Positions 1-64,000 of a stretch of 64,000 nt of DNA are shown here, in pieces. The notes beneath the pieces were generated by a model that was not told the origin of the DNA, did no database searches, and saw only the letters and a list, made by a program, of their open reading frames with translations. How positions within the stretch are numbered: position 1 is the first letter of the stretch; each line of letters opens with the position of its first letter. The position numbers and the translations under genes are program-made. This stretch comes from Cyanidioschyzon merolae. Taxonomy: Eukaryota. The DNA lies in assembly GCA_000091205.1 (NCBI GenBank), contig AP006501.2; one strand, given 5' to 3'.

Positions 1-2980
1 AGGGAGCCCGCTGTATCCAGAATCGAACTCGAAGAGAACGAGGATATTACCGTCTGTTCTAGATGCAGAGGATTCCAGTCGCGGCCTCAGTTTCGCTCGT
101 GGAGGAGGCTCATAAGACAGCATCCACTTTGTCGAATCATCGAAGACTTTCACCCTGACTCCTGGCGACTTCCTTCTATTGGACAACGTGGCATTTGACT
201 ATTCGCTTTGCGTTCGGGCTCTTGCCTATTCTATCGGGTTTAGAGCTGCTTCTCATTCCTCGATACGCTCCGTGGCTGATTCAGATGAAAGTATCGTTTT
301 CTATTGTGAAACCTAATGAGCGCTGCACCAAGCGGATTCCCAAAGCGTTCCGCACCCGGCGACACAAAGGCGCGTGTAGTCTTTCTTCCGTCGGTCCGTC
401 TCCCGCCAGAAAGGTCCTGAAATAAGGGCATGAATAAGTGCGTCCATTTTCAAAAAAATCCAAGCGAAAGGCATGGACATGGAAGGCGAGGATCCTGGAG
501 GGCAGTCATTGGTGGATGCCGGAAAAGAACAAAAAGACTCATCAGCTCTCTGACCATCGAGCAGAGAAGAGCATATGACAACGACGACGAAGAAGAAGAG
601 GAGAGATGTGCAAGAAATGAGGTTTGCCCGTCGAGGCGACAATGAGACTGTAGTGACTCAGCGGGCATGAGTTCAAGGAATCCTCGCATTGATGAGTTCC
701 ACCTCCGGCAATACACGCATGCCGTTCAGGAACCGAAACTTCAACGCCGCCATCAATACCAGACGATTTGTCGTACAAAAGACGAGAACCGAGAAGCTGA
801 CACAAGCGAGCTTTTCGGGCAGCCTCTCAGGGTCGAGATGTACGGCGAGAAAGTGAAGTCGATAGCAGGCGGCCTTTCGCACAGGGCTGGGATGCCTTTG
901 TGAGTAGGTGTAAATATGTACGCTGTGGTGGTTGAGCATTTTTGTTTTCAACATCACGTGTAGAAGGCAGGCCTTGACAACGACTTCAAATTGATTTTTC
1001 CGATTTGAGAGTTTTGCTTTCCTGTCCTTCCTGGTCCTCTTCTCGGAGGAAGCTTTCTCTTCTCTGTCTGGTGGATTCGTTTTTTCTCCGTTACCTGGCA
1101 GGGTGGCATTGATGTGGTCGATAGTCAGTACGTCCATCGAACCGGGAAGAAGAGGCTTGCACGAACAGCCGGATCGGCACCATTCGCAGCTTTCTATACA
1201 TTGAACGTTCGTGATTGATGGAATGCGATGTTGCCCGACAACAGGACAGAAGAATTTGGGGGAGCGGAATCTTTGAAGAGTGCTTCAACCAACGATATAT
1301 TGATGTACGATCCCGTCCTTTGGGCGGTTTGTCAGCGACCACTCGATCGAATCACCACCAGGGCGAATGCTTACCTTATGCTCATTTCTTTTTTCTTTTC
1401 GAACACTGGTACATGGAGACTCCTCGAGCACCCATTTGCAGGAGTACCATTTCTCCCGAATCGGCTCTGATCGAGTGAGACAAACACATGCACTTTCTGT
1501 TGGCAGCGATCACGATTCAGGACAAAAACGACAGCAGGTGGTGTAGAATGTGCGACGATCACCCGCAGAAGCGTACTTGTACCTGTGTCCGCTCGTGTCT
1601 CTTCATAGCCAGTCGTTTGAGCGGTACAGAAACTTCACATACTGTGGCTACTTCCATAGTATTTCTCAAAAAACGGATGAAGTAGGAAGGGCTGATAAAG
1701 AGAGATTCATTGGGATGGAGTCTGGGAAGTGCTGCTATGGGTGCAGCACTTTCTGTATATGGGCGGGGTGAAGGGTGCCAGAGCCACTTGCTGAGCGTCG
1801 GATAACTGACTTGGACATGCAAGACCGTTTCACCGTATGCGACGAGCGACAGCGCCATGACATTCCTCGACTTTTAGCCAATCTGCAACATTCATTCGCT
1901 TTGCTCAATCTTCGCATGAAACACGGGCAAAACAGAAAAGGCTCGCTGGTGCAGGTATCCCAGAATTCACTGCTCTGAGTATAATGCCCTTTGACGGGTA
2001 GCAGAGCTTCTTTAGCACCGATCTTTCTGCCAGAATGAAGCGTGCAGTGAGAAAAAACTAGGGCCCACATCTCGTGCTCCTACCTGCGTATTTTTCACGC
2101 ACACAAGAACGAACAGCCTCTTAGCTCATTCTCAGTTTTCTATGCACCCAGCGCACGGACGCTTCTCGTTCTCGTATCTGAGAATGTTCGACGAATCATG
2201 ACGGGATGCGAAGTGTTTTACTAATTTATCAGTGTTTCGGCGACTCGGCTGCTGGCCAATAAGCTTCTGTCAACGTCCTAGATTGGTTGCTATTGAAGCC
2301 ATCCGAGGATAATTCCAAGCGGTGCAATGCAAGAGGGGGCACTCGAGCCGAATTCTCGCCTCAAAGAAAAAATTCTCGATTAGCTCGAATAGCCACGATT
2401 ATGCTTGAGTCTTGAGGCACGAGCTCTCATGCTGACCCATATCCTCCGTAAACTCAGGTGGAATGTATGCAGCGATTACACCAACCCACTCAAGAGCGAT
2501 CGGCAAGCTAGGGAATCGCCCCGAGTGCCGGGTGCACTCCTTTCGTGCGCTCAGCGACGCCGGATGACAAGCACTGCATAAGTCTTCCACGGAGCAAACG
2601 ATAAATAAAAGCTATCCACCGGATGTTCTCATCATCCTGTTGATTTTTGCGTGCGAACAGCAGCGTTCGACATGAGCCAGCACTCAACTGTCGAATACTG
2701 ATCCAGCACGACAGGTCAAGCATCGCGTCAAAACACCAGCCTACGAGAGCAAACGAGTTTTTCGCCACAGCGAACGGCATCCGTGGAGTCTTTGGCGTCT
2801 CATACCAGTGTCGACATCCTATCCACGTTTCCGATACGAATCATGGAAAGAGCACTCACCGGACTCGTGATGCATCGGCCGCGCGAATCGCTCCCCATGG
2901 AAAAATTGGTAATTGTTCCCGGGCTTGACGCTCCGCTGCTCTCCAATTGGAGCATTCTCCATAGCTAACGCATCGAACAC

Positions 2981-4075
2981 TTATGCTTCATCCTCATCTA
3001 CACCAGATTCGAGTTCCAGCTCCTCGTCTGCCAGAGACTGATGAACAGGTCTGGGGGCTTTGGCAGCGCTTCGTGCGCGCTGTTTTCGTCGCGTTCGCTT
3101 CCGCCCGCCGCGTCCACGTCGTTTTTCCCACGGGCGGGGAACCGCAACCGGCCGCAAGTAATCATACAACAGAGGTGTCGTGTTCGATGCCTCTGTTGTA
3201 TGCCACGCGGCGCAACGTGCTTCTTTGCGCCACAGGTCGAGGAGCTCCGCGTGTGCCCGAGCACCCATTTCACCCCTGCGATCCGTTGTTGTGCTCTCAA
3301 AAAGATCGACCCGAGCCATGAGTGCGATGCTGTTCGCTATTTTTCGGGCAATGCACCGAATGCGCCGTACGTTTGTTTCCGATCCGACCGCACCTGCGTT
3401 TTCTAAACCTGCAAGAATCTCACGGAGAAGGCTGCATTGAAAAATGGCCCCCCGTAGACACCGGGGGCCATAGAAAACGTACGTATCCCGCGCTCCGATG
3501 AGGCGCAACTGATCGGAAGGAAGTTTGGCCAAGGCCTCGAGGCCGCCGCACTCTGCGAGCACTCGCACCGCAAAGTTCTTCCCCGTCAGTGCGCACAAGT
3601 TGGGCGCCACAAACTCCACTTGGTCAAGTAATCGCATCATGAGCTCTTTCTCTTCCATCAAAAAACGCTTACTTCTCTGAATCAGTCTTGCAACTTGCTC
3701 CCAATCAGTCAGTGGCGGACCCAGTCTCCGGAGCAGCAGTGCAAGCCCCATGCTGACCTCTGGCGGCCACGAGCGCTCGCCAAGCACCGCTATGTCGATT
3801 GGTGGCGAACGGTTACCCAGAGCCTCAACGATTTCGAGTCCAAAAACTGGATCGCTCGTCAGTGTTCCCAAGCCCGGTAAGCGTTGTTCATAGGCGGCAA
3901 GCACTTGTCGACAGATCTCGCAAAGCCGGGAGTGCGTCTCCCGCACCGCTGCAGCGTTCCTCTCGAACGTTCTTTTCGTTTCCGAAAGCGTTTCCGCAGA
4001 AAACTTTACATCCTTAACAACTTTTTGGGAATCTTGGCTGGTTAAAAGCGTCCTGGCAGAAACGCCAGTGCTCAT
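2981..4075 (-). CDS. PRP31: U4/U6 snRNP protein PRP31 (Nop domain)
   Basis: The translation matches PRP31 in three blocks. '...EICRQVLAAYEQRLPGLGTLTSDPVFGLEIVEALGN' resembles the NOSIC block. 'FVAPNLCALTGKNFAVRVLAECGGLEALAKLPSDQLRLIGA' resembles the Nop-domain core (human '[41 protein letters not shown]'). 'ARVDLFES ... EKRRGRGGRKRTRRKQR' resembles human 'AARVDSFHES ... GQRKKRGGRRYRK'. The track ORF begins at a GTG, so I take the first in-frame ATG at 4073-4075. Confidence 0.75.
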   Translation of the reverse strand: MSTGVSARTLLTSQDSQKVVKDVKFSAETLSETKRTFERNAAAVRETHSRLCEICRQVLAAYEQRLPGLGTLTSDPVFGLEIVEALGNRSPPIDIAVLGERSWPPEVSMGLALLLRRLGPPLTDWEQVARLIQRSKRFLMEEKELMMRLLDQVEFVAPNLCALTGKNFAVRVLAECGGLEALAKLPSDQLRLIGARDTYVFYGPRCLRGAIFQCSLLREILAGLENAGAVGSETNVRRIRCIARKIANSIALMARVDLFESTTTDRRGEMGARAHAELLDLWRKEARCAAWHTTEASNTTPLLYDYLRPVAVPRPWEKRRGRGGRKRTRRKQRARSAAKAPRPVHQSLADEELELESGVDEDEA

Positions 4076-4306
4076 CAAACCCGAAAAGAGGCGACTGCAA
4101 CTGCGGTATTTGTCGTAGGAACGGCAACGCGTTCCGACGCGTGCGTTGCACTGCGGCTCCAGCACAAACCTTCTTGTTGACGCGTATTACGTAGCACCAC
4201 AGCGTTCTGACCTCGCCTCACGAGATTTTTACAGACTTGTTCGGTCGCAGTGGTAAGCCAAGACAGAGAAAACGGCACAGGCTTCGGGTGGACCGGGCAG
4301 AAGCCG

Positions 4307-5809
4307 ATGGTTTCCGCAGGCCCCCCTCAGCGAGCCTCAACGGGTGGCGGCGGCGGCTCCGGCGGTGGCAGCAGCAGCAGCAGCGAGGACTCAATGAAAC
4401 CTGCTGAGCTACCGGACCTTGCAGTTTGGCAGCCGATTTCACTGGTGCCTGCTCGCTTACGAAGTTCACGCCACAGCGTCTGGGACGCGAACGCGCTCGA
4501 AGACACGGTGTCGACGCTCGATGACCCCTGGTCGTTGCTCTCTGCAGCTTCGAAGCTTTTGGTGGAAAAAAGTCAGGGCAAGCGCCCGGAATCTGAGCAA
4601 GGCGCTCTCTACTCGCAGCGAGACGCAGACATAAGCGCTTTGGCTCCTGTGAAAGGTCTCCCACTTGAGTGGCTTCCGCAGCAGAGCCTTCGGAGCTTTG
4701 GCCTGCGAAACCTCGGAAACACCTGTTATGCCAATGCCGTTATCCAGGCGCTGCTGCATACGCCACCGTTGGTGCTGAAAGCGCTCTCCGATGGATGCGC
4801 CAGCGCCACTCCGCATACAGGCTTTTTCGATGCTATGGCAGCCTTCGTGCGTCTCTGCCGACAGCTGCTCGTTGTACGTCCCTCCGGAACGAATGCAGTT
4901 GCCCCGACGGAAATCATCCGCAACTTACCCGCAATCTGTCGAAGGTATCGAGTCGGACGGCAAGAAGATGCCCATGAGTTTCTCCGATTTCTCTTGGAGA
5001 GCATAGCGAGAAGCTGTAGTCGAAGGGGTGAGCGTCGTCTCCCTTCACAACAGGTCTCCAGTGATGAGCTGGTTGCTTCCGATTGTAATCATGGGACAGG
5101 TTGGATTACCCGCATTTTCGGAGGCCTACTCCGCAGTCGTGTCATATGTCGAACATGTCAGCACAAATCGTATCGAACTGAGCGGTTTTTGGACCTCAGT
5201 CTAGATTTTCGGCAGTCGGCCTCGATCTCCAAGTGCCTCGAACATTTCGCAGCGACGGAGTTGCTCGCAGGCCGAAATCGCTATGACTGTGCGGCATGCC
5301 ACGGTTACAGCGATGCGGAGAAGCAAATCCGCATTCGACAGGCTCCTGTTGTGCTCACGCTGCATCTGAAGCGCTTCCACGCGCTTCGAAAACTCTCTGG
5401 TGTTGTGCGCTTCTCCGAGTGGCTCGATCTGCGACCCTATATGGCTGAGGAGTTTGTGGCAGGCCCTGTGATGTATCGACTGTTTGCAGTGATCGTACAC
5501 GAGGGCCATTCGCTGTCCAGTGGCCACTACTATGCATTTGTTCGGAGTGCCAGTGGTGCCTGGTTGCGATGTGACGATGAGCACCTGTCACGAGTCGGTA
5601 TAGGCTCGGTTTTCGCGCAACAGGCGTACTTGCTGTTTTACTTACGCGTGGATGCTGTACCGGGCGAAAGCGCTATTGAGACTTCGGAGGTATCGACCGC
5701 AACATCTGAACCTGATACCAAAATCTCAGGTGGGGTTTCGACGGCCCCTGATTTCCAGGCGAGGCAAAGCAAAAAACCGCGATCAGAAGTGAAACGATTC
5801 GAGTCGTGA
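4307..5809 (+). CDS. ubiquitin carboxyl-terminal hydrolase (USP/UBP family, peptidase C19)
   Basis: The Cys box 'GLRNLGNTCYANAVIQAL' and the His box 'GHYYAFVRSASGAWLRCDDEHLSRV' are both present, with 'LHLKRF' between them. The N-terminus is Gly/Ser-rich and encoded by (GGC)n(AGC)n at 4330-4385. The track start is GTG; the first ATG is at 4307. Confidence 0.8.
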   Translation: MVSAGPPQRASTGGGGGSGGGSSSSSEDSMKPAELPDLAVWQPISLVPARLRSSRHSVWDANALEDTVSTLDDPWSLLSAASKLLVEKSQGKRPESEQGALYSQRDADISALAPVKGLPLEWLPQQSLRSFGLRNLGNTCYANAVIQALLHTPPLVLKALSDGCASATPHTGFFDAMAAFVRLCRQLLVVRPSGTNAVAPTEIIRNLPAICRRYRVGRQEDAHEFLRFLLESIARSCSRRGERRLPSQQVSSDELVASDCNHGTGWITRIFGGLLRSRVICRTCQHKSYRTERFLDLSLDFRQSASISKCLEHFAATELLAGRNRYDCAACHGYSDAEKQIRIRQAPVVLTLHLKRFHALRKLSGVVRFSEWLDLRPYMAEEFVAGPVMYRLFAVIVHEGHSLSSGHYYAFVRSASGAWLRCDDEHLSRVGIGSVFAQQAYLLFYLRVDAVPGESAIETSEVSTATSEPDTKISGGVSTAPDFQARQSKKPRSEVKRFES

Positions 5810-8800
5810 GTGTGTGTAGGCGTGCATCACACAGCGACTTGGAGAACTGTCTGGATTTGGTACGCGAGTCTAGCCGCAGTGACACCAATACTAGGTGATA
5901 ATCTAAATAGGTTGTACCTGACGGTGCATCTAGAACGCCATTTACAGCTTCCGAGACGTCCGTACTAGATGAATTTCCGGTATGGTTATAGATGAAGGCA
6001 CATTTTGTAAGCACTTTTTTCCGCCAAGATATCCGGAACAGGCTGCGCTCCTGTAAAGTTCCAGTTGTCGATATATTGGCGTTTTCAGCGAACCGCCTCG
6101 CGAGACCTGCGCGATTTCCTTTGAAGACTTGTGTTGAAGTGTATCGCTATGGCACGGTACCGCTCTGAACTCCGGACCGTCCTCCGGATTGCTCACGAGC
6201 GTGTCAGTTCAGGTTCATTCGCAAGTCATTGCGAGCTTCTGCGCTCCTCGAGCGACCTCTACTGAAACAGGTCTGTTTCCATTCCGTGCAACCGCCAGTG
6301 CCGATGACGAATCGCCTCTGGCTGTGGGTGCGGATCTCTTGAGCGATGCTCTACTCATTGGTCAGAGCCCGGTGTTCAAGGACTCGCAGCATTTGACCCG
6401 GATCCAACGCACCAGAAAGCGGAGGTAGAGCTAGGTTTTTTACCAGTCTCTATGTAGACGCAGCTTATAGTTTGCATTAGGCGCTTTGCTGACAGCCAGT
6501 TCCCGTTGCGCGCCAAGTGGTGCTGGATCCGATGCCATCTCGACGAGACTCGCGTAGCCTATGCAGCTGAGTCGATGAACTATGAATTGCCCGACGCTGA
6601 GCTGCTAAATACTATAAATAGATGTCTTTGCTCCTTGACGCTAGCATCTTGCATTTCATGGTCAATACGAGCACGAAATCGATTGCTGCCCCTGAGAGTC
6701 ATACGGACCCACGTGCAGCATCTGGTACATATGAAATCCTCTGGAAAAAGCCTTTTCCTGGGATATCTGGGGAGCATGGACATCCTTCCCAGCTGCTCAG
6801 CGGGGAATGGTAGGCACGTGCATTGCACCAGCACTTTCGCACTCAATGCCGCGACAAATTCGGGATACGAAAAGTGGCACGCGCCCGACGCATACATCAC
6901 GAAAGGCTCTTGAGTGTAGCCCTCGTTCCATATCAGATTCAGATGGATCACTGAGGTGCTCGCGCTGTTCCCCAATGTCGACTCTTTTCAGAACTTTTTG
7001 GTGATGTACAGCCTACATTTTCGAAATGGATCAATAGGGGCTCACGAATTCATACGTATTTCTGGAATGCTCGGTCGCCGTTTTGGAGTGACTCTTTCGA
7101 CGCGTTGCTGCTGGTATTAGTTGCTTCGCCATCATCAGGGCGATTCACGATGCTTTCGAACTAGGGTAAGAAACGTAATCGATATTATGATCCAGTTCAC
7201 ACCTGGGAGCTTCCACGCTTCCGCGTTGCATTCGTGCTGTATACCCAAATGACGTACTCTTCACGTTTGCGATCATTCTGTTTCAAGCGAACTTGTGGGC
7301 GCACAAATTGCAATACTGGATATTCGAGCAAGCAGAATACTCGACGTCGTCCTTTGACGATTCCCTCACGTGCTCGTTTCAGAACAACACGGAGCGTCTT
7401 ATTTCAAACAATCGTTTCGGGTGCAAACCCAAATTCTTCTCTGCTTGGGGCCATCGACGAAACCGCATTCCACAGCACAACGATACCTCTGCAAGTACAT
7501 GCCCTCAATGGCTCACATCGTTTCCCTTTGAATGGGACAAGGTCTTGGACTTTTACTTCAGTCATCGCAGGGATCGTTTCCAGCGGAGTATGCGTAAACG
7601 CCGTACGCGAACGGCGCACAGACTGATCGAAGTCTCTCGAGTTCTTCTTTAGACTGGATTTCGCCTGCAGTACTTGTTTCATCATGGACCAGCACCCTCT
7701 CATGGAGCAGCACGCGCTTGCACGTCCAGAGTACAGGGTACTCGCGAACAAGTCGGCCAGAGCAAGCTCGTGATTGCAGGTTACAGCATCCAGCGGGAAA
7801 ACGGAGGTGCATCGGAGAGACACGTTTTGTATCCGTCGACGGATTGTGCCGAGCGATGGAGAAAGCGTTCATCGGTCATGGAGCGCCCCACGAAGGTTGA
7901 GATACGATGGAAATATGGGAACACATGAGCGCTACAAAGAGCACACCGAAGCTGTATGCAAGGGACATGAAAATGGCAGGCGAACCCCGTAAGTCGTTAT
8001 GGCAACCCTGGCATGAAATGCTTACAAAACAGCCGGGAGCGTCGGAATAAAAAACTTTAACGCTGCGATGAACATCACTTGACTGCTAATACTAGTAAAG
8101 AGAGGGAACTGAGTCACCAATGTATTTAGAGCCGAAAATAAAAGAGAGTGAACGGCACTAATCACAGAAATCGTCCACAAATGCTTGTGTTGATATTCCA
8201 CAAAAGAAGAAATTCAAACTTCGAATGTACACCCAAGTTATATAAATAGACACGCTCCATTGTATCCCGATATGGCCGTATCCTCGGGTTGTGCACAGCA
8301 TAGAGCGCGCCACAAAATTTCATCCCGCATGGAACACTGTCCAGCGACTGTGCCTGCTACCTGCTCACCCGGGGCATCGGAGCTGTATACCATCGGACGC
8401 CCCATGAGATGAAGCGTCTGCAGCGCCAGTCGACGGATGCGTGCCACCACGAGCATGGATGCACAAAAGTTCAATACGATCTATTTATGTACATTTTGGA
8501 TCGAAATGGTTCTGCGCGGAGATACACGCACTGGCGCTTCTATCTCGGCAGCTACGGCCACGCGTCCGTGCCATCGCGAGCGCGCGGCTCTCGGCAGGCT
8601 GGACGTGAAATAGCTCAAATTTACGCCTTATCGAGTAGTTGTCCTTGCGTAGTCTCTGCTCCACAACCTATCTGACGCATGGCAAACGAAGACAAACCGG
8701 GAGCAACCCAAGAAACTGGAAGAACTAGTCGACTGCAGGATATGGCCGAGCGGTTCATGGCGGCGGGTGTCGGTACGTCGAGAGCCGGTTTCGACTTCGC

Positions 8801-10830
8801 ACCGGAGGCAAACGAGACGAGCCCCGAGGGCGGGGTCCCGATCCCTGGGGCCGGTTCGCCACCTCGAAGTAGCAGTCCCATGGCTCGCTCACCCTCGCAA
8901 GATATCTGGAAACGCACCTTTCATCCTGGCGGTCGCTCGCCACCAGATCGCAGTCTTTTCGACAGTGCAAGAGAGCACGTCGAAGGCGCGGCTAGCGGTC
9001 AGAGTGTAAGTGAGATATACGCCCAGAAACGCAACCAATATTATGTTGCGCCTCGAAAGGACTGAAGATTTTCTGGTGGCCTTGGAAGCGTCTGAGAACG
9101 AATTGGGCGAAAACTCCTGGTGCGGCGAAACACGCGTCCGAACTAGGAAGCACCTAGTCTGGTGTCTACCGTGCGCGTCGATAGTGTCGATGCTTTAGCA
9201 ACTTGCCGAGAGTCATGTTTTCATGACTTGCGTAAAGGGCTCTTTAGTGTTTTGGAAATGGACTCCTGATATGCCTTCTCGAACTGATGTCGTACCGATC
9301 CGAACTCGGAGCGGGACTTGCCGCGCGGTTGTTCGGCTCGCACGACTCCCCGCAAAGCGCGACGCATGGCGTGCAGGCTGCACTGTTAGCGTACCTGCGC
9401 GCTCACGTAGCGAGTCTTGAGGCCCTGTGGACGAGACACGGGTTCAAATACAGGATACATAGATTCGAAGCGAGCCTCCGATCCACTTGAAGCGTCATCT
9501 CAATGCGAGCAACCCTTTCGACACAAGATTCCAGGATACAGCTGGTCTGCTGCGCACATGACCAGAGCCACGGCGAGCGTCATGACTGCCACCTTGAGGT
9601 AGCGCAGCGTGTTTCTCACGAACGACCTCGGCCATGAGCCGCAGGTCACCAAGTCCACACTGGATATGCTCGCCGTAGCGACACGTGTGACGAATGCCGG
9701 CTCCCGCTGCCGTCAGCGGCGATAGCAGCTCTCGATATTCACGGAGCGTGAGATTGGTGTGCATGCATCAGCAGTTTCCCATAATGTATGGATAAAAGAC
9801 TCGTTTGCTCGTCATTCACGGCTGGTGTCCTTGTGGCAAATTCCGCGTTGTGACCGTTTTGCCCATATAGGCGCATCCAGAGACCGCTCGCGACGCATAT
9901 ATCTAGTCGAGGTACCGTCCAGCCTAAATATTGCAACATGCAGATCACACTTATGTATTTCACACGTGGAAGCATTTTTTGCTCCAGTAACCACACAAGT
10001 GGAGATGGATCCTGGCTTCCACCGCGTATCGTTCCCATGTTACGAATGCAAGCGGATATTGGAGACAGAGCGTAGCGGCTGACACAAAGAGCGATTGGCG
10101 GAGCAAAGGGTAACTCTACCTCGACATTTGCAAGCACGCATGACCAGCATATTGGCAACAAGACTTCCGTGTGCGGCCTCGCAAGCGATACTGGTGTGGC
10201 TTTTCTACGTGGAACCCCACCGTGAAGTGCACTAATCATGCGGGCACGATGCGCAACCACGACGCTTCTAGTGTACGCTTGGGTGCGTTTCTCGAACGGA
10301 TGACCTTAAGGTGCCACTGGGGCAAGCTCTTCTACGCCCATTGCCAGTGAGGATTCCCCCTTACCATGAGAGGCGCGCCCTTGAGGGCCAGCACCTTTAC
10401 CCATGTACGAGTATTCTCCTCTGCCAGATTTTTGAGCCTTCCAGCATCTCGTCGAACTGAGCTGGAGTGATTGGCCAGATACTGGCCTGTAGAACGCTCA
10501 CGAACACAACGTGGGCCGGGTTCACGGCAAGAATGGAGCTCACTGGGGATGATTTCGCGCACGTCGCTTCTCCAGGACAACAACGTGCTTTGGAATGATA
10601 CGCTTTGCATTCAGGGACTGGTCTAGACTTGTACTCCATTCGAGCCGATGAGGCCAATCTCCCCTGAGCGAAACAGTGACGCCATAATTTCGGAGCATGC
10701 GCAAAGAAGCAGCGTAGGAAATGGGTCCAATGCTCATTCATGGACTGAAAGGAGCATCATTCCCGCCGAATCCAACGCATATGTGTGCTCTCCTAAATCG
10801 ATACTTGAGGCCGCTACAAACGCTTACCTG

Positions 10831-11240
10831 CTTGTTGTTGACCGGGAATTTCTCTGAAGCGCGGAGCTTCCGATGGCGATTGTGAATCCCTGTGCCGATC
10901 CATACTGCCGTACTTGTTGTTGACCGAGAATTTCTCTGAAGCGGGGAGCTTCCGATGGCGATTGTGAATCCCTGTCCCGATCCATACTGCCATACTTGTT
11001 GTTGACCGAGAATTTCTCTGAAGCGCGGAGCTTCCGATGGCGATTGTGAATCCCTGTCCCGATCCATACTGCCATACTTGTTGTTGACCGAGAATTTCTC
11101 TGAAGCGGGGAGCTTCCGATGGCGATTGTGAATCCCTGTCCCGATCCATACTGCCATACTTGTTGTTGACCGAGAATTTCTCTGAAGCGGGGAGCTTCCG
11201 ATGGCGATTGTGAATCCCTGTCCCGATCCATACGTCCGTT
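10831..11240. repeat. 82-bp minisatellite, about 5 tandem copies
   Basis: The unit 'cttgttgttgaccgagaatttctctgaagcgSggagcttccgatggcgattgtgaatccctgtSccgatccatactgccRta' recurs at 10831, 10913, 10995, 11077 and 11159, an exact 82-bp spacing, with a few substitutions. 82 is not a multiple of 3, so the array is non-coding. It lies about 600 bp upstream of the transporter gene. Confidence 0.9.
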
Positions 11241-11853
11241 ATGCGTCCACGCTCGGCGCATGCGATGACTCGTCGGCAAGAGGCCTTGTCAAGCTACATC
11301 GGGCACGTGAATCGATCCGTCGTTCGCCAAGACACCCAAACACTCCACCAGACCTATGAGCGAGGGTCAAGCACAGCGGACCTTCTCCGGACCCACTCGT
11401 GAACTTCAGGGCAATTGCCTTGCTTCGTTTTCGTACTCCTGGGGCGAGCGACTCGCATGCAGTCTATGTTTGATAGCGGGATCACCAACCCCTGCACATT
11501 AGGCGCGCACGACAAGCTCGGCTCTCGTTGGAACACACAAAATCACAATAATTTCTGGGGAGCAGTATGTCTGGCATCAGGTGAAACTCGTACCTAGAGC
11601 GGTGAATCATGGATGCGCTGCGGTATGCAGATACCAATCCCGGAATCGGGGATCTCTTGTCAGTGGCATCGGTCTGTTGATCGAAAAAAAAAACTGAACC
11701 TCCACGAAATCGAGTTCAACGCGGCGCCAAATCATTCAACGTCGTTTCTCTGCAACAGCACGCAACTACGGTACTGTTTCCAAGCAAGCCGGGGTCTGCT
11801 CTTGCCCCGCACTGCCGCCGCTGGAAAGAACTGCTTGTGTACCTGTTTCACCA

Positions 11854-12948
11854 ATGTCTTCCACTCACGCCAGCTTACAGGTTTCAGAGGATTCAGTGAA
11901 GAAGCCCCTGGTGGTGGAGCGTGGTAAAGATTGCGCCCCCTCAAGGCCGAGTCTCTGGAGGCGGCTCGTACAGCACGGCAGCGCAGAGTACGTCACCGTA
12001 GGGAGTATGTGTCTTAACTTTTTCTCCTCTACTTGTATTGTGGTCGCGAACAAGTACGCGATGGATTCCCTGGGTTTTCGTTATGGATCAACTCTTACGC
12101 TCTTTCACTTTATCTGTACCTCAGCGCTTCTATACGTCAGTTCGCGCTGTTTTGGCCTGTTTGAACGAAAGCCGTGCGAGCTCTACAAGGTGGCAAAGCT
12201 CGCTGCTGGCGCTGCGGGCTTTGTCGTGCTGACCAACCTCTCCCTTCAGTATAACTCTGTGGGCTTCTACCAAGTCATGAAAGTGATGACAACGCCGACA
12301 ATAGTCGTGATCGAGGCTCTCTTTTACCAGAAGCAACTGGAGAACCGGCTGAAGCTAGCACTGACCCCGGTCTGTCTCGGGGTGGTGCTGACGACCGCTA
12401 CGGACTTTCGACTCAACCTGCACGGGACGCTGATTGCCTCCGCTGGTGTTATTGTAACATCCTTGTACCAGATTTGGTCTGGAACGATGCAAAAGACGTT
12501 GCAGTTGGATGCCCTCCAATTGCAGTACTACACGTCGCCTATGAGTGCGCTTTTTCTGCTGCCTTTTGTACCGCTCATGGATAATTGGCGGCCTGGAAGT
12601 CCCGATAGCATCTTCGCCTATGCATTCACACCATATCGCCTGGGAGTGATTCTGATGACGGGCGTGCTGGCATTTCTCGTGAACATCAGCATCTTCATGG
12701 TCATCGGACGGACCAGCCCTGTCACCTATAATGTTCTTGGGCACGCGAAAACCGCAGTCATTATATCCAGCGATTTCCTCTTCTTTGGTCGTCCAAGAGA
12801 TCTCCGAAATTTCGCTGGCGTGCTGCTCACCATGATCGGTGTGGTCTGGTACACGCATTTGAAGCTCGAAGACCAGCGTTCTGACGCCAAGTCAAAGGTG
12901 AATGATTCATCTGGATCGATTTGCAAGGCGAGCACTGCGAGTCCATGA
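11854..12948 (+). CDS. nucleotide-sugar / triose-phosphate translocator family transporter (TPT, SLC35-like, DMT superfamily)
   Basis: The ATG start is verified at 11854. There are about ten hydrophobic helices. The run 'NKYAMDSLGFRYGSTLTLFHF ... VLTNLSLQYNSVGFYQVMKVMTTPTIVVIEALFYQKQ ... TSLYQIWSGTMQK' matches the TPT/EamA-type nucleotide-sugar transporter pattern. Confidence 0.7.
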   Translation: MSSTHASLQVSEDSVKKPLVVERGKDCAPSRPSLWRRLVQHGSAEYVTVGSMCLNFFSSTCIVVANKYAMDSLGFRYGSTLTLFHFICTSALLYVSSRCFGLFERKPCELYKVAKLAAGAAGFVVLTNLSLQYNSVGFYQVMKVMTTPTIVVIEALFYQKQLENRLKLALTPVCLGVVLTTATDFRLNLHGTLIASAGVIVTSLYQIWSGTMQKTLQLDALQLQYYTSPMSALFLLPFVPLMDNWRPGSPDSIFAYAFTPYRLGVILMTGVLAFLVNISIFMVIGRTSPVTYNVLGHAKTAVIISSDFLFFGRPRDLRNFAGVLLTMIGVVWYTHLKLEDQRSDAKSKVNDSSGSICKASTASP

Positions 12949-14289
12949 TTCCTCGCTGTGGGTGCGGATATCGCGGGGCAGGAGCAGTTGCGCGCTCCCC
13001 ACGAGATGGATCAGAGGTTTCTCGGCGGGCGCTGCACCATCCACAGCATATCTTCGTATTCGCCACAGCCGACACGCCCAGTCCTGATCGATAGATTCGT
13101 AAAACAGGTACTTGCCGGCCGGCTGTCTGCAGGAATCTCCGCATGTGTCACCGTTGACGAAGATGCAATCCTGCCTCCATCGGAAGCCGCGTATTGGCGG
13201 TTTAGCGATCTTCCTGTGACATAATTCGCTCGACGCTTCCGATGGGAGGCATCTCATATTTGAGACATCGGCAGTGCGAGACATTCCAGGCGAGGTAGCA
13301 TGCAAGCGCGTCTGCGCACTACTGTGCAGTCAAACCATGCGGTCGGTGCGGCTCATTACTGTCTACAACGAGCAGGTCATGATGGGAGAAATCGAGCCCT
13401 CAAGGCACCTCGGGCTGCTGGGTTTAAAGCCCGAAAATGAAGCCGGAGCCCCCGGGCCATCGCGCGACACAGCACTCCATATCGCCGCGCAGGCAAGGAT
13501 CATATTGTGCCTTGGGTTGCTCTGAATGCCGTCCGTATTCAGATCTCTGCAATCGACTAGACGAGCGCTGAATCCGCAGCTTACAGCCCAAGTCTGCGAG
13601 GTAAACAGTGGCTTTTCGATTGCCGCCCACCGCACCTGTGATCAGGATGCGCAACCGTTTGTATGATTGGCATCTGAGAGAAGGCGTCAAGAAGCGAGCC
13701 ATGCGCCCTGCTTGGCCGTCGTGCCATACTTCGACCAGGGCGCACAGGTCATTCACCAAAGGTGATGCATCAGCTGTGAGACATACCCAGCCATAACGAA
13801 TTTCTTTGGGCGCGGTTATAGCCGCCGGCAAGCGGTCTTCTAAAGGTGTCTTTCGCACACTCCCGCCGATGCACTCATCGCTTCGCGAATGGTAAACAGA
13901 GTCTGCATACCAACCACACGCAAAAGATCCAGTAATGAAGCGCTTCTAAATCGGGTCGTGCATCGGCATCGGAGACGCTGCACTAAGGATTCCCAACAAA
14001 GAAGCACTTCTGAGCTGGAGCGTGCACCGACATTAGAGAGGCTGCAACGGTAGCTTTCAAACATTTTGGGCATATGAACCGTTCCGAGTACATGCAGACA
14101 TTGCAGAACGGCCCCATCGCAATATGAATGCAATATGCAAGGCGGTACCCTAAAAACAGCCCGCTTCAGCGTCGATTGTGATACAGCGTCTCCTACGCAT
14201 AGGATCGCAAGTTTTCATCTGCTGAGACCGCATGCCGAATTCGCCGTCCACGCCGCCTTGAGATCCATTATGGGACACGATTCATGATG

Positions 14290-15363
14290 CTACGAAAAGA
14301 GGCGGCATAGGGCAGCTCGCTCAAGATTCGCTTCGATTGCCTTGGATGCCGACAGGTAGTACCATTCTTTCTTGCTCTGCCCAGTTAAGTAACTCTTTGC
14401 ATCTCCGTATTCAAAGAAATAAGGTGGCCAGAGCACTCTTGTAGTCGCCTTGTTATATATGACATCCACATCCGCGACGCCTCCCGATTGAATAACCTTG
14501 TTCACATCGATTGTGCTCAGACTCGCGTCCAGACGAAACCGCTGAAGAATCTGCTCTGCACCGAGCGCCGATATCGCGTATGCTGCAGTGCCATAAGTTA
14601 GATGCCGAATATGGGGCAGCACAAATCTCGCAGTACAATTGATGCCCAGAGTCTCGAGCTTGAGTTCCTCAGAATAGCCAGCACGCAGCAGAGACACCAG
14701 CTTCAATTCCATCTGTAAGACTGGTCGGTCTTTGGTACATGCTGCTGCAGCAAGATCGGCAACATTGCTTTCCCATAGCGGCAGAATTTCTAGCGAGGCG
14801 TCGTCTTCAAGTAAGAGCGCTGTTCGACAACCCGCACTGCGGACCCAGAGCAGTGCCAGTAAGTGCGAAACGGAGCACGCAACCTGCGCGTCTATTGACT
14901 CCAACTTGACCGGACCTGTGAACGCGAAGACGCGTTCCTGTCTTTCTGCCAAGGACCCAGTTTCGGCTATATCCCTTCGGTAAGCATCTTTCAGGTCCAC
15001 CTCTGAAACGCCTTGCAGGTGCAGCACGTTCGGCTGATGAGCGAACCATTGAACGACTTGCGCGAGCCCCGGGCTCCGTGGCGTCTTCTCGAGGCCTACG
15101 ACCACGAGACAGTGATCTTTTCTATCCAGCGATAGCTTTTCCAGAACCTGCTCCGTCAGTTCGTCACCTGTCTTCCAAAGGCGAAACGCGGGTTTCTCGA
15201 GTGCCGCGCTCACAGAAGGCAGCCGCCGCCGCTGCACGAAAAGGCGCCGGTGCAGCACCAGCGTTGCAGCGATGAGCACCAAGGCTACCAGAACAAGCAC
15301 CCGCAGGACCCGCCTCGATAACGGTCGACAGACAAGATATTCCATATTTTTGTCCTCACGCAT
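14290..15363 (-). CDS. type-II membrane protein, GT-A fold glycosyltransferase candidate (GT25-like); paralogue of 42001..43059
   Basis: An N-terminal signal-anchor ('VLRVLVLVALVLIAATLVL') is present. 'VACSVSHLLALLWVRSAGCRTALLLEDDASL' resembles the GT25 'GC..SH ... ILEDD' catalytic region with a DxD-like EDD. The protein shares PGLA(Q/K)VV(Q/E)WF, VSHLLAL, EDD.SL, LQ.ELKL, LNCT.R, GA.GAE.LL..F, IDV.KV and WPPY blocks with the ORF at 42001..43059. Confidence 0.45.
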   Translation of the reverse strand: MREDKNMEYLVCRPLSRRVLRVLVLVALVLIAATLVLHRRLFVQRRRLPSVSAALEKPAFRLWKTGDELTEQVLEKLSLDRKDHCLVVVGLEKTPRSPGLAQVVQWFAHQPNVLHLQGVSEVDLKDAYRRDIAETGSLAERQERVFAFTGPVKLESIDAQVACSVSHLLALLWVRSAGCRTALLLEDDASLEILPLWESNVADLAAAACTKDRPVLQMELKLVSLLRAGYSEELKLETLGINCTARFVLPHIRHLTYGTAAYAISALGAEQILQRFRLDASLSTIDVNKVIQSGGVADVDVIYNKATTRVLWPPYFFEYGDAKSYLTGQSKKEWYYLSASKAIEANLERAALCRLFS

Positions 15364-17195
15364 CCTACGAGCTCGGCGACCATACGCTCTGCAGCTTTCT
15401 TAGAGCCCTCCAAACTTCGGGGCTACACGTTTCGCACGCATGGCGCCGCACCGGACACGTGTCGCATTCTCATACGAATCGCCAGTGCTCGATGTCGAAT
15501 CGCCGACGGTGGCGTGTGCTGGGAAAGTGTCCATATGATACATGCTTGTTCTATCTTTGCCATTTATCTTCCTTGCGGGATGGATATTGATGTTCGGGCA
15601 TGCGTCCATCATGCTTCATGCTCCGTCCAAGTACCATAAACCAAACATTCTTTCGGATATACTGGTCATTCCGTATGTTCAATCGTGCACCAAGTGGCGG
15701 CCTTGCTGCGTCCCCAATAGCACCTGTACCGCTGGTACGGATCAAGTACGGAGACAGAACAGCTTTGCCACACCACTAAGAGCGTGGGCCCGAGGCCGAA
15801 TGTATTCGAAAACCGGGCCGGGATTCGTGATCATGCTGGGAGCCTGTAAGCTGCGCAGACAAAAACTACTGCCTGTGGCAGCGCGAAGCGATGTTGTACG
15901 GGTCCAATGCGACCTGGACGACGCCCAGACGCAGCCGATATGCTCCTAGTCCCAGACTAAACTGCGTTGCGGACGAGCTGCTCAGGTGTTACTCCAACGT
16001 CCGCCAATGGGGACGCACGAAGCGTTTGCCCAGCAGACTCGTCGAGCTCGCGGGACCTTCCGCCTACAAGGTAGACTTTAGAATTTACGGAAAACATTGC
16101 CCGCTTTCAACGCATACCGTTGAGGGGAAAGAAATCGTTATCTCATCGCTAGTTAGTGGTTCGTTTGTGTTCTTTACTATGAGGATCGTTCAACACCTCA
16201 TCCGTCGTCGATGCTTTCTTCGTGCCCTCTCCTTTGCACGAGAACAATGAATCTCCGAGCGGCATTCCAGATATCACTGCAGCGTGGCTGCTATCGCGAA
16301 GGTTCAGCACACTGTATCGGCCTTGTGTGACGTCTTGCGAACGTGCCCCTTGCGAAGGCGTGAGCAACGCAGGGTTGGGGCTCTAAATGCACTGAAAGAT
16401 GCAGCGATGGAAACTGGAGTGAGGGAGCTGAGCGACCGACCTCCCGTCGTACGTGGAACGTATTGAAACCCATCAAACAGAACGAAAGGGTAGCGTCGAA
16501 TGTGCGTGTGGTGGACATCGATGAATTGCGGACGTCGATCACGTGTTTTTGGTGCACAAGTTGCCTCCCGAAAATGACTGGGATGACGACGAGACTCATC
16601 ACCAACGACGCAACGAAAGAAAAAGATTGATGTCGTGTATTGCTCGGATCCCCAAAGTGCAGCTCCACTAGAGTGTCAGACGCCAGGGCAGAGGGTAATC
16701 TTCCAGCCGAGGCACCATATCAAACCGTGACAACAGTGGATGCTCCAGCACTTTGTAGCTGTTAAAGATCAGAATGAGAGGAGGTCAACAACCTGCATCG
16801 CTTCGTCGCACAAGAGAAATTAGAAATCCAAGCCCAGAGGGAAAAAGCTTATAATCCTCCCATACCAGAGTTCTTGATACGAGAGAATGGCTGTTGTGTC
16901 CTGGGTCTCGTACACAACGAGCATGATGTACTCTGATACAGCAATGAGACAGCATTGGTATCAGATCGTACGCAGAGCCTGGCGGAGGCACCCGCGAGCC
17001 GTCGCGAAGCGCAGCTCCTGATGCGCGCGTCGATGCTGCAATCTGAAAGCGGCGGCGGCATCGCGACGCTGCACCACAGAGACTGCTTCGAGACGTTCAT
17101 GCCTTACTGCTGTGATTCACGAGCGCTTCACCATAACCGTGCCTTACACTGCGGAAAACTTTTGGGACTCTTGTAAAGAGTGGTCTGGTTCCTAG

Positions 17196-18377
17196 ATGGT
17201 GCTAAATATACCTCGGCCGTTGAGCAAGGTTGCGGGTCCGCGGGAGATTGTTCGTCAGTTCGTGCCGAGCTGGTTTGCAGTGACCATGGGTACGGGGATC
17301 CTGGCGGTAGTCATTAAAGACTTCCCGTTCCAGTTTCCGCACCAAGACGACCTCGGCTGGGCGTATTGGTTCTTTAACGTCGGATTGTTTGGGATCTTTT
17401 CGATTCTCTTTCTGAGCCGATGGATTTTTTTCTTTAACGACGCCATCCCAATGTTCCATCATCCTGTTCAATCCATGTTTCTTGGCGCTATTCCAATGGG
17501 TCTTGCAACAATCGTTAACGGGTTGGTGCTCTTTGGCACGCCGCACTGGGGCAACAGTGCAACGATAGCGGCCATCGTGCTTTGGTTTGTGGATGTGGGC
17601 CTCGCGGTCCTTTGTGGGCTGCTTGTTCCGATATTCATGCTCACGACACATTCGCACGCTTTGGAAAGCATGAGCGCAGTCTGGCTTCTACCAGTGGTTC
17701 CTGGCGAAGTCGCAGCGGCCTCTGGAGGTCTCCTGCTCGCGGTCGTTCAGAACCAGCGGCTTGCTCAGAATATTGCGTTCATCAGCATGCTCTTATGGGG
17801 ATTTTCGGTCCCGCTCTCAATGAGCATTTTGGTGATATTCTTCTTGCGTCTCGTACTGCACAAGCTACCGCCATCAGATCTAATTATTAGTTGTCTCCTT
17901 CCGCTGGGCCCGATAGGTACCGGGGCGCTAGCTGCCACCGAACTGGGACTCTACGCGAAGCGCACCTTTGAGAACAGCGGTTATGGCGTCTCCGCGACAA
18001 CTTTCCAGAGCTTGGCCTCTGCCACCCCGGCAATTGCCATGTTCGTTGCTACTGCTTTGTGGGGCTATGGCGTCTGGTGGCTGGTGATTGCCATTTTTGC
18101 AATCGGGCACACGCTAAGAAACCGACTACCATTTAATCTGGGATGGTGGGGTTTGATCTTCCCTCTGGGCGTGTTCACTGCATCAACAGCAGATCTTTAC
18201 AAATTAACGGATTTCTATCTGTTTCGCATACCAGCAGCGGTGCTTATATGCATCCTATTCGTGCTGTGGTGGGTTGTTATGTTCCACACGGTGGTACGAG
18301 CTTATTCAGGGGAGTTATTTTATGCACCGTGCCTTGGACCACGACAGGCTTGTACGCAAAACGAGCTTGAGATTTGA
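17196..18377 (+). CDS. TDT-family transporter (tellurite-resistance / C4-dicarboxylate / Mae1 / SLAC1-like anion transporter)
   Basis: The ATG start is verified at 17196. There are ten predicted TM helices. 'FVPSWFAVTMGTGILAVVI' near the N-terminus and repeated 'WW..I.PLG' blocks are characteristic of the TehA/Mae1 family. Confidence 0.65.
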   Translation: MVLNIPRPLSKVAGPREIVRQFVPSWFAVTMGTGILAVVIKDFPFQFPHQDDLGWAYWFFNVGLFGIFSILFLSRWIFFFNDAIPMFHHPVQSMFLGAIPMGLATIVNGLVLFGTPHWGNSATIAAIVLWFVDVGLAVLCGLLVPIFMLTTHSHALESMSAVWLLPVVPGEVAAASGGLLLAVVQNQRLAQNIAFISMLLWGFSVPLSMSILVIFFLRLVLHKLPPSDLIISCLLPLGPIGTGALAATELGLYAKRTFENSGYGVSATTFQSLASATPAIAMFVATALWGYGVWWLVIAIFAIGHTLRNRLPFNLGWWGLIFPLGVFTASTADLYKLTDFYLFRIPAAVLICILFVLWWVVMFHTVVRAYSGELFYAPCLGPRQACTQNELEI

Positions 18378-19021
18378 GTGGGTCATCTATGAATAGTCAG
18401 CTGCAGTCGATAAAGTATCCACATTGTCGAAGTGAACTGGCAACACTTATGAATCTGCGGTTCAAGAAAATCAGTGCTGGATTTCAGGCCGCTCCAGCAG
18501 GTGCAAACCTTACCGTCCTTGACGCGGAAGCACGCGGCTGTCAGCGCTCCATATGCAGTCGTGCTCACAGAGTGCCGGATCAGGTAACTTGCGTAGTTAA
18601 ACAATTTAAATCAGTTCCGCATTCCAAGGTCCATGCAGAATGAACTAGAAGCATAAGGAATACACGCATACCCGAGCTCGCGAACTGGTGCGTGACTAGT
18701 TTGTTTACGACCAAGATGCATAACAAAACTACCATTAACTAGTTTTTTCCAGTGACAAACGTTTACTTAGGCCAGCGTTCTCCGAATATGCGCATTTTTT
18801 TCCATTGACAAAACTACCATTGACTAGTGGAATGCACGCCTCACTTGCCAACGCGCTGACCAGCGCTGATACCAGGACGCGCTGCTACGCAGCATCCGCT
18901 TCGGTGCTCCTAAACTTTAGGGCGATACTCCAGCGCTGTAGTGTTTGCTGGATCAGACCTGAATATGACTTAGTCAACTTTAAACGGTTCCTCTAGCGTC
19001 TTTCTCAATAGAGTTTTGAAG

Positions 19022-20308
19022 ATGCGGATCGCGAGAGGTGTTTTGTTCTGGCTGCTCTGTGTGAACTTTTGCTGGTGCCACTTATCCATCGGTGCGCTGC
19101 GGGCGGTACGAGCGATTTCCGTGTCTGAGGAAGTCTCGCTTCCAGGGTTTCGCCTCTTTCCTCGGGTTCCTCAGTCTGAGGCGAGTACTATTTTCTTTCG
19201 GGATCTGCTGCTCCCGAAAAAAACTTACAGTATCGACTGGAGCGCGGAAGCTTCGAGCCGATCGCTGACGAGTGGCTTGCGCAATGATAGAGGCACGTTT
19301 ACGACAAGCGAGGGAAACGTTACGTACGTGCAGACGTTGCGGGACGCTGACGGACACCTCTATGTGTGTCGTGTACCAGCAGATGAGCCTGCAACGCCCA
19401 ACAACGTTGAGACGGTATCCATGGATGTGGAATCGGAGCCTACCATCGATCTGGACGCGGCTCTGCAGAAACAGCTGAAGGACAAGTGCTTCTACCGGCA
19501 GGGAGGTTGGCGGGTGTTCGAGTTCTGTTTTCACAGGCACGTGCGCCATTTTCACTGGGAGAGACGGCGCTCGATGCCTGCAGAGCGCGAGCGAATTCGT
19601 GCGGAGATTGAACAACTTCTGAAGGAGCACGTTTTCCCCGAAGGCCCGAATGGCGAACCTGGTAGAAAACGTTTCCTGCGGCTGCTGATACAGGCTCAAC
19701 AAATACCACCTGACGGGAGCCTGAACCTCATCATCAAGGACGAGGTCTGCATGGGCATGTACGATGAAGCACTCGACCGCGAAAGGATACGTAACGGCAC
19801 GAATTTGATCACCAGTGGTGCCTTTTTCAGCGGGCGACGCTGGCAGGCACCCCCGCAAGCAACCAACGGTGCTGCGTCGCGCGTCGACCGTGGGTCGGAC
19901 GCTGAGTACCGCCTGGAATCCGATGGACGTGTGCTCCCAGTTGCAGGGGAAGGTATCGGAAGCGCCGTCGCTTACTTGGTGCAACCGTATACGAGAGACG
20001 GGGATCATTGCGACATAACAGGACGTCCACGCCGCACGATGGTACGCTACCGTTGCATTGAGGATGTTCCGCGGATTGCAATTTTCGATCCATCCCCCGT
20101 GGTAAGCTCGTTCATTGCCTCCGTGCATGAGCGAAGCACCTGCGAATACGACCTCGTTTTTGTGACGGATGCGGTCTGCTCACATCCAGCTTTTGTTTCA
20201 CCTGCACGCCATTCGGTGCCCGTTGTATGCGAACGCATGTCATCTGAGATGGAAGCGATAAACATTTCGCCGGGTAGCGCGCAGCATCCTGCTCTGCATC
20301 GTAGTTGA
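19022..20308 (+). CDS. OS9: OS-9/Yos9-like ER lectin with mannose-6-phosphate-receptor-homology (MRH) domain
   Basis: A signal peptide 'MRIARGVLFWLLCVNFCWC' opens the protein. The MRH hallmarks are 'CFYRQGGWRVFEFCFHRHVRHFHWE' (compare OS-9 'WWTYEFCYGRHIQQYH') and 'GDHCDITGRPRRTMVRYRCIEDV ... ERSTCEYDLVFVTDAVCSHPAF' (compare 'C.L.GRPR...V.F.C ... EPSTC.Y.L...TP.LC.HP'). The track start is TTG; the ATG is at 19022. Confidence 0.6.
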   Translation: MRIARGVLFWLLCVNFCWCHLSIGALRAVRAISVSEEVSLPGFRLFPRVPQSEASTIFFRDLLLPKKTYSIDWSAEASSRSLTSGLRNDRGTFTTSEGNVTYVQTLRDADGHLYVCRVPADEPATPNNVETVSMDVESEPTIDLDAALQKQLKDKCFYRQGGWRVFEFCFHRHVRHFHWERRRSMPAERERIRAEIEQLLKEHVFPEGPNGEPGRKRFLRLLIQAQQIPPDGSLNLIIKDEVCMGMYDEALDRERIRNGTNLITSGAFFSGRRWQAPPQATNGAASRVDRGSDAEYRLESDGRVLPVAGEGIGSAVAYLVQPYTRDGDHCDITGRPRRTMVRYRCIEDVPRIAIFDPSPVVSSFIASVHERSTCEYDLVFVTDAVCSHPAFVSPARHSVPVVCERMSSEMEAINISPGSAQHPALHRS

Positions 20309-21048
20309 CGATGGTGCTGCTATGAACGTGATTCCTTTCCAATTGCGAAGACATGGGGATGAAAGGGAGTCAAATGCATGTGCGTCTCTGGTACAATGAG
20401 GCGAGCTGAGCACTGCGACACGCTCTGCGGGTTGTGATGTTCATGGTTCCCGGCTACTGCCCGGCTAGGATCTAGGGTTCGCGTCGCCTCCAAGACTCGC
20501 CACTTCGGCAGAATCACTCATGGACAATGATCACCTGATGAAGATCGCATATTCGCTGGAGCATGCCTGACAGCTCTAGAGCCCGTCGATACGACGGGGG
20601 ATCGCCTACTCGACGGGCACATGCGATTGGAGCATTCTCCTCGAGCGGTATGCCTTCACTGGGATCCGCGCTTCGCTGCGACTTGTGAGTACAGCGCGAT
20701 ATCCAGCGGAATTGTTGGTCCTGTGTCGTTGCTCCGTAGGCGTCGGCGCTTTCGAATGCTTTGCGCTCTGGTGAGCAGTGGTTATCCATATGACCGAGTG
20801 CATCCGTTCATGCTGGAACCTGGAAGGCAAGCTGGGGTTTATCTGGATGTGGAGACGCTTTCATCGCTCCGGTAGCCTGGGCATCTCCTGGGATACGTCT
20901 GCAATCCATGCAACTGCTAGAAGAGCAACGTCTTTTACCGGATCTGGATGCGGCGACGCTGTCATAGCTGCGGGTACCCTGGCCATCTTCTGAGCTACAT
21001 TTGGACGGAGGCGCGGACTCATTTCATCAGAACACACGAAGCGCATCT

Positions 21049-23367
21049 TTAACGCCATTGAATGATGCTTAGACCGTCTCGAATAGGCAAAATGACCTGC
21101 GTAACGCGTGCATCTTCCAGTACGTGTTGGTTAAAGGCATGAACCGCGTCCATGAGCTTCCGACTGCGTAGCGCGATGCGCTCTGCATGTTCGCCAAATT
21201 CAACATCCTCCATTTGGGCGTGTTTCTGCTTCCCGTAAACAGGCCGAAACAGAACATTATCGACAAGCAACGCACCATTCGGAGATAAGAGTCTATGATC
21301 CAGGATGAAATCAAAGTAGGTGATGTACCGGCGCTTGTCAGCGTCGAGATATATGAGATCAAAAGGCGCAACAGCTTGGTCGCGGAAGCGCTCCAGTACA
21401 TCCAAAACGGCGCCTCGGTGCAGCTCAATAGGCGCCAGCTGACCAGCAACACATTTGAAGAACTGCTCGGCGGTGTCTGCAGCGTTGGGGTCCTGCTCAA
21501 CCGTCACCACAGTTTGGACGTGGTTCGGACCCATGGCGCCAGCAAAACACAACGTTGCATAACCGGTAAACGTGCCCAGCTCGAGCACACGTTGCGCTCG
21601 CAACAGCCTAGCGACCGCGTGCAGGACGGCACCTTGGACAGGTCCACTCATCATGTGCGCGGCTTGCGGGAACTTGCGATGCGTCTCGGCCGCGAGCTCC
21701 CGCAGGATTGGTGCTTCGGTACCCCAGGGAGCGGTGCGGCTCATGGTCTGTGCGTACCAGTGCAGCTCATTGCTAGCGCTTGCGAGTGCAAGCTCGAGAC
21801 CTCGCTGGCACTCGGGGCTACAGCATCCCGAGAGCCGGTGGCGACAACGTGCGCACTGGATCATCCGTCGATGGCAAGGTACATGCGCACAGTGCAAGAC
21901 GTCCAGTGCTGGGGCACTGCACGTTTCACATCGGCTCAAAATATCATTCGTCACCGGGGTTTTGAGGCGTTCATCGAATACATAGATGGATCCTTTGAAT
22001 TTGGGATCCCATCCTTGACGATGCGCCTCTGCGGCGTACGAAACGACGCCGCCGGCAAGTCGCTCCACGCGTTGAAATCCGAGGCGGTTCTCCAGATAGG
22101 CAGCTGCTTTGACACAGCGAATTCCGCCTGTGCAAAAAGTGAGTATCCGTCGATCTCGAGGCTCGTTTGCTAGACGCGCCTCAAGCGCTTTCCAAGTCTC
22201 CCGGTAGGTGCGGGTGTTCAGGGGGCGAGCCTCAGCGCTCCCGAAAAATGTTCCAAGCTGCGTCTCGTAATCATTCCTCACGTCGATCAGAATGGCGTGC
22301 GGGTCTTCCAAAGCCTGATGCCACTCTGCCGGGCTCAGCTCTCGACCAGCTTGCGTCAGATCAAGCGGCTCCTTGAGACCGTCAGCGACGATTTTCTGCC
22401 GACAACGGATATGTAGGTTACGAAACGGAGGCTGTGCAGCGAATTGAGCTGCCGACAGCAACTGTGGATCCAAGTTCAGATAGACACCAGCGAGTTCAAC
22501 CAGGTACGGAGACTCGGCTTCGAGCAACCGCTTCAACGCGTCGAGGCTACGCAGAGGAACTGCGACCTGCGCGTTGATGCCCTCCGGTGCTATGTAGATG
22601 CGACCGCGAATCGCCAGTGGTTTCAGGTAGAAACGTAGACGAGAGGCGAGCTCTTCCGGCTCTGCAATGGGCACAAAGCGATAGAATGAAAGCATTTGGA
22701 TATCTTCGTCTACGGCATCGAGCTCCTTGGCTGGATAAAATGGCGGCAACATCCGTGCCCGCTGCCGTTCTCGTACCCCGTCGGTGTTTCGGGGCCGCTG
22801 TCGAAACTCCTCTATCATAGAATCGCTGATTTGCGGGTCGAAACGCAGATACAGAGGGGCTTTGGCTTGCCAAGCCTCTTTTAACAGTGCATCAGAGTCA
22901 ACGAGCTCCAGCGAGTCTGGCCTGTGTGCAACAAGGACAACGTGAAGCGGTGTGCCCTCGAGTCGTTGCAGCGCTGAGAAGCGTTCCCATATCCCTTTTC
23001 GAAGCAATTCAAGACTCGGCTCGGTTCCGGGAACAAAGATGCGTCCTTTCCGGTCACTGGCCGCCACCCGAAGAGCAGCTCGTAGTTGCGGTGCTAAATA
23101 GACCCGAAATACCCACTGGGCACCCTGGAACTCGCGTTCTGGTTCACGAGTGCTTCCGGTCACATAAGCCAGATCCGGCACGTTTGCTGATAGGTGCCGA
23201 AGCACGCTCCGCTGCGACCGGCGACGGCATGCGGCGACCTTGAGACCTCGCCGAAACGCAAAACAGAAAGTTTTCGAAGGCGAACTTGTCCAGAAAGCGA
23301 CGGGTTGTGCGAAAGCGACTGCCTTCAACTGTGTACACGGCGACATCCACAGCATGAGCAAACGCAT
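21049..23367 (-). CDS. fusion protein: N-terminal extension, then TrhO/YceA-type rhodanese-domain tRNA U34 hydroxylase, then class-I SAM-dependent O-methyltransferase (Methyltransf_3 / TrmR / catechol-OMT type)
   Basis: Residues ~215-520 match E. coli TrhO end to end: 'SFYRFVPIAEPEEL ... IRGRIYIAPEGINAQVAVP', 'IRCRQKIVADGL', 'ILIDVRNDYETQLGTF', 'ILTFCTGGIRCVKAAAYL', 'GGVVSYA', 'KGSIYVFDERL' and a C-terminal Cys cluster. Residues ~560-772 are an O-methyltransferase: 'RVLELGTFTGYATLCFAGAM', 'FDLIYLDADKRRYITYFDFILDHRLLSPNGALLVDNVLF' (compare CCoAOMT 'FDFIFVDADKDNYINYH ... GGLIGYDNTLW'). The ATG start is verified at 23365-23367. Confidence 0.8.
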   Translation of the reverse strand: MRLLMLWMSPCTQLKAVAFAQPVAFWTSSPSKTFCFAFRRGLKVAACRRRSQRSVLRHLSANVPDLAYVTGSTREPEREFQGAQWVFRVYLAPQLRAALRVAASDRKGRIFVPGTEPSLELLRKGIWERFSALQRLEGTPLHVVLVAHRPDSLELVDSDALLKEAWQAKAPLYLRFDPQISDSMIEEFRQRPRNTDGVRERQRARMLPPFYPAKELDAVDEDIQMLSFYRFVPIAEPEELASRLRFYLKPLAIRGRIYIAPEGINAQVAVPLRSLDALKRLLEAESPYLVELAGVYLNLDPQLLSAAQFAAQPPFRNLHIRCRQKIVADGLKEPLDLTQAGRELSPAEWHQALEDPHAILIDVRNDYETQLGTFFGSAEARPLNTRTYRETWKALEARLANEPRDRRILTFCTGGIRCVKAAAYLENRLGFQRVERLAGGVVSYAAEAHRQGWDPKFKGSIYVFDERLKTPVTNDILSRCETCSAPALDVLHCAHVPCHRRMIQCARCRHRLSGCCSPECQRGLELALASASNELHWYAQTMSRTAPWGTEAPILRELAAETHRKFPQAAHMMSGPVQGAVLHAVARLLRAQRVLELGTFTGYATLCFAGAMGPNHVQTVVTVEQDPNAADTAEQFFKCVAGQLAPIELHRGAVLDVLERFRDQAVAPFDLIYLDADKRRYITYFDFILDHRLLSPNGALLVDNVLFRPVYGKQKHAQMEDVEFGEHAERIALRSRKLMDAVHAFNQHVLEDARVTQVILPIRDGLSIIQWR

Positions 23368-23612
23368 GAGAAGAGAACGTGTCTCGGAGACCCGATACCT
23401 CCCGTGTGTCTAGACGGAAGCCGTACCCCTGTTTCCCTTAAGCGCCGGTGCACGCGAACTCGTACCGAGTCGAGGCAACGACCAGACAAGCCGAGGTGCC
23501 GGTACGCTTTCACCAGCCTGTTCCGAGCTCCGAGTCCAATCAGTGCAGAAAACTTTTACAACGGCGTTTCGTTACCCTCTGGGCAGTGCAGGTGCCACGA
23601 AATGAAGGAACT

Positions 23613-23614
<2 letters not shown>

Positions 23615-23647
<33 letters not shown>
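23615..23647. repeat. (CAG)11 microsatellite
   Basis: A perfect cag x11 run lies in the intergenic region upstream of the TrhO-OMT gene. Confidence 0.9.
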
Positions 23648-23650
<3 letters not shown>

Positions 23651-26579
23651 AGTATGTCGCGGTGTAAGGTTCGCGGAAACGCGAGCCTGAGGCAGTCGGT
23701 ATCCGCCGTCGAAGAGTTGGGTCCAAGCTTATGTGCGATACCTGCAGGTTCTGTGAGAAACTTCCTCCAACGCTTGTTTGTGTTTCTATAGCATCGGAGC
23801 TGCGAACCAGAGTCCAATGGATATGTGGATGCTATCTATACCCAGAGGGAGGTTTCCGATGTTCCGCAGACGCCTCCGGAACGCACCTACCCGTAGAACA
23901 ATCGTCTTCTCGAGGGGTGCGCGTTGAACGAACTGGCAACCGTCCCTGCGCCGAGCCTAACACCGGCTCTTGAAGCGGTGCTAAAAACTGCCTCCAAGTA
24001 CCTGGTGCCGTCACCTGGGAAGTAGCACGGCGAGCAATGCTCTTAGCCGCCACTATCACAAGAGGAGCGCACTTGATACTGCTAGGTTTTGTGCGTGCAC
24101 GAGCCAGTTGTCACAGCAAACTGCATACGTTTATGCGGTACCCCGTCTGAAGAAGCCCTGCAAGATAGCTCTGGGTTCAGATGCCTATCGCCGAGGTCCT
24201 CCACATGCAGTAAAGCTGATTCGGATAGAAATCAGCCCGTGCTACGCCCGTGGCGGTTTGAAATAGAAGCAGCTCCATCTTGTGCACCTGGACCTAATCG
24301 CTAAACTTTCGGTCTCTTCCCAGCGTCACAAACAGCAGCCCCTGCGAGCGTTGGCTGCGACTGCATCCTTTTCCTCTTTCTCGTATTCGGCACGAAAGAC
24401 GTCGGCCAATCTTTTGCCTCAAGGTGCATTGCCAGCAGTCGAAGGGCCGTGATAGCAGCATTCAAGTGTCAATTTCGTAGCTTCCCGCGGTTGTCTACAC
24501 ATCTGAAATGCAAGCGGATATTGCGCTTGACGAATCTTTGTCGTAGGCAGCCGAGGAACGCCCCTCGCAAAGGGTAACACTCGACTGTGGTCAGGCGCTC
24601 CTAAATATCCATCGAACCTCTTGATGTTCCGATTACCGCCCAGTTTTGCACGTAAACGGTTGGTTCATCGCCGGATACATGCCTTGGGCTGCTACAGATG
24701 GCTCTCAGCGATGCTCTCCTCGGTATTCGGGCACGCTGTCGTGTCCTTCGATCATGGGCTTCTTCTAAGTGGTCCCCAAGGTGCTGTCGCTGTCTGTTGT
24801 ACAAGAAAGCGAACGGAGCCTCATTGAATACAGGATTTGTGGCACGGCACCTTGTTCATCATGGACCAAGTACCGGATGGTTAAATATATTTTTCGGAGA
24901 ACAAGTTTACAAATTTCGATGCTTCTACGCAGCCTCTACCCACGGCTGTGACGCATTTTTCTCCAGAAGCAATCGTAGTGATCACTGAGGGCAGAGTGCA
25001 AGACCCTTTTGCATGCAAACAAAAGAGACGATATCGTCTGGAAGTATATCTTGTGACAGGTATCGAGTTGCGGTCGACAACTGTTTCTTGAATGCACACA
25101 AAGAGAGAAGGGTTTCTTTTTAGAACGAACTCTACTATTTGAGGTGAAAGGTTCAGCGAACTTTCAACAAGATCTTGCGAGCAAGACTTCAAAGGACGAA
25201 GTCGAGTACTTTTCATTATATATCCAGCGACGTGAATCGCTCCACCGGAGAGTTGCCCTGAGACAGGAGGATCCAAAACTTGAGCGATACGTGATCGAAT
25301 ACGCAGCAAAATAGGGAAAGGAGAAACGCACAGGCTGTAAGAATGAAATCGGACCATGATAATAGCGGTTACACGAACTCTTGTTTGCGAGCATCGCAAA
25401 TCATCTTGCTAATGACGGTGACGTAACGAAATCCAACGCAAACGCGTCGAATGAGCCAACCAGAAAAGTGCGGCGGAGAATCCTGAAACCATACATGAAT
25501 CCATACGCCCCTCTCCCTCCAGTTCGATTTTCGAGGCTTTGCATCACAGAAAATAACTCAGGGGAGACTCGAAACGCAGGAACAGAACGACAAGCTGAGT
25601 GTTCTATTCTCGTCCGACGCAGGTGGTACCACGTGCATGAAGCACACAGGTCGGAAGCTGTCGCTTCATGGACAAGTGCCCGTGAATGCGCCAAGAGGTT
25701 TTGCCACGCACGTACAAATATATTTTTATCGTATGGAATTCAGCACCAGTAGTTCCGCATCAGCACACATAACGCTGGCCAATGTTTCCGAAATGTGTCT
25801 ATACCACTGCATTGAGCAACACCAAGCCTTCTCTCTGGGTTCATCCATGCTCAGTGCCAATTCAATACTCTGGGAAAGAAAGTCTGGGCTCGCTTCAGCC
25901 AGAGCACAACTGGCGATCACCGGTCGGATATCCTAGCTTCAGTTGCGCGTGACGCCACCTGCCGGGGCACTCGCCAAACATGGCTACCTAGTGCACCCTC
26001 TTGCAGCAAATGCTCATCACACTTTGATGTATTCGCAAAATACCTCGTTCATAGCCTCGCTTCGCATAGAATGTCGGTCTTGGTCGCTGCCGGCGTTTAG
26101 CCTACTGAAATGTTTGCAGTATCGCCTGAGGCTCGGATCGACCAGGGCGCCTACCTTCCGTTCGGATACATTCCCGCGAAACGGATACGCACGCGGGGCC
26201 AGCACATGGTACACCTCTTCATTGGTGGATGACAAGCAAAAGCCCCGATCGCCAACCGACCATGCATTCCACACAGACACTTTTGTAAAGGAGTGATGCG
26301 GCGTGCAGCGCTCTTCCGAACAGCCACCTGTGTGCCACGCGCCGTGCCGCAACGGTACGCCTACCGACGTGCAGACGCTCCGAGTATAAGCCAGCGAACA
26401 CGAGTCCCGATTCTGCGTCTGATGAATGACACCTCAACTGGCCGCCCCCAAAGATATTTTGAAGTGCCAATATATCTCCGTGTTGTGTCTGCGCATCGAC
26501 GCTACAACTATGATTATCACGGACATTTACGGGCGACACGACGCACGGTGCAACGTACGCAGTGATAGGTTTGTACAAC

Positions 26580-27331
26580 GGAAATTATGGACCTTGGAAC
26601 CTGTACGTAGGGTGACGAGCGATGGATGCTAACCAGCATACCGGTCTCCGTGCCACTATGAAGCATTCGTGGTTACGATAAACATCCTATCAAATAAAAC
26701 AAGAACTTGAATAGAGCGAATCAGCGACGTACTGCACAAACACGACGTTTGGAGCGGCAGATACGACGGAAATTATGGACCTTGGAACCTGTACGTAGGG
26801 TGACGAGCGATGGATGCTATCCAGCATACAGGTCCCCGTGCCACTATGAAGCATTCGTGGTTACGATAAACATCCTATCAAATAAAACAAGAACTTGAAT
26901 AGAGCGAATCAGCGACGTACTGCACAAACACGACGTTTGGAGCGGCAGATACGACGGAAATTATGGACCTCGGAACCTGTACGTAGGGTGACGAGCGATG
27001 GATGCTATCCAGCATACAGGTCCCCGTGCCACTATGAAGCATTCGTGGTTACGATAAACATCCTATCAAATAAAACAAGAACTTGAATAGAGCGAATCAG
27101 CGACGTACTGCACAAACACGACGTTTGGAGCGGCAGATACGACGGAAATTATGGACCTTGGAACCTGTACGTAGGGTGACGAGCGATGGATGCTATCCAG
27201 CATACCGGTCTCCGTGCCACTATGAAGCATTCGTGGTTACGATAAACATTCTATCAAATAAAACAAGAACTTGAATAGAGCGAATCAGCGACGTACTGCA
27301 CAAACACGACGTTTGGAGCGGCAGATACGAC
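26580..27331. repeat. 188-bp tandem satellite, 4.0 copies
   Basis: Units start at 26580, 26768, 26956 and 27144, an exact 188-bp period. Identity is over 97%, with a few linked variants ('ccggtctccg' in copies 1 and 4; 'caggtccccg' in copies 2 and 3). The period is not a multiple of 3. The array ends about 105 bp upstream of the lunapark-like ATG. Confidence 0.9.
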
Positions 27332-27436
27332 GCGCCATTGGAGACGCATATCTGGAGCGTTCGCGGTATCGCTTGCGCTGCGCAGGCTGTGGGAAACTGC
27401 TTGTACTTGCCCATGGGTTTTCTATGGTGGTTGGGT

Positions 27437-28723
27437 ATGGGATCAAGTCGTGAACCGCGCGAGAGTCGCCGACTAGCGCGTCTCGAGAAGCGCATATCGG
27501 TTCTCAGTGGTCGACTCGAGGCTTGGCGACGACGGAAAGAGCGAACGCTAGCCGCCTTCCGCCTTTACGCCTTCTTCTTTGTGTGCATCTGGACTGCTTA
27601 CGCCTTTACTTTCAATGACTTGTTGTTTCTGGGGGCATTTGCGAATAGCAGGCTCAGGGCTGTTCTCGTGCTGTCGACGAGTGGTGGTGCATACCTCTTT
27701 TTGTACAAGATCGCTTCGCTCTGGTATCGTTGGCGCATCGAGTCCGCCGAGGAGAGACTTGCCAAGTATCGGGAAGAAAAGGCCGAGCTTTTAGAACAGC
27801 TGAAAGAAAGCACCCGGTTCTACGAGACAATAAAGCTGCTGGAGAAGTACGGTGGTGTACCGGACGCGCTTCGCCCGATCAGCAGCGCGGAAGAGTCGAG
27901 GGCAGCGTCTCCAACGGCAACATCTGGCACACCTGGAGCAGTGCGGGCACCTGGAGAGCAAGAAACAGCTTCCAGCTCGGGCGTTGCATCACCTAGCGCA
28001 GGCACGAGTGGTTCTCCGAGAAGCTCTACAATTGCCCGCTTGACCAACCGCGTCGTTGATGTCCTAACCAAGGACGAAGAGGACTGGGATGAGCCCCAGA
28101 CTGCCCGTGAAGCGTTCCTTATAGGACGCCTGCGCGAAATGCGGGAAGCGCTCACACGTGAGCACAGCCAGCGTCTTCAGCTGCAACGTGCCCTCGAGAG
28201 CCTCGAACGGCAGCTGTGCGACTTACGGTCGCCGTCACATCCAGAGCCTGCAGCATGCCCTTCGGATCCTTCTAATCTGGAAAACAGGCGGATACCAGAG
28301 AACAATCCCGAGACTTCTGGCAGAGGTGTGAAGGCGGCAGCAGTCACCCTGTCCACGAGCAAGGCTGGTTCTCTTCATATGGAGGACGCGGGCGTGTCAC
28401 CGATCACTGGTCATGGACAGCGACGTGGCGTCTTGAATAATTCCCCAACTGAGCCGGTGTCGCGAGCACAGCTCAACGACGAACCCATGGATTCAGTATT
28501 GAGCTCCAGCGTGGATAGGTCAGCCCTGTCGCTGCACAAATCGAACGAGGATGAATCCGAAATCTGTGCACAGCGCAGCGGGCATCCACGGCAACCCAGC
28601 ACTGAGCAGAGCGGTACTCCCATTGGGCACGGCCCATCGAGCGGATCGCGGAACGAGTCGCCTCTGCAGACGATGCAAAAGCTCCGCCGCCAGCGCCTAA
28701 ACCCTTCTCGTACAGAGCGCTAA
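27437..28723 (+). CDS. lunapark-like ER membrane protein (N-terminal coiled-coil, two TM helices, coiled-coil); the C-terminal zinc finger is not evident
   Basis: 'RRLARLEKRISVLSGRLEAWRRRKERT' is followed by the TM stretch 'LAAFRLYAFFFVCIWTAYAF', a second TM stretch, then 'ERLAKYREEKAELLEQLKESTRFYETIKLLEKYGG'. The last block matches human LNPK 'EALDDLKSQRKKILEEVMEKETYKTAKLILERFDPD'. The track ORF starts at 27338 inside the satellite; I take 'MGSSRE ...' at 27437. The C-terminal half is S/P-rich and low-complexity, with no CxxC pairs. Confidence 0.45.
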   Translation: MGSSREPRESRRLARLEKRISVLSGRLEAWRRRKERTLAAFRLYAFFFVCIWTAYAFTFNDLLFLGAFANSRLRAVLVLSTSGGAYLFLYKIASLWYRWRIESAEERLAKYREEKAELLEQLKESTRFYETIKLLEKYGGVPDALRPISSAEESRAASPTATSGTPGAVRAPGEQETASSSGVASPSAGTSGSPRSSTIARLTNRVVDVLTKDEEDWDEPQTAREAFLIGRLREMREALTREHSQRLQLQRALESLERQLCDLRSPSHPEPAACPSDPSNLENRRIPENNPETSGRGVKAAAVTLSTSKAGSLHMEDAGVSPITGHGQRRGVLNNSPTEPVSRAQLNDEPMDSVLSSSVDRSALSLHKSNEDESEICAQRSGHPRQPSTEQSGTPIGHGPSSGSRNESPLQTMQKLRRQRLNPSRTER

Positions 28724-30083
28724 ATGAATCGGAAAACGCATCTTGGTGCCCTGGTTGGTGCAAGCACCTCTGGATATGGACTCGAATCGCTGACCAATGT
28801 CAGGGCTGCGATCATTCCGCGTCTACACGGGCAGCGAACGAGATGCGTTGTCCAGGTGGTGGTGTATAAGATGCCGCCAACGTAAATTGTCGGAGTGCCC
28901 AGGGATCGTTGTATTCCTGATCAAGTGTGCTCGACCGGCCAGTTGGATGGCGCTGCGCTCACTTGGCGAATCTCCCAACTCTTTGGAGGGGATACGTTGC
29001 CGGTCGCCTGTTCGGATGTGGGGCGTTCATTCGCAGGTGGCCGGCTAGAGAAGCATCGCGGAGGTTCCCCAGATCGACGTGCGGCGCTCGATGACGCTTT
29101 CATAGACTGAATGTGGGCTGGGACCTGCCCCGCAACAACGACTCTATTTGCGGCACTTGGCCAGTTCGTCCAGGAGAATGCGTCATTTGGCCGTCCTACT
29201 TGGAAAGACTCCTAGTCGTGTGCATCGCGGGTTTTCCCAACCACGGGAAACAACCCAAGCGCTCCATCGAAAATGCTTTGGAATAAAATTTGAACCACGA
29301 CATGCACACGAACATTCGCAGCGCATACCAGATTTCCCAGCAACAGCGTGACATAAAGTGGGCAACTGCGTATGCTGCTAGCGTTCGTTCCTCATATATT
29401 CAGATAGCAGCAGCAAAGAAAGGAGACCAACGCGTATGCTGCCGCTCAAGCACCGATACAGTGTCCACCACAACATGCACGAGGGACCAATCTTCCTGTC
29501 TGAGCGGGTTACAGTACTGCGAAAGTGCGGGAGCATCCAAGGACAGGCGACTGCTGGTTTGTTGTCTTGCTCACGAGTGGTCCCGCTTAGCGTCAGCAGC
29601 ATCGACAGTGGCACACCCACCGATGTGGCAATACGTCGCTGGTAGCACTCTGTTCATTCGCGTGCACGGCTGGGAATCGGTAGAAACTGTGGTTGCAGGC
29701 GTGGTATCCGGGGATCTCAACATGCAGCTTGTCGTATCCAGCCCCATATCGTCACTCCTGGAACGAGGTGATGCCTGTGTGCATACAGAGTCATTCACGA
29801 AACCTTGCAACGCCACCGAAGCGCTGCTGTAGAGACGTGTCTGCCTCATGATACGGAAAATAATCGTGCGCGTATACTTTTCCAATATACTGAGCACATT
29901 TCCCGTTAGCACAGACAAGTTCGATGGACGGGTATGACAGTGCGTGCTTTTGTTTCCATTTGGTCGTTGCAAATCACCCGTTAGCATAGACTAGGTCGAT
30001 ATACAAGCGCGAACGTACGTACCTTCGTTTCCATGTGTTGTTCACACATCTCTTGTTTGCCTAGACTAGGTTCTTTCGTCGAG

Positions 30084-31580
30084 TCAGTGGGGTACTGCAC
30101 CAGTGGGATCCGGCGGATTCGACTCTTGTCTATCGTATTGATGAAAGGCGCCCTCTCCGATGAGCTTTTGCGCAAACAGATGATCATAGATACGATACGC
30201 TTTCTTGTCGTCAATACCGAGCAACAGGCGTACATCTTTTCGACGGACAGCGCCTGTGCGAGCGTTCTCGCGCAAGAGGATCTCTTTGCACACCAGGTAC
30301 TGGTGCGGCGAAAGTCGCAGACCAGCACAGAGCTCGGTCTCACTCCTTGTCAAGAGTTCGATGCCATCCGTACAAAAGAGCTCTGGTCCAGACTGGCGTC
30401 GGAGACTGCTCACTTGCCCATTCCAGTACGCATACAGATCAATGCCGTTCACTTTCAGCACGCGTTCACGAATTTGCTCGGCATCCGGTCCCGTGAGCGC
30501 ACCATGTACTCGCTGCAGCAGTTCTTCTGAAGGCAACAGTCGACGACCGACCCCTGGGGTAAGTTTTGAAACGTCCACAAACGCTGCTGCCGCTGCCAGC
30601 TGCGTCGCCTGCAACTGCACTCGAGCTTGATAGAGCGCTTCGATGCGCTCTCGCAAATGGCGTTCACGAAGCATCCCTAACAGAAGATCTTCGTGAATTT
30701 GAGGGTTGAGCGAATGCCGAAAAAATGGTTTCGAGTGCTCCCAGAGGTCACGCAGATCTGGACTCATGGCTTTCTCTACACGACTCTTAGCCTTCAGGTC
30801 ACAGAAACCAGAACCCAGGGCGAAGCGTTTGCGCTCGACCCGCTCATCGAGGCAGTGATTGTAGATCTCCATGACGCGGGTCTTGAGTTCAACGTCACGA
30901 GCGTTTTCCGTGCGTTCGATTTCCATGTCTGCCACGATTTCCTCCCTTTCGTTATCCCATTCGTAGATAAAGTCACCACGCTTCGGCATGTATCCCGACA
31001 TTTCATCAATGGTGTACTCGTGCATCACTTTGAGACTTTTCGGGTCTGGCTCGGGTAGCTCTTGAATTTCTTGGGTAGCAGGTCGCGGCAGCAATGTTGG
31101 ACGAAAGATATCCGCGATTCCTGTTGGTGTGGCCTCCAGGTAAACACGCGTATAATGCAGTTCTGCGTAGCGTGCATTCTTGCCGCCTCCGATCATGGTC
31201 GAAACATCGGACCAGTTGCCGATGCCGTAGTATTCGAGCGCTTCGAGGAGACGTTCCTCCTCAGCACCCGTCCAGCTCTCTTCGAAAACGTCCACATCTA
31301 CGACCTCCAAAACTCGGTAATCGTGATTGGAACGATGATCATCAGTTTCTGCTCCGATGGAGAAACAGTCAATACAGAGGTCGTACTCGACGCAGACCGC
31401 ACATCGAATGCGGACGGTGTCTGAGATATCCCGAGCGCAGTTGTTACAGTGGTATCTGCCTGAAGTGCTCGTTACCGGTTGTTTGGATGACTTGCGAGCA
31501 CCTCCGCGACGTTTTCGGGAGCGTTTCACATCGATATCCGCAACGTCACTGCTAGCAGAGTGCCCTGCAGTGGAGTCCAT
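30084..31580 (-). CDS. ADA2: transcriptional adaptor ADA2 (ZZ zinc finger, SANT, SWIRM)
   Basis: The ZZ finger is 'YHCNNCARDISDTVRIRCAVCVEYDLCIDCFSIGAETDDHRSNHDYRV'. The SANT domain is 'WTGAEEERLLEALEYYGIGNWSDVSTMIGGGKNARYAELHY'. The C-terminus is SWIRM-like. The ATG start is at 31578-31580. Confidence 0.85.
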   Translation of the reverse strand: MDSTAGHSASSDVADIDVKRSRKRRGGARKSSKQPVTSTSGRYHCNNCARDISDTVRIRCAVCVEYDLCIDCFSIGAETDDHRSNHDYRVLEVVDVDVFEESWTGAEEERLLEALEYYGIGNWSDVSTMIGGGKNARYAELHYTRVYLEATPTGIADIFRPTLLPRPATQEIQELPEPDPKSLKVMHEYTIDEMSGYMPKRGDFIYEWDNEREEIVADMEIERTENARDVELKTRVMEIYNHCLDERVERKRFALGSGFCDLKAKSRVEKAMSPDLRDLWEHSKPFFRHSLNPQIHEDLLLGMLRERHLRERIEALYQARVQLQATQLAAAAAFVDVSKLTPGVGRRLLPSEELLQRVHGALTGPDAEQIRERVLKVNGIDLYAYWNGQVSSLRRQSGPELFCTDGIELLTRSETELCAGLRLSPHQYLVCKEILLRENARTGAVRRKDVRLLLGIDDKKAYRIYDHLFAQKLIGEGAFHQYDRQESNPPDPTGAVPH

Positions 31581-32350
31581 TGGTGAACGTGGCGCCTGTA
31601 GCCGTGCTCTAGTATGTACTGAATCACAACGCTAGAGCGGAACACTAGATAAAACTGTACAAGCGCTAACAGCGCTAAAAAGGCAGCCGCTAGCGTCCGT
31701 GAAACGCTCGGTGGTCTTCACCACCAGACGGGAAACGAGTGCCTCGTTGTTACAACGGACACCTCGTTCACAAAACGCTCAGTCGAAACAGCAGAGACGC
31801 GCGCTTTCCCACCGAATACGATGAAGTCAGAAAAGGTCGCTCAGTCTCGCTATGGAGTCAGCGGCACACAGCGTAACAACGTCCACACCGCCGAGTACTC
31901 CCAGCTGGTGCGCTAACTGTGGGTGTACCCGCTGCTAGCAGGTGCCTCCCAGGCTCTCTAGAGACCTCGTGAGTTTCTTTCCGAGAAGCGTCGCTCAGCT
32001 CAGTCCTGTTCTGTGCACGGAACGTATTGGGTCGCGGTTGCCGCTGTCTGAAACCTAGCCAAAGCGCACCACCTTGAACTTTGACCCTTTTCGTGCCTAG
32101 GGGTCGTCCACAGGTAGGCACTGTTGTGGCGTGTTCGCCGCAGAGTTTTCCACGTTTTGGCTTTTATTGGCAAAGCGGAACGAGTTTCGTTGAGTTTGCG
32201 TTCCTGAGGCAGGTACGCTCAGGTTCTGTACCAGAATTAAGAGAATCAGGGGAATACCTATAGGAACTGCACAATATTAGATGCATACCCGCCTCCAGGC
32301 GTTATGATCTTGTAGAGCTATTCGAAGGTGGAAAACGTGTACGCTCCTTA

Positions 32351-32366
32351 CGAAACACGTGTTTCG
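32351..32366. promoter_or_regulatory. 16-bp perfect palindrome cgaaacacgtgtttcg (CACGTG core) upstream of the THADA gene
   Basis: An exact inverted repeat lies about 465 bp upstream of the ATG at 32830. It is followed by a ~50-bp imperfect direct repeat at 32390-32440 and 32474-32524. Confidence 0.3.
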
Positions 32367-32829
32367 TTGCCAAGACTCTTCTAAGGAATAGGTGACTGCG
32401 ATCAGCAATAACGCTAACGAAAAGGCGTGTGGCTCGAGTTAACCAAGATCAGCAAGCGTCCTTTTCACGGAGTAGGTGCGTGCTATTACCAGCAACGTTA
32501 ACTAAAAGGCGTGTGCTCAGGTTTTGCAACGGGAAACGCGTTGCCTTTCCCGGGAACTTCGAGAACGCGCTCAATAACGTCTGAGGAAAGCACATTCGTT
32601 TCTGCGGGAGAAGCGTCACACTTACGTCGTTCTCGTTTCCGTCGGTGCCAGAACAGAGAGGAACCTCGTGAAACGAGATCGGCTTCCTATTCATACTCAA
32701 AAGCTCTGGTCCCGTGTACACATACGAGGGCTCAAGCAGCTCACCAAGGCGTCTCTCTGGACCGCTCAACGTGCGACGGCCTCCGCACTGCCTGCGTTGC
32801 CACCAGCACTCAACATCTGTAACGGTGCC

Positions 32830-35800
32830 ATGTGCCCAGAGACAGCTACGCCTCCGCAGGACGCCACTGCTGCGGCCGCATCGGAGACCTCGGGACCCCG
32901 AACGGGCTGCTGCTCCACAAGCCTGCAACATATGCCGCCCGGGCAGCAGCATGATACATATCTCTGTCGTTCGCAAATCATACCACTCCTGGAATGGATC
33001 GAGAGCGTCTCGGATTGTATGCTTGGAAACGCGAGTGGTAACCGCGTGGACGGCTGCTGCCCAAAGGCGACGGATGTGAACACCAGTCCCGCACCTAGAA
33101 TACCTGATGCGAAAGGCGGGTATCAACGAATCAAAAGCAATTCCTTGACATCAGAAGCGCTGTGCACGGCTCTCCATGCCCTGACAGAGGCTCGAACTCC
33201 AGCTGCCTTCCATGCCTGCACTCGACAAGCTTTTGGCAAGCTCATTGAAACCACGAGAGCGTATGTCGTAAGCGATACTCGTGAGGCGCCCGCGAACATG
33301 TTAGAACTTTTGCTCGATGTACTTTTGCTCACGGAGGTGGTTCTGTTTGGGAGCAATCTCATCTCCTCCTCGTTGCAGTGCACCTGGGTTACTTGGCTCG
33401 ACCGGTGGCTCACCGTCTGGTTGGAACGCTGGGCCGCGGTACCGCGAAACACGGACGCTAGTGCTGCTGTGCGCCAGGTATACCAGCAAGCACGGTTGAG
33501 AGACGTGCTTTACGCATGCGAAACTGTCGCATCTGGTGCATGTCAAACGGGAAAGAACCTAGCATTCGCTTTCGAGCGTTTGTCGTTACATCGAGCTGCT
33601 GGGGTAACCTCGCACGTATCGGGTACGGTGCATCAGGCAGGGTTGGTGACTCATGCCCTGTTGCATCCCGACTCCAAAACATCTCCGAGCGGCACGACGC
33701 TTCCGGGAAGCGCAGCGATGCTGGGTATCGAAAGCTGCCGCTCGTTATTGACGACTCAGGAGCCGCTTACGTCAAGCAGCAGCGGAGTCAGGCATTGTTC
33801 CACGGGCCGTGCTTCCGATTCGTGCTCGAATGCACACGAAGCACCAGCTACTAGAGCAGATGCGCACATGCTATTGCACGACGAGTTCCGGCAAGCCGAA
33901 GTTGACCTGGTTCGAGAATCCGCTGGCAACCATGCGGTAATACCTGCTCCGAACGCGCTTACGTCCACCTTGAGCACGCAGCAATCTACCACGGACGACG
34001 CTCGGAGCGGCTTTGTCTCGACCTGTGCCGTAGGAGCACTACCGCCGTCGTCGCCGACGTCGTCGTCGTCGTCGTCGACACCAACACCTCAACAGGAGGC
34101 GATATCCGCAGCGTGTGCTGCAGCACCAGCCGAGAGCGCTTGTGCACTGGATCATTCAACGCGAGCGAGTGCCTGGATGTGGCTTTTGGTTGTTCTTGGG
34201 CACCTGAGAGGCCCGCAGTCGACACCGTTTCCAATCGAAGATGATAGAAATGAGGCCGGTGTCTTGCTCTGGATGGCCTGCCTGGAACCGGTACAACTCC
34301 GCGGCCTCTACGCGCTCAGCAAGAGCAGCATCTTCCGCGATGCTCTGCATCAGCATAAGAACTGGAATGAGTACGTTCCTCTACTGGTTCATGCCTCACT
34401 GCGGGAGTATGAAGCATTGCTCGCTGCGCGTTGTCGCCTAGAGCCATTCACAGTGGAGACAGCCATGGCCGAAGCTTCCACGCAGTGGAGGCTCCCTCCT
34501 GAGCTGTGCGATGACGTTGCTCGCTGTGCTTGTCGTCTTGCGAGTGAAGTGACTGGCCCAAGCAGCGTGCCGGTGCTTATGTCGCTGCTCTGTAACGAAA
34601 CTGTGCCTCGAAGCGTCAGCTGGAACGCGGCAAAGTCCCTGGCGCTGCTCGACATTCGAGACGGCATAGCACCGTGGCATCGTCTGGAATGTCAGCGTCT
34701 GACTGCCTTCAGTCAGCTCGCTTATCTGCGGAGCAGGCTCGAGCATGACACCGAGGCTACACGAGAACTGCAAACAGGAACGGAGGAGGCCTCAGCGGTC
34801 TCTGCAGATTCGACAGAGGATCCCAGTGTACCAGGAAGGGCACTGGCTACTGTTGCCCGCGCTGCTGATCCTGCTGATGCTGGTGCTTCTTCAGAGGCGT
34901 TTTCCAGAAAGGAGCCGCAGCATTCCTGTTCCTGGCTCGCCAGTGCGGCACAGACGCTCGAGCGACTCCATCACGAGCATCCCACAGACCGTACGCTTCG
35001 CACGGTTGCAGCGGAAACACTTGCTTTGCTGGTAGAAAGAATTCCAGGTCAGCGATATGCCGAAGCGTTACTCCTGCGGCTGTTGATGGAGAGCACCGAT
35101 CTTCCGGATCGCTTCTTTCAACAAAGCATTCAGAAAATGCATCGAGAGACGCTGGTGAGCGCCTGTACGTTGCCGATGCTCCAACAGATCTGGAGCAAAT
35201 GCTGCAGCCTCATGCCCTGTCACTTTCGCTTCCTCCGTATCATGGTCCAGGAAAACGGTGTCGATGCGATGCACGAAACTGCAGACGAGCTGCTGCAGCG
35301 GGCGCTCTTGGCATTGAATGACCATTCCATGATGTTGGTCAAGAGCGCTCTCGGCTTTCTGGAGGCTTGGTACCTCGCGGAGAAGCGTTTGCGAGCGAGA
35401 GGCGCGTCGATACCGACTTCGCGTCTTCTTGTCCGGATTGGTTGTTTCCTCCAGGAGTTTCTTGCTCGGAGTCCAGCGGAGCGCTATGTGTCCGCATCCA
35501 GACTGGGCGTCACGCTACTTCCGATGCTGCTGCGACACGGTGCTACCGTTCGGGAGCTCTGGGAGTGCCTCTGCGGGGCGCGTGACCCCAGAGAAGGCTC
35601 CCTGGAAACCACGACGGGCGCTCCACAGGTTTCTGGGAAGCACTGCGATTCTTCGGCTGATAGAACGCACGAGCACCAGCACCAGCATGAGCAAGTGCGG
35701 GAACGCTTCCATCGTGTCTTGGAAGGGAGCACGCTGCCGTACTTGTTGCTGCTGGTGACGGTCGCGCTCGTGCGAGCACGTGTCGTCACGCGCGTCGAAC

Positions 35801-38800
35801 TTGTTGTTGTTGATGATGTCGAGAGCAACATCGGCGCAACTGAGTATCAAGTTTGTGGCGAGCATCGCCAACATTATCTTACAGCACCCAAGCACGCTGC
35901 CCAGTGCCTTTTTGTGCCGCAATGGCTTGCCCAGTGGGCGCTCGCGCACGCCGAGGACACCATCGCCCTGGATGCCTTGTATCTTCTCACGCAACCGAAT
36001 GTTCTGACGACTGCACCTATTCCATTAGGGCATCTGCAGCTACTGCTGGAGGCATTGCCAGCCTTGACTGTAGGCACGCTTGCACCGAAATCGACGCAGA
36101 TGTTGCGTCAGTTCTTCATCAAATACATGGGTCCAGCTTGCCAGGCGCTGGTGCAGGGCTCTGGCTTCTGGGCGAGCGTCGGCTTCCTGCCAGGTACGGA
36201 CTCGGCTGCGCAGGTACCTGACGCCGAGAGCTGGTCTGCCAAGCGTTCCGGTACATTGTCGAGAACGCGACCGGAGGAAGCCTTAACGAAAGCGGATGCA
36301 GAAGCTGCAGCAGCAGAAGCAACATTCCTGTCCCAGACTCGAGATGTGAACGTATCAGCAAAAGCAACGGCAGCAGCGGGGCCAGGCACGGCACCGGGAA
36401 TGCAAAATGCCTCTGCTGTTGATATTGAAAGTAATGAAGTCATTTCCAGCAACCGCGATCTTTACGCTATACAGCTCGTGCGTTTTCTCAAGAGCTGGGT
36501 CCGTTTGCTGACGCTTCAGATCGGGCCTGGGGTGGGCCTGACCAGACGCCTCGCGGCAATATCTCTCTTGGAATCACTACCCGTGCAAGTCTGGCGATTC
36601 GTGGAGCACCAGTGTCCGCAACATATCCGTATCATGGAGGACTGCATCGCTGTCGCACTGGGGTGTCTTCTGGATCCCTATGACAGCATCCGGGTGCGGG
36701 CATGGGCGTTGCTTCGTAACCTTGCAGCCTACGCTGACCTGAACACGGTGATGAGGGTGCTCGTACCTACGGGGTCTGTTCTGGTACGTTCCTGGACGCG
36801 CAGGAAAGCGGACTCGGGAGCGCTTCTTCTGCGGACAGCTGTCATGTTCATGGACAAGGCTGCGAGCCCCAGGGCCTTGGGCAAGCTTGATGTTTCCCGC
36901 ATATCACTGTGCAACGGGGTCGGCACACCAGCACAGGAGGCTCCCTCGCGAGTTACGCTACTGGAGGCACTCGCTACGATCCTTGCAAACGTTGACATCA
37001 AAAGGCATGGGGTCGTCCTTACCCTGCGGTATTTGCTGGACGATTGTATGGATTCGGCAACGGGGCGATGGATCCAACCTCCCAAACCCAGTTTAGCCTC
37101 GTTGACGCGTCTGAGTCAGGCGTGCATTACCTTAGAGGAGCGCTGTTCCGCTCTATTCGCTACTCAGCACGATGGTTATGAGGCAGCTCTGCAGACGGAC
37201 CCGCTTTCTGAGGACGAAGCGTTTGCGTCTACGGCGTCAGCGGAAGACACCCAAGACAGAGCCCATTGGGAAAACCAAACGAGCAACACCTCTCTAGTTG
37301 CTTCTGCAGAATTGGCGTACGATGCCGACGCAGAGGAACGCGTAAGCGACGACTCTCAGGCAACCTGCGCAGAGTTTGCGCGACGCAGCACGCAGCACGG
37401 CGTCTTTCTCATCATCAGGGAGATTTGCTATATCACCAGCATTATCATCAGACTTCTGTTGGATGAATTTCATCCTGAGGAAAGCCTGGATGAGGCTTTC
37501 GTGGTTCCAAGTACCGCAGATTGGGTAGTAGGCGCTGCGGTATCGGTATCGCCGGCTACTGTTGCCGCTCTGGTCGAGTTTCTCACTGATTTTCTAGCGG
37601 GAATGCTGTTGCGCTATCGACATAGTGGTATTTGTGGCCACGCGTCGATCTGTTGGCGGTCTGTCTGCAAGCAGTTGGTGAAGCATACCGACCCAGCGCT
37701 GCGGGCGCTTCCCAACCGGTGTCTGGACCTCATTGTACAACGTCTGCACCACGGAGGTTTCGCTGTGCTGCGGCGCTCGGCAGGGCTTGCTTACCTTGTC
37801 CAGGGTGTCGTTGCGGCTTCCGCGAATTCTCCCTTGGATGCACTTGTCGATGTGCTCTTGCGGATGGCTCGCTCCTGGTGCGACGGGCAAGCGCTTGGCA
37901 GTGTGCATGCGATGCACATCCTTCGTGCGCTCCTGCAGGACGCATCCTTGACGCAGCGCACTGCACATCTCGTGCCGTTGGCGTTCCAGGTGGCTCTAGA
38001 CGGATTCCAGGGCACTGCTCCGTGGATGATTCGTAACGCTGCGCTGCTTCTGTTGGCTGCCTGCATCCAGCGTATCCTAGGTGGTCAAATCGTCCAGGGC
38101 GCCACGGCATTCCGCGTGACAAACAAGACGAACAGAAGTCATGAACAGGGAAGCTCGGAGCGCACACTGCACGACTTGCCTGGACTCCAGACTCGATCAG
38201 GAGCCCGAACGCGTATAACTGATACCAATACCCAGGCGTTTCGTCTCGAAGCGTACTGGGAAGAGCCCCTGGTGCTCGTCCAGTCTCGCGCACTCACCAT
38301 GGATGTTTTCCTTTCGCGCTACGCCGGAATCCTGGAGTCGTTGTGTCGTTTACTGCAGCAAGCGGCGGCGTCGACAACGTCAGCTTCTGTGCATCCTGGT
38401 GCTTTGACGGCTGTGTATCCAGTTCTTGTGCTGCTGTCGCGGTTAGCGCCCTTGTCGACGTCCACCGACGAGTTGGGCGATGGCGCTGCTTCATCCGCTG
38501 TCGCTTTTCCTGATCGACCAGAGGCGTTGTGCTTTAGCGGTCGCCGCTCTGTTCTTCGAATTCTGCTGGAGGCTGTAGAGCGTCTCACTGTCAGTGCTGA
38601 GGGTGCCGTTCGCAGGAAAGCCGCGCTCTGCTGGGCTAGGATCTGGCAAACCTGCTGCAGTGCGGATGCAGCTCCATGCCTGTGGCCGGACGATAGTACC
38701 GATGCTGCCGCTGTTCAGGGGATTATCTTGCGGCTTCGCTATTTGCAGGCCGTGGGCGCATGCCCATCCAGTGTTCGGGAGGCCTTTCAGAAACGTTTCA

Positions 38801-40839
38801 ACCCAGAGAGCTTCGCGAGACGTTTCGGATTAGATGCCACCATCGAGGCACTGCGTCTGTATGGAGAATTCGGGCTGCAGACAGAACCGTCCCAGTGGCT
38901 CTCCTTCTGCTCCTGGGCGGTGCGTCTGGCCTCCACGGACGCCAGTGTACCAGCCATGATCATGGCTGCTTTAGCGCTGCGGCGTTTCTGCGGAGCCTGT
39001 AGCGCCGCATGCGCTATCCTTGACGACAATGAGTACGCGGAGGAGGCTCTTCGCAGTGCCGGTCCGACGTTCGCAGCGCGGTTCGAAATGAACGCCGCGC
39101 ATGAGGAGCGGGTACCAGCGTCGTGTACAGACGCACTTGTGCTTTCGTATCTGTACTCTGTAGCGGCGACATGTCCTTTACCAGAGTTGGTCGCTACTGC
39201 ACTGCAGCTTGCTCAGGAGCGATCACTGGGCGGTATTCCGTCGGCCTGGATACCGCTTTTGCTGCGCCAGCTGCGCTACAGCTCGAACCTCTGTGTGTTG
39301 GCGGCAGCTTTGCGCTGGATAATCCAAACGTCACCAGATCATCCTGCATTTTTCCCCGCTGTTTGGCGGCACTACCTGGCAGCTGCACACACGAGTACCA
39401 CACTCGGCGACCTGGCCTTGGAAGCGCTTGGTAGTTTGGTCCACGATGCCCCCCGGGCACGCCAGTGGGTCCAAGCCCTCGAGGCGCTGAGGCACTCAGC
39501 GTACGCAGGAACCCCACAGGCACCCCGCGTTTCAGTTGAACGTCGCCTGGCAATGACTCGTTCGTTGCAAAGGGCGTTTTGCTGCAATTACTGGAGGATG
39601 CCGGAACGCACTCTCGCAGCATTTTTTTGGAGCGAGCGCCTACGCATCCACGGGGTCTGCTGGCGCCTTCTCGGTGACGACGAAGAGATCGTCCGGTGCG
39701 AGGCTCGCCGTGCTGTGGCTCTTTTCTGGGGACAGCCTCTGTATGCGACGCTTCGCCGGGGCTACCTCGAGCAGCAACTTGCGAGGGATCTCGTGTACGC
39801 AATCCTCCAAGAGCAAACCGAGATGATTCCTGCACCCTATAATACAGACGACGCAGCGCTATCCACGTACTTGATTGGTACGTGTATTGGGGCGGTGCAT
39901 CAGCACAACTCGTTTTCGAGCCAAGTATCGGTTCAGGCTGCGTTAGAAGGACAGAGTACCATGGAAAGACAACGTTGCCAGAGCAGATCTGGACCTGGGT
40001 ATTGGCATCTATTGTATAGTTCTGATGATCTGCATGTATCTGACGTTGAACCGCTTTCTGCTGAACAGCTAGCGCTCTACGTACAAGTGATGCTGAAGCA
40101 GGCGCGCAATGGACGTCTATGTGTTGGCGGCTCTGGAGAGGCGATGTCTATACAAGGTGCGTTCAGCGCGCATGCAAATCTCTTTCGGATACCGGATGCT
40201 GTGTCTGCCAGGTTCAGTGACAAACGTGCACTGCCACAAACGCCGTCATCGGTACCATGGGCTGCGTCCCAAGCGCCACTTCATGGACAGGGATTTGTCG
40301 ATTTCGGGCAGCACGTCCGAGGCTACGCTTTGGAGACTGTGCGTGCATCTTTTCGGGAACTTTTTGTGGAGACGCTGAAGGCGGCGGCCTCGGAGGCATC
40401 TGCGCCTCCAGCTGAGCTGCGGGAGTCAGTTCCTCGCTGTCCTACAGACGAACGTGCCTTTTCATATGCATCGCTCACCGGTGCAGATTCGCGTCTGGAA
40501 CAGCTTGTGAAAGGTCAGTTTCAGGCAATGCAGGTGCCTGACGTCTTTTCCAAGCGGTATCGTCTCTGGATGCAGCGAGTGATGGGTTTAGAGCATACAG
40601 AGAGCGCGTCGTTGGACGAGTTCTCTGAACTTGATCTGGCACCAGCGCTCTGGCGGTGGAGTCGGTGTACGACACAGCAAATGCTTTGTCCTCAACGTGC
40701 CAATGCTTTGCGTGACGTGGAGGAAGAAAGGCATTCCGCCGCTCGTGCTTCTTGTGAAACAGTGATATCGAACACAGACGATCAGCCTGTTTGGTATCTG
40801 CTTCCAGTGAGCAGAATTGGCGTCAAAGAGAATCTATAG
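32830..40839 (+). CDS. THADA: THADA / Trm732 homologue (large ARM/HEAT-like protein, DUF2428), predicted Trm7 partner for tRNA 2'-O-methylation at position 32
   Basis: A single 2,700-aa ORF contains 'GGFAVLRRSAGLAYLVQGV', the conserved RRSAGL(P) motif of THADA/Trm732. Much of the length is leucine-rich and helical. The track start is GTG at 32668; the first in-frame ATG is at 32830. A (GTC)7 run at 34057-34077 encodes poly-Ser. Confidence 0.65.
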   Translation: MCPETATPPQDATAAAASETSGPRTGCCSTSLQHMPPGQQHDTYLCRSQIIPLLEWIESVSDCMLGNASGNRVDGCCPKATDVNTSPAPRIPDAKGGYQRIKSNSLTSEALCTALHALTEARTPAAFHACTRQAFGKLIETTRAYVVSDTREAPANMLELLLDVLLLTEVVLFGSNLISSSLQCTWVTWLDRWLTVWLERWAAVPRNTDASAAVRQVYQQARLRDVLYACETVASGACQTGKNLAFAFERLSLHRAAGVTSHVSGTVHQAGLVTHALLHPDSKTSPSGTTLPGSAAMLGIESCRSLLTTQEPLTSSSSGVRHCSTGRASDSCSNAHEAPATRADAHMLLHDEFRQAEVDLVRESAGNHAVIPAPNALTSTLSTQQSTTDDARSGFVSTCAVGALPPSSPTSSSSSSTPTPQQEAISAACAAAPAESACALDHSTRASAWMWLLVVLGHLRGPQSTPFPIEDDRNEAGVLLWMACLEPVQLRGLYALSKSSIFRDALHQHKNWNEYVPLLVHASLREYEALLAARCRLEPFTVETAMAEASTQWRLPPELCDDVARCACRLASEVTGPSSVPVLMSLLCNETVPRSVSWNAAKSLALLDIRDGIAPWHRLECQRLTAFSQLAYLRSRLEHDTEATRELQTGTEEASAVSADSTEDPSVPGRALATVARAADPADAGASSEAFSRKEPQHSCSWLASAAQTLERLHHEHPTDRTLRTVAAETLALLVERIPGQRYAEALLLRLLMESTDLPDRFFQQSIQKMHRETLVSACTLPMLQQIWSKCCSLMPCHFRFLRIMVQENGVDAMHETADELLQRALLALNDHSMMLVKSALGFLEAWYLAEKRLRARGASIPTSRLLVRIGCFLQEFLARSPAERYVSASRLGVTLLPMLLRHGATVRELWECLCGARDPREGSLETTTGAPQVSGKHCDSSADRTHEHQHQHEQVRERFHRVLEGSTLPYLLLLVTVALVRARVVTRVELVVVDDVESNIGATEYQVCGEHRQHYLTAPKHAAQCLFVPQWLAQWALAHAEDTIALDALYLLTQPNVLTTAPIPLGHLQLLLEALPALTVGTLAPKSTQMLRQFFIKYMGPACQALVQGSGFWASVGFLPGTDSAAQVPDAESWSAKRSGTLSRTRPEEALTKADAEAAAAEATFLSQTRDVNVSAKATAAAGPGTAPGMQNASAVDIESNEVISSNRDLYAIQLVRFLKSWVRLLTLQIGPGVGLTRRLAAISLLESLPVQVWRFVEHQCPQHIRIMEDCIAVALGCLLDPYDSIRVRAWALLRNLAAYADLNTVMRVLVPTGSVLVRSWTRRKADSGALLLRTAVMFMDKAASPRALGKLDVSRISLCNGVGTPAQEAPSRVTLLEALATILANVDIKRHGVVLTLRYLLDDCMDSATGRWIQPPKPSLASLTRLSQACITLEERCSALFATQHDGYEAALQTDPLSEDEAFASTASAEDTQDRAHWENQTSNTSLVASAELAYDADAEERVSDDSQATCAEFARRSTQHGVFLIIREICYITSIIIRLLLDEFHPEESLDEAFVVPSTADWVVGAAVSVSPATVAALVEFLTDFLAGMLLRYRHSGICGHASICWRSVCKQLVKHTDPALRALPNRCLDLIVQRLHHGGFAVLRRSAGLAYLVQGVVAASANSPLDALVDVLLRMARSWCDGQALGSVHAMHILRALLQDASLTQRTAHLVPLAFQVALDGFQGTAPWMIRNAALLLLAACIQRILGGQIVQGATAFRVTNKTNRSHEQGSSERTLHDLPGLQTRSGARTRITDTNTQAFRLEAYWEEPLVLVQSRALTMDVFLSRYAGILESLCRLLQQAAASTTSASVHPGALTAVYPVLVLLSRLAPLSTSTDELGDGAASSAVAFPDRPEALCFSGRRSVLRILLEAVERLTVSAEGAVRRKAALCWARIWQTCCSADAAPCLWPDDSTDAAAVQGIILRLRYLQAVGACPSSVREAFQKRFNPESFARRFGLDATIEALRLYGEFGLQTEPSQWLSFCSWAVRLASTDASVPAMIMAALALRRFCGACSAACAILDDNEYAEEALRSAGPTFAARFEMNAAHEERVPASCTDALVLSYLYSVAATCPLPELVATALQLAQERSLGGIPSAWIPLLLRQLRYSSNLCVLAAALRWIIQTSPDHPAFFPAVWRHYLAAAHTSTTLGDLALEALGSLVHDAPRARQWVQALEALRHSAYAGTPQAPRVSVERRLAMTRSLQRAFCCNYWRMPERTLAAFFWSERLRIHGVCWRLLGDDEEIVRCEARRAVALFWGQPLYATLRRGYLEQQLARDLVYAILQEQTEMIPAPYNTDDAALSTYLIGTCIGAVHQHNSFSSQVSVQAALEGQSTMERQRCQSRSGPGYWHLLYSSDDLHVSDVEPLSAEQLALYVQVMLKQARNGRLCVGGSGEAMSIQGAFSAHANLFRIPDAVSARFSDKRALPQTPSSVPWAASQAPLHGQGFVDFGQHVRGYALETVRASFRELFVETLKAAASEASAPPAELRESVPRCPTDERAFSYASLTGADSRLEQLVKGQFQAMQVPDVFSKRYRLWMQRVMGLEHTESASLDEFSELDLAPALWRWSRCTTQQMLCPQRANALRDVEEERHSAARASCETVISNTDDQPVWYLLPVSRIGVKENL

Positions 40840-42000
40840 CGTAACCGATTCGCAGGCATTGTTCCGCCCCTGGTTGAAAGGGCATGACTGTATTGTACGG
40901 ATGGATATCCGCCCATGCGTGAGATACAGGATAGAAAGCATCTTGCACTATCATGGACATATCTATGCATTCATAGAGGCTTACACGCATAGAGCCGTCT
41001 AGCGGCCTGGGGGCATGCATCCAATGATGGATAGATGATCGGACGCACGTTTACGTGTCCATGCGTGAGCAACAGAATAGGAAGCATCTTGGATGCTGTT
41101 ATACTTTAATAGACATATCTGTAGTCTGACTGCTTGTGCGCGCTTCTACCGTGCCTCCGACGCGATCCGAATCCGAAGCCTGCGGCTGGCGAGATGATAG
41201 CGTTTGGTTTGATCGGGATGTACCTGCTATTCGAGTCCCTGTTTTAGATCGAAACTGTGTGTTTGTAAATGATTTTCTAGGCTGATTAGGGCGATGTTAT
41301 TATGAAAACATTCTTTCTGACTGAGCGTGCGCTCCGCTAAACAAGTCCTCGACGACTCCTTCCGATACGGCCTCGAAACGACCAGCGGTGTTGCCCAGTC
41401 GTGCAAAGTGCCTCGATCGCTCGGCGACGTGTGCAAACATTTCGTATTCGCAACCTGCTGTGCTTCGCCCAGAATGCTGTTTCAGGCTCGGCATTGTCAT
41501 AGCTTGGCGACTGAACTAGAATCCAAGAAACTGTCGGATAAATTGGGTAGCTTCTACGCTCAATCTGGATATATTCAGATATGAATCGCCAATCATGCAA
41601 ACCACGGAGGGAAAGTATTGAATCGCCCGAATGGTATCTACAACGCCGAAGCACACATCCCTATAGATCAAGCAGCAGTTTCAGAGGCAATGCGCATTCA
41701 CAACAGCACATCTCTCGTATGGATCGATGTTGCCCATTTTGGACTGCTCTGGGCACCGCGCATAGTGGCTACGTCGCCAAGCCTTGTTCAGAGGCTCCAG
41801 GTACAGATGCACATACTGGCTCATTCCGCTCGAATCTCCTATCCATATAAGGGCGATCGCTGTTCATGTTCATGTCGAAAAACATGTGGGTATCGCACGC
41901 GCCAGTTTGAGGGCGACGTGGATGCAAGGCACCAGAACATCTCGCGTCTGCTTCATGCGCTGAGGTCAAGTGAGCAAAGGTACTGCTCCGTGACGCGCGC

Positions 42001-43059
42001 TCACGACCGCGAGTACGCGTGCCCCAGTGCCTGTTTGTACGCGTCATAACCCAGAAAGGCACAAGCTGACGCCTGTCGAACGTTGACGGCCATGGCGACC
42101 AATGCCGAGGCATGATGCACGTTCTTATGCCAGTTTTGTTCGCCACTGCTCCACGCCACGCTGGATGAGGAGCTCCACTCCATGGCGTATGGTGGCCACA
42201 GGAACATGGTTGTATCGCGACTGAACAGGAGGTGCGCGTCCGGTGCCGAGGACATCGTCATCACTTTGCTCACATCAATGCGATCCCCGTCTCCAAACTT
42301 TCGCAAAAGCCCTTCTGCACCGGCACGAGACATGAGATACGCACCTGCACCCCATGTGATGAGGTCGCGATGGCGGATCCAGTAGCGGTCTGTGCAGTTC
42401 AGAGGCAACTCCTCGAGTCGAAGGTCACCTGAGGCGCCATTCTGGAGATGGAACGCATCCAATTTAAGCTCGAGCTGCAGTACGAGACGGTCTGGAGCGC
42501 GGAGGTCCTTGGCGAGAGCCGCTAACGGCTTGTTCCAAAAGGGAAGCAGGTCCAAGGAAGTGTCGTCCTCAAAGACAGCAATTGAGGTGCAACCAGACCG
42601 AACCATCCATTGAAGTGCAAGCAGGTGCGATACAGAGGCAGCAGCAACGTTACTGACGCTCGTGACGTGATCAGGGTTCGAGAAATAGAGCAGGTTTGAG
42701 CGTCGGGCGAAACCCAAGGTTCGCAAACTATCAGCTGTCAAGCCGCGCACGTAACGCACTTTCCACTTTTGGCCTGCACCGAACCACTCAACCACTTTCG
42801 CGAGCCCGGGGTACCTCGGTTTCGAATTGAGGCCTATAATAGCTGTGCAGTGCCCGGGAGTGCCAATAGAGAGCAGACGCGCAACCTGTTTCCGTGCGGT
42901 ATCGCCAGAGGACAGCTGTTCCAAGTCAGGTGTTTGTATACTGCGAACGCTGAGCCACTTCAAGAGACCGATCCCCAACAATCCTAGCAGAGCGAACAAC
43001 AGCACAATCGTTCGTCTCCGGTTATGGAAGCCGTCGCTCACAATCAGACTGGGAACCAT
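42001..43059 (-). CDS. type-II membrane GT25-like glycosyltransferase candidate; paralogue of 14290..15363
   Basis: The ATG is at 43059, followed by the signal-anchor 'IVLLFALLGLLGIGLL'. 'VAAASVSHLLALQWMVRSGCTSIAVFEDDTSL' and several blocks shared with the 14290..15363 protein (about 30% identity by eye) support paralogy. Confidence 0.45.
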   Translation of the reverse strand: MVPSLIVSDGFHNRRRTIVLLFALLGLLGIGLLKWLSVRSIQTPDLEQLSSGDTARKQVARLLSIGTPGHCTAIIGLNSKPRYPGLAKVVEWFGAGQKWKVRYVRGLTADSLRTLGFARRSNLLYFSNPDHVTSVSNVAAASVSHLLALQWMVRSGCTSIAVFEDDTSLDLLPFWNKPLAALAKDLRAPDRLVLQLELKLDAFHLQNGASGDLRLEELPLNCTDRYWIRHRDLITWGAGAYLMSRAGAEGLLRKFGDGDRIDVSKVMTMSSAPDAHLLFSRDTTMFLWPPYAMEWSSSSSVAWSSGEQNWHKNVHHASALVAMAVNVRQASACAFLGYDAYKQALGHAYSRS

Positions 43060-43753
43060 GCCGTACCACTAGTCTAGCACCGCGGGTTCCCGTAGAAAGC
43101 GAAACATGTGTTTTCTATGGGATGCGTTTGGCAAAGGCGCTGCTGCGACAGGGGCGCATTCCCGGAACGCAGCCCTCCAATTTTATACAATAAAGTATCT
43201 ATGCATACAGTTTGGTACGAGGTTCTATCGAATGAGGCGCATCGCTCACCGATACGCGAAGTAGGTACAGAAAAGTACATAGATGTCTAGTATGGATCCG
43301 CAAGCGATGCAGCGGATGGTTGCTTCCGTCCAGCTTCCAGGTATGGGCAAAGATATACACTTACGTGCCAGCCCCTTCTGGCAGTACTCTGCAACCAATT
43401 CTCCATTTCCCATGAAGTCGTATGTTAGCTTTCTAAGCCCTTGTACGTGGACGTGACCATGTAAGTTGTGTACCTGCCAAGACGGTTCAATAATGAGCAG
43501 TTATCGTGGGTAAGCAACAGGTCTGGTTGCTTTGAGCCGTCTACGCTGCCTTTCAGTGGTGGTAATTCGGGTGCTGTCCTGCAGACACCCGGAATAGAAC
43601 GCCTGCTGCTCCGAGTAGCCTTGTCGAAACCTGTTCCTTTCTGGGTCGCAAGACTACGGAGTTTCTTCTTCAATTCGACAAGGGCAATTGAGGTGCAGGC
43701 TCAGAGTGAAGTAGAGCTGGTGTGTGCTGCTTCCTCGCTACTAAAAAAGCACT

Positions 43754-44470
43754 ATGAGGAAGCGTCCGTGTTCGGGTTTCAGCGTCACCGCCGGGCGCCC
43801 CGTTGTGGTGTGGGTGACACCAGACTGTTTCTGCCGAAAGCCCTACCTGCCCTCCGTGGCCCGTAGAAGGATCGACTGCCCTGCTCAACAGAAAGAAAGT
43901 AGCTCGGCTAACGAAAGCGTCGTCACTCCAGACTGGGTCATCGTCCGTGATCGAACAACATGTGTCGCGGAGCGCGCTGAAGTAGTTGAGCAGCTGGGCG
44001 CCCATGGCGCTATTCTCCATGCTGGCCATCAGCTCTGTTTTGAAGAATACTCTACAGGAGTGAGGCGGCTGCACATGCCATGGCGGCTCTTTCGAAAAAG
44101 CATTCACGAACCGGAGATGCGCGCTGCCCTGGCACAGTTTGAGGTTCTCGGTACATCGGTGCACTCGGTCTCGGAAGCGCTTTTTGCCGCAGAGACTGGT
44201 CTGGTCTCGTACCTGCTTGTGGGGACGATGTTCGCAACCGCGTCGCATCCCGAAAAAAGCAGCCCCGAATTCATAGAGGGAATACCTCTCATGCGGGCCG
44301 TATCTCAGGCACTGTCTACGTCATCGCTTCATCTTTATGGCATTGGTGGTATAACCCCGGGAAATATCAATCAAGTTCTCGAAGCGGGTGCACACGGCGT
44401 TGCTACCATTCGGAGCATCGTTCCAGTTCTGGAATATGTGGCGTGCAAGTACGAGAATCATAGTGTGTGA
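43754..44470 (+). CDS. thiE: thiamine-phosphate synthase (ThiE-like)
   Basis: The block 'GTSVHSVSEALFAAETGLVSYLLVGTMFATASHPEKSSPEFIEGIPLMRAVSQAL ... LYGIGGITPGNINQVLEAGAHGVATIRSI' matches ThiE 'G.S.H..eE...A...GADY...GP.FPT.TK ... ipvvAIGGIt..N...v..aGA.GvAvisaI'. The start ATG is at 43754. Confidence 0.65.
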   Translation: MRKRPCSGFSVTAGRPVVVWVTPDCFCRKPYLPSVARRRIDCPAQQKESSSANESVVTPDWVIVRDRTTCVAERAEVVEQLGAHGAILHAGHQLCFEEYSTGVRRLHMPWRLFRKSIHEPEMRAALAQFEVLGTSVHSVSEALFAAETGLVSYLLVGTMFATASHPEKSSPEFIEGIPLMRAVSQALSTSSLHLYGIGGITPGNINQVLEAGAHGVATIRSIVPVLEYVACKYENHSV

Positions 44471-44986
44471 TTGTTTGACGGCTTGCGGTCCTCGTGCGTA
44501 GCCACCATTCGTAAAATCTGCATGAATGCTTCCAAGCCTCTAGGTATGCGTGGATGCAAATAAGCAACGGGAAGGATCGCTTCAGTTGGCGGATCTGGAA
44601 ATATAGCAAGATGCGGAGGGCGCAAGCCAAAACCGCTGAGCGTCGCTCCCTGGAATGACGCCAATGTGGTGCATCGTGCGCCTCCGCCCTCCAATGCACT
44701 CACCGGATAATATAGTGTAGGGGCGTCTTGGCACAAAAATGTACGCAGCCAGAGCAGAAATGGGCCACTTGCTCGTTGAATCTGCAGAACAGCTGCGCCT
44801 CTGGTGAATATTCGGCAAGGAAGAAACTTTTCCTTCCACCGCGGCATACATCTGCTCGACACTACAGGTAGCGTCTTGCTTGTTGTCTTCCAGTAGAGGC
44901 AATACTGATCCAATGGATCCGCTGAGGCCGACAGCATCCAGTGTATGGCACTGAAAAAGCGCGAAAGCGCCGCAATGCGTACCTCT

Positions 44987-45604
44987 TCACGCTGTATCTG
45001 AGCTCGCATCATTTGCGATCCGTCCGTTCTGCGTTCGTGCTAGTAGCTGCACCCTTTGAAAAATGCGTGTGGCACGAGTCATACCGACATGATCCACGAT
45101 TTCAGCGAAGGAAGGGATGCCCGCGCGGCTTCGAGCACCGTCAAGAGCCTTGCGGGCAACTTGAACATACCAGTCCGGCGTTAGCTGCGCAACTCTGGTC
45201 ATTCCCTGAATAGAGGGCGACTGGGAGACCACACCGTATGAGAGCTGTGTTGGTGGGCGCTGCTTGTTACCCAAGCTATTGATCAAGTAATCGAGACGTT
45301 CCCGAATCTCGCGTGGGCTTTGGTTGCTAAGCTCCAACGTGCGTTCGTACCCGTTGCGGTAGCGTCCAATGGCGAGCGGATGCCGTCGTGCTCGCCGCTC
45401 CACGGAAAACTTTACATCTGGATGCTGCCGCGCGTACGAGAATAGCTCGCTAGATAAAAACGACCGGATACCTCCAGAAGAGCCTCCAAAAGTGCAAAAG
45501 AGAATGCGAACCTGTTCTATTCGAAGATGTTGTGCGGCAGGAGATAGCTTGGCACCCGCAGAAGTAACAGCATCAGCCGCTGCCGCACCAGAAGAGAGGC
45601 TCAT
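44987..45604 (-). CDS. mitochondrial ribosomal protein mL43-like (L51/S25/CI-B8 thioredoxin-like domain)
   Basis: 'LRIEQVRILFCTFGGSSGGIRSFLSSEL ... ARQHPDVKFSVERRARRHPLAIGRYRNGYERTLELSNQSPREI' resembles MRPL43 ('L.L.YC.WGGSSRGIREFL ... NP.V...V.RR.G.HPLLRAEYLNGRERVV.V.NMS.EEV'). NDUFA2 (B8) is the alternative. Confidence 0.45.
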   Translation of the reverse strand: MSLSSGAAAADAVTSAGAKLSPAAQHLRIEQVRILFCTFGGSSGGIRSFLSSELFSYARQHPDVKFSVERRARRHPLAIGRYRNGYERTLELSNQSPREIRERLDYLINSLGNKQRPPTQLSYGVVSQSPSIQGMTRVAQLTPDWYVQVARKALDGARSRAGIPSFAEIVDHVGMTRATRIFQRVQLLARTQNGRIANDASSDTA

Positions 45605-46333
45605 CGCCGTGTACCACTGCTCAGGGGCAGCTCAGCACCCTGCTCACACGAGCGCTTGCTACGTTGTGCTTCGTCTAAGAGCTCTGCAATAGAAACAATA
45701 CAAATGCGCGTACGCTCCGCGTTCGCTCGTCCAAACAATCCGCTTCGGCTGAGTTGTTGTGCCCAGAGCGTGGCTGAAAACTCAGTCCCGATGTAGCGCC
45801 CGTGACCCACGACTCGTTCCTCTGCGTACTACCAGAAACGCAGCTCGAGCAACTGCCACACAATCTAGCCAACCTAAAGTCCCAGTTCCTGTTATTGAGG
45901 CGGGATTGTCGCAGCAAAGGCAGCGCTCCTGCTCCCACCGTTTCGCTCCTCGGCGTGTTGTCAGGAAAACTGCTCCAGCGACTGCAGGACCGATCAGTGA
46001 ACCTTCGAGTGCTAGTCCCTGCTTCCGGCACGCACGACAGCTCAATGCAAGTCGGGGAGTGCTTGTGGCACACGCACACCGGGCTCCGCAAAAACTAGAA
46101 GAAAACGGTTGTTTTCGAAGATACTGGCGAAGTTGAAGTTCAGACTTTTCGACAGAGCGTTGCTCGTCGTGGACTGGCGATTTACAGAGCGCATTTTCCG
46201 GAGCATTTCGTTGCCGCGCTTTGCAACAACTACTAAAAGCGACGTGCTTTGAAGCACGCTTGCACTTCGCTCTATGAAAAACATTATTTAGGTGCTTCTC
46301 TTGTTGCTGAATCGCCGTGTGAAATCGAAAACC

Positions 46334-47248
46334 ATGGCGAACTACTTGCACTCTACCCAAAGACGGTATTGGACGTTTGCTTCTGTTGAGGAGCTCGAAA
46401 GGCTTCGAGCAGCAGCTCGTTCCCGCTACGCACACAAGTACCCACAGCGCGAACGGATAGATCCTGAAACAGAAGCCAAGTTCCGTCTAGCGTGTGCTTA
46501 CCGTTTGTACCAGCTGGCACGGGCAGAGCCTGTGTCTTTGCCTAGGTACGTGGCAGCGACGGCTGTTACGCTTTGGAAGCGTTTCTGTTTGTACAACTGT
46601 TTTCTTGAGTGGGATCTCAACGTTTTGCTCCCAACGCTTGTCTACATCGCCGCGAAAGTGGACGAGAACTATCGATCTGCAGCACAAGTATCCCAAGAAC
46701 ATGAGCGACAAATCCTTGCAATGGAACTACCGCTTCTGAGCAGTATTCATTTCCAGGCGGTCTGTCACCATGCGTATCTCATCATTCGAGCGGAATTTCC
46801 AAAATTTAGCGACTGGTCCCGTGTGGACGAGGCGGTGATTCGCACAGATAGCGCTCTGCTCATGTCGCCGGCGTCGTTTGCCCTGGTGATTCTCGGACGA
46901 GAGCTCGGTGGTCGGCATGTTCTCTGGGAAAATAACGAAAAAGAGCGTGAGCGCTGCTTCCACATTTTTGAGAATGCGATGCAAGGTACCGCCGATTTGT
47001 TTGAGTCTAGCGGAGCCGGGTTGGATGCCCCACGGTCGCCAGCTCTCGAAGAGGCATTTCAGAAGCTTTACGAGTGGTACCTTAGAAATCGTGATCCGCT
47101 GCTAGACAAAGACTCAGCCGAGTCACTGCACCGCCAGGAGCAGGAAAATCGACATCTCGAACGGCAGCGAAGGAGGCATATGCGCGCAATGGAGGAGGAG
47201 GAACGAAAACGACGGACCCTGCTCTCATCGGGTGTCGTCGACCCGTGA
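46334..47248 (+). CDS. CCNH: cyclin H (CAK / TFIIH cyclin, Ccl1-like)
   Basis: 'WTFASVEELERLRAAARSRY' matches the cyclin H N-terminal signature '[20 protein letters not shown]'. The cyclin box is 'RYVAATAVTLWKRFCLYNCFLEWDLNVLLPTLVYIAAKVDE'. The ATG 'MANYL' is at 46334. Confidence 0.7.
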   Translation: MANYLHSTQRRYWTFASVEELERLRAAARSRYAHKYPQRERIDPETEAKFRLACAYRLYQLARAEPVSLPRYVAATAVTLWKRFCLYNCFLEWDLNVLLPTLVYIAAKVDENYRSAAQVSQEHERQILAMELPLLSSIHFQAVCHHAYLIIRAEFPKFSDWSRVDEAVIRTDSALLMSPASFALVILGRELGGRHVLWENNEKERERCFHIFENAMQGTADLFESSGAGLDAPRSPALEEAFQKLYEWYLRNRDPLLDKDSAESLHRQEQENRHLERQRRRHMRAMEEEERKRRTLLSSGVVDP

Positions 47249-49054
47249 CACATGCATGCGGCAGCCTTATGTATGGGTTGCTCGGAAAACGCGAGCGCAA
47301 TATATGCTGTGGAAAAGTCCGCTCAGCTGTGAAAGCAACGCAGTAGCGCAGCTGCGCGAGCATCCTGAAGAGGCACTCGAGTGCATAAGATCGAACCCGA
47401 AATTGAACCTGATAGGTCGTTCTTGGAAACAAGCTTCTCTACCCGCGTCGGATTATGAGGCAAAGGAGGACAGCTTGCAATGTTCCCGCTTTTTGATTTT
47501 TTCGAACTTTTGTCGATGTACTCCCTGGAGGTTCGCTCTGCATCAGTTAGGGCCCACGGATCCATACATAGTGCTAGGATGGCCAATCGTCTGTTCGGAG
47601 AGGCTCCTTCGACGCCATGCCGCTGGAATTCGTTACGTCACCGGAATCGAGATAGTTCGCGATGCCTCTCACGGGAGATTCGTAAACTAACCGACAGCAT
47701 TATTCATTTCATAAACAGTAACCTCCACGCGTCTTCGTTCCTTAATTGGGATATGTTGAAATCACACATTCCTCAGGTTTTCGATTTATCTGTTTCCAGA
47801 CAAACTGTGTTCGAAGCGATTTTGCGACCCAGAATCGACAACCAAAAAAATCGTCGGCATACATAAACAACTTGTTCACAAGTTCACGCCAAAAATTCCC
47901 TGAATGTATTAGGTCAAACTATCGATTACAATGTAATGTCAAAACCTCTTTGTTTTCTGCCATGAAAGGAACGGATTCTCCAGCAGGAGGGCAAAGCTGA
48001 TTGAATACGCTCTCCAAGGCTCCCTTGCCTTCTGCTCACGTAGGAAACGGTAACCGACTCGGAGCTGAATTATCGCAGCGATCGCTTGCGGTAGAGAGCG
48101 CGTGAGCGCTTTGCACGAGTGCTCGTAGACGTATCGAAATTTTTCGACGTTATTTCGAGACTTGGATCGCATGAATGTAGTAATTTCACTCTGAACAACA
48201 TTGCGTTCCACAAATTCTCTATCGAATGCAACAAAGTGCGGTTGCGTGTACAGCGGACGGAGTATCCACCATTGGGACATTCCAGAAGTGCCCGAGGATC
48301 TGAAGGTGCGGCACCGGGTGCAGAAACGGAGCAGGGTATCAAAGCGAGTATTTCGTACCGGTCAAGGACGTGAACCGGGCGATGAAGCGAGCGTCTACGC
48401 ACCGAAGTTTTGAGCTCGGAGGAGGCGTTGTTGTGGACGTCTGGGAACAGCTGAGCATCGTCAAGTATCACGGATGCGATGGGCAAACAGAGGTGATCTC
48501 CGACGAGGATCAAATTTGCAAGATTAACGTAAATCACGATACCTGCTTGTACATGAAATGCGCCACTAACATCGGCAAGCTGAATATTCGGCACCAATAT
48601 GCCGCCATCAACATCCTTCGACTGGTGATACCACAGCTGGAGGGTCACGCGTGATCGGCCTATTTAAATCTGGTACGAGAGACAGGGAGAGGGAGCAGTC
48701 GCAGAATATGCCCTCAGAAACTGGTGTCTATCATCCTAGGAAGACACCCAAGCACAAGTGCGCGCGCCCGATACAGTTTAACGGAATCTGTGACATATTA
48801 TTCTGGCATGGATCTAGGTCGACGCTGTGGACAAGCGGGACACGATGCTCGAGTGATGCTATTTACAGGAAATATCAGAAGGTCAGGCGTTGTTACGCTG
48901 ATTTCCTCGAGTCTTCTTTCGGCCGCGATTTGGATGTGACATCAAAAGCGCTCTTCCAGAACGGCCTATAGAGCACTCGCTCACGGAGAACAGCGGTGTA
49001 GAGTCAATAAAAGACGAGCGCCTTGCGTCACTATTCGACACCCTGAATACACAG

Positions 49055-50398
49055 TCAACGAGCCTGCGGCATGCCATCGGATCCCGCCTGGGCCTCTACG
49101 GCGCGATGCACGGTGATCTCGTGACGTGCTAACCATCGTTTCATCTCCTCAAAGGTGACCATCATAATACCAGACGCTGGAATCACCTTCGCCACTCGTG
49201 GCAAGGCACCGCGAAAGAGCCCCGGAACGCCCTCTTCGCGGAGCAGCTGCCGGATTGCCGGCCAGAATCGCATCACGAGAGATGGCTTCTCGCGCGTGTC
49301 CAAATGCGAAGGCGTCTGACCCGTGAGCGCCTTTGCGGATATTCGCACACCTGGCCACGATTGATTTCGAGTCTTGACCACATCGGCCGGATTGGTTACC
49401 ACAGCGGCAACCATGCCGGCAGTGACGCCAGAGAAAAAATGGTAACTACTCCGTGTCGCAGCCGATTGTTCCCAGTTTTCAAGAATAGAGCGCTTCGCTG
49501 CTGAATTCGCGTCCACTGGGGAGGTGGTAGCTTCGTGCATCATCCTGGATCGAGCGACTTTGAGAGACTCATAAACGCCCCAATAGATCGCAGAAAATGG
49601 AGCATCACGCCATAGAGTTGCGGCGAGGCCGGTCCAGAGTGCTCGAACACCGCCTCCTTCACGCAAAGTGCATCGCAGCGTTTCCCAGATCGTGCCTCCA
49701 TTAGCCTGCATGGATGTACGCACCAGTTCAAGAGGCGAAACAGCAGTTGCCACGAGACAGCGCACTGCTGCACCTGTGAAAGGCGCCACGAACAGTGGAT
49801 CCGCAAGCCGACTGTCTGCTGGGCTGTAGCGCAGGATCAGTTGCGTGCCCTGCTCGTACAGCCCAAAATACAGACCAGTCGCAGGCACTATGGTCAAAAT
49901 AGAGGCACTGAGCCCACGCCAAAGACCCGTCACACCAGCAACCCTTACAATGGACGCAATGGTTCCCCAGACTGTGGGTTGCAGCCGCCGCACTGTCGCT
50001 TCCAGCGCGCTCCGTGCCGACACCAGACGCTCGGAAGCACACAAGTCACTGTGTTGCACGCCGACGTCATTTTTACGTAGCAAGTCCCCAACCTGGCTGC
50101 CACCTGGTCCGAGACTTCGCACCGCTGCTTGAAGTGGCGAGATCGTCGCAGCTTCGCCAACTGGGCCGGGTTCATTTGCCATAGCCGCCCAGGAGCTGGA
50201 GTATTTGCCACACCTGGGGCACACGCTGCCGCTCGGTTCACGAAAGCTCAGGCGATTCTTGTAAGCCTCGACATTTTGGTTCTGCATCGCCACCTTCACA
50301 ACGTCGATGGGGTTCAGAACAACTGCCGTAACCAAAGCGCCGGTAGAAGCAGCAACAACGGATTGCCAGAGCGGCAGCTGAGTCTCCCGCTTCTCCAT
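49055..50398 (-). CDS. SLC25A39: mitochondrial carrier protein, SLC25A39/40 (Mtm1)-like with Cys-containing matrix loop
   Basis: Three PX[DE]XX[KR] motifs are present: 'PIDVVKVAMQ', 'PLELVRTSMQ' and 'PADVVKTRNQ'. 'LWRGLSASILTIVPATGLYFGLYE' and 'LWTGLAATLWRDAPFSAIYWGVYE' resemble SLC25A39. A long insert after helix 1 contains 'CPRCGKYS'. The track start is GTG; the ATG is at 50396-50398. Confidence 0.8.
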   Translation of the reverse strand: MEKRETQLPLWQSVVAASTGALVTAVVLNPIDVVKVAMQNQNVEAYKNRLSFREPSGSVCPRCGKYSSSWAAMANEPGPVGEAATISPLQAAVRSLGPGGSQVGDLLRKNDVGVQHSDLCASERLVSARSALEATVRRLQPTVWGTIASIVRVAGVTGLWRGLSASILTIVPATGLYFGLYEQGTQLILRYSPADSRLADPLFVAPFTGAAVRCLVATAVSPLELVRTSMQANGGTIWETLRCTLREGGGVRALWTGLAATLWRDAPFSAIYWGVYESLKVARSRMMHEATTSPVDANSAAKRSILENWEQSAATRSSYHFFSGVTAGMVAAVVTNPADVVKTRNQSWPGVRISAKALTGQTPSHLDTREKPSLVMRFWPAIRQLLREEGVPGLFRGALPRVAKVIPASGIMMVTFEEMKRWLARHEITVHRAVEAQAGSDGMPQAR

Positions 50399-50910
50399 CA
50401 CGCCACTGTTGAACCGAACAGCCAGAACTCATTCGGTTGCTGCGATTTTCTCCCAAACACACACCTTGACGCTCGTATATCGCTCGTAAGTTGTTCGTAA
50501 AGTGCTCAGTAAGGCTTGTACCAACGGTTTCGCTCCAACATCAACAGCAGCGGCAACAGTTGCGTTTCCAAAGCCTTTCCAGTCTCGGGCGACAACGCGA
50601 TATAGGTCGCTGCTGTGGGCGTGATCGCCGCTCCTCGTTTCGTCCACGCACACCTAGACAGACGTTCTGTCTCGCCTTGCGCACTTGGAGCAGCACACAC
50701 AGCGTCGTTGTGCTTTGAGGTGCTGAGCTGGGTACCTTCTGATCCTTCACGTCCGATCAGGTGAGGCGGGGGTTTTCGAAGAGTCAATTATTGAGTGGAC
50801 GGAGAACGCTGTGCGGCACTGACTTCGTCGAGTGCGTCGCTGACGGACGTGCTACGTGTTGCTCGAAGCGCCTCTGTGCTCGTTCGCCTCAGGACGAGTA
50901 ATCCACCACC

Positions 50911-52302
50911 ATGAGCGTATCTTGTGGACGGCGGATCTTTTCAGACATTGTGCGTCAAGTACGCACGTTTGCTACCGTGGGCGTAGACGCTCGCTCGCTT
51001 GCAGGTACACGCAACGCCACGGTCTGGCGATCGTACCGCACGACGACGTTGCAGTACCCGCGGCTTTGGGAACTGCGCGCTTCGCGCTTCCTCTCAGGTG
51101 AGGCGGTGGAGGCGAGTGCAAGCAAACGCAAGCCCCATCTGAATGTTGGCGGTATGGGTCACGTTGACCATGGGAAAACTACGCTCGCGGCAGCGATTAC
51201 GAAAGTGCTCGCCGAGACTGGTGGAGCCCGGTACACTGCTTACGAAGAGATTGACAAGGCACCGGAGGAGCGCGCCCGCGGGATCACGATCAACGCTTCG
51301 CATCTCAAATACGAGACTCCATCACGTTCGTATGCACATGTCGATTGCCCTGGGCATCGAGACTTTGTGAAGAACTTTATCACGGGTGCGGCACAGGTCG
51401 ACACCGCGATTCTCGTGGTCAGCGGCCCGGACGGCCCGCAGCCGCAGACTCAAGAGCACGTACTGCTATCGAAGCAGGTAGGTGTTCCGAACTTTGTTGT
51501 ATACCTGAACAAATGTGATATGGTCGACGATCCGGAACTTTTGGACTTGGTCGAATTAGAGGTGCGTGAACTACTCAGCAAGTACGAATACGATGGCGAC
51601 AACGTGCCGATCGTGCGGGGCTCTGCCCTGAAGGCATTGCAGGGCGATCAGAGCGAGCTTGGCTGTGGGTCCATCCACAAGCTCCTGGAGATTCTCGACA
51701 AGGTCCCAATACCCAAAAGAGACCTTGAAAAACCGTTCCTGATGCCCATTGAAGATAGCTTTAGCATTACTGGCCGAGGAACGGTGGTTACGGGACGCGT
51801 GGAGACCGGTATCCTACGCCCTGGTGATGAAATCGAAATCGTCGGACTTCGTCCTCCCGAGGTAGCACCAATGCGCACGATCGTCACCGGTATCGAGACT
51901 TTCAAGCAGTCGCTTCCTTACGCAGAGGCTGGCGAGAATGTTGGCTGTCTGCTTCGCGGGGTCAAGCGCGAAGACGTGTTGCGCGGTCAGGTTCTAGCGA
52001 AACCGGGAACCTCCAGAGCGCACCGCAAGTTCGAGGCTGACGTTTACATTCTTACTCAGGAGGAAGGCGGCCGCCATACACCATTCTTCAGCAACTATCG
52101 TCCTCAATTCTTCGTGCGGACTGCAGATGTCACAGGACGCTTCCTTCTGCCGCCAGAAGTGGAGATGTGCATGCCAGGAGATCGCGTACGATGCGCTGTT
52201 GAGCTCATCTATCCGGTCGCGCTGCAGGAAGGCTTACGTTTCGCTGTTCGTGAGGGCGGCAGGACCGTCGGTGCTGGGTTGGTTACGAAAGTCATCGAGT
52301 AA
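50911..52302 (+). CDS. TUFM: elongation factor Tu, organellar (mitochondrial-type) with N-terminal presequence
   Basis: '[10 protein letters not shown]', 'DCPGHRDF', 'NKCD' and 'SAL' are all present, and EF-Tu domains II and III are complete. A ~55-aa Arg-rich presequence precedes them. Confidence 0.95.
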
Positions 52303-53206
52303 ACTGCTGTGGATTTCTGCTGACGAGCATGCTACGAGTGCGAGTATTTCGTCTTGTCTGAACAGATACGAGGCCACGTGCTTTCGCTTCCACGCCGGGC
52401 GAGAGTCATTTGCCCAGGGTCTTGCAGTTGTTGGTGACGGGCTTTGGCTCTGTCACTGAAAATAGGACGTTTCACGTGGATATTAGGGACCGAAACGCTT
52501 CGTGCACTGCAATGAATGCATCGTGGGAATCTCTGCTGTGTACTCTGCGAACAGAATATTGCCTGCACGACACCGCGCAGCACCAGTACGCACAACCGTG
52601 TGGCGACGGTGTGTAGAGTCGGGTTCAGACGTCGATAGCTGTTCCGCTCGAAGGCCTAGAGCCCAAATCGATGCCGTGTATGTTCGGCAAGTTGCGTCGC
52701 GAATCACTTCGAACGATCTCCGGCATCATTCCTCGGAACACCAGACTGGTGTTCTAACGCTAGAGCAGTCCCATTACTGCGTCTGTGTTCGGATCCTAAA
52801 ACAATTCCTGCAATCCTGATGGACATAGGTTTTGCCTGCGGCAGTCGGAGGACTCGAGTCGACGTTCTTCCTCCGACAAGCTGCACCGCAATGCTGTCTC
52901 CATCATATGCTGAGTCTTGTCGACCAGAAGAGGCACTCTGGGTGCTTGGACTTAAGGGTAGCTAGCGACTTTGTATCCGTGCAAATCAAGCACAAGAAGA
53001 ATCAACAAGGTCATTTAAAAGAGCTTCGTCAGCAGAGCCGTCGTCGAAGGGGGATATTCTCTCGCCAGGCGACGCCTATTCCCGCGCCACATGCCAGGGT
53101 ACCGTTTATGCCAATGAAGCTCTCTCGATGTTGGCGCTCAGAACAAGACCGGTTTCAGAAGCTTCTTCCGAGAAGTTGAAGGGCACCCCGCTCCTTCTGC
53201 ACGTCT

Positions 53207-53719
53207 TCACGACTCTTCCAACGTCTGGCGAACAAGGCTTCGAACCCGCCGTCGGTACGCATCGGGTTGTTCGCGCCACTCCTTAGCAGCATCTATATTC
53301 GCGGGTGATTCGTCATTCGGGGACGCGAGCATGCTGATCACAGATAGTAGAATCGACTCAACAGTATGAACAGGTGACCAACGTTCGCCGGCCATTTCAT
53401 ACCCGTGTGGGTCGTCACCCGGAGGATGCAGAATGCTGATGCAAACTTCGCCGTTTCGGTAAACGTTCGGATGCCAGGGTATTGGCGGCAAAAACCTCAT
53501 TCTTGGCGGCAACATAGGGTACTCCGGTGGAAACGTAAGCTCCGCTCGAAACAGGCCCCCCTCGAAGGGCGTGTCTGGAGGGCCCAGCACCGTAACAGCC
53601 CAACGGAAGGGATCGTCCTCCGAAACGAGTCCCGCGCTGAAACCGTCCACGGAGCTCTTATTCAAGTCCCGAAGTTGACGGGTGAGAAGCAGCGCCGCAC
53701 GCGAAGAGTTCGCGCTCAT
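53207..53719 (-). CDS. UBC7: ubiquitin-conjugating enzyme E2, Ubc7/UBE2G-like (acidic-loop insertion)
   Basis: 'HPNVYRNGEVCISILHPPGDDPHGYEMAGERWSPVHTVESILLSVISMLASPNDESPAN' carries the HPN, the catalytic Cys and the UBE2G-type loop. The track ORF extends to 53854 through a dispersed repeat; the ATG 'MSANSS' is at 53717-53719. Confidence 0.85.
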   Translation of the reverse strand: MSANSSRAALLLTRQLRDLNKSSVDGFSAGLVSEDDPFRWAVTVLGPPDTPFEGGLFRAELTFPPEYPMLPPRMRFLPPIPWHPNVYRNGEVCISILHPPGDDPHGYEMAGERWSPVHTVESILLSVISMLASPNDESPANIDAAKEWREQPDAYRRRVRSLVRQTLEES

Positions 53720-53743
53720 TGTCTCCGCTGCTAGCGAACGCCT

Positions 53744-53832
53744 TTCAAAAAAAAGGTTGCTCCCGGCAGTGTACAGTAGCGGCGAGTGACCCGCCCTAGA
53801 CGAGACGTCTCCAACTGAGGTGCAGACGCCTG
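53744..53832. repeat. left copy of a ~90-bp direct repeat (partner at 57289-57381)
   Basis: The core 'gtRcaSgtagYggcgagtgacccgccctaRacRWgacgtctccaactgaSgtgcagacgcY' is shared with 57321-57381. Upstream there is additional similarity after an A-rich tract. Overall identity is about 85%. Confidence 0.7.
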
Positions 53833-53941
53833 TCGGGCTTTCTCGACCGGCCACTTACTACTCTTTTCCATTCTTGTCTCATATAATTCCACTTTGAGCG
53901 ATTGTCCAACGAAGTTCTCTCGTGTCTAAGCTGTAGGTCTA

Positions 53942-56290
53942 TTACCCGTCACCGCGCATTTTTCTCATATTGATTGCGGAGTTAAAGTCTCGGTTCACGA
54001 AATCCATTCGTTTCTTGCCATCACTGGATGTACTTACTACGGCAAGTTGTCCGAGAACTTTCGCCCTCCTTTCCATTTGCTCTTCTGTCAGCGCTCCGTA
54101 CTTTGCTATTTCCTCAGGGCTCCTCTGGCACTTTTCCATCTTCACTCTCTGAAGTGTACAACCCAGCTCATGGTGAGTATAGGACGTTCGAAACTCCTCT
54201 ACCCGTATCATAACGAAACGACGTGCGCACTCCTTGTACACCCTCGTCGTTGGAGCTAGCGTAGTTCCTTTTTGGGTCTTCCAGCGCCCTGCTCGATACG
54301 CTACTACGAGCCTCTGACTGTCATCCTCCATCAAGGCACTCAGCTGATTGAAAAAATTCGCGACCGCCCGCTGCTTCCCACAATACAAATTCATTCGCAA
54401 ACGAGCCCACCGGGGCTTGGTATACTCTTTCCACAGCGTATCCCAGTGCGCCATGCGAACTTCCATGACTTTCCGAAAAGCTTCAAAGTCCGCTCCTCGG
54501 CAAGTCACCTAGCTCCAAGCTTCCAGGTGATCTTTCATTCCTGAAATCCATGTCTCGATTTTCTTCCTCGCATTCATGATTCCCGAGTCTTGATAGTATC
54601 TCCCTCTCGAGAACCTCAAAAGACGCATGTCTTTCTGACGTAAGTTACCATCAGTACCATCTTCCGCACGCTTCAATGCTGCGATGGTAATGATATTCGT
54701 ATTCCCAGGGTCCGCGCCAACGACAAAGTCGTTATCTAGCACTCTCTGGGTCGCAGGGCCCACCTTCTTGTCTTCTTCATGCTTCACCGCGTCAACGACA
54801 AGGTCTTTATCCTGCATTTCCTGCGTCGTAGAATCCGCCTTCTTCGCATCTTCATCCTTCGCCGCGTCAACGATAAAGTCGTTATCCTCCACCGCCTGCG
54901 TCGCAGGACCCGCCTCTTGGTTTTCTTCATGCTCCTCTGCGTCAACGGCAAGCTCGTTATCCTCCACCTCCTGCGTCGCAGGACCAGCCTCCAGCTCATC
55001 TTCATCGTTCGTCACGCCAACGACAAGGTCGTTATAATGCACCTCATGCATCGCAGGATCCGCCTCCTACTTTTCTTCAGCCCTCGTTCCGGGCGCAGCC
55101 GATGGAGGGACTGGACGATCTTTCTTCAACCGTCGATAGTGTACGCACACGGTTACTCCATCGGTTTCGATCATCCCAGTGAGCTACTTTTGCTTGCTCG
55201 TTTTGAGACGTTTGAAACCGAAGATATTCTTCCAGTACGTCTCCCGGTTTTCGCCGGTGAAGTGCTCCCTACTAATATTGAACTCCGCACTGATCTCCTT
55301 TATGATGCCGTAAAGGACCGCGGAGTCGATCGTCATAAAATGAGCCTTGATGTTGCACAACGGAACGACATTGAAGCACTCACCCAATAGGAAAGCCTTC
55401 CGTCTCTCCCATTCTTCATTTTTCCTCACTCAGCTTCATCTCCGCTTTGCGTTCGAGCTCTCGGCCCAGAAACACAAAATACCGCCGGAAGATGCGATAG
55501 TATCTTTCCTTATCTTTTTTCAACTCTGATATCTTGTCTGTTGGATTCACCAGCCCCAAGACTGCACGATGCTCTTGTATAGCCGCACGGGTTACAGATA
55601 CTTCATTCGTGCTCCTTTTTTGACGTCTTCTTGTCGACGAATTCGACGTAATCTTCATGCTGGCGATCTTTCGTGATGCCACTGATGATCGACCATATCC
55701 CCTTGCGAGAGATGCCCGGGTTGAGTGCAAACGCGGTGCGTATCATGAAACATGCGAGGTTCTCTGTCAAATGGTTCTTCAGGTTCGTGATGTACTTCAT
55801 TGCCCCATATGTGTAAATATGCGAGTCACCCCTGCGCCGAGCACCCTCGAAGCGGAATACCGCGAAGTTTTCGTGGAGAGTATGCATTAGCACATTTTCC
55901 CTCCACGTTCCCGCTGTACCATGCATCAGGTATCGAAAAGACGTCTTGTCGAAGAACTCGCCCGGAATCTCGACCGTTTCCATCTGCGTCATTTGTTCGT
56001 ACATCTCCCTCGCCAAATGCATCAGTCCGGAAGACGCCTTGGCAATACTCTTGGAGTACGAGTCGACATGCTTTCTGATAGCGTCTCGCAACTTTTCCGT
56101 ATAGGGATGCTTGATATGTCCAAGAAGAGAGGTTTTCACCACTATCTCGTGGTACAGTTGTCGTTCTTGCAGCCTTCGACGTAGGGCCTCCCATTTTGCT
56201 TCTTTTTCTTTTGCTCTTCGTCGGGACTCGGCACTGTATTTGTTTTTCTGGCAGCCGGCGACAATGGCGCTTCAGGATCGTGGACTTGCT
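53942..56290 (-). pseudogene. decayed TnpB/Fanzor-like RuvC nuclease gene (transposon-associated), interrupted by frameshifts and in-frame stops
   Basis: The remnants lie in order on the minus strand. RuvC-I is 'VVGADPGNTNIITIAA' (54509..55051). RuvC-II is 'FVMIRVEEFRTSYT' and RuvC-III is 'DFVNRDFNSAINMRKM' (53942..54508), with a degenerate H/C cluster between them. An in-frame TAG at 54509-54511 separates the two ORFs. Further TAGs at 55067-55069 and 55184-55186 fall in the same frame. Upstream pieces sit in two other frames (55603..56142, and a short ATG ORF starting ~56290). Whether the N-terminal region is also TnpB-like is not established. Confidence 0.4.
54716..55090. repeat. 75-bp tandem repeat x5 encoding acidic 25-aa repeats inside the TnpB-like pseudogene
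   Basis: Units start at 54716, 54791, 54866, 54941 and 55016, an exact 75-bp period. They encode '...GPATQ.VEDN.F.VDA..DED.KK...' on the minus strand. Confidence 0.75.
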
Positions 56291-57288
56291 TTTTCATAGC
56301 TCTCCTTTTTTAGGTATTTTCGAAAAAGAACGCTCTTTGAACCCTTCTGTTATATACTGCGAAAAAGTACTTGACTAGACTTGTTTGAGGGCTGAAACAA
56401 AAATGAACTGAAAGACTTTACTTGGCTAAGAGCTCAACGGAAATCCAACTTTTTCTGGCAGAACAACACGCTCGTTACTAGGATCGCGTTTCCCTTCAAC
56501 GGCGGCATGCGCGTCGTGTCAGTTCACTGCCTGATCTCCGAGGCGTGCTCCCTGAGCGCGATGCGTGCACCGCGCGAGACGCTGCACCGATCCATGAAGG
56601 ACACGTGTCCGACACCGCCTTGGCATATGCGTATTCGCACCGCACTGCAGCTGGAATAAAGTATCGTAGATTGGAAACTCACGTAGAATGATCTCTTGCC
56701 ATAGGCTCTGGCGGCGGTGCCAACGCTACTGCCCATCGCAGTACCGACCTGACGTACAAGGGGATTTTGGGGCCTGGCGAGATACCCCTCGACGCTTCTA
56801 TAAAAAGCGTTGCGTTCTCTGCGGCTTACGCTTGTGTGGATAAGGAAAACATTATTCTACTCAATGGGATTTTCGTTAGTTTTATTGATCGTAAACAAAC
56901 AAGGCACGATAGGATTCCTGAACACGGATACACGTTTAATCCCGGTGCTTGTTATGCATGCGGCACGGACGCTGGAATAACGAACTGACCTGAGTTGTGC
57001 TTCTATCCTGCGTCACGTTCTGGAACTGATGGCAGATCAAGTCATTTCCATGCTATCGTCGTTGTCCAAGTTATGGCGCCCGCTACTCTCCCGGATCCTG
57101 TGATCTTGGGAGAGGCATAGCATACATAGAGCGTTCATACGTGGCACAGCACTTGACCAACGCATCTCACCTGGAACGATCGAGGAACCCGCCAAAAAAA
57201 GCATACTGAATTCTGATCTACTCTTTAAGATTAGTTTCAGGAGACTAACCCATACATCGAGCCCGGAAGAGACACAGCCGACAAAAAA

Positions 57289-57381
57289 TGCTTTTGAAAA
57301 GAAAAACGCTGCTGCCCGCGGTGCACGGTAGTGGCGAGTGACCCGCCCTAAACATGACGTCTCCAACTGACGTGCAGACGC
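57289..57381. repeat. right copy of the ~90-bp direct repeat (partner at 53744-53832)
   Basis: See the left copy. It has the same orientation, and the two copies are 3.55 kb apart. Confidence 0.7.
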
Positions 57382-57766
57382 TTCCAAAATAACATACCAC
57401 CGGAGGAAATTCCCTTATACCTCCTCTACGGTATTCGTCGGAGAGCCACGTCGACGTTCGTGAACGGTCGTTTAGATATCTGAGCGCAGCACTGCGGAAC
57501 CCTTGGCACTAACTGCTGATGAGGTTGTTGATGGGAAGCATAGGAGTTTTGCCTAGTTTCTCAGAAAGACATTGAGCACTTGTGCTAGATGTGCTCAACG
57601 CTATGCAGTGTACGGGAGATATAGGTCAGACTCTGGACAATTGACGGGCGATCACTCTTGCAGCTACGCAAAAGAGGTTTTTGACTGGATACGCATGGTT
57701 GAGCGAACGTCTCTAGTTGGTGGCGCGTTCAGCAGCTTTGCACCAGAGGAAATCTAATGCAAGAAA

Positions 57767-58842
57767 ATGCAAGCTCTTTTCGTTTTTGTCCCGTTGTACC
57801 AGGAAAGACACATTGTTCGCGCGCGCGCTGCAACTCGAGCACGGTTCCCGCTACGTACCGCACGTGACGGGTGCTTCGCAGACGGACAATGCCACCACTG
57901 TCAGCATCCGCTTCCCTTGTTAGTGCAGCCCTCGCCTGTAGCACGCCGGCACCACGCTCTGCATCTTCGTATGGGCCCGAAACAGTCGCAGGTCGCCGTG
58001 ATCACTGGCGCGTCCTCTAGAGTCGGTCTGTATTCCGCTCGCGCTCTGATCAGCAAGGGCAACTGGCACATCGTCATGGCATGTCGTGACGTCGACCGGG
58101 CGGAACGCGCAGCAAACAGCGTGAACCTTCCAAAGGACGCCTATACAGTGCTGCATTGTGATCTGGCTGATTTCGCCTCTGTGTTGAAGTTTGCGAGAGA
58201 GCTATCGAGTGTGGCGCGCGTGGATCACCTGGATGCCCTGATCTGCAATGCCGCACTCTGGCATCCGCGGGACAAGAAACCGCTTCTCACGGTGGACGGC
58301 ATCGAGAAGGCCATACAGGTTTGCTATCTGAGCCATTTGCTTATATGTCGGAGGCTATTGCCGAAGCTGAAAGTATCGCGCGGGCGCATTGTGTTTCTGA
58401 CGACTCAGACCCATTCGCCGAATTCGTTGCCGGGAAAGATTCCCCCGCAGGCTCGTCTCGGTGACTTGTCTAGTCTAGCCGCGGGGCTTGGTCCGCGGAC
58501 GACGGGCATGGTGGACAGTGGCCCGTTTGAGCCCACAAAAGCCTACAAAGACGCCAAAGCCGCGAACGTTTTATCAATGAAGGCGCTCAGTGATCGATAC
58601 GGCCGCGACGGGGTGACCTCTGTGGCGATTTTCCGGGATGTGTCGCCGACAGCAACCTCTTCCGCGAAAAGCGTGGCTGGTTCCGATACGTATTCTTCCC
58701 GATTCTTCAGAAGTATATCACTCCGCAATACGTTCCGAATGACGAGGCCGGCCGCCGTGTAGCCGAAGTGGCGACCCAGGGACAGTTCCCGGACTCGGGC
58801 TCGTATTATCAGTGGCGTGGCAAATATACGTATGGGGGATAG
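57767..58842 (+). CDS. POR: light-dependent NADPH:protochlorophyllide oxidoreductase (POR), plastid-targeted; the reading frame is interrupted by an apparent 1-nt deletion near 58631-58636
   Basis: After an ~80-aa presequence the protein aligns along its whole length to plant POR: 'VAVITGASSRVGLYSARALISKGNWHIVMACRDVDRAERAANSVNLPKDAYTVLHCDLA ... LICNAA ... GKIPPQARLGDLSSLAAG ... MVDSGPFEPTKAYKDAKAANVLSMKALSDRY'. After 'VTSVAIF' the similarity continues only in the -1 frame: 'PGCVADSNLFREKRGWFRYVFFPILQKYITPQYVPNDEAGRRVAEVATQ ... SGSYYQW', ending at TAG 58840-58842. The track ORF stops at 58762 in the wrong frame. Confidence 0.85.
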
Positions 58843-59121
58843 AAGACCGAACCGCAGGTTATTGAACCAACGTAAGAAATCGACAAGGCAGATCAGCTTT
58901 ACGAACTGAGTCTTGATCTGATCGACCAGGCGTTACGGAGGCGAGGCCTAAAGTCGAATTACTTGGCCCCTGTCTAAGGTTTGTTAGTGATGAAAATGAG
59001 ATGCGGGCTTCGGAGCGCAGACCGCTGCGTCAAGGACGGATGTGGGAGCAACAGCGTAACGATGAGACGACACCCCACTGTCACAATCGGATAGCGGACG
59101 GATGGGTGGGCACACCTCCTG

Positions 59122-60743
59122 ATGTGGAGAACCAAAATTGCTTCGCAAGTCAGAAAGCGTACTGCAGTAGTGATTAATATAGCTATAGCTATGACCTACT
59201 TCGCATCGAATGCGCCAGAGACTGCCAACTGTGGTCGTTCAAGAGGGCAGAGCGCGTTTATTTGGGTAATTTTGTGCGGTGAAGAATACGGCAATAGAAG
59301 CGCACTTGCAGACGTTTGAACGATCTGTGGGTATTCGATATCAAACTGGGTCAACGGGCGTGGATTAATGGAAGCTCGGTAGTGAATACTCTAGCAGTAT
59401 ATGGGGCATTGAGCGAGTCAGGCCCGAATAGTGTACCAAGTACTCGCTATGGATCAGCTTTCTGGGACACTAGTAGGACTGATCCGATCGTATTTGTTGG
59501 AAATGGATACATAAACACGAGCGGCAGTGACTTTCTCAATGATGTCTTTGCATTAAAGAAAACATTCCCTACTCCAACACCAAAAACTTCGCGGACACCT
59601 ACCCCCATCTGCTCCAATGAGCTCTGCGGATCTCCAGGACAGTGCATCAACCAGGACGCTTGCGAGCAAGTCGGGTGCTGCTTTAACTCCCAGACGAACG
59701 CTTGCACCCTGAAGAGCGTCTCAGCGGCGTGCAGCGCTGTTGAAGTGACGCAGCGCGTCACCTGCGGCTGGAGCTACATCTACCCCGACGAGTGCACTGC
59801 GATACCGGGATGCTGCTGGCAGCCCACAGCGAACGGCATCCTGGCACCCTGGTGCTACTACGACATCAACCATGCACCGCAGGCTTCCGTAGCGCTGCAG
59901 GAGATGCAGGCACCGGTTCCCGTCTGCGCATCACCGGGAGCGCAGCGCCAGCCATGCGGCGACGCGGGTATCAACCAGTTTACCTGCTATGCCCAGGGCT
60001 GCTGCTACGACTCGCAGGCGCAGAACCAGTGGGTGCAGAACGGCAAGCAGCAGAGCGACTTTGCGTCGAACCCGTACTGCTTCCAGCCTGAGAAGACGTG
60101 CGCGGTGGGCGAGTTTGAGCGCCAGCCGTGAAATAACGTGGTGAATCAGAACCAGCAGCGGAGCAACAATAACATCAACAGTAGCCAGTTTGTGCGTCTG
60201 CTGAACACGGTCCTTTACGGAGAGCAGCACGGGACGCCGCGCACGAGCTACGCGTCGCAGCAGTGTCTGGAGGCTGGTTGCTGCCTGGGGATCGGCAACG
60301 AGTGCTTCCAGCCGGTTACCGAGTATGTTTGCCAGACCTATGGGTATGCGTCGAACTCGCTGAGCGGCACGACCGGCAAAGTGTCGAACTCGACGTATAT
60401 TCCATGCGGCTCCGAGTGCTGCAACGCCGAGACGCAGAACTGCACGTAAAACCCGTTCAGTAACAACAATAACCAGCAACTGCAGCAACAGCAGGTGCTG
60501 TTGCCGTCATTCTGTGTGTGCAAGGACCCTACAGTTCAGTCCGGGACGTACCTGATCGCTTCGGATAACCTTGTGCACAAGGTGCGTTGCTGCCGCTCTG
60601 GCGAGGAGTGCATCAACAACAAGTGTATGATGATTAGTCCTACGCCGTCTCCGAGTGCCGTTATTGCGACTGCAACTGCGTCTGCAAGTGCGTTGGTATT
60701 GGTGTCGACCTCGACGCGTGCCTCAGCAAGTACTTCAGTATGA
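59122..60743 (+). pseudogene. disrupted secreted Kelch-fragment / TP-linker / triple P-type (trefoil-like) Cys-module gene; paralogue of the N-terminal part of 61427..63616
   Basis: Frame 1 (59122-59319) encodes a Kelch-like 'GQSAFIWVILCGEEYGN'. A frameshift follows. Frame 0 from 59316 gives 'NDLWVFDI ... YGSAFWDTSRTDPIVFVGNGY ... LNDVFAL' (Kelch-like), then 'TPTPKTSRTPTP', then three modules with CG ... GCC[FWY] ... (P)[WY]C[FY] spacing ('TCGWSYIYPDECTAIPGCCWQP ... APWCYY', 'PCGDAGINQFTCYAQGCCYDS ... NPYCFQP'). The same frame continues through an in-frame TGA (60129-60131) and TAA (60447-60449) into further Cys-rich and N/Q-rich segments and a hydrophobic tail. The downstream segments have no ATG. 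Confidence 0.45.
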
Positions 60744-61426
60744 ACCACTGCGTAGACGGCAGCTATCTGTACGGCCCCGCGCGCGCGAACACAGAACTAA
60801 AACATGTTTCAGTTATTGGTATATTGATTCCATGAGGAACGTGGTTGTACAATATAGTTCGCACGTGCATGCACGCAACCTTCCAGTCCGGGTTGGGGGC
60901 CCACAATCCAATGTTGAGGGTATCTGGACACCAAACTTAGCCCTAGACTGGACATCGACAAATATGCAGATGGCCTGCAGAAAGAGGGAGTTTTTCGTAC
61001 TGCGTCATAGCGGGCCGGGTCCGAATGTGCGACGGGCACGCCATTAGCCTTTTTCGATATTTGGACTCTGCAAGGGTATTTGAAACACGACTGCGGCGTA
61101 GACTGCTACTTTGTATTGCCATTACGAGAGCGCCTTCATGAAACTCGGTAGCAGACGCTGCAAAATATCTTTGTCCATTTATGATAGAAATGTCCTGTTG
61201 CGGGAGCGCCGTGCGCAGATCTGCGTCATTCAGACGGCGGTGCTTGACGCGCTCCCGTGCTGCTTACCTCAGAATACTTCGTGGAGGCTCGTAGTGGTAC
61301 GGACGGAGACAGCAGTGACAACAGTACCAGCAGCTGGAGGCTCTCCTATCCCTGTAGATAGTAAGCAACTCGTTTCTCTGGGAGGCGTTTACTTTTGACT
61401 GGTGCAGAACCCCTTTCGTATCCTAT

Positions 61427-63616
61427 ATGCGAAAAAGGTATTTTTCTATTGTGAGACTCCTGGTTATAGTATTGGTTGTGTCGGGAACACACACAGTTCG
61501 TGGAGTTTTGTCCGCAGAGAATACTGTATTATGGACCTGGATCGGTGGTAGTAGCTCTAACGGCAGTTCAGGTAGCTACGGTGTTCAGGGTGTGCCGAAC
61601 ACCAGCAACGTGCCTCCGGCGCGGTACGGTGCGGCCTTCTGGACCGGCGCTGACGGGGTGCTCTGGTTGTTTGGTGGTGGCAGCGACTTGAGAGACGTCT
61701 TCGGTGATCTCTGGAACTACAATCTAAGCACGTTCTCTTGGACCTGGGTTGGAGGCTCTGCATCCCTCAACTCTGGAGGGGTATACGGCTCCCTCGGAGT
61801 TCCCAACAAGAGCAACTATCCGCCTTCGAGGACGGAATCCGCTGCTTGGAGTGACAGCAACGGAAACCTTTGGTTATATGGAGGCTGGAATTTGAACTTG
61901 GGCTATAGTGATATGTGGATGTATAATGTATCGTCGGGCGAGTGGACATGGGAGCAGGGATCCAACAAGACCAATGTTTCCCCGACATATGGTCCTCTTG
62001 GGAACTCGTCTGCAAGCAACACGCCTGGCGCTCGTTTCCAACCCGCGACCTGGGTTGGCCTAGATGACCAGTTTTATCTCTTTGGTGGATTTAGTCCTAG
62101 TGGTACGTATTACGGTGACTTGTGGCAGTACAACACAGTGACCAACGAATGGAGCTGGATAGGTGGCACTCAACAGCTGTCTCCCTCTGGAAGCTATGGT
62201 GCGTTTCGCCAGGCATCGCCGAACAGTTATCCCGCTGGACGTTTCGGAGCCACCTCGTGGCGAGACCTTGATGGGAACTTTTGGCTATATGGCGGTTTGG
62301 GAGAGATTGACGCAGTTGGCAGCTTTCTCAATGATTTATGGCTGTACAATATCAGCTCCAAAGAATGGACTTGGATGTCTGGAGATGACAGTGTTGGCTC
62401 AAATGGGGCAGTATACGGCGAGAAAGGAGTGCCGTCATCGAGCAACACTCCGGGGTACAGATCCGGTTCCTCTGGATTTGTAGACTCGTCAAACACTCTG
62501 TATCTCTTCGGTGGTGTTTCACGCGGCGTCTGCAACGACCTGTGGACGTTCAATATAACGAGTCTTGAATGGACTTGGGTAGACGGTGACGATACAACGA
62601 ATGGAGCCTATAGCTACGGCGAGGTTAACAAGACAAGCAATACAACGCTTCCACCTCCGCGATACGATGCAGTTCTTTGGAATACCGATCAAAACGACCC
62701 GGTCCTATTCGGAGGCCTCGGTAGCTCAGGTAGCTATAACGACCTCTTCACATTATACATCGCAGCACCGACGCCTACACCGACCGCAACACCGACTCCG
62801 ACGGCCTCACCGACGCCCTCCGTTACTGCAGCACGGTCGGCAACGACAAATGTGACGCAGACCGCTGTAGGCGAAGGCTCTGCGGTCTGCTTCCCCGCGG
62901 ATGCCTCGGTGCTGATCGATGGTCTGGGCAACCATCTGCAGATAAGCGAGCTTCGATCAGGTATGGCCGTGATGGGCGTCAATGGGCGCGGGCAACTGGT
63001 CGAAGATAGTGTACTAGGATGGTTGCATAACGAGCCCGGCGCTACTGCAGAGATTCTGGCGATCAAGACGCTTTCCGGAAAGCAGCTGCGTCTGACGAGA
63101 CAGCATCTGGTATATCGAGTGATCGAACACTTTAGAGACTTTGATAGTATGATGACCACTTTCTCGTGTATTTCACAGAAGCAGCAGCAGCAGCATCAGA
63201 AGCACATACGTCGGAGCCTTGAGTTGGGTACCACCGCCGTTGAGGCAGTTTTCGCGGAAGATATCCGCGTTGGCGACGCTCTGCTGGACGTTGCTGCGCA
63301 CCTGCCGGACCCCGTGGTGGCAATCGAGACAGTAGTTACGCACAATGGTCTCTATGCGCCGTTGACTCGCTCAGGGCGCCTTGTGGTCGACGGCGTTCTC
63401 GTGAGCTGCTACGGGACGTACGCATCGCATGCCGTGGCCCATGCAGTGTTGTGGCCTGCGCGGGTCGATGCTCTGCGCAAGGTATGGACATCAGGGCTCG
63501 GCACAGAGGGTATTGTGGGTATCATGCCATACGCAGAAAGGCTCTATCACATTTGGACGAGTGCAGCACGTGTTTTAACGGAGGCTCGCGTAAGTGTTGT
63601 AGTTGCAGCCTGCTGA
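61427..63616 (+). CDS. secreted Kelch-repeat beta-propeller protein with C-terminal Hint (Hedgehog/intein-type autoprocessing) domain (Hog-type protein)
   Basis: The ATG is verified at 61427, followed by the signal peptide 'MRKRYFSIVRLLVIVLVVSGTHTVRG'. Six Kelch-like blades follow ('PPARYGAAFWTGADGVLWLFGG', 'DLWNYN ... WTW', and so on). A Thr/Pro linker 'APTPTPTATPTPTASPTPS' comes next. The Hint module begins at 'CFPADASVLIDGLGNHLQISELRSGMAVMGV' and runs through '...TRQHLVY ... HNGLYAPLTRSGRLVVDGVLVSCYGTYASHAVAH'. The conserved Cys-Phe-Pro start and TxxH are present. Confidence 0.8.
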   Translation: MRKRYFSIVRLLVIVLVVSGTHTVRGVLSAENTVLWTWIGGSSSNGSSGSYGVQGVPNTSNVPPARYGAAFWTGADGVLWLFGGGSDLRDVFGDLWNYNLSTFSWTWVGGSASLNSGGVYGSLGVPNKSNYPPSRTESAAWSDSNGNLWLYGGWNLNLGYSDMWMYNVSSGEWTWEQGSNKTNVSPTYGPLGNSSASNTPGARFQPATWVGLDDQFYLFGGFSPSGTYYGDLWQYNTVTNEWSWIGGTQQLSPSGSYGAFRQASPNSYPAGRFGATSWRDLDGNFWLYGGLGEIDAVGSFLNDLWLYNISSKEWTWMSGDDSVGSNGAVYGEKGVPSSSNTPGYRSGSSGFVDSSNTLYLFGGVSRGVCNDLWTFNITSLEWTWVDGDDTTNGAYSYGEVNKTSNTTLPPPRYDAVLWNTDQNDPVLFGGLGSSGSYNDLFTLYIAAPTPTPTATPTPTASPTPSVTAARSATTNVTQTAVGEGSAVCFPADASVLIDGLGNHLQISELRSGMAVMGVNGRGQLVEDSVLGWLHNEPGATAEILAIKTLSGKQLRLTRQHLVYRVIEHFRDFDSMMTTFSCISQKQQQQHQKHIRRSLELGTTAVEAVFAEDIRVGDALLDVAAHLPDPVVAIETVVTHNGLYAPLTRSGRLVVDGVLVSCYGTYASHAVAHAVLWPARVDALRKVWTSGLGTEGIVGIMPYAERLYHIWTSAARVLTEARVSVVVAAC

Positions 63617-64000
63617 GCTGGCAATCTGCCCTGCAGGACAGGGGCGAACAGTACCGATGGTACCACTCTAGGTGCTGCTTTTTCTGCCATAGGATAGTGT
63701 TTGAGCAATGATGGTAAAACGCGCTCTATCGCGAAAAAGCATCCCGCAGCATATTGCCAGGCATTTTTGATATGTGATGGTACCAGATCCACTTATATAA
63801 ACGAGCGGAGTTGCAAAGAAGTATTCGTGTGTGTGAAATCGAGGCACGCCGCGAAATACAGTTTTATGTACCAAGATGTACTGTAGCGCCAATACTTGCG
63901 GAGAGCAATAGCAGCAGCTGCCGGTTACATGAGACTGAGTGAGCAGAGGTTTGCATGCATCTATGCTTCGAAATAGTATTGTGGCTGGGGAGTTGTGGAG

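What the first reader, a model, noticed from the sequence alone, without database searches (positions are those of the whole stretch)
21049..23367. Single-polypeptide fusion of a TrhO-type tRNA U34 hydroxylase with a TrmR-type O-methyltransferase, a predicted one-protein mo5U34 pathway
In bacteria the ho5U34 precursor is made by the rhodanese-family enzyme TrhO (YceA). In Bacillus-type organisms it is then methylated to mo5U by TrmR, a catechol-OMT-family (Methyltransf_3) enzyme, as a separate protein. Here both domains occur in order in one 772-aa eukaryotic ORF. There is also an unassigned ~200-aa N-terminal extension that may be a targeting or regulatory region. This fusion would be a Rosetta-stone link between the two steps and predicts xo5U-type wobble modification in this alga, plausibly in an organelle. 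A THADA/Trm732 homologue (position-32 Nm cofactor) lies ~10 kb away, but that is probably coincidental. I cannot verify from sequence alone whether this architecture has been described.
Basis: partly seen in the sequence, partly recalled or inferred. Interest (0 to 1): 0.8.

Follow-up and report, generated by a model that had tools for sequence, protein, structure and literature searches.

The report
Known TrhO–methyltransferase fusion, red-algal copy
This red-algal gene really does join a tRNA wobble-uridine hydroxylase to an O-methyltransferase in one protein, but the same fusion in other species was already published in 2019 as the clue that identified the hydroxylase, so this is a further member, not a discovery.

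Summary
Window 21049-23367 (-) is one uninterrupted 772-aa ORF, 100% identical to Cyanidioschyzon merolae 10D XP_005539069.1 ("hypothetical protein, conserved"). It contains a full TrhO unit above NCBIfam's TrhO equivalog cut-off, with every residue shown essential in E. coli kept, followed by a Methyltransf_3 domain with an intact metal triad.

The architecture is not new. Sakai et al. 2019 (PMC6599085) reported the yceA(trhO)-trmR fusion in Phytophthora and Phaeodactylum and used it as the guilt-by-association clue to discover TrhO. JGI already labels these proteins "sulfurtransferase/O-methyltransferase YrrM".

What I add:
- The fusion is shared by Cyanidiales, Pyropia and many ochrophytes.
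- The "unassigned" N-terminus is a transit-peptide-like presequence plus a confident beta-grasp module with no Pfam match, found only upstream of TrhO in this family.
- Diatom orthologues carry plastid-type (ASAFAP-like) presequences.
- "TrmR-type" is only partly met. The domain scores higher against generic class-I OMTs than against Bacillus TrmR. The family keeps two of three TrmR-signature arginines; this protein keeps one.

Best reading: an organelle-targeted, probably plastid, two-step enzyme making mo5U34. No mo5U has been measured in this alga. Interest is low to moderate.

The parts
21049..23367 (-). Whole 772-aa ORF with its stop codon; identical to C. merolae 10D XP_005539069.1.
23125..23367 (-). 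Residues 1-81: presequence resembling a transit peptide. Residues 1-64 have no Asp or Glu, net charge +10 and 5 Phe. The region is predicted disordered.
   Evidence: composition. (pLDDT about 30). (only 28% identical to Cyanidiococcus, against 76-83% for the catalytic domains).
22792..23118 (-). Residues 84-192: conserved beta-grasp (ubiquitin-like fold) module with the motif LRxxLx(6)RKGRIFV. R109 is invariant and L95/R96 are more than 90% conserved. There is no Pfam model for it.
22702..22791 (-). Residues 193-222: linker containing LPPFYP, the counterpart of PPPPPPxYL in diatoms.
   Evidence: (low pLDDT at 194-204).
22390..22698 (-). Residues 224-326: UPF0176_N (acylphosphatase-like) domain of TrhO. 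It includes R321 and R323, which correspond to E. coli K112 and R114 on the basic tRNA-binding sheet.
22030..22335 (-). Residues 345-446: rhodanese domain of TrhO.
22114..22134 (-). Residues 412-418: catalytic loop CTGGIRC, identical to E. coli TrhO C200-C206.
   Evidence: mutagenesis in Sakai 2019. (invariant in 25/25 fusions). (translation).
21805..21996 (-). Residues 458-521: Rhodanese_C Cys-rich domain. Eight cysteines are at least 90% conserved: C480, C483, C493, C498, C505, C508, C516 and C520.
21061..21717 (-). Residues 551-769: Methyltransf_3 (catechol-OMT-like class I) domain. It has the G598 SAM motif, E624, metal ligands D675/D703/N704, K678 and R734 (TrmR R178). Q625 and A629 sit at the TrmR R86 and R90 positions.

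Best explanation
This is a nuclear gene for an organelle-targeted, most likely plastid-targeted, bifunctional tRNA wobble-uridine enzyme. After import and removal of the roughly 65-80-residue presequence, the TrhO unit (acylphosphatase-like + rhodanese + Cys-rich C-domain) uses O2 to hydroxylate C5 of U34 in tRNAs that read four-codon (NYN) boxes, giving ho5U34. The C-terminal Mg2+-dependent catechol-OMT-fold domain then transfers a methyl group from SAM to the 5-hydroxyl, giving mo5U34. Because both active sites sit in one chain, the intermediate need not be released. The conserved N-terminal beta-grasp module, with its invariant Arg-rich motif, is an accessory domain. I infer that it helps hold the tRNA or mediates self-association.

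What is shown: the domain identities and the conservation of catalytic residues. What is inferred: the chemistry, the substrate tRNAs, the compartment and the role of the beta-grasp module.
For: TrhO half:
- The NCBIfam TrhO equivalog scores above its cut-off.
- The best PDB hit is 'tRNA uridine(34) hydroxylase' 9j5o at 5.8e-39.
- C200, T201, G203 and R205 are kept, as are K112 and R114 (as Arg). All are essential in E. coli and invariant in 25/25 fusion proteins.

Methyltransferase half:
- Methyltransf_3 at 1.8e-30.
- The metal triad D675/D703/N704 and K678 are invariant.
- The fusion family has Arg at the TrmR R86 position in 49/56 members and at R178 in 53/56.
- The five best-scoring OMT structures have V, W, Q, Y and I at the R86 position. 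Genuine stand-alone bacterial relatives lack the R86+R178 pair.
- The domain is 76% identical to its Cyanidiococcus counterpart, against 28% for the presequence, so it is under constraint.

Fusion logic: the fusion is maintained in more than 50 species of red algae and ochrophytes. It was already accepted as a functional link by Sakai 2019.

Targeting: residues 1-64 have no acidic residue and net charge +10. Of 24 orthologues with a strongly hydrophobic N-terminal region, 18 have an AxA|F junction typical of complex-plastid presequences.

Context: plastid tRNAs for Pro, Ala and Val (and possibly Ser and Thr) carry an unidentified U34 modification (PMC8877259).
Against: - No nucleoside data exist for this alga, and I found no paper reporting mo5U in red algae or diatoms.
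- xo5U was reported as not found in Chlamydomonas.
- The methyltransferase domain is closer overall to generic or small-molecule OMTs than to Bacillus TrmR: 76-80 bits against 40 bits.
- TrmR R90 is Ala in 52 of 56 family members and never Arg. In this protein R86 is Gln and the SAM-contact D113 is Ala.
- Phytophthora has the fusion but no plastid, so the family is not strictly plastidial.
- For C. merolae itself, plastid versus mitochondrion cannot be decided from composition alone.
- The AF2 inter-domain arrangement is unreliable (pTM 0.50), so intermediate channelling is conjecture.
Confidence: 0.65

Rival explanations
1. The chemistry is the same (U34 to ho5U34 to mo5U34), but the enzyme works in the mitochondrion or is dually targeted, rather than working in the plastid.
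For: The C. merolae presequence is Arg-rich and free of acidic residues, which fits mitochondrial presequences as well as plastid ones. Plastid-less Phytophthora keeps the fusion.
Against: Diatom orthologues show a signal peptide followed by an AxA|F junction, which indicates plastid rather than mitochondrial targeting. The review read describes mitochondria as using unmodified U34 in quartet boxes.
Confidence: 0.2
2. The C-terminal domain is not a ho5U methyltransferase. It would be a generic catechol or small-molecule O-methyltransferase, or it would methylate another RNA or protein site, and only the TrhO half would act on U34.
For: The best PDB sequence matches are TomG, SynOMT and OMTs of unknown substrate, not TrmR. 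The nearest genuine bacterial relative, an Olleya OMT, lies among kynurenine and aromatic-catabolism genes with no trhO nearby. TrmR R86 and R90 are not Arg in this protein.
Against: The fusion to TrhO is maintained across red algae and ochrophytes in a fixed domain order. The family has Arg at the R86 and R178 positions, which the generic OMTs examined lack. ho5U, with a 5-OH beside the 4-carbonyl, is chemically a catechol-like metal-chelating substrate; this last point is inference.
Confidence: 0.1
3. The second step makes a different xo5U derivative rather than mo5U. For example, the domain might use carboxy-SAM to form cmo5U, or mo5U might be processed further.
For: The plastid U34 modification is reported as unidentified and 'different from cmo5'. 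D113, which contacts SAM in TrmR, is replaced in Cyanidiales.
Against: Known carboxymethyl transfer uses CmoB, from a different family (PF08003). The fold and metal site here are those of methyl-transferring COMT-type enzymes.
Confidence: 0.05
4. The long ORF is an annotation or assembly artefact that joins two genes.
For: None was found.
Against: The frame is continuous, and the reference genome carries an identical 772-aa model. More than 50 orthologues, including transcript-derived ones, have the same order. In intron-bearing species the apparent stand-alone OMT has the TrhO exon immediately upstream.
Confidence: 0.01

Closest known systems
yceA(trhO)-trmR fusion proteins of Phytophthora sojae, P. 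ramorum and Phaeodactylum tricornutum (Sakai et al. 2019, Nat Commun 10:2858, PMC6599085)
   Same: They share the two-enzyme architecture (TrhO followed by a Methyltransf_3 domain) and the functional inference. Diatom orthologues of the query with this architecture were retrieved directly.
   Different: This is a red-algal (Cyanidiales) member that the paper does not list. The paper does not describe the N-terminal beta-grasp module or the targeting signals. None of these fusion proteins has been characterised biochemically in any paper I found.
E. coli TrhO (YceA) / Legionella Lpg2838 (4f67) / 9j5o tRNA uridine(34) hydroxylase
   Same: The three-domain unit is the same, the CTGGIRC loop is identical, and the basic sheet residues are kept.
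   Different: The bacterial enzymes stand alone. Here the unit is flanked by a beta-grasp module and an OMT and preceded by a presequence.
Bacillus subtilis TrmR (YrrM; PDB 5zw3/5zw4; Ryu et al. 2018, PMC6158493)
   Same: The Pfam family is the same (PF01596). D133/D159/N160, K136 and R178 are kept, and R181 becomes Lys.
   Different: Pairwise score is only 40 bits. R86 is Gln, R90 is Ala, D113 is Ala and M38 is Ser in this protein. Family-wide, R90 is never Arg.
Cyanobacterial SynOMT (Synechocystis, PDB 3cbg) and other class-I cation-dependent OMTs (TomG 5n5d, Coxiella 3tr6, 7cvu)
   Same: These give the highest overall sequence similarity to the OMT domain, at 75-80 bits. The EQDPNA motif after beta-strand 2 is almost identical to SynOMT's DQDPNA.
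   Different: They are stand-alone proteins with no fusion to TrhO. They have no Arg at the R86 position, and SynOMT has no counterpart of R178. From my own knowledge, several of them act on small phenolic substrates in vitro.
[quoted passage not shown]
   Same: They are eukaryotic TrhO homologues.
   Different: They have no OMT domain and no beta-grasp module, and their function is untested.

Membership tests
TrhO (oxygen-dependent tRNA uridine(34) hydroxylase) | Scores above the curated cut-off of the NCBIfam equivalog model NF001133. | tested here: met
   187.9 bits against a cut-off of 170, over residues 226-470.
TrhO (oxygen-dependent tRNA uridine(34) hydroxylase) | Has the rhodanese active-site loop CXGGXR, with the C200, T201, G203 and R205 that are essential in E. 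coli. | tested here: met
   C412-T-G-G-I-R417-C418, invariant in 25/25 fusion proteins.
TrhO (oxygen-dependent tRNA uridine(34) hydroxylase) | Has the basic beta-sheet residues K112 and R114 needed for activity. | tested here: met
   R321 and R323, invariant in the family. K112 is conservatively replaced by Arg.
TrhO (oxygen-dependent tRNA uridine(34) hydroxylase) | Has the domain order UPF0176_N, Rhodanese, Rhodanese_C. | tested here: met
   Eight conserved Cys lie in the C-domain.
TrhO (oxygen-dependent tRNA uridine(34) hydroxylase) | Forms ho5U34 on tRNA in an O2-dependent reaction. | not testable with these tools
   This needs an enzyme assay or nucleoside mass spectrometry.
TrmR (tRNA ho5U34 O-methyltransferase) | Has a PF01596 class-I fold with a SAM-binding Gly motif and an acidic residue after beta-2. 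| tested here: met
   Methyltransf_3 at 1.8e-30. G598 is invariant across the family, and E624 is kept in this protein (Glu in 53 of 56 family members, Asp in 3).
TrmR (tRNA ho5U34 O-methyltransferase) | Has the Mg2+ ligands Asp133, Asp159 and Asn160. | tested here: met
   D675, D703 and N704, invariant.
TrmR (tRNA ho5U34 O-methyltransferase) | Has Arg86, Arg90 and Arg178, which Ryu 2018 reports as conserved specifically in TrmR orthologues and absent from other PF01596 members. | tested here: not met
   This protein has Q625, A629 and R734, so 1 of 3. Family-wide, R86 is Arg in 49/56, R90 is Ala in 52/56 and R178 is Arg in 53/56, so 2 of 3. S. aureus MW1564 (3ntv), a close TrmR homologue, also keeps only R86, so the criterion may be too strict.
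TrmR (tRNA ho5U34 O-methyltransferase) | Is closer to characterised TrmR than to small-molecule OMTs. | tested here: not met
   40 bits against 5zw3 and 33 bits against 8k1f, compared with 75-80 bits against 3tr6, 5n5d, 3cbg and 7cvu. No phylogeny was made.
TrmR (tRNA ho5U34 O-methyltransferase) | Is linked, genomically or physically, to a ho5U-forming enzyme. | tested here: met
   It is covalently fused to TrhO in more than 50 species.
TrmR (tRNA ho5U34 O-methyltransferase) | Methylates ho5U34 to mo5U34. | not testable with these tools
   This needs an assay.
Beta-grasp / ubiquitin-like fold (PB1, CIDE-N, MoaD classes) | Has the beta-grasp topology. | tested here: met
Beta-grasp / ubiquitin-like fold (PB1, CIDE-N, MoaD classes) | Belongs by sequence to a named beta-grasp family. 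| tested here: not met

The most novel reading that the evidence does not exclude
The fused enzyme is imported into red-lineage plastids and makes mo5U34 on plastid tRNAs for the four-codon boxes. That would be the first demonstrated xo5U-type wobble modification in a eukaryote, and it would give an identity to the long-unidentified U34 modification of plastid tRNAs, at least in red algae and diatoms. The family-specific beta-grasp module would be a new tRNA-handling or oligomerisation domain that substitutes for the tRNA-binding arginines lost from the OMT domain.
Probability: 0.4. Interest if true: 0.55.

Novelty: new member of a known kind. Interest (0 to 1): 0.3.

Why it matters
The fusion has already done its main service, because it pointed Sakai et al. 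to TrhO. What remains open is whether any eukaryote actually carries xo5U34. Sakai et al. only suggested it, and a chloroplast review lists an unidentified U34 modification in quartet-box tRNAs.

C. merolae is genetically tractable, and plastid tRNAs have already been isolated from it. This single intron-less gene is therefore a convenient handle for testing the question by knockout and tRNA mass spectrometry. The beta-grasp module and the partial loss of TrmR's tRNA-binding arginines also suggest that tRNA recognition has been redistributed among domains in the fused enzyme, which is a modest structural question.

Tried and rejected
1. Genomic linkage to the THADA/Trm732 ORF. The homologue is real, but the neighbours are unrelated nuclear genes and the window has no tRNA genes, so I rejected it as coincidence.

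2. Using nearest stand-alone homologues to assign the OMT domain.
- The top few hits turned out to be gene-caller fragments of split fusions.
- The genuine bacterial neighbours, Bacteroidota OMTs, have a small-molecule gene context, so this route gives no support for TrmR orthology.

3. Raw similarity to PDB chains as a test of TrmR against CCoAOMT. It is uninformative. B. subtilis TrmR itself scores about 58-65 bits against CCoAOMT structures (8gxo 64.7, 1sui 58.0), so the family is star-like. I used signature residues instead.

4. A search of the AlphaFold database with the beta-grasp model. The library was unavailable.

5. Literature searches for follow-up.
- Nothing was found for PDB 8k1f.
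- No paper holds both TrhO and Phaeodactylum; Sakai 2019 was missed because it prints 'Phaeodatylum'.
- A full-text search for xo5U terms together with 'chloroplast tRNA' or 'plastid' turned up no report of xo5U in plastid tRNAs.

7. The antisense ORFs inside the gene (21295-22173 + and others). I treated them as shadow ORFs of a GC-rich coding region and did not test them further.

8. The inter-domain geometry from the full-length AF2 model. I did not use it because pTM is only 0.50.
Full report
**1. The observation**

Window 21049..23367 on the minus strand is a single 772-aa ORF that starts at ATG. Its translation is 100% identical to Cyanidioschyzon merolae 10D XP_005539069.1 / BAM83033.1, annotated "hypothetical protein, conserved" (UniProt M1VM75, "Rhodanese domain-containing protein"). 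The window is therefore nuclear DNA of this red alga.

Pfam finds four domains in order, all above the gathering cut-offs:

| Domain | Residues | E-value |
|---|---|---|
| UPF0176_N | 224-326 | 4e-21 |
| Rhodanese | 345-446 | 4.7e-08 |
| Rhodanese_C | 458-521 | 1.4e-15 |
| Methyltransf_3 | 551-769 | 1.8e-30 |

NCBIfam's TrhO equivalog model scores 187.9 bits against a cut-off of 170. Nothing matches residues 1-223.

**2. The TrhO half**

The best solved-structure match is 9j5o "tRNA uridine(34) hydroxylase" (5.8e-39), followed by Legionella Lpg2838. Sakai et al. 2019 showed by mutagenesis that C200, T201, G203 and R205 of the CTGGIR loop, plus K112 and R114 on a basic beta-sheet, are needed for ho5U34 formation. 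I mapped these positions on an alignment of 25 fusion proteins and E. coli YceA. I recalled the E. coli sequence from memory; its numbering reproduces the paper's.
- The query has C412-T-G-G-I-R417-C418 and R321/R323.
- All of these positions are invariant in the family.
- Eight cysteines of the C-terminal Cys-rich domain are at least 90% conserved.

By every sequence criterion available, this half is a TrhO.

**3. The methyltransferase half**

The domain is a catechol-OMT-type class-I methyltransferase.
- The counterparts of TrmR's Mg2+ ligands (D133/D159/N160 map to D675/D703/N704) and of K136 (K678) are invariant in 56 fusion proteins.
- By pairwise score it is closer to generic OMTs than to B. 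subtilis TrmR. It scores 75-80 bits against 3tr6, TomG 5n5d, SynOMT 3cbg and 7cvu, but 40 bits against 5zw3 and 33 bits against 8k1f, "tRNA 5-hydroxyuridine methyltransferase".

The criterion is weak, however. TrmR itself scores about 58-65 bits against caffeoyl-CoA OMT structures, so the family is star-like.

A sharper test comes from Ryu et al. 2018. [quoted passage not shown] I confirmed my B. subtilis TrmR reference sequence as identical to PDB 5zw3 over all 217 aligned residues and mapped these positions:

| TrmR position | This protein | Fusion family (56) |
|---|---|---|
| R86 | Q625 | Arg in 49 |
| R90 | A629 | Ala in 52, never Arg |
| R178 | R734 | Arg in 53 |

Controls:
- The five best-scoring OMT structures have V, W, Q, Y and I at the R86 position.
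- The 120 nearest "stand-alone" proteins mostly have V/I, L and a gap at the three positions.
- The few stand-alones with both R86 and R178 look like fragments of split fusion genes. P0103's contig carries a TrhO exon just upstream, 46% identical to the query.
- A genuine bacterial neighbour, an Olleya OMT, sits among kynurenine and aromatic-catabolism genes with no trhO nearby.
- S. aureus MW1564 (3ntv), a close TrmR homologue from a species that has mo5U34, keeps only R86. Equating 3ntv with the S. aureus TrmR is my inference.

So the fusion family shares a partial, specific TrmR signature that its nearest relatives by overall similarity lack. Strict TrmR membership is not demonstrated, and least of all for the C. 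merolae protein.

The domain is not decaying. It is 76% identical between C. merolae and Cyanidiococcus, against 83% for TrhO and 28% for the presequence.

**4. The N-terminal extension**

It has three parts.
- **Residues 1-81** are variable and predicted disordered, with pLDDT about 30. Residues 1-64 contain no Asp or Glu, carry net charge +10 and have five Phe, which resembles a transit peptide.
  - 24 of 58 orthologues have a strongly hydrophobic N-terminal region. In 18 of those 24 it is followed by an AxA|F junction, e.g. SVASF|QPA, GASAF|QQR and IVTAF|SRT.
  - From my own knowledge, this is the ASAFAP-type signature of complex-plastid bipartite presequences. No dedicated predictor was run.
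- **Residues about 84-192** form a conserved module (LRxxLxLSGREKRGRVF in diatoms, LRAALRVAASDRKGRIFV here). R109 is invariant and L95/R96 are more than 90% conserved.
  - AlphaFold2 with a 26-sequence alignment gives a confident fold, with mean pLDDT 85 and values above 90 for 106 residues.
  - A profile search of 1.84 billion representative proteins found only 186 hits. Every hit long enough to judge has the order beta-grasp, TrhO, (OMT), and no other architecture appears.
- **Residues 193-222** are a Pro-containing linker (LPPFYP here, PPPPPPxYL in diatoms).

The module is thus an accessory domain dedicated to this fusion family. I found it in neither Pfam nor the literature I could search.

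**5. Distribution**

The full architecture occurs in the following groups:
- Cyanidiales: C. merolae, Cyanidiococcus at 73% identity, and a more distant relative at 55%.
- Pyropia.
- Many diatoms: Nitzschia, Seminavis, Thalassiosira, Amphora, Stephanocyclus.
- Phaeothamnion and Chrysophaeum, plus partial brown-algal models.

This pattern is consistent with red-algal ancestry and spread by secondary endosymbiosis, which is inference. Land-plant hits (STR7) lack the OMT.

**6. Comparison with what is known**

Sakai et al. [quoted passage not shown] They used this, together with linkage to cmoA in cyanobacteria, to pick yceA as the second hydroxylase. They also note that eukaryotic trhO homologues suggest xo5U-type modification in eukaryotes.

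JGI's automatic annotation already reads [quoted passage not shown]. I found no paper that characterises any fusion protein or reports mo5U in red algae or diatoms.

A chloroplast review records an unidentified U34 modification in plastid tRNAs for Pro, Ala and Val (possibly also Ser and Thr). It also says xo5U was not found in Chlamydomonas. C. merolae plastid tRNAs have been purified for mass spectrometry by others, so the prediction is testable.

**7. Mechanism and verdict**

The most likely reading (confidence about 0.65) is an imported, probably plastidial, two-step enzyme. The TrhO unit would hydroxylate U34 with O2, and the OMT domain would methylate ho5U34 with SAM and Mg2+ to give mo5U34. 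The beta-grasp module would assist tRNA binding or self-association.

Domain identities and residue conservation are shown. The chemistry, substrates, compartment and module function are inferred.

The rivals are:
- mitochondrial or dual targeting;
- an OMT domain with a non-tRNA substrate;
- a different xo5U product;
- a gene-model artefact, which is effectively excluded.

The finding is real and correctly read in outline, but it is a new member of a known and published kind. The modest additions are the red-algal membership, the family-specific beta-grasp domain, the plastid-type presequences and the incomplete TrmR signature. Interest: 0.3.

Noticed in passing
window 32668-40839 (+): A 2723-aa ORF with THADA/TRM732 DUF2428 (4.2e-27) and Trm732 C-terminal TPR repeats. 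It is real but has no evident link to the TrhO-OMT gene.
   Followed up: partly
window 54712-55086: A 75-bp tandem repeat of 5 copies (74% matches), which would encode 25-aa repeats if it is coding. It coincides with a strong local GC-skew (-0.20) and AT-skew (-0.17) anomaly. Several overlapping ORFs of 180-203 aa lie on both strands.
   Followed up: partly
proteins P0079, P0082, P0083, P0085, P0086, P0089: Bacterial proteins (one source name says Pirellulaceae) fuse a TrhO unit to an RluA-family pseudouridine synthase domain (PF00849). This is another single-chain pairing of two enzyme types that would be expected to act on the anticodon loop. I did not investigate it.
   Followed up: no
proteins P0080, P0087: TrhO is fused to glutathione S-transferase domains in Acidovorax-type bacteria, and NCBI still names the protein TrhO. 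This may bear on the unresolved redox mechanism of TrhO.
   Followed up: no
L001 2950-5642: The Olleya OMT closest to the fusion's methyltransferase domain directly follows genes for 3-hydroxyanthranilate dioxygenase and an ACMSD-like amidohydrolase. This suggests a role in methylating a kynurenine-pathway aromatic compound rather than tRNA.
   Followed up: partly
window 11854-12948 (+), 17196-18377 (+), 30084-31580 (-): The neighbouring genes are a triose-phosphate-transporter-family protein, a SLAC1-type anion channel and an ADA2-like transcriptional adaptor. They are ordinary nuclear genes unrelated to tRNA modification.
   Followed up: partly
window 23600-23667 (+ frame of ORF 23194-23667): A run that translates as 11 consecutive Ala (a GCN repeat) lies about 250-300 bp upstream of the TrhO-OMT start codon, in the presumed promoter or 5' region.
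   Followed up: no

Follow-up and report, generated by a model that had tools for sequence, protein, structure and literature searches.

The segment at 53744-57381 of the window (the whole 64,000-nt stretch of Cyanidioschyzon merolae DNA analysed here, contig AP006501.2, assembly GCA_000091205.1) lies between two host genes, Ubc7 and a protochlorophyllide-reductase-like ORF (POR). An initial annotation, made from the sequence alone, read it as an old and degenerated insertion of a mobile element bearing a Fanzor/TnpB nuclease gene. The locus raises the question of which element was inserted here, whether a nuclease could still be produced from it, and what the ~90-nt direct repeats found near its two ends represent.

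Identity, layout and age of the segment

The element that offers itself for comparison is CMe-1A, described by Bao and Jurka (2013, Mob DNA 4:12, PMC3627910) as a family of about 150 copies in C. merolae with ~80% identity to their consensus. The CMe-1 protein was listed there as Fanzor1; the element has no terminal inverted repeats, its target-site duplications were left undetermined by the describers, and it was left unclassified (PMC3627910). We aligned the 3169-bp CMe-1A consensus from the supplement of that paper (PMC3627910) to the segment using blastn and found 83.6% identity over consensus positions 671-2193 and 85.1% over positions 2117-3169. The matching part of the segment, a core of 2.8 kb on the minus strand (53739-56536), corresponds to consensus positions 671-3169 and shares at least ~80% identity with the consensus over most of its length. 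As the whole core aligns to the published consensus at 84-85%, the features recognised in the segment are not a product of chance.

We regard the region 53744-57381, with a probability of about 0.93, as a dead and ancient copy of CMe-1A, a Fanzor1-bearing transposable element of C. merolae. The DNA alignment, together with the profile matches and the fold of a relative described below, bears out the original reading of an old, degenerated insertion of a Fanzor/TnpB element. The accompanying remark that such a relic would be noteworthy in a genome of this type does not stand, as about 150 copies of exactly this element have been reported for C. merolae (PMC3627910). The CMe-1A family has been known since 2013, and the segment adds no new element to it.

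Read along the minus strand, the segment consists of a copy of the element's 3'-terminal 96 nt (57290-57385, to which consensus 3073-3168 aligns at 84%), a non-coding 5' module of 753 bp (56537-57289) and the core. The core contains the Fanzor1 (CMe-1) pseudogene (53796-56297, start ATG at 56295-56297) and the conserved 3'-terminal region (53739-53872), which includes the downstream repeat and ends in a terminal hairpin. The start codon of Ubc7 (53718-53720, also on the minus strand), which belongs to the host context outside the element, follows 18 nt past the element's last base. Segment and CMe-1A consensus have in common the genome, the family, the single-exon Fanzor1 ORF of 734 aa, the 3' terminus and the lack of terminal inverted repeats. 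In contrast to the consensus, the segment is without the 635-bp TE-N2_CMe part, has the 753-bp module and the duplicated 96-nt 3' terminus, and carries five acidic units instead of one in what is now a pseudogene. The 5' 670 bp of the consensus, which hold the TE-N2 part, are missing likewise from most copies in hot-spring metagenomes. In these metagenomes we found 71 related loci with about 42 distinct 3' flanks, most copies beginning at consensus 648-690; together with the ~150 published copies, they show carriage of the nuclease gene by a multi-copy mobile element.

The genes next to the segment identify its host. The mitochondrial EF-Tu encoded in the window is an exact match to BAM83042 of C. 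merolae 10D, and the neighbouring Ubc7 is an exact match to BAM83043. Environmental strains carry the same decayed copy at 98-99% identity, and in a relative with an 84%-identical flank the same architecture adjoins a POR orthologue; both observations speak for the age of the segment. The insertion is carried by all close environmental strains and is absent only from the sister genus Cyanidiococcus, where neither element nor motif was found in the region upstream of Ubc7 and where the upstream synteny differs. A clean empty orthologous site, sought in the close strains and the sister genus for target-site duplications, was not found among them.

The Fanzor1 pseudogene

A tblastn comparison of the 734-aa CMe-1 protein with the segment covers residues 1-734 in five pieces that lie in differing frames. 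Against the family consensus, five frameshifting indels were counted (-1 nt near 56192, +1 at 55621, -2 near 55423, +1 at 53963 and +1 at 53876) where the initial annotation had recorded at least two, and the three in-frame TAG codons that it had recorded were located at 55184-55186, 55067-55069 and 54509-54511, with a fourth in the C-terminal tail at 53926-53928. Given these five frameshifts and four stops, no nuclease can come from the segment copy: the gene is dead and only its DNA is left.

One could suppose instead that a Fanzor gene is intact here and spliced from these pieces, the apparent frameshifts marking introns, or that the TAG codons are read through; it fits such a view that all four premature stops are TAG and that codons for the catalytic D, E and D persist. 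Each change of frame, however, comes down to 1-2 nt gained or lost against the consensus, and homologous coding sequence continues across it; the TAG codons stand where intact relatives have V, K/E, E and L codons; and both EF-Tu and Ubc7 in the window are single uninterrupted ORFs in the standard code. We consider the chance of splicing or readthrough to be close to negligible. Recoding signalled by the four TAG stops was likewise rejected, in view of the ordinary sense codons in the relatives and the standard code in the neighbouring genes.

In the dead gene the RuvC triad Asp...Glu...Asp is still encoded in order; the reading frame that joined it is broken. The RuvC-I motif GADPG with the catalytic Asp is located at 54704-54718, the RuvC-II motif VEEFRTS with the catalytic Glu (consensus VDEFRTS) at 54182-54202, and the RuvC-III motif RDFNSAINM with the second catalytic Asp (consensus RDFNAAINI) at 53966-53992, all on the minus strand and in the order that had been proposed. 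In the alignment of 45 family sequences from which numbering and column invariance were taken, the nearly invariant residues are D484, P485 and G486 in RuvC-I, E656 and R658 in RuvC-II, and R724, D725, N727, A729 and N731 in RuvC-III. Profile alignment pairs the RuvC-II motif with DEFRTS/DEYKTS, and the RuvC-III motif with NRD, of PpFz and SpuFz.

Two further traits turned out to belong to the family rather than to this copy. Between RuvC-II and RuvC-III, the segment and its close relatives read THHELGC...(9)...C with no second CxxC, and the wider family keeps one Cys (GLLWC) of the zinc-finger region; the zinc finger is degenerate in the sequence, as had been noted, but this holds throughout the CMe-1 clade and does not single out the segment. 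The C4 (CCCC) finger typical of TnpB and Fanzor, which forms part of the motif of Bao and Jurka, is absent from this clade. A tandem array of five acidic 25-aa units (54712-55086, minus strand; TRF: period 75, 5.0 copies, 74% matches) sits just N-terminal of the RuvC-I strand, its unit including a '..NDFVV..' strand motif. This 5x 75-bp expansion was correctly seen in the initial annotation, but it is a family trait and not a sign of decay, since relatives, among them some with an uninterrupted gene, have anywhere from 1 to 5 or more units; the consensus has one. In the structural model of P0001, the best homologue (61% identity over 92% of the repaired translation), the acidic-repeat region is predicted to be disordered (residues 384-469, pLDDT below 50).

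The wider affiliation of the gene became apparent at the level of profiles and fold. Pfam and NCBIfam searches with the ORF pieces and the repaired 676-aa protein gave no relevant match, and neither phmmer with the repaired protein nor a profile of 20 close relatives matched any PDB sequence. Fanzor1 structures were reached only after the profile had been widened with distant relatives from an exhaustive search (2126 relatives at E<=1e-3): the 45-sequence family profile matches PpFz (9cf0, E=1.7e-18), SpuFz (8gkh, 7.7e-13) and GtFz (9cer, 4.8e-9), with RuvC-I, II and III all aligned. For the fold we modelled P0001, the 61%-identical relative, and not the segment's broken copy, using AlphaFold2 (pLDDT 82.5, pTM 0.79). 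In a Foldseek comparison of this model with the PDB, Fanzor1 structures take the first seven places (best E=5.5e-17, TM 0.71), followed by Cas12b, Cas12i, Cas12f and related proteins. The profile search suggested in the initial annotation thus came out blank for Pfam and single sequences, whereas the broad family profile, with the fold comparison, does reach Fanzor. No match to prokaryotic TnpB (Pfam OrfB_IS605 / Cas12f1-like_TNB) rises above the curated threshold: P0001 gives E=0.23, and two distant relatives match Cas12f1-like_TNB weakly at E about 2e-3 (18.5-18.9 bits at a cutoff of 26.3). Relatives carry a precomputed match to PF26935, which is only named 'DUF8286', and no mention of PF26935/DUF8286 was found in the literature. 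The Fanzor1 membership of the segment's gene, in line with the listing of CMe-1 in the 2013 paper (PMC3627910), is shown independently by the broad profile and the P0001 fold.

With SpuFz1 (8GKH, 9CEU), PpFz (9CF0) and GtFz (9CER), the CMe-1-type protein shares the fold (Foldseek E 5e-17 to 5e-14, TM up to 0.72 target-normalised), profile-level homology, the D-E-D order of the RuvC residues and its encoding within a eukaryotic transposon. It differs from them in that the CMe-1 clade is only 12-15% identical to these proteins, has a degenerate Cys-rich zinc finger between RuvC-II and RuvC-III and carries a disordered acidic repeat insert before RuvC-I; any omega-RNA, transposon-adjacent motif or activity of the C. 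merolae protein is putative. Prokaryotic TnpB (IS200/IS605, IS607; OMEGA) belongs to the same superfamily with the same order of RuvC motifs, and has in common with CMe-1A that the nuclease gene ends beside a conserved, structured end of the element, the site of the omega-RNA in TnpB systems. Unlike TnpB, CMe-1A has no TnpA partner and no Pfam OrfB/TnpB match above threshold, resides in a eukaryotic nuclear genome and encodes a protein with a much longer N-terminal half. By analogy with SpuFz1, GtFz1 and PpFz, intact members of the family would be RNA-guided RuvC DNA endonucleases of the TnpB/Cas12 superfamily, and their guide RNA would come from the 3' end of the element, its guide part reading into the flank. 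Fanzor1 proteins were reportedly demonstrated to be RNA-guided nucleases in 2023, and since the family had been published in 2013 together with its copy number and Fanzor1 gene, the discovery value of the locus as such is small. For annotation, the interval should read as a CMe-1A (Fanzor1) pseudogene copy and not as empty intergenic DNA.

Direct repeats and the 5' module

The direct repeats at 53747-53829 and 57299-57381 are 84% identical over 83 nt, and a blastn search within the segment extends them to 53737-53829 and 57287-57381 (E=2e-20). The ~90-bp repeats are thus present as first described, but they do not flank the element: with the downstream repeat the element itself comes to its 3' end (consensus 3073-3169, including the consensus Fanzor stop at position 3107), and the upstream repeat duplicates this terminus ahead of the 5' module. 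They are neither flanks nor target-site duplications.

The 753-bp module has no counterpart in the published consensus, which carries the 635-bp TE-N2 part in its place. It lies directly 5' of the core at further loci, with identities of 95% (L005), 86% (L073), 84% (L036), 80% (L070/L058), 77% (L006/L063) and 74.5% (L027/L028), and its last 70-170 nt are found in many more copies. Since the stretch 56537-57289 recurs as the element's 5' module, we rejected the possibility that it is a spacer without relation to the element and that the upstream repeat is a lone relic. The order of terminal segment, 5' module and core is found again in L036 and L005, which stem from the same ancestral insertion as the segment; in the independent case of L070/L058, a longer upstream 3' part (consensus 2737-3169) precedes the 5' module.

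The upstream repeat is best read as a head-to-tail remnant, in which the 3' end of a preceding unit abuts the 5' module. As only two independent loci have a 3'-end segment before the 5' module, this reading is not secure against that of a terminal direct repeat. If the ~90-nt repeats were genuine terminal direct repeats, either LTR-like or of the split kind known from elements with a circular intermediate, the 3.65-kb element (57385-53739) would be one complete unit, as the initial annotation had implied, and indeed 5' module and core together span exactly the distance between the repeats and the junction of terminal segment and 5' module recurs in the independent locus L070/L058. However, 3'-end sequence precedes the 5' module in only two lineages among ~42 independent loci, that of the segment and that of L070/L058; the same repeat at both ends is not a feature of most full-length copies. 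The upstream piece in L070/L058, moreover, is at least 430 nt long, extends into the coding region (consensus 2737-3169) and is more diverged than the downstream copy, as would be the case for a truncated neighbouring copy. No such segment precedes the 5' module in copies where this module begins at position 40 or 98, and the published consensus is without terminal repeats. Terminal direct repeats therefore appear unlikely, and we retain the head-to-tail remnant as the better description of the upstream repeat.

The 3' terminus and its placement upstream of host genes

The 3' ~130 nt of the element are conserved, include a closing stem as well as the terminal hairpin, and give folding z-scores of -1.0 to -4.2. 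The terminal hairpin closes the element end in most of 50 copies and is weak in the segment copy (53741-53756). RNAalifold on the last ~290 nt of the 50 copies yielded no consensus structure (-3.4 kcal/mol); covariation, assessed by pair counting on the consensus fold, was not above that of shuffles, in a test that is weak for copies that are mostly neutrally decaying pseudogenes; and an Rfam search of 53600-57500 at permissive thresholds returned no match. We consider 53739-53872 a candidate omega-RNA scaffold.

A 3' hairpin is also a feature of CRe-1 to CRe-3, the Helitron/Helitron2 carriers of Fanzor1 in Chlamydomonas (Bao and Jurka, 2013), which like CMe-1A are non-autonomous, lack terminal inverted repeats and show occasional head-to-tail arrangements. 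In contrast to these carriers, the CMe-1A 3' end after the hairpin reads ...GAAAGGCGT and not CTRR, the 5' ends are variable and not fixed, and no Rep/helicase partner was identified for CMe-1A in the loci in hand. In most cases a T follows ...GGCGT, the sequence with which the hairpin closes the element, and a flank of the element is semi-conserved (T-N-G-K-K-G). CMe-1A copies do not conform to the Helitron definition (5' TC, 3' hairpin plus CTRR, insertion between A and T).

In 24 of 42 independent metagenome loci, the element's 3' terminus lies at most 300 nt upstream of the start of a co-oriented host gene, ORFs of 200 aa or more being counted as genes, compared to a baseline of 9%, which amounts to a roughly six-fold enrichment of element 3' ends immediately upstream of co-oriented host genes. 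This placement is possibly a new observation. The ORFs that follow the 3' ends have no relationship to one another, and their interpretation as a second element-encoded gene was rejected.

The position of one repeat 18 nt upstream of the Ubc7 ATG, and of the same sequence no more than 300 nt ahead of a co-oriented ORF in 24/42 independent loci, would also be expected if the 90-nt repeat were a dispersed host promoter or 5'-UTR motif unrelated to the nuclease segment. Against this, the sequence is in all those loci the continuous 3' end of a Fanzor element, overlapping the end of its ORF; isolated copies were not seen in the 71 loci, the two head-to-tail cases aside; and the Ubc7 orthologue of Cyanidiococcus is without the repeat. 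A host motif of separate origin is thus very improbable, and we treat the 90-nt repeat as part of the element that may have been co-opted as a promoter.

Tentatively, and at a likelihood that we place well short of even, the hairpin-ended 3' terminus could be both the omega-RNA region and what places or keeps the elements co-oriented upstream of host start codons. The element encodes no transposase. Its placement might result from directed insertion into the 5' ends of genes; alternatively, the terminus might act as a portable promoter or 5' UTR, only such insertions surviving in a very compact genome. At the present locus, Ubc7 probably now owes its 5' UTR or promoter to the 3' end of the segment.

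What may make the family worth following is that its 3' terminus is fixed and ends in a hairpin while the 5' ends vary, together with the occasional head-to-tail junctions and the gene-proximal enrichment. If the terminus is a portable promoter, transcription of Ubc7 and perhaps dozens more C. merolae genes would begin at the end of a Fanzor transposon, and an outward-reading activity of this kind would also explain why, in head-to-tail arrangements, the terminus occurs once more ahead of the Fanzor unit. Should the pattern prove real in the finished genome, it would be informative on the movement and persistence of Fanzor1 elements that lack a transposase, and on whether they rewire promoters in a eukaryotic genome that ranks among the most compact.

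Identity and decay of the Fanzor-bearing segment

The Fanzor1 family CMe-1A was described from the C. merolae genome by Bao and Jurka in 2013 as a set of ~150 copies, each ~80% identical to a ~3-kb consensus (3169 bp in the supplementary table), without terminal inverted repeats and with target-site duplications left undetermined by its describers (PMC3627910). Its protein is a 734-aa single-exon Fanzor1, and the 5' 635-bp part of the consensus is identical to a separate element, TE-N2_CMe (PMC3627910). We took the CMe-1A consensus from the supplement of that paper and aligned it to the window. Positions 56536-53739 match consensus 671-3169 at 84-85% identity, and positions 57385-57290 match consensus 3073-3168 at 84% identity. 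Together with profile and fold matches to Fanzor1 proteins, the alignment bears out the main point of the initial annotation, a degenerated Fanzor/TnpB-bearing mobile element: the segment is a pseudogene copy of CMe-1A. The finding is real, and it was already known, since the family was published for this genome in 2013. The TE-N2 part of the consensus is absent from the segment; a separate copy lies at 15573-16175 (plus strand), with 79% identity to consensus 38-636. In several metagenome loci (L016, L017, L020, L023, L031), TE-N2 fragments stand inverted just upstream of the core. The window also holds a short fragment at 436-535 (plus strand) with 75% identity to consensus 869-968.

Between the two direct repeats, the minus strand carries a long broken reading frame in which the three RuvC motifs occur in the order initially reported: GADPG (54704-54718), VEEFRTS (54182-54202) and RDFNSAINM (53966-53992). 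Measured against the family consensus, the frame is disrupted by five frameshifting indels (-1 nt near 56192, +1 at 55621, -2 near 55423, +1 at 53963, +1 at 53876), at least two having been noticed before, and by four in-frame TAG codons, namely the three already listed (55184-55186, 55067-55069, 54509-54511) and a fourth at 53926-53928. The window copy is thus a pseudogene, unable to make protein. All four premature stops are TAG, at positions where relatives have V, K/E, E and L codons; the simplest explanation is the large number of G-ending codons a single step away from TAG, and there is no sign of recoding.

The neighbouring proteins Ubc7 and mitochondrial EF-Tu match BAM83043 and BAM83042 of C. 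merolae strain 10D exactly. Environmental strains that share 98-99% identity with the window carry the same decayed copy upstream of Ubc7; in the sister genus, Cyanidiococcus yangmingshanensis, neither element nor motif was found upstream of Ubc7, and the upstream neighbour differs too.

Fanzor1 membership and the acidic repeat array

Sequence searches of Pfam, NCBIfam and the PDB with the ORF pieces and the repaired protein (a conceptual 676-aa translation of the broken gene) returned no TnpB/Fanzor match, and the profile test initially proposed succeeded only with a broader query. The repaired protein has 51 close relatives in a large protein collection, all from JGI or ENA metagenomes, which carry GADPGNTN, VDEFRTS and RDFNAAIN as well as acidic 25-aa repeats; the best of them, P0001, is uninterrupted and 752 aa long, with 61% identity across 92% of the repaired protein. 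An exhaustive profile search collected 2126 relatives at E<=1e-3. A profile built from a 45-sequence alignment that included distant relatives matches PpFz (9CF0, E=1.7e-18), SpuFz (8GKH, E=7.7e-13) and GtFz (9CER, E=4.8e-9), with RuvC-I, RuvC-II and RuvC-III aligned in these matches, and across the family the three catalytic columns (D, E, D) show almost no variation. With the same alignment as input, AlphaFold2 produced a confident model of P0001 (pLDDT 82.5, pTM 0.79) in which disorder is confined to the acidic repeat region, residues 384-469. In a Foldseek search of the PDB, this model has seven Fanzor1 entries as its top hits (E 5.5e-17 to 5.4e-14; target-normalised TM up to 0.72), with Cas12 proteins next. 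From homology and fold, we infer that intact members are RNA-guided RuvC nucleases. The cysteine zinc finger is indeed degenerate, not as a peculiarity of the window copy but throughout the CMe-1 clade. Pfam's precomputed label for the clade of close relatives (P0001-P0051) is PF26935 (DUF8286, a domain of unknown function), a match not recovered by a local Pfam scan; the CMe-1 family appears to be without a link to the TnpB/Fanzor families in Pfam.

The acidic expansion is present as a tandem array (period 75 bp, 5.0 units) at 54712-55086 (minus strand). Its reading as a sign of decay is ruled out because unit number varies in uninterrupted ORFs too: against a single unit in the consensus and five in the window, counts in relatives run from one to five or more. 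The array is a minisatellite of variable length, placed in a disordered linker that immediately precedes the RuvC-I strand. In loci L044, L045, L057, L059 and L061, two partial copies are joined head-to-head near consensus 2093-2140, at the array (in L044, for instance, 13-563 on the minus strand beside 560-1708 on the plus strand); the result is a large inverted duplication, as if the minisatellite had served as a breakpoint.

Direct repeats and a variable 5' end

The direct repeats (53747-53829 and 57299-57381; 83 nt, 84% identical) extend to ~95 nt by blastn (E=2e-20). Their existence is therefore confirmed, but not their flanking role, as the downstream repeat is the element's own 3' end, its last ~96 nt, inside which the consensus Fanzor ORF ends. 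That 56537-57289 is unrelated DNA and the upstream repeat a solitary relic is ruled out by the recurrence of this 753-bp stretch directly 5' of the core in other loci (L005, 95%; L073, 86%; L036, 84%; L070/L058, 80%; L006/L063, 77%; L027/L028, 74.5%), which identifies it as an alternative 5' module for CMe-1A. Many further copies contain its last 70-170 nt, and 5' ends vary among CMe-1A copies. A short window fragment at 18611-18742 (minus strand) shows 67% identity to module part 56857-56988.

A 3'-end segment precedes the module in two independent lineages, that of the window and that of L070/L058, where the piece in front covers more of the element (consensus 2737-3169) and has diverged further; in copies whose module starts at position 40 or 98, no such segment precedes it. 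Locus L036 is orthologous, with a POR orthologue upstream, 84% flank identity and the same architecture as the window, so the arrangement is old. With these two instances, we loosely prefer to read the upstream repeat as a head-to-tail remnant; true terminal direct repeats are the less favoured reading. On the POR side of the upstream repeat, L005 and the window are 100% identical; in the module identity falls to 95%, and on its 3' side L005 has TE-N2 fragments where the window has Ubc7. Either the strain is a recombinant or the metagenome assembly is chimeric across the repeats.

The 3' terminus and its proximity to host genes

At the 3' terminus of CMe-1A stands a hairpin whose 3' arm runs to the final base (...GGCGT), as seen in most of ~50 copies (columns 256-300 of A4, an alignment of their 3' ends). 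The two main variants, GCGTCGTTCGA-CTT-TCGAACGGCGT and ACGTTTTTC-TTTT-GAAAGGCGT, have different stems, and in the window copy (53739-53760) the hairpin is reduced to a weak 6-bp version. In the consensus, the last ~128 nt fold so that a long closing stem (CAGTAGTGG / CCACTACTG) encloses internal hairpins, with the terminal hairpin after it. Statistically, this structure is weakly supported. Fold z-scores of single copies lie between -1.0 and -4.2. RNAalifold gave no consensus structure for the 3' end, Rfam gave no match, and covariation equalled that of shuffles, which is unsurprising given the neutral decay of most copies. Fanzor systems derive their RNA from the end region of the transposon, and this RNA can extend over the gene end (PMC10432273); by analogy a candidate omega-RNA from the CMe-1A 3' end is plausible; the structured part, 53739-53872, reaches into the lower end of the interval initially proposed (53830-53945). 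The first flank bases after ...GGCGT are A-poor and semi-conserved (T in 40/47, then N-G-K-K-G); they may represent a target motif or belong to the element as its last few bases.

In the window, 18 nt separate the element's last base from the Ubc7 ATG (53718-53739). Clustering the 3' flanks of metagenome copies (L001-L073) left 42 independent loci, from metagenomes of related strains and with raw ORFs as gene calls, and in 24 of these (57%) the 3' end is followed within 300 nt by the start of a co-oriented ORF that begins with ATG and spans at least 200 aa, against a 9% baseline taken from intergenic positions of the same loci (binomial p ~6e-15). Eleven of the 24 start within ~50 nt, and convergent gene ends lie within 300 nt in only 6/47 flanks, counted before clustering; a 5'-side comparison is unreliable owing to the variable 5' ends. 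The downstream ORFs are mutually unrelated and hence host genes, which rules out a second element gene. The proximity of CMe-1A 3' ends to co-oriented genes may be new, and suggests either that insertion is directed to gene 5' ends or that insertions survive when their 3' end can act as promoter or 5' UTR.

Follow-up and report, generated by a model that had tools for sequence, protein, structure and literature searches.

Judged from its sequence, the reading frame at positions 59122-60743 (+) of the window, a stretch of 64,000 nt from the right subtelomere of chromosome 19 of Cyanidioschyzon merolae 10D, is with a probability of about 90% a non-functional pseudogene, namely the T (trefoil factor) copy of the P-T-H block ('PH element') at chromosome end 19R. 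It encodes in succession a Kelch remnant, a Thr/Pro linker, P-type trefoil modules, more Cys-rich modules and a Ser/Thr/Ala tail (Table 1). Seven neighbouring ORFs are exact matches to the 10D proteins CMS489C to CMS50x of this 1,282,939-bp chromosome. No telomere repeat was found within the window, so the chromosome end must lie beyond base 64000. The gene order POR-like short-chain dehydrogenase (SDR), trefoil locus and Kelch-Hint gene (P-T-H) also occurs in the copies L001, L004, L005, L006 and L011; P, T and H move together, as a subtelomeric block of which several chromosome ends carry a copy.

PH elements have been described before (Nozaki 2007; P, POR; T, trefoil factor; H, hedgehog), with 19R among the ends named. 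There are eight of them in 10D (6L, 7R, 8L, 8R, 11L, 14R, 18R and 19R), and the T gene at 8R is rated 'intact'. A subtelomeric family of Kelch+trefoil (K+T) and Kelch+Hint genes in Cyanidiales was described by Cho 2023, whose Supplementary Dataset 5 contains the entry 'CHROMOSOME 19 E 1269748-1282930 <P,T>,H', in which '<>' denotes a pseudogenized-gene. The gene family, the mixing of Kelch, trefoil and Hint domains and the pseudogene status of the 19R T gene are thus already published. As far as the literature that we found goes, this is the first description of the lesions themselves and of their direction (Cys to TGA and Tyr to TAA), and likewise of the frameshift common to the copies, the Kelch truncation and the mosaic structure.

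Table 1. Features of the trefoil locus and its two neighbours, with positions in the window.
Feature	Position	Strand	Basis or detail
P gene, POR-like short-chain dehydrogenase	57767..58977	+	Pfam adh_short
Upstream ORF	59122..59319	+	65 codons from ATG 59122, frame 1 mod 3, TGA 59317-59319
Signal-peptide-like stretch MWRTKIASQVRKRTAVVINIAIAMTYFASNA, then Kelch blade remnant	opens 59122..59319; Kelch from ~59191	+	translation
Frameshift GACGTTTGAAC	59310..59320 (~59316)	+	1 base short compared with an intact Kelch blade (...ALADV / LNDLWVFD...)
Remnant of last Kelch blade(s), frame 0 mod 3	59316..59561	+	35% identity to Kelch-Hint protein residues 368-443
Thr/Pro linker TFPTPTPKTSRTPTP	59562..59606	+	translation
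Four P-type (trefoil)-like modules	59607..60311	+	PF00088, PDB matches
Trefoil-like module 1 (short)	59607-59705	+	
Trefoil-like module 2 (canonical)	59730-59861	+	CSAVEVTQRVTCGWSYIYPDECTAIPGCCWQPTANGILAPWCYY
Trefoil-like module 3 (long third loop)	59925-60086	+	
Trefoil-like module 4 (Asn/Gln insertion)	60099-60311	+	
Cys-rich module 5	60330..60449	+	C-x24-C-x3-CC-x6-C; ends in TAA 60447-60449
Asn/Gln-rich linker	60450-60509	+	translation
Cys-rich module 6	60510-60626	+	translation
Ser/Thr/Ala/Val low-complexity tail and terminal TGA	60627..60743	+	translation
H gene of the block, intact Kelch-Hint ('hedgehog-like', K+H), CMS508C	61427..63616	+	Pfam Kelch + Hint

The Kelch-like blades that the sequence-only reading had proposed were recovered by alignment to the last blades of the neighbouring Kelch-Hint protein (BLASTP, 35% identity, E = 2e-13), and only about two blades of the domain survive. 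Given that the remnant is only 35% identical to the adjacent gene, the locus is not a recent tandem duplicate. Of the 'pseudogenised tandem duplicate' suggested earlier, the pseudogene part therefore stands by virtue of the stops and independent lesions described below, while the tandem duplication does not. Both the Kelch-Hint gene and the Cho 2023 family have a Thr/Pro linker of this type; in the copy L009 it is expanded into a Pro/Thr repeat that precedes the same modules and is at least 330 aa long. The membership criterion of this family is a Kelch domain joined to trefoil modules via a Thr/Pro/Ala-rich linker, and the locus has this arrangement in its Kelch remnant, TFPTPTPKTSRTPTP and modules. 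The core of the sequence-only reading, in which trefoil modules replace the Hint domain behind the same type of linker, is therefore supported; the domain shuffling on a Kelch scaffold that it drew from this is real as Kelch with trefoil versus Kelch with Hint, but is not a new record.

A search with the Pfam Trefoil profile PF00088, one of the checks suggested with that reading, scored 70.1 bits for the module region and 48 bits for the full-length conceptual protein, the cut-off being 21. The profile matches three stretches, the best of which spans profile positions 1-42 of 43. In the PDB, the sequence matches TFF2 (porcine spasmolytic polypeptide), TFF3, TFF1 and maltase-glucoamylase (MGAM), the last through its P-type domain. 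The assignment to P-type domains was thus upheld, although the modules number four and not three. Against the pattern C-x9/10-C-x9-C-x4-CC-x10-C, with Arg before Cys2, Gly after Cys2 and Trp/Phe before Cys6, module 2 CSAVEVTQRVTCGWSYIYPDECTAIPGCCWQPTANGILAPWCYY fits the six-Cys spacing and aligns residue by residue with TFF2, TFF3 and TFF1; in modules 1, 3 and 4, which are variants, a loop is shortened or expanded. From the match, the three-loop disulfide fold (Cys 1-5, 2-4, 3-6) would be predicted for the encoded modules. Two further Cys-rich modules (5 and 6) with an Asn/Gln-rich linker follow, as had been anticipated. The region 60450..60626 is conserved in the homologues P0001-P0006, and a conserved Cys of these relatives (KQCGTY) is Ser in the window (VQSGTY). 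The tail, previously called hydrophobic, is actually of Ser/Thr/Ala/Val low complexity and differs in length among relatives.

Translation placed the frameshift near 59316, the TGA at 60129 and the TAA at 60447 where they had been noticed from the sequence. Past ~59316 the frame moves by one base, to the frame starting at 59316 (0 mod 3), which contains in-frame TGA 60129-60131 and TAA 60447-60449 ahead of the final TGA 60741-60743; repairing the frameshift in silico yields a continuous Kelch blade in the alignment. This frameshift is common to all six syntenic copies (window, L001, L004, L005, L006 and L011), and the alignments contain no indel there. The TGA replaces the conserved second Cys of module 4, where relatives read FERQPC, and the TAA a conserved Tyr just past the last Cys of module 5, where relatives read NCTYNPF. 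Only the TAA thus falls at the start of a linker, the Asn/Gln-rich one, as had been claimed for both stops. Comparison with related loci, likewise suggested as a check, revealed Cys and Tyr at the two positions in P0001-P0006, the codons TGC and TAC in L001, L003, L004 and L006, and TGA and TAA in L005. The latter is an independent environmental metagenome contig, and the recurrence of both stops in it indicates that they are real mutations. Each of the six syntenic copies has additional lesions of its own, such as the stops and indels of L004 and L006 within the Kelch remnant 59316..59561, and P0001, the best-preserved copy, has 455 codons without a Met.

The P gene is also pseudogenized in 10D, by a 1-nt deletion in the T-run 58629-58632 (TTTTT in L001 and L004) and by the stops TAG 58840-58842 and TAA 58873-58875, at which L001 has GAG and TAC; L004 and L005 carry intact P genes with ORFs of 408-419 aa. 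The H gene is a 729-aa ORF. Five C. merolae paralogues annotated as 'similar to hedgehog protein' share 87-92% identity with its product, and the gene list of Cho 2023 includes the gene as Chr19_CMS508CT-KH.

Substitution patterns were assessed in PH-type copies, the window among them, and in intact 'type B' copies; from 10D, this set contains the PH element at 19R out of the eight, the annotated intact T and K+T genes CMH282C, CMC005C, CMC186C and CMR001C lying outside it. Within the Kelch remnant, substitutions among copies are spread evenly over first, second and third codon positions (21, 21 and 22; 0.27 per site), and the remnant is evolving neutrally by this measure. Lineage-private substitutions are likewise even by codon position in PH-type copies, at 29, 29 and 40, and number 5, 6 and 20 in the type B copies; dN/dS is 0.08 between type B copies and 0.2-0.5 in pairwise comparisons among PH-type copies, not 1. 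The trefoil part has an excess of third-position changes (35, 36 and 83) despite the shared frameshift, a combination that calls for gene conversion with functional donors or for some time of T-only function after the frameshift had arisen. The four-gamete test was failed by 1339/3916 pairs of informative sites. L001 and L011 are identical to the type B copy L003 over 60124-60253, and L005 is 100% identical to the window over 60247-60737 at a background of about 92%. This mosaic trefoil part suggests gene conversion with intact paralogues, although the environmental contigs are metagenome assemblies, in which chimeras between co-occurring strains or paralogues could account for part of the mosaic. 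Both the dN/dS of 0.2-0.5 and the third-position excess are probably due to gene conversion, which would explain why the trefoil part appears more 'coding-like' than the Kelch remnant.

Among the alternatives to a pseudogene, the one that survives best, though it is itself quite improbable, is that a T-only gene still works at this locus or did so until recently. An unannotated intron of 293 nt (GT 59266-AG 59558) would join the ORF starting at ATG 59122 to the linker and skip the dead Kelch remnant and the frameshift, so that the 10D copy would owe its loss to just the two later nonsense mutations. The join of 59265 to 59559 is indeed in frame, the first ORF has the n-h-c layout of a signal peptide ending in SNA|PE, and a T-only homologue from Cyanidium caldarium consists of exactly a signal peptide, linker and trefoil modules. 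However, chance alone should supply an in-frame GT...AG pair within 300 bases. The 5' site reads GTAATT, visual inspection revealed no clear branch-site motif, and Cho 2023 lists only 27 introns for the whole of C. merolae 10D. Moreover, a TAG directly follows the ATG of the upstream ORF in L001, L004 and L011, including a copy with a fully open trefoil frame. The contrast between the neutral skipped region and the third-position excess of the trefoil part would fit such an intron, but is equally well explained by gene conversion. A shorter intron of 46 nt (59266-59311) that would bypass the frameshift leaves the frame still off by one, as checked by hand.

That the gene is intact in the organism, with the frameshift and stops being sequencing or assembly errors, as the sequence-only reading had allowed, is very improbable. 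The 1-base deletion in a T homopolymer of the neighbouring P gene is an error of typical kind, but both nonsense codons are carried by the independent contig L005, the frameshift at 59316 is present in six of six independent copies, and substitution errors making exactly four stops in two adjacent genes are implausible. In addition, the 10D reference was finished by Sanger sequencing and is said to be 100% complete, and Cho 2023 also scored P and T of 19R as pseudogenized.

Even less credible is a decoding of the stops, either of TGA as selenocysteine or of stop codons as sense. A TGA exactly where homologues have Cys is the classic Sec/Cys pattern, but no SECIS or other Rfam match was found in 58000-64000 at E <= 1, the Cys concerned is a structural disulfide partner and not a redox centre, and selenocysteine would explain neither the TAA at Tyr nor the frameshift. 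A variant genetic code was dropped: under the standard code the seven neighbouring ORFs equal their annotated proteins exactly, and the stops are confined to the P and T loci; other copies also bear different, unrelated stops and indels. Tiny introns over the stops (GT...AG of 22 nt around TGA and 15 nt around TAA) were likewise rejected, the homologues having plain Cys and Tyr codons there. Finally, separate translation of the segments between the stops as small Cys-rich proteins, already judged unlikely from the sequence, has next to no probability: each segment does contain whole Cys-rich modules, but the segments lack an ATG or signal peptide, their ORFs start only at GTG or TTG, and in the homologues one uninterrupted ORF reads through sense codons at the two stop positions.

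For the pseudogene reading we propose the following history. The T copy of the PH element may first have lost most of its Kelch domain and then acquired the one-base frameshift (~59316) before the block split into the copies sampled. In the 10D lineage, two C-to-A changes would have converted Cys TGC to TGA (60129) and Tyr TAC to TAA (60447). The copy is presumably now drifting neutrally, with gene conversion apparently continuing between its trefoil-coding part and intact paralogues.

In organism, chromosome end (19R), P-T-H order and the Thr/Pro/Ala linker joining Kelch to trefoil or Hint, the locus agrees with the Cyanidiales K/T/H family of Nozaki 2007 and Cho 2023, from which it differs in no kind; the latter study flags the 19R copy only as pseudogenized '<T>'. 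The best named homologue is CDCA10G3079 of Cyanidium caldarium ('Trefoil factor', T-only, non-subtelomeric), which has 56% identity over ~75% of the conceptual protein and shares its series of modules, four of them trefoil-like and two otherwise Cys-rich. In contrast to the 10D locus, CDCA10G3079 is intact, has its own signal peptide, a Ser/Thr/Ala linker instead of the Kelch remnant and other neighbouring genes, and is devoid of Asn/Gln insertions and the long tail. All other matches of the word-based searches with the trefoil query were JGI representatives, these searches covering cluster representatives (90% or 50% clusters) that may hide C. merolae T and K+T proteins.

Outside the Cyanidiales, the next-best matches of an exhaustive search were cnidarian and vertebrate P-type proteins and fungal GH31. 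With animal TFF1, TFF2, TFF3 and the P-type domain of GH31 the locus shares the six-Cys pattern C-x9/10-C-x9-C-x4-CC-x10/12-C and the conserved Arg, Gly and Trp/Phe, and its tandem modules align with both domains of porcine TFF2. Unlike these, it is algal and encodes a long multi-module protein with extra Cys-rich modules, low-complexity linkers and greatly expanded loops in modules 3 and 4, but no glycosidase domain.

For the intact relatives, the most plausible picture is of secreted proteins resembling mucins, with secretion and O-glycosylation predicted from sequence. Each carries a signal peptide, a Thr/Pro/Ala linker as the probable site of O-glycosylation, and several P-type trefoil modules that would be disulfide-locked, with further Cys-rich modules; some members also possess a Kelch beta-propeller. 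The TFF-like genes are known to be expressed mostly in the cell-walled diploid phase and to be nickel-induced. A repressed subtelomeric domain, of the kind assayed through H3K27me3, has been reported for C. merolae.

Subtelomeric families of genes and pseudogenes that exchange sequence by gene conversion include the VSG genes of trypanosomes and subtelomeric families of yeast. The T copies resemble these in being subtelomeric and multi-copy, with intact and dead members and mosaic sequences, but the locus offers no evidence of programmed switching or benefit, and the mosaic may be partly an artefact of metagenome assembly. That the dead T copies of PH elements form a subtelomeric pool exchanging trefoil-module sequence with expressed K+T and T-only genes is a speculation that we consider unlikely; if true, such a pool would diversify secreted, mucin-like surface proteins of the acid-exposed diploid cell. 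A pool of this kind would fit the mosaic sites and the coding-like substitutions, which lie in a frame untranslatable in every copy.

With the family, its subtelomeric duplication and the pseudogenized status of this copy all on record, the locus matters little beyond bookkeeping. The interesting questions, namely the role of an algal trefoil protein at pH 1-2 and whether it shares ancestry with animal TFFs, belong to the intact members. The base-level description given here could nevertheless help the annotation of C. merolae chromosome ends and the study of subtelomeric gene-family turnover in a very small eukaryotic genome.

The trefoil locus at 59122-60743 belongs to a subtelomeric gene family that is already published, in which it is catalogued as a pseudogene. 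Seven complete ORFs of the window matched C. merolae 10D proteins exactly, including CMS489C, CMS497C and mitochondrial EF-Tu, and since these matches all lie on one chromosome of 1,282,939 bp, the window represents distal chromosome 19. No telomere repeat was found inside it, which places the chromosome end a few kilobases past base 64000. All 40 C. merolae chromosome ends have been sequenced and homologous subtelomeric elements described, the commonest being the 'PH element' of ends 6L, 7R, 8L, 8R, 11L, 14R, 18R and 19R; in the figure legend, P denotes NADPH:protochlorophyllide oxidoreductase, H hedgehog protein and T trefoil factor (Nozaki et al. 2007, PMC1955436). The commonest subtelomeric gene duplications of Cyanidiales combine a Kelch domain with trefoil or Hint via a Thr/Pro/Ala-rich linker, with 12-24 Kelch+trefoil and Kelch+Hint genes per species; for Cyanidioschyzon, Supplementary Dataset 5 gives 'CHROMOSOME 19 E 1269748-1282930 <P,T>,H', where '<>' means 'Pseudogenized-gene', and the gene list contains Chr19_CMS508CT-KH (Cho et al. 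2023, PMC9812998). These two records thus already cover the locus, its status as a pseudogene and the shuffling of Kelch, trefoil and Hint domains. Shuffling on a Kelch scaffold, as proposed by the sequence-only reading, is thus supported as regards trefoil in place of Hint, but it is not new.

Three-frame reading bore out the initial description of Kelch-like blades, a Thr/Pro linker, Cys modules, a frameshift, a TGA and a TAA. The Kelch-like reading (LNDLWVFDIKLGQRAW...) opens at 59316 in the frame neighbouring that of the first ORF (three-frame translation, window 59100-60800), and from there to the tail only TGA 60129-60131 and TAA 60447-60449 interrupt it. With the frameshift repaired, the Kelch-like part forms a continuous blade when compared with the last blades of the Kelch-Hint protein (35% identity, E = 2e-13). 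The Pfam Trefoil profile PF00088 matched three stretches, and the module region scored 70 bits against a curated cut-off of 21; the modules are therefore of P-type as suspected, although Cys spacing yields four instead of the three first counted. Among solved structures, porcine TFF2, human TFF3, TFF1 and the maltase-glucoamylase P-type domain are nearest in sequence. A plausible signal peptide (MWRTKIASQVRKRTAVVINIAIAMTYFASNA, followed by PE) stands at the start of the first ORF (window 59122-59265), and conservation between copies is unusually high in the bin 59200-59259 (0.08 changes per site vs 0.25-0.38 either side).

Features of the trefoil locus, its neighbours and related copies (type B positions refer to the respective contig)
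Feature	Position	Strand	Basis or remark
First ORF, 65 codons	ATG 59122 to TGA 59317-59319	+	three-frame translation of 59100-60800
Thr/Pro linker	59562-59606	+	translation; after Kelch-like part
Four trefoil-like modules	59607-59705, 59730-59861, 59925-60086, 60099-60311	+	Cys spacing
Two other Cys-rich modules	3' of the four trefoil-like modules	+	Cys spacing
Ser/Thr/Ala tail	after Cys-rich modules; closing stop TGA 60741-60743	+	translation
Kelch-Hint ORF, 729 aa, intact	61427-63616	+	CMS508C according to Cho et al. 2023
POR-like short-chain dehydrogenase gene (P)	57767-58977	+	pseudogene in 10D; three lesions
Ubiquitin-conjugating enzyme (E2) ORF	53207-53854	-	just proximal to block
Lesions of L004	2-nt deletion ~59610; TGA ~60626		also stops and indels in Kelch remnant
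Lesions of L005	2-nt deletion ~59610; extra TAG at 60111		deletion as in L004
Lesions of L006	indels ~59499 and ~59526; TAA ~59987
Lesions of L011	frameshift after module 1; late stop		also Cys-to-Tyr changes
Type B locus, L009	3-2231		long Pro/Thr/Ala repeat reaches contig edge
Type B locus, L003	2-1405		starts at contig edge inside end of Kelch blade (GHLNDAFALSETFPTPTP)

When the conceptual translation of the locus was used as query, five metagenome proteins were found at 81-87% identity, as was the 'Trefoil factor' CDCA10G3079 of Cyanidium caldarium at 56%; all six carry FERQPC and NCTYNPF at the window's two stop positions. Among the contigs encoding such matches, the order SDR, trefoil locus, Kelch-Hint is common to five environmental metagenome contigs (L001, L004, L005, L006 and L011), which are 87-93% identical to the window across several kilobases and are, together with it, termed PH-type copies here. 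Comparison with related loci, as suggested in the sequence-only reading, revealed TGC and TAC at the stop positions of the multiple alignment in L001, L004, L006 and the type B contig L003, and TGA and TAA, as in the window, in the independent environmental assembly L005. The two stops are thus single third-position C-to-A changes that exist in nature. Recurrence of both stops in L005 rules out sequencing errors, and with them the idea of a real gene ridden with assembly errors.

The one-base frameshift at ~59316 and the same shortening of the Kelch domain, to about two blades, are found in 6/6 syntenic copies, each of which is additionally damaged in its own way. Even in the least damaged copy (L001, protein P0001), the frame stays open for 455 codons but contains no Met; an upstream ATG is followed at once by TAG in L001, L004 and L011, and no in-frame ATG for the trefoil part was found among the PH-type copies (window 59316-60626 compared). 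Substitutions found in just one PH-type copy are distributed evenly across codon positions 1, 2 and 3 (sum 29, 29 and 40), and type B copies L003 and L009, the intact locus type, show 5, 6 and 20 with a dN/dS of 0.08. The main interpretation, namely a relative that is disrupted, probably a pseudogene, and equipped with trefoil modules instead of Hint, is supported.

An intron of 293 nt (GT...AG, 59266-59558) was considered, by which the signal-peptide-like first ORF would be spliced to the Thr/Pro linker. The join keeps the frame, but chance does as well, and the first ORF is interrupted in L001, where the trefoil frame is fully open, as well as in L004 and L011. Separately translated small Cys-rich proteins, judged unlikely from the beginning, are not supported, since none of the pieces has a start codon or a signal peptide. 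Selenocysteine is ruled out for the TGA, as no SECIS element was found in 58000-64000 and the TAA replaces a Tyr codon, and the exact protein matches of neighbouring genes rule out a variant genetic code.

While lesions in every copy and the published annotation (Cho et al. 2023) agree with a pseudogene, the proposed tandem duplication does not hold. A Kelch remnant just 35% identical to the Kelch-Hint protein rejects a recent duplication of that gene and marks the two as old paralogues moving together in one repeated block. The Kelch-Hint ORF itself has at least five annotated 10D paralogues at 87-92% identity. Its exact sequence was absent from the protein collection, which does contain five paralogous C. 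merolae entries named 'similar to hedgehog protein'; this copy may be missing from public annotation or be drawn there with other boundaries. Gene P has lost 1 nt from the T-run 58629-58632 and carries TAG 58840-58842 and TAA 58873-58875, all three sites being intact in relatives (GAG and TAC at the two stops in L001), and intact P ORFs of 408-419 aa occur in L004 and L005. A dead P in 10D agrees with '<P,T>' of Cho et al. 2023. All four nonsense codons of P and T represent G:C-to-T:A transversions. Further upstream, a 75-bp tandem repeat (x5, 74% matches) occupies 54712-55086 within a minus-strand ORF without Pfam match; GC and AT skew are strongly negative there, and the segment falls in the part shared with L011, whose homology to the window begins at 54285. 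E2 is also one of the genes by type that have been listed for other subtelomeric elements of C. merolae.

Type B loci have modules as in the PH-type behind a much longer Pro/Thr/Ala linker repeat (at least 330 aa in L009). Their flanks are unlike those of the PH element, homology to PH-type copies starts only at ~59595, and L009 and L003 probably represent Kelch+trefoil genes from related strains. A rearranged trefoil gene with an internal duplication junction (…GEQHGTQRT joined to TQRVPCGW…) was seen in metagenome contig L010 (1-1432), and in protein P0007, from another metagenome contig, ribosomal L39 and C2-domain sequence is fused to the C-terminal half of a trefoil protein; in both cases the rearrangement is either real or a product of chimeric assembly.

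Among PH-type copies, the Kelch remnant has changed exactly as neutral sequence (21, 21 and 22 substitutions at codon positions 1, 2 and 3; 0.27 changes per site), whereas the trefoil part shows a two-fold third-position excess and lower divergence (35, 36 and 83; 0.15 per site). Given that pairwise dN/dS is also 0.2-0.5 and not 1, this is unexpected if all copies have been dead since the shared frameshift. When window 59604-60641 was compared with L001, L003, L004, L005, L006, L009 and L011, 1339 of 3916 informative-site pairs failed the four-gamete test, so the trefoil region is strongly mosaic. Over 60124-60253, no difference separates L001 and L011 from L003, an intact type B copy; L004 has the states of L003 at 60315-60413, and L005 equals the window at 100% identity over 60247-60737 against a background of ~92%. 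This mosaic indicates gene conversion among copies or chimeric assembly, to which metagenome contigs may themselves be subject. Because homology between PH-type and type B begins only at ~59595, conversion could refresh the trefoil part and not the Kelch remnant. Functional paralogues would donate trefoil-part sequence while the Kelch remnant stays unrefreshed, and gene conversion of this kind could account for the contrast between a neutral Kelch and a coding-like trefoil part.

In C. merolae, 13 of 15 TFF-like genes have their main expression in the cell-walled diploid phase, and a role in acid protection was suggested by the authors, who state that outside Cyanidiophyceae TFFs are vertebrate-only (2026 Plant Cell paper, PMC13353863). 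The cnidarian and fungal matches of our exhaustive trefoil-profile search conflict with this statement, the best non-Cyanidiales matches (P0222-P0242) being cnidarian (Clytia, Oculina) and vertebrate P-type proteins and fungal GH31 (Piromyces). Trefoil-factor genes, e.g. CMR001C, were also induced in a nickel-stress transcriptome (PMC12112623). The overall interest of the finding is low; what is added here to the published gene family is a base-level account of the decay of one member and a hint of ongoing gene conversion.

Follow-up and report, generated by a model that had tools for sequence, protein, structure and literature searches.

A complete Kelch–Hog gene from a probable subtelomeric element of Cyanidioschyzon merolae and its predicted self-cleaving product

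What does a Hedgehog-type autoprocessing domain act on when its cargo is not the Hedgehog signal? This question is raised by an open reading frame near one end of a 64,000-nucleotide stretch of DNA from Cyanidioschyzon merolae (contig AP006501.2; hereafter the window). The frame (61427..63616, plus strand) runs from an ATG through 729 codons to a TGA, with no internal stop and no need for an intron. Judged from its sequence, the 729-aa product is a Kelch propeller cargo joined to a complete Hog domain, which comprises a Hint module and a sterol-recognition-like region. The original prediction for this frame was confirmed as real and correctly read. The best overall explanation, to which we assign a probability of roughly 0.7, is a subtelomeric copy of the Kelch–Hint (K+H) family in which the Hog domain would cleave the precursor and attach a sterol anchor to a propeller of the binding type.

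Gene, family, architecture and subtelomeric setting are already known from the literature, a status that the original prediction had overlooked. K+H fusions with a Thr/Pro/Ala linker form a subtelomeric multigene family in Cyanidioschyzon and Cyanidiococcus (Cho 2023, PMC9812998; Nozaki 2007, PMC1955436), with 11 copies in Cyanidioschyzon (Cho 2023, PMC9812998). The family's defining combination of Kelch, Thr/Pro/Ala linker and Hint in a single ORF was found here. Five paralogues of C. merolae 10D annotated as 'similar to hedgehog protein' were retrieved (BAM79404, BAM79709, BAM80407, BAM81404 and BAM82656; chromosomes 6, 7, 11, 14 and 18). Full-length identity was 87–92% for these paralogues; K+H proteins of Cyanidiococcus were 43–45% identical. 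The full architecture (signal peptide, six blades, T/P/A linker, Hog and a terminal ...AAC) is shared by the proteins of 10D and Cyanidiococcus, and the paralogues have in common a subtelomeric setting beside POR and trefoil genes. The exact protein sequence was absent from the protein collection searched; compared with the chromosome-14 copy, it is near-identical up to about aa 176 and diverges afterwards.

The position of the gene was assessed from its neighbours, with genomic context taken from metagenome contigs (L001–L006). The mitochondrial EF-Tu encoded in the window is identical to the 10D chromosome 19 protein, and the gene order E2, POR, trefoil, hedgehog corresponds to the gene set of the subtelomeric PH elements, which are located at 6L, 7R, 8L, 8R, 11L, 14R, 18R and 19R (Nozaki 2007, PMC1955436). 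Because of this gene order and the chromosome-19 neighbour, the K+H gene most likely belongs to the PH element at 19R, a placement made by neighbourhood only. Telomere repeats (AATGGGGGG, CCCCCCATT) were not found within the window, which stops 384 bp past the K+H stop codon. A TnpB/Fanzor-like reading of minus-strand ORFs at 53.9–56.1 kb was dropped, as it received no support in Pfam and PDB searches.

Two genes next to the K+H gene are damaged. A subtelomeric POR-like short-chain dehydrogenase copy, the 'P' gene (57767..58974, plus strand; adh_short 5.5e-17), is frameshifted near 58630, where a tblastn alignment of the L001 homologue breaks into two frames. A degenerate Kelch–trefoil (K+T) copy (59316..60743, plus strand; Trefoil PF00088 1.3e-18, Kelch remnant by tblastn), 1.3 kb upstream of the K+H gene, retains only the last Kelch blade, the T/P linker and the trefoil domains. 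Its frame has no ATG at the start and is interrupted by in-frame stops at 60129 and 60447, both of which are sense codons in L001. The contrast between broken POR and trefoil copies and an intact K+H gene is an addition of the present work. These lesions would suit the view that the K+H copy is itself a silent or decaying subtelomeric duplicate without current function, as would the fairly high pairwise dN/dS (0.5–0.6 overall) and the H3K27me3 mark and moderate repression reported for the family; given this mark, the copy at 61427..63616 may be little expressed. We nevertheless consider such decay very improbable: the 729-codon frame is intact with every catalytic residue preserved, aa 496–540 show dN=0 against a dS of 0.06, and Hog genes of C. 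merolae are expressed, mostly in the wall-less haploid stage, with proteome support in Cyanidiococcus. Pairwise comparison of the copies shows the intact frame to be under mild purifying selection.

The N-terminal part of the protein agreed well with the original prediction, which had proposed a signal peptide, six Kelch-type blades and a Thr/Pro-rich linker. The first 26 residues (61427..61504, plus strand) consist of MRKR, a hydrophobic core and a VRG|V site; no 11-mer elsewhere in the protein is more hydrophobic than aa 8–18 (mean Kyte-Doolittle 3.35). This N-terminus is kept in all K+H paralogues aligned and, by heuristic judgement only, is consistent with a putative signal peptide. It is followed by a six-bladed Kelch beta-propeller (aa 27–447; 61505..62767, plus strand), detected by Pfam as Kelch matches PF24681 (4e-36) and Kelch_4 (9e-33 over five stretches). 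In a full-length AF2 model built from a 12-sequence alignment, aa 33–447 reached a pLDDT of about 90, and the strand list resolved into six blades of four strands each, strand 34–40 at the N-terminus being assigned as the closing one. Foldseek matched six-bladed Kelch domains, including those of LZTR1, KLHDC2 and Keap1, at E of about 1e-16. The structural neighbours are Kelch domains of the binding type, at 13–19% identity. The propeller contains 12 N-x-S/T sequons.

An enzymatic role of the Kelch domain, either as a radical copper oxidase of the galactose-oxidase type or as a NanM-type sialic-acid mutarotase, is suggested by annotation: Kelch_3 and Kelch_4 bear the Pfam name 'Galactose oxidase, central domain', and homologues carry the JGI label 'N-acetylneuraminic acid mutarotase'. 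Oxidases of the galactose-oxidase type combine a seven-bladed propeller with a Tyr-Cys cofactor and Cu ligands. The present propeller has six blades and a single cysteine, C369, which lies in one of the variable B-C loops and is missing from three of the homologues (P0006, P0034 and P0041). PF24996 (NANM) gave no match at E<=1, and the structural neighbours point to binding rather than catalysis. The description 'galactose-oxidase-like' in the original prediction reflects only a Pfam label, and identity with galactose oxidase or NanM was rejected because of the number of blades, the absence of any conserved cysteine and the missing NANM match; we regard an enzyme here as extremely unlikely.

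Variation among the paralogues is concentrated in the B-C loops of the propeller, where 53% of positions are variable; among strand positions the share is 12% (Fisher p=1e-6). The B-C and D-A loops form a face that differs from copy to copy and most likely serves as a binding surface. Mosaic breakpoints were seen between K+H copies, which, from their sequences, are recombination mosaics. The concentration in loops and the mosaicism are both additions of the present work. Relaxed constraint alone would also be expected to focus variation on loops. Positive selection is not claimed: sliding-window dN/dS exceeded 1 only across aa 181–315, with small counts and for four sequences that are themselves recombinant.

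Between propeller and Hog domain lies a Thr/Pro/Ala-rich linker (aa 448–487; 62768..62887, plus strand; PTPTPTATPTPTASPTPSVT...), with a pLDDT below 30 in the full-length model and a composition that agrees with the linker of the published K+H fusions (Cho 2023, PMC9812998). Its end, ...GEGSAV, directly abuts V487|C488, the predicted scissile bond. The Hint module that follows (aa 488–665; 62888..63421, plus strand) was delimited by Pfam, alignment to Drosophila HhC, AF2 and Foldseek. PF01079 matched, like the Kelch profiles, at a level well outside chance, with E=5.1e-33 and 114.9 bits, against a gathering cut-off of 29.7, and covered aa 485–709, corresponding to profile positions 10–207 of 213; Hint_2 and Hom_end_hint gave nothing at E<=1. 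Since the full-length model left the Hog half unusable (pLDDT <50, 12-sequence alignment), the Hog domain was modelled alone with 80 diverse Hog sequences. In this model, with an overall pLDDT of 84.6, the Hint module exceeded 90. The top Foldseek matches were the Hint domain of Drosophila Hh (1AT0; E=1.5e-11, TM 0.88) and 6TYY (Hh D46H).

The original prediction had described a complete Hint module beginning with Cys-Phe-Pro, and this held in every part. Cys-Phe-Pro (C488-F489-P490) aligns with C1-F2 of Drosophila HhC and is invariant in 12 family members; the TxxH of motif B (T557-R-Q-H560) aligns with T69 and H72 of Hh and is invariant in the family alignment; and S660-C661-Y662 of motif J falls on S142-C143-Y144. 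With H534, these residues give a predicted catalytic set of the form C-H-T-H-C (C488, H534, T557, H560 and C661). Metazoan HhC (1AT0, 6TYY) has in common with the K+H protein the Hint fold, C1, TxxH and the SCY triplet with C143. The two differ at the position of the general base, where Asp46 of Hh corresponds to His534, a residue invariant within the family, and at the residue preceding the nucleophile, which is Val in place of the Gly of Hedgehog and may slow the acyl shift. The original prediction was silent on the His replacement. His534 is not a peculiarity of this protein: His occupied position 46 in 94 of 163 aligned Hog sequences and Asp in 63, so that His is the commoner residue among the most similar Hog domains. 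The D46H mutant of Hh nonetheless autoprocesses in cells (PMC12054796). Self-cleavage of the K+H precursor is predicted as highly probable.

A further difference from HhC is a 28-column insertion relative to the Drosophila protein, located after motif B and ahead of the fold's C-terminal half, in which the predicted Q-rich stretch QKQQQQHQKH was present. The corresponding region (aa 568–602; 63128..63232, plus strand) is predicted to be disordered, with a pLDDT of 50–58 and no secondary structure in the AF2 domain model. The insertion is Q-rich in the Cyanidiococcus homologues too.

The C-terminal tail (aa 666–729; 63422..63613, plus strand) resembles the sterol-recognition region (SRR) of Hedgehog, or the 'ARR' of other Hog proteins, in alignment, in AF2 helices and in the Hh SRR motifs of PMC7906309. 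It is modelled as a helix (667–687), a loop and a second helix (700–727), the helix-loop-helix arrangement of HhC. The first helix contains the 'HPR' motif (H672/P677/R679). The second opens with M-P-Y at the position of 'HWY' in Hh, and G698-I-M-P-Y-A-E-R-L-Y707 aligns with the G-I-x-x-Y-A-x-x-L-Y motif common to both proteins. Against Drosophila HhC, SRR motifs K (AH..L.P.R) and L (GI..YA..LY) are invariant; H672, P677, R679, Y702 and L706-Y707 are unchanged across Cyanidioschyzon and Cyanidiococcus. The protein ends with an extra cysteine compared with HhC. This Cys729 is invariant in the clade, whereas a terminal Cys was seen in only 3 of the 146 other Hog representatives; a clade-specific, invariant C-terminal cysteine, recognised from the alignments, is an addition of the present work.

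The fate of the predicted thioester can be weighed from these features. If the Hog domain were a mere release module, water would hydrolyse the thioester and the lipid-free, glycosylated Kelch–linker fragment would pass to the medium or the glycocalyx. M-P-Y in place of the 'HWY' hinge leaves room for altered or missing sterol recognition, and this, together with the Val before the nucleophile, would favour hydrolysis. It is also in line with hydrolysis that Burglin named the tail of non-Hedgehog Hog proteins 'ARR' because their adduct is not known, and that sterol data for C. merolae were not found in PMC2817430, which predicts a sterol pathway for this species. The strong conservation of the SRR-like tail, its Hh-like predicted fold and the invariance of H534, the putative general base, argue against hydrolysis, since hydrolysis alone requires neither the tail nor this residue. 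As an account of the whole locus, plain release by hydrolysis therefore appears unlikely, and a sterol adduct rather than hydrolysis is predicted at about even odds.

Alternatively, the thioester might be transferred to a non-sterol nucleophile (another lipid, a glycan hydroxyl or a protein amine), fixing the propeller to a surface component in the manner of BIL/Hint domains. The terminal cysteine and the Q-rich insertion, which set the clade apart from other Hog domains, could be taken in this sense, and BIL domains do occur among the structural neighbours; yet by both structure and sequence HhC of Hedgehog is nearer than BIL domains or inteins, and SRR motifs K and L of Hh are kept. Transfer of this kind is accordingly judged very unlikely. 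An intein, whose splicing needs a C-extein with a +1 nucleophile after a C-terminal Asn, was rejected as well, as there is no C-extein (C729 is followed by the stop codon) and Hh is the closer structural match.

In classification, the term 'Hog protein' used in the original prediction is that of the current literature (Plant Cell 2026, PMC13353863, citing Burglin 2008). The cargo sets the protein apart from HhC proteins: HH_signal (PF01085), the HhN 'Hedge' signalling domain, had no match at E<=1 and the N-terminal 450 aa are Kelch repeats, so that by domain content the protein would not qualify as a bona fide Hedgehog. Other non-Hedgehog Hog proteins (warthog, groundhog, quahog, Hoglet and those of red algae and moss) are likewise secreted and combine a lineage-specific N-terminal cargo with a C-terminal Hog domain. 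In the red-algal and moss Hog proteins of Burglin 2008 the cysteine of motif J is replaced by Ser, Thr or Asp, whereas the K+H clade retains it as Cys661; neither Kelch nor Cyanidioschyzon occurs in that paper.

Two further groups resemble the N-terminal part. K+T proteins of Cyanidiales have the same Kelch type, T/P linker and subtelomeric duplication orthogroup as K+H, and differ in carrying a trefoil set where K+H has a Hog domain of apparently self-cleaving type; their expression is mostly diploid, that of Hog genes mostly haploid. Secreted Kelch-repeat proteins of bacteria, for example that of Dinghuibacter (P0014), show 36–39% identity over all six blades and share with the algal proteins a repeat of about 70 aa (WTW...G.YG...N.P..R...W.D..G.LWLFGG...LNDLW.YN). 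The bacterial proteins lack Hog, usually exceed six blades and bear other C-terminal modules, in many cases T9SS sorting domains.

For the favoured reading, that of a self-cleaving, sterol-anchored K+H protein, the following sequence of events is proposed. The precursor would enter the ER via its signal peptide and the propeller would be N-glycosylated. Cys488, assisted by T557 and H560, would attack the carbonyl of Val487 in an N-to-S acyl shift, and the thioester might be relayed to Cys661. A membrane sterol, brought in by the SRR-like helices, would then most likely resolve the thioester through its 3-OH, with His534 as the activating residue. This would leave a Kelch propeller, heavily glycosylated and carried on a mucin-like T/P stalk, which a sterol anchor would hold in the outer membrane leaflet of wall-less haploids; the Hog fragment would be discarded after cleavage. 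Recombination among chromosome ends would diversify the B-C/D-A loop face. A surface role would accord with the signal-peptide-like N-terminus, the 12 sequons, the haploid-biased expression of Hog genes, the loop-focused variation, the mosaic breakpoints and the predicted sterol pathway. For these Hog genes, published speculation likewise favours a surface protein that undergoes self-cleavage, lipid modification or both.

Taken further, the subtelomeric K+H genes might constitute a contingency or variant-surface system in which sterol-anchored, glycan-shielded propellers coat wall-less haploids, gene conversion at chromosome ends diversifies the loops and H3K27me3 gates expression. This is quite unlikely at present. 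If true, such a system would have counterparts in the adhesin and antigen families found in the subtelomeres of yeasts and parasites, and the variation could serve gamete or self recognition or the evasion of biotic enemies. Sterol ligation, if true, would make K+H the first case of Hedgehog-type sterol ligation outside animals that anchors a non-signalling cargo. C. merolae is now genetically tractable and its haploid/diploid cycle is known; the K+H proteins therefore lend themselves well to identifying the adduct that a Hog domain outside the Hedgehog proteins joins to its cargo. To the non-animal Hog proteins, which inform the origin of the cholesterol-ligating domain of Hedgehog, the present window contributes only a well-preserved example and descriptive detail: His534 as putative general base, variation focused on loops, mosaic copies and a terminal cysteine that does not vary.

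The gene encoding the Kelch–Hint/Hog fusion (K+H) occupies 61427..63616 (+), exactly as in the original prediction, with an ATG start, 729 codons and a TGA stop. The Pfam searches matched both predicted parts of the protein. A Kelch propeller was found at about aa 30-450 (PF24681, 4e-36; Kelch_4, 9e-33, in five stretches), and the Hint profile PF01079 matched aa 485-709 (E=5.1e-33; 114.9 bits, curated cut-off 29.7 bits). The latter match covered profile positions 10-207 of 213, in line with the complete Hint module originally proposed. Hedge/HH_signal, Hint_2 and homing-endonuclease Hint profiles gave no Pfam match at E<=1 in the K+H protein. Searching PDB sequences retrieved human Sonic hedgehog (7e2i, 2e-9) and Drosophila Hedgehog (Hh; 6td6, 6tyy, 1at0).

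Residues 1-26 look like the predicted signal peptide, as judged heuristically from the sequence: MRKR is followed by the hydrophobicity peak of the protein (aa 8-18, mean Kyte-Doolittle 3.35) and by VRG|V. The AF2 model (pLDDT ~90) shows aa 27-447 as a Kelch propeller of six four-strand blades, the number initially suggested, with A strands at 70, 139, 207, 276, 349 and 416; the N-terminal strand 34-40 was assigned in this model as the outer strand closing blade 6. In PDB, Foldseek retrieved six-bladed Kelch domains, those of LZTR1, KLHDC2/3, plant specifier proteins and Keap1, with E ~1e-16 and just 13-19% identity. The modelled fold is a generic one and suggests no enzymatic function. The Kelch repeat unit (window 61505-62767, +) is ~70 aa long, and in the list of propeller homologues secreted bacterial Kelch proteins (Bacteroidota, others) outranked all non-cyanidialean eukaryotes. 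The propeller contains 12 N-x-S/T sequons and one Cys. Bacterial secreted Kelch proteins share the repeat type at 36-39% identity across six blades; a horizontal origin of this type is possible. Between propeller and Hog domain lies the expected Thr/Pro-rich linker (aa 448-487, PTPTPTATPTPTASPTPSVTAARSATTNVTQTAVGEGSAV), predicted by AF2 to be disordered.

The Hog domain (aa 488-729), consisting of Hint and a tail resembling the sterol/adduct recognition region (SRR/ARR), was aligned to the Drosophila Hh autoprocessing domain (HhC) as printed in PMC12054796. C488, T557, H560 and C661 correspond to Hh C1, T69, H72 and C143, and both TxxH and the C-terminal Hint motif align. Conservation extends to the SRR motifs, AH..L.P.R and G-I-x-x-Y-A-x-x-L-Y. 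Neither these catalytic residues nor the SRR motifs varied in 12 Cyanidioschyzon and Cyanidiococcus proteins. His534 occupies the position of the Hh general base D46. This is not unusual, because 94/163 aligned Hog sequences carry His and 63/163 Asp at this position; the commonest catalytic pentad in this set (the best 150 matches from a scan of 1.8 billion proteins, the cyanidialean proteins and two references) is C-H-T-H-C. Autoprocessing in cells persists in D46H Hedgehog (PMC12054796). A domain-only AF2 model, computed with 80 diverse Hog sequences, reached pLDDT 84.6 overall and >90 in the Hint beta-fold. Its top Foldseek match was 1AT0 (E=1.5e-11, TM 0.88, rmsd 2.6 Å), followed by 6TYY, the crystal structure of D46H Hh; inteins and BIL domains ranked far below 1AT0. 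In the model, residues 667-687 and 700-727 form two C-terminal helices that match the helix-loop-helix of the Hh SRR as described in PMC7906309. After motif B and before the C-terminal half of the Hint fold lies the Q-rich insertion predicted within this domain (segment aa 568-602); it contains 28 alignment columns that fly HhC lacks and is disordered in the model. Every full-length Hog tail of Cyanidioschyzon and Cyanidiococcus ends in ...AAC, with a final Cys seen in just 3/146 other Hog representatives; one guess is that Cys729 (codon at window 63611-63613) is acylated or disulfide-bonded.

The complete catalytic set together with the SRR-like tail argues for Hedgehog-type autoprocessing. 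With T557 and H560 assisting, the V487|C488 bond would undergo an N-to-S acyl shift, and the thioester may be relayed via C661. A sterol, its hydroxyl activated by H534, would then resolve the thioester. The product would be a glycosylated propeller that sits on a mucin-like stalk and is anchored in the outer leaflet of the membrane. Self-cleavage of the K+H protein is considered very likely (probability about 0.85), while the chances that it yields a sterol adduct are about even. Counted as doubts on the mechanism are Val487, where Hh has Gly before the nucleophile, M-P-Y at the HWY hinge of the Hh SRR, and the sterols of C. merolae, uncharacterised in PMC2817430. The main rival to sterol transfer is release of the N-terminal fragment by hydrolysis only.

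In nine close copies, 53% of B-C loop positions were variable vs 12% of strand positions (Fisher p=1e-6), and variable columns were likewise unevenly distributed between B-C plus D-A loops and the remainder (p=5e-5). In Kelch propellers such as those of Keap1 and KLHDC2, ligands usually bind to the face that these loops make up. Paralogues P0126 (chromosome 7) and P0130 (chromosome 14) differ at 31/56 polymorphic sites (55%) before aa 236 and at 0/96 after it; the window copy and P0130 show 3/33 differences up to ~aa 176, then 51/119 (p=0.006). Mosaicism was supported at p<0.01 in 5/36 copy pairs. P0126, P0130, P0003, P0132 and the window copy are recombination mosaics, whose sharp breakpoints indicate gene conversion between chromosome ends. 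Pairwise dN/dS of the window gene vs three metagenomic copies was 0.5-0.6, and dN was 0 across aa 496-540; the Hint core shows constraint. Values >1 were confined to aa 181-315 and rest on small counts; positive selection on K+H is not proven.

Window 54285-64000 has a colinear counterpart in metagenome contig L001 (87.6% nucleotide identity), and K+H is the sole intact gene of this stretch. The POR-like short-chain dehydrogenase gene (57767-58974, +), frameshifted near 58630 vs its 368-aa L001 homologue, is probably a pseudogene of the 'P' gene of subtelomeric 'PH' elements. The degenerate Kelch–trefoil gene (59316-60743, +; PF00088, 1.3e-18) retains only a vestigial last Kelch blade, the T/P linker and trefoil domains. 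Its frame begins without ATG and contains stops at 60129-60131 and 60447-60449, both sense codons in L001, whose trefoil gene is itself frameshifted. Three ORFs at 53942-56142 (-), two sharing one frame broken by a stop at 54509-54511 and one with acidic repeats, had no match in Pfam or PDB; 221 homologous protein clusters were found, nearly all unnamed JGI/ENA metagenome proteins. Both GC and AT are strongly skewed in this region, which resembles an unannotated mobile element of the multicopy kind; an impression of TnpB/Fanzor-like motifs was backed by none of the tools used. A very long ORF (2723 aa) lies at 32668-40839 (+).

The closest proteins to K+H are annotated 'similar to hedgehog protein' in C. 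merolae 10D (87-92% identity, full length), and 10D BAM83042, encoded on chromosome 19 (1,282,939 bp), has exactly the sequence of the mitochondrial EF-Tu in the window. The window gene order, ubiquitin E2 (53207-53854, minus strand), POR-like dehydrogenase, trefoil gene and 'hedgehog' gene, comprises the set drawn for 10D subtelomeric elements, with 'PH' elements at 6L, 7R, 8L, 8R, 11L, 14R, 18R and 19R (Nozaki et al. 2007, PMC1955436). K+H paralogues were retrieved from chromosomes 6, 7, 11, 14 and 18. [quoted passage not shown] 2023, PMC9812998), among H3K27me3 targets (Mikulski et al. 2017), and as mostly haploid-expressed genes refiled as non-Hh Hog proteins (2026 Plant Cell paper, PMC13353863), a classification that agrees with the original one. 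The observation is confirmed and its interpretation supported; its remaining value is as a non-animal Hog domain open to biochemical study in a tractable alga.
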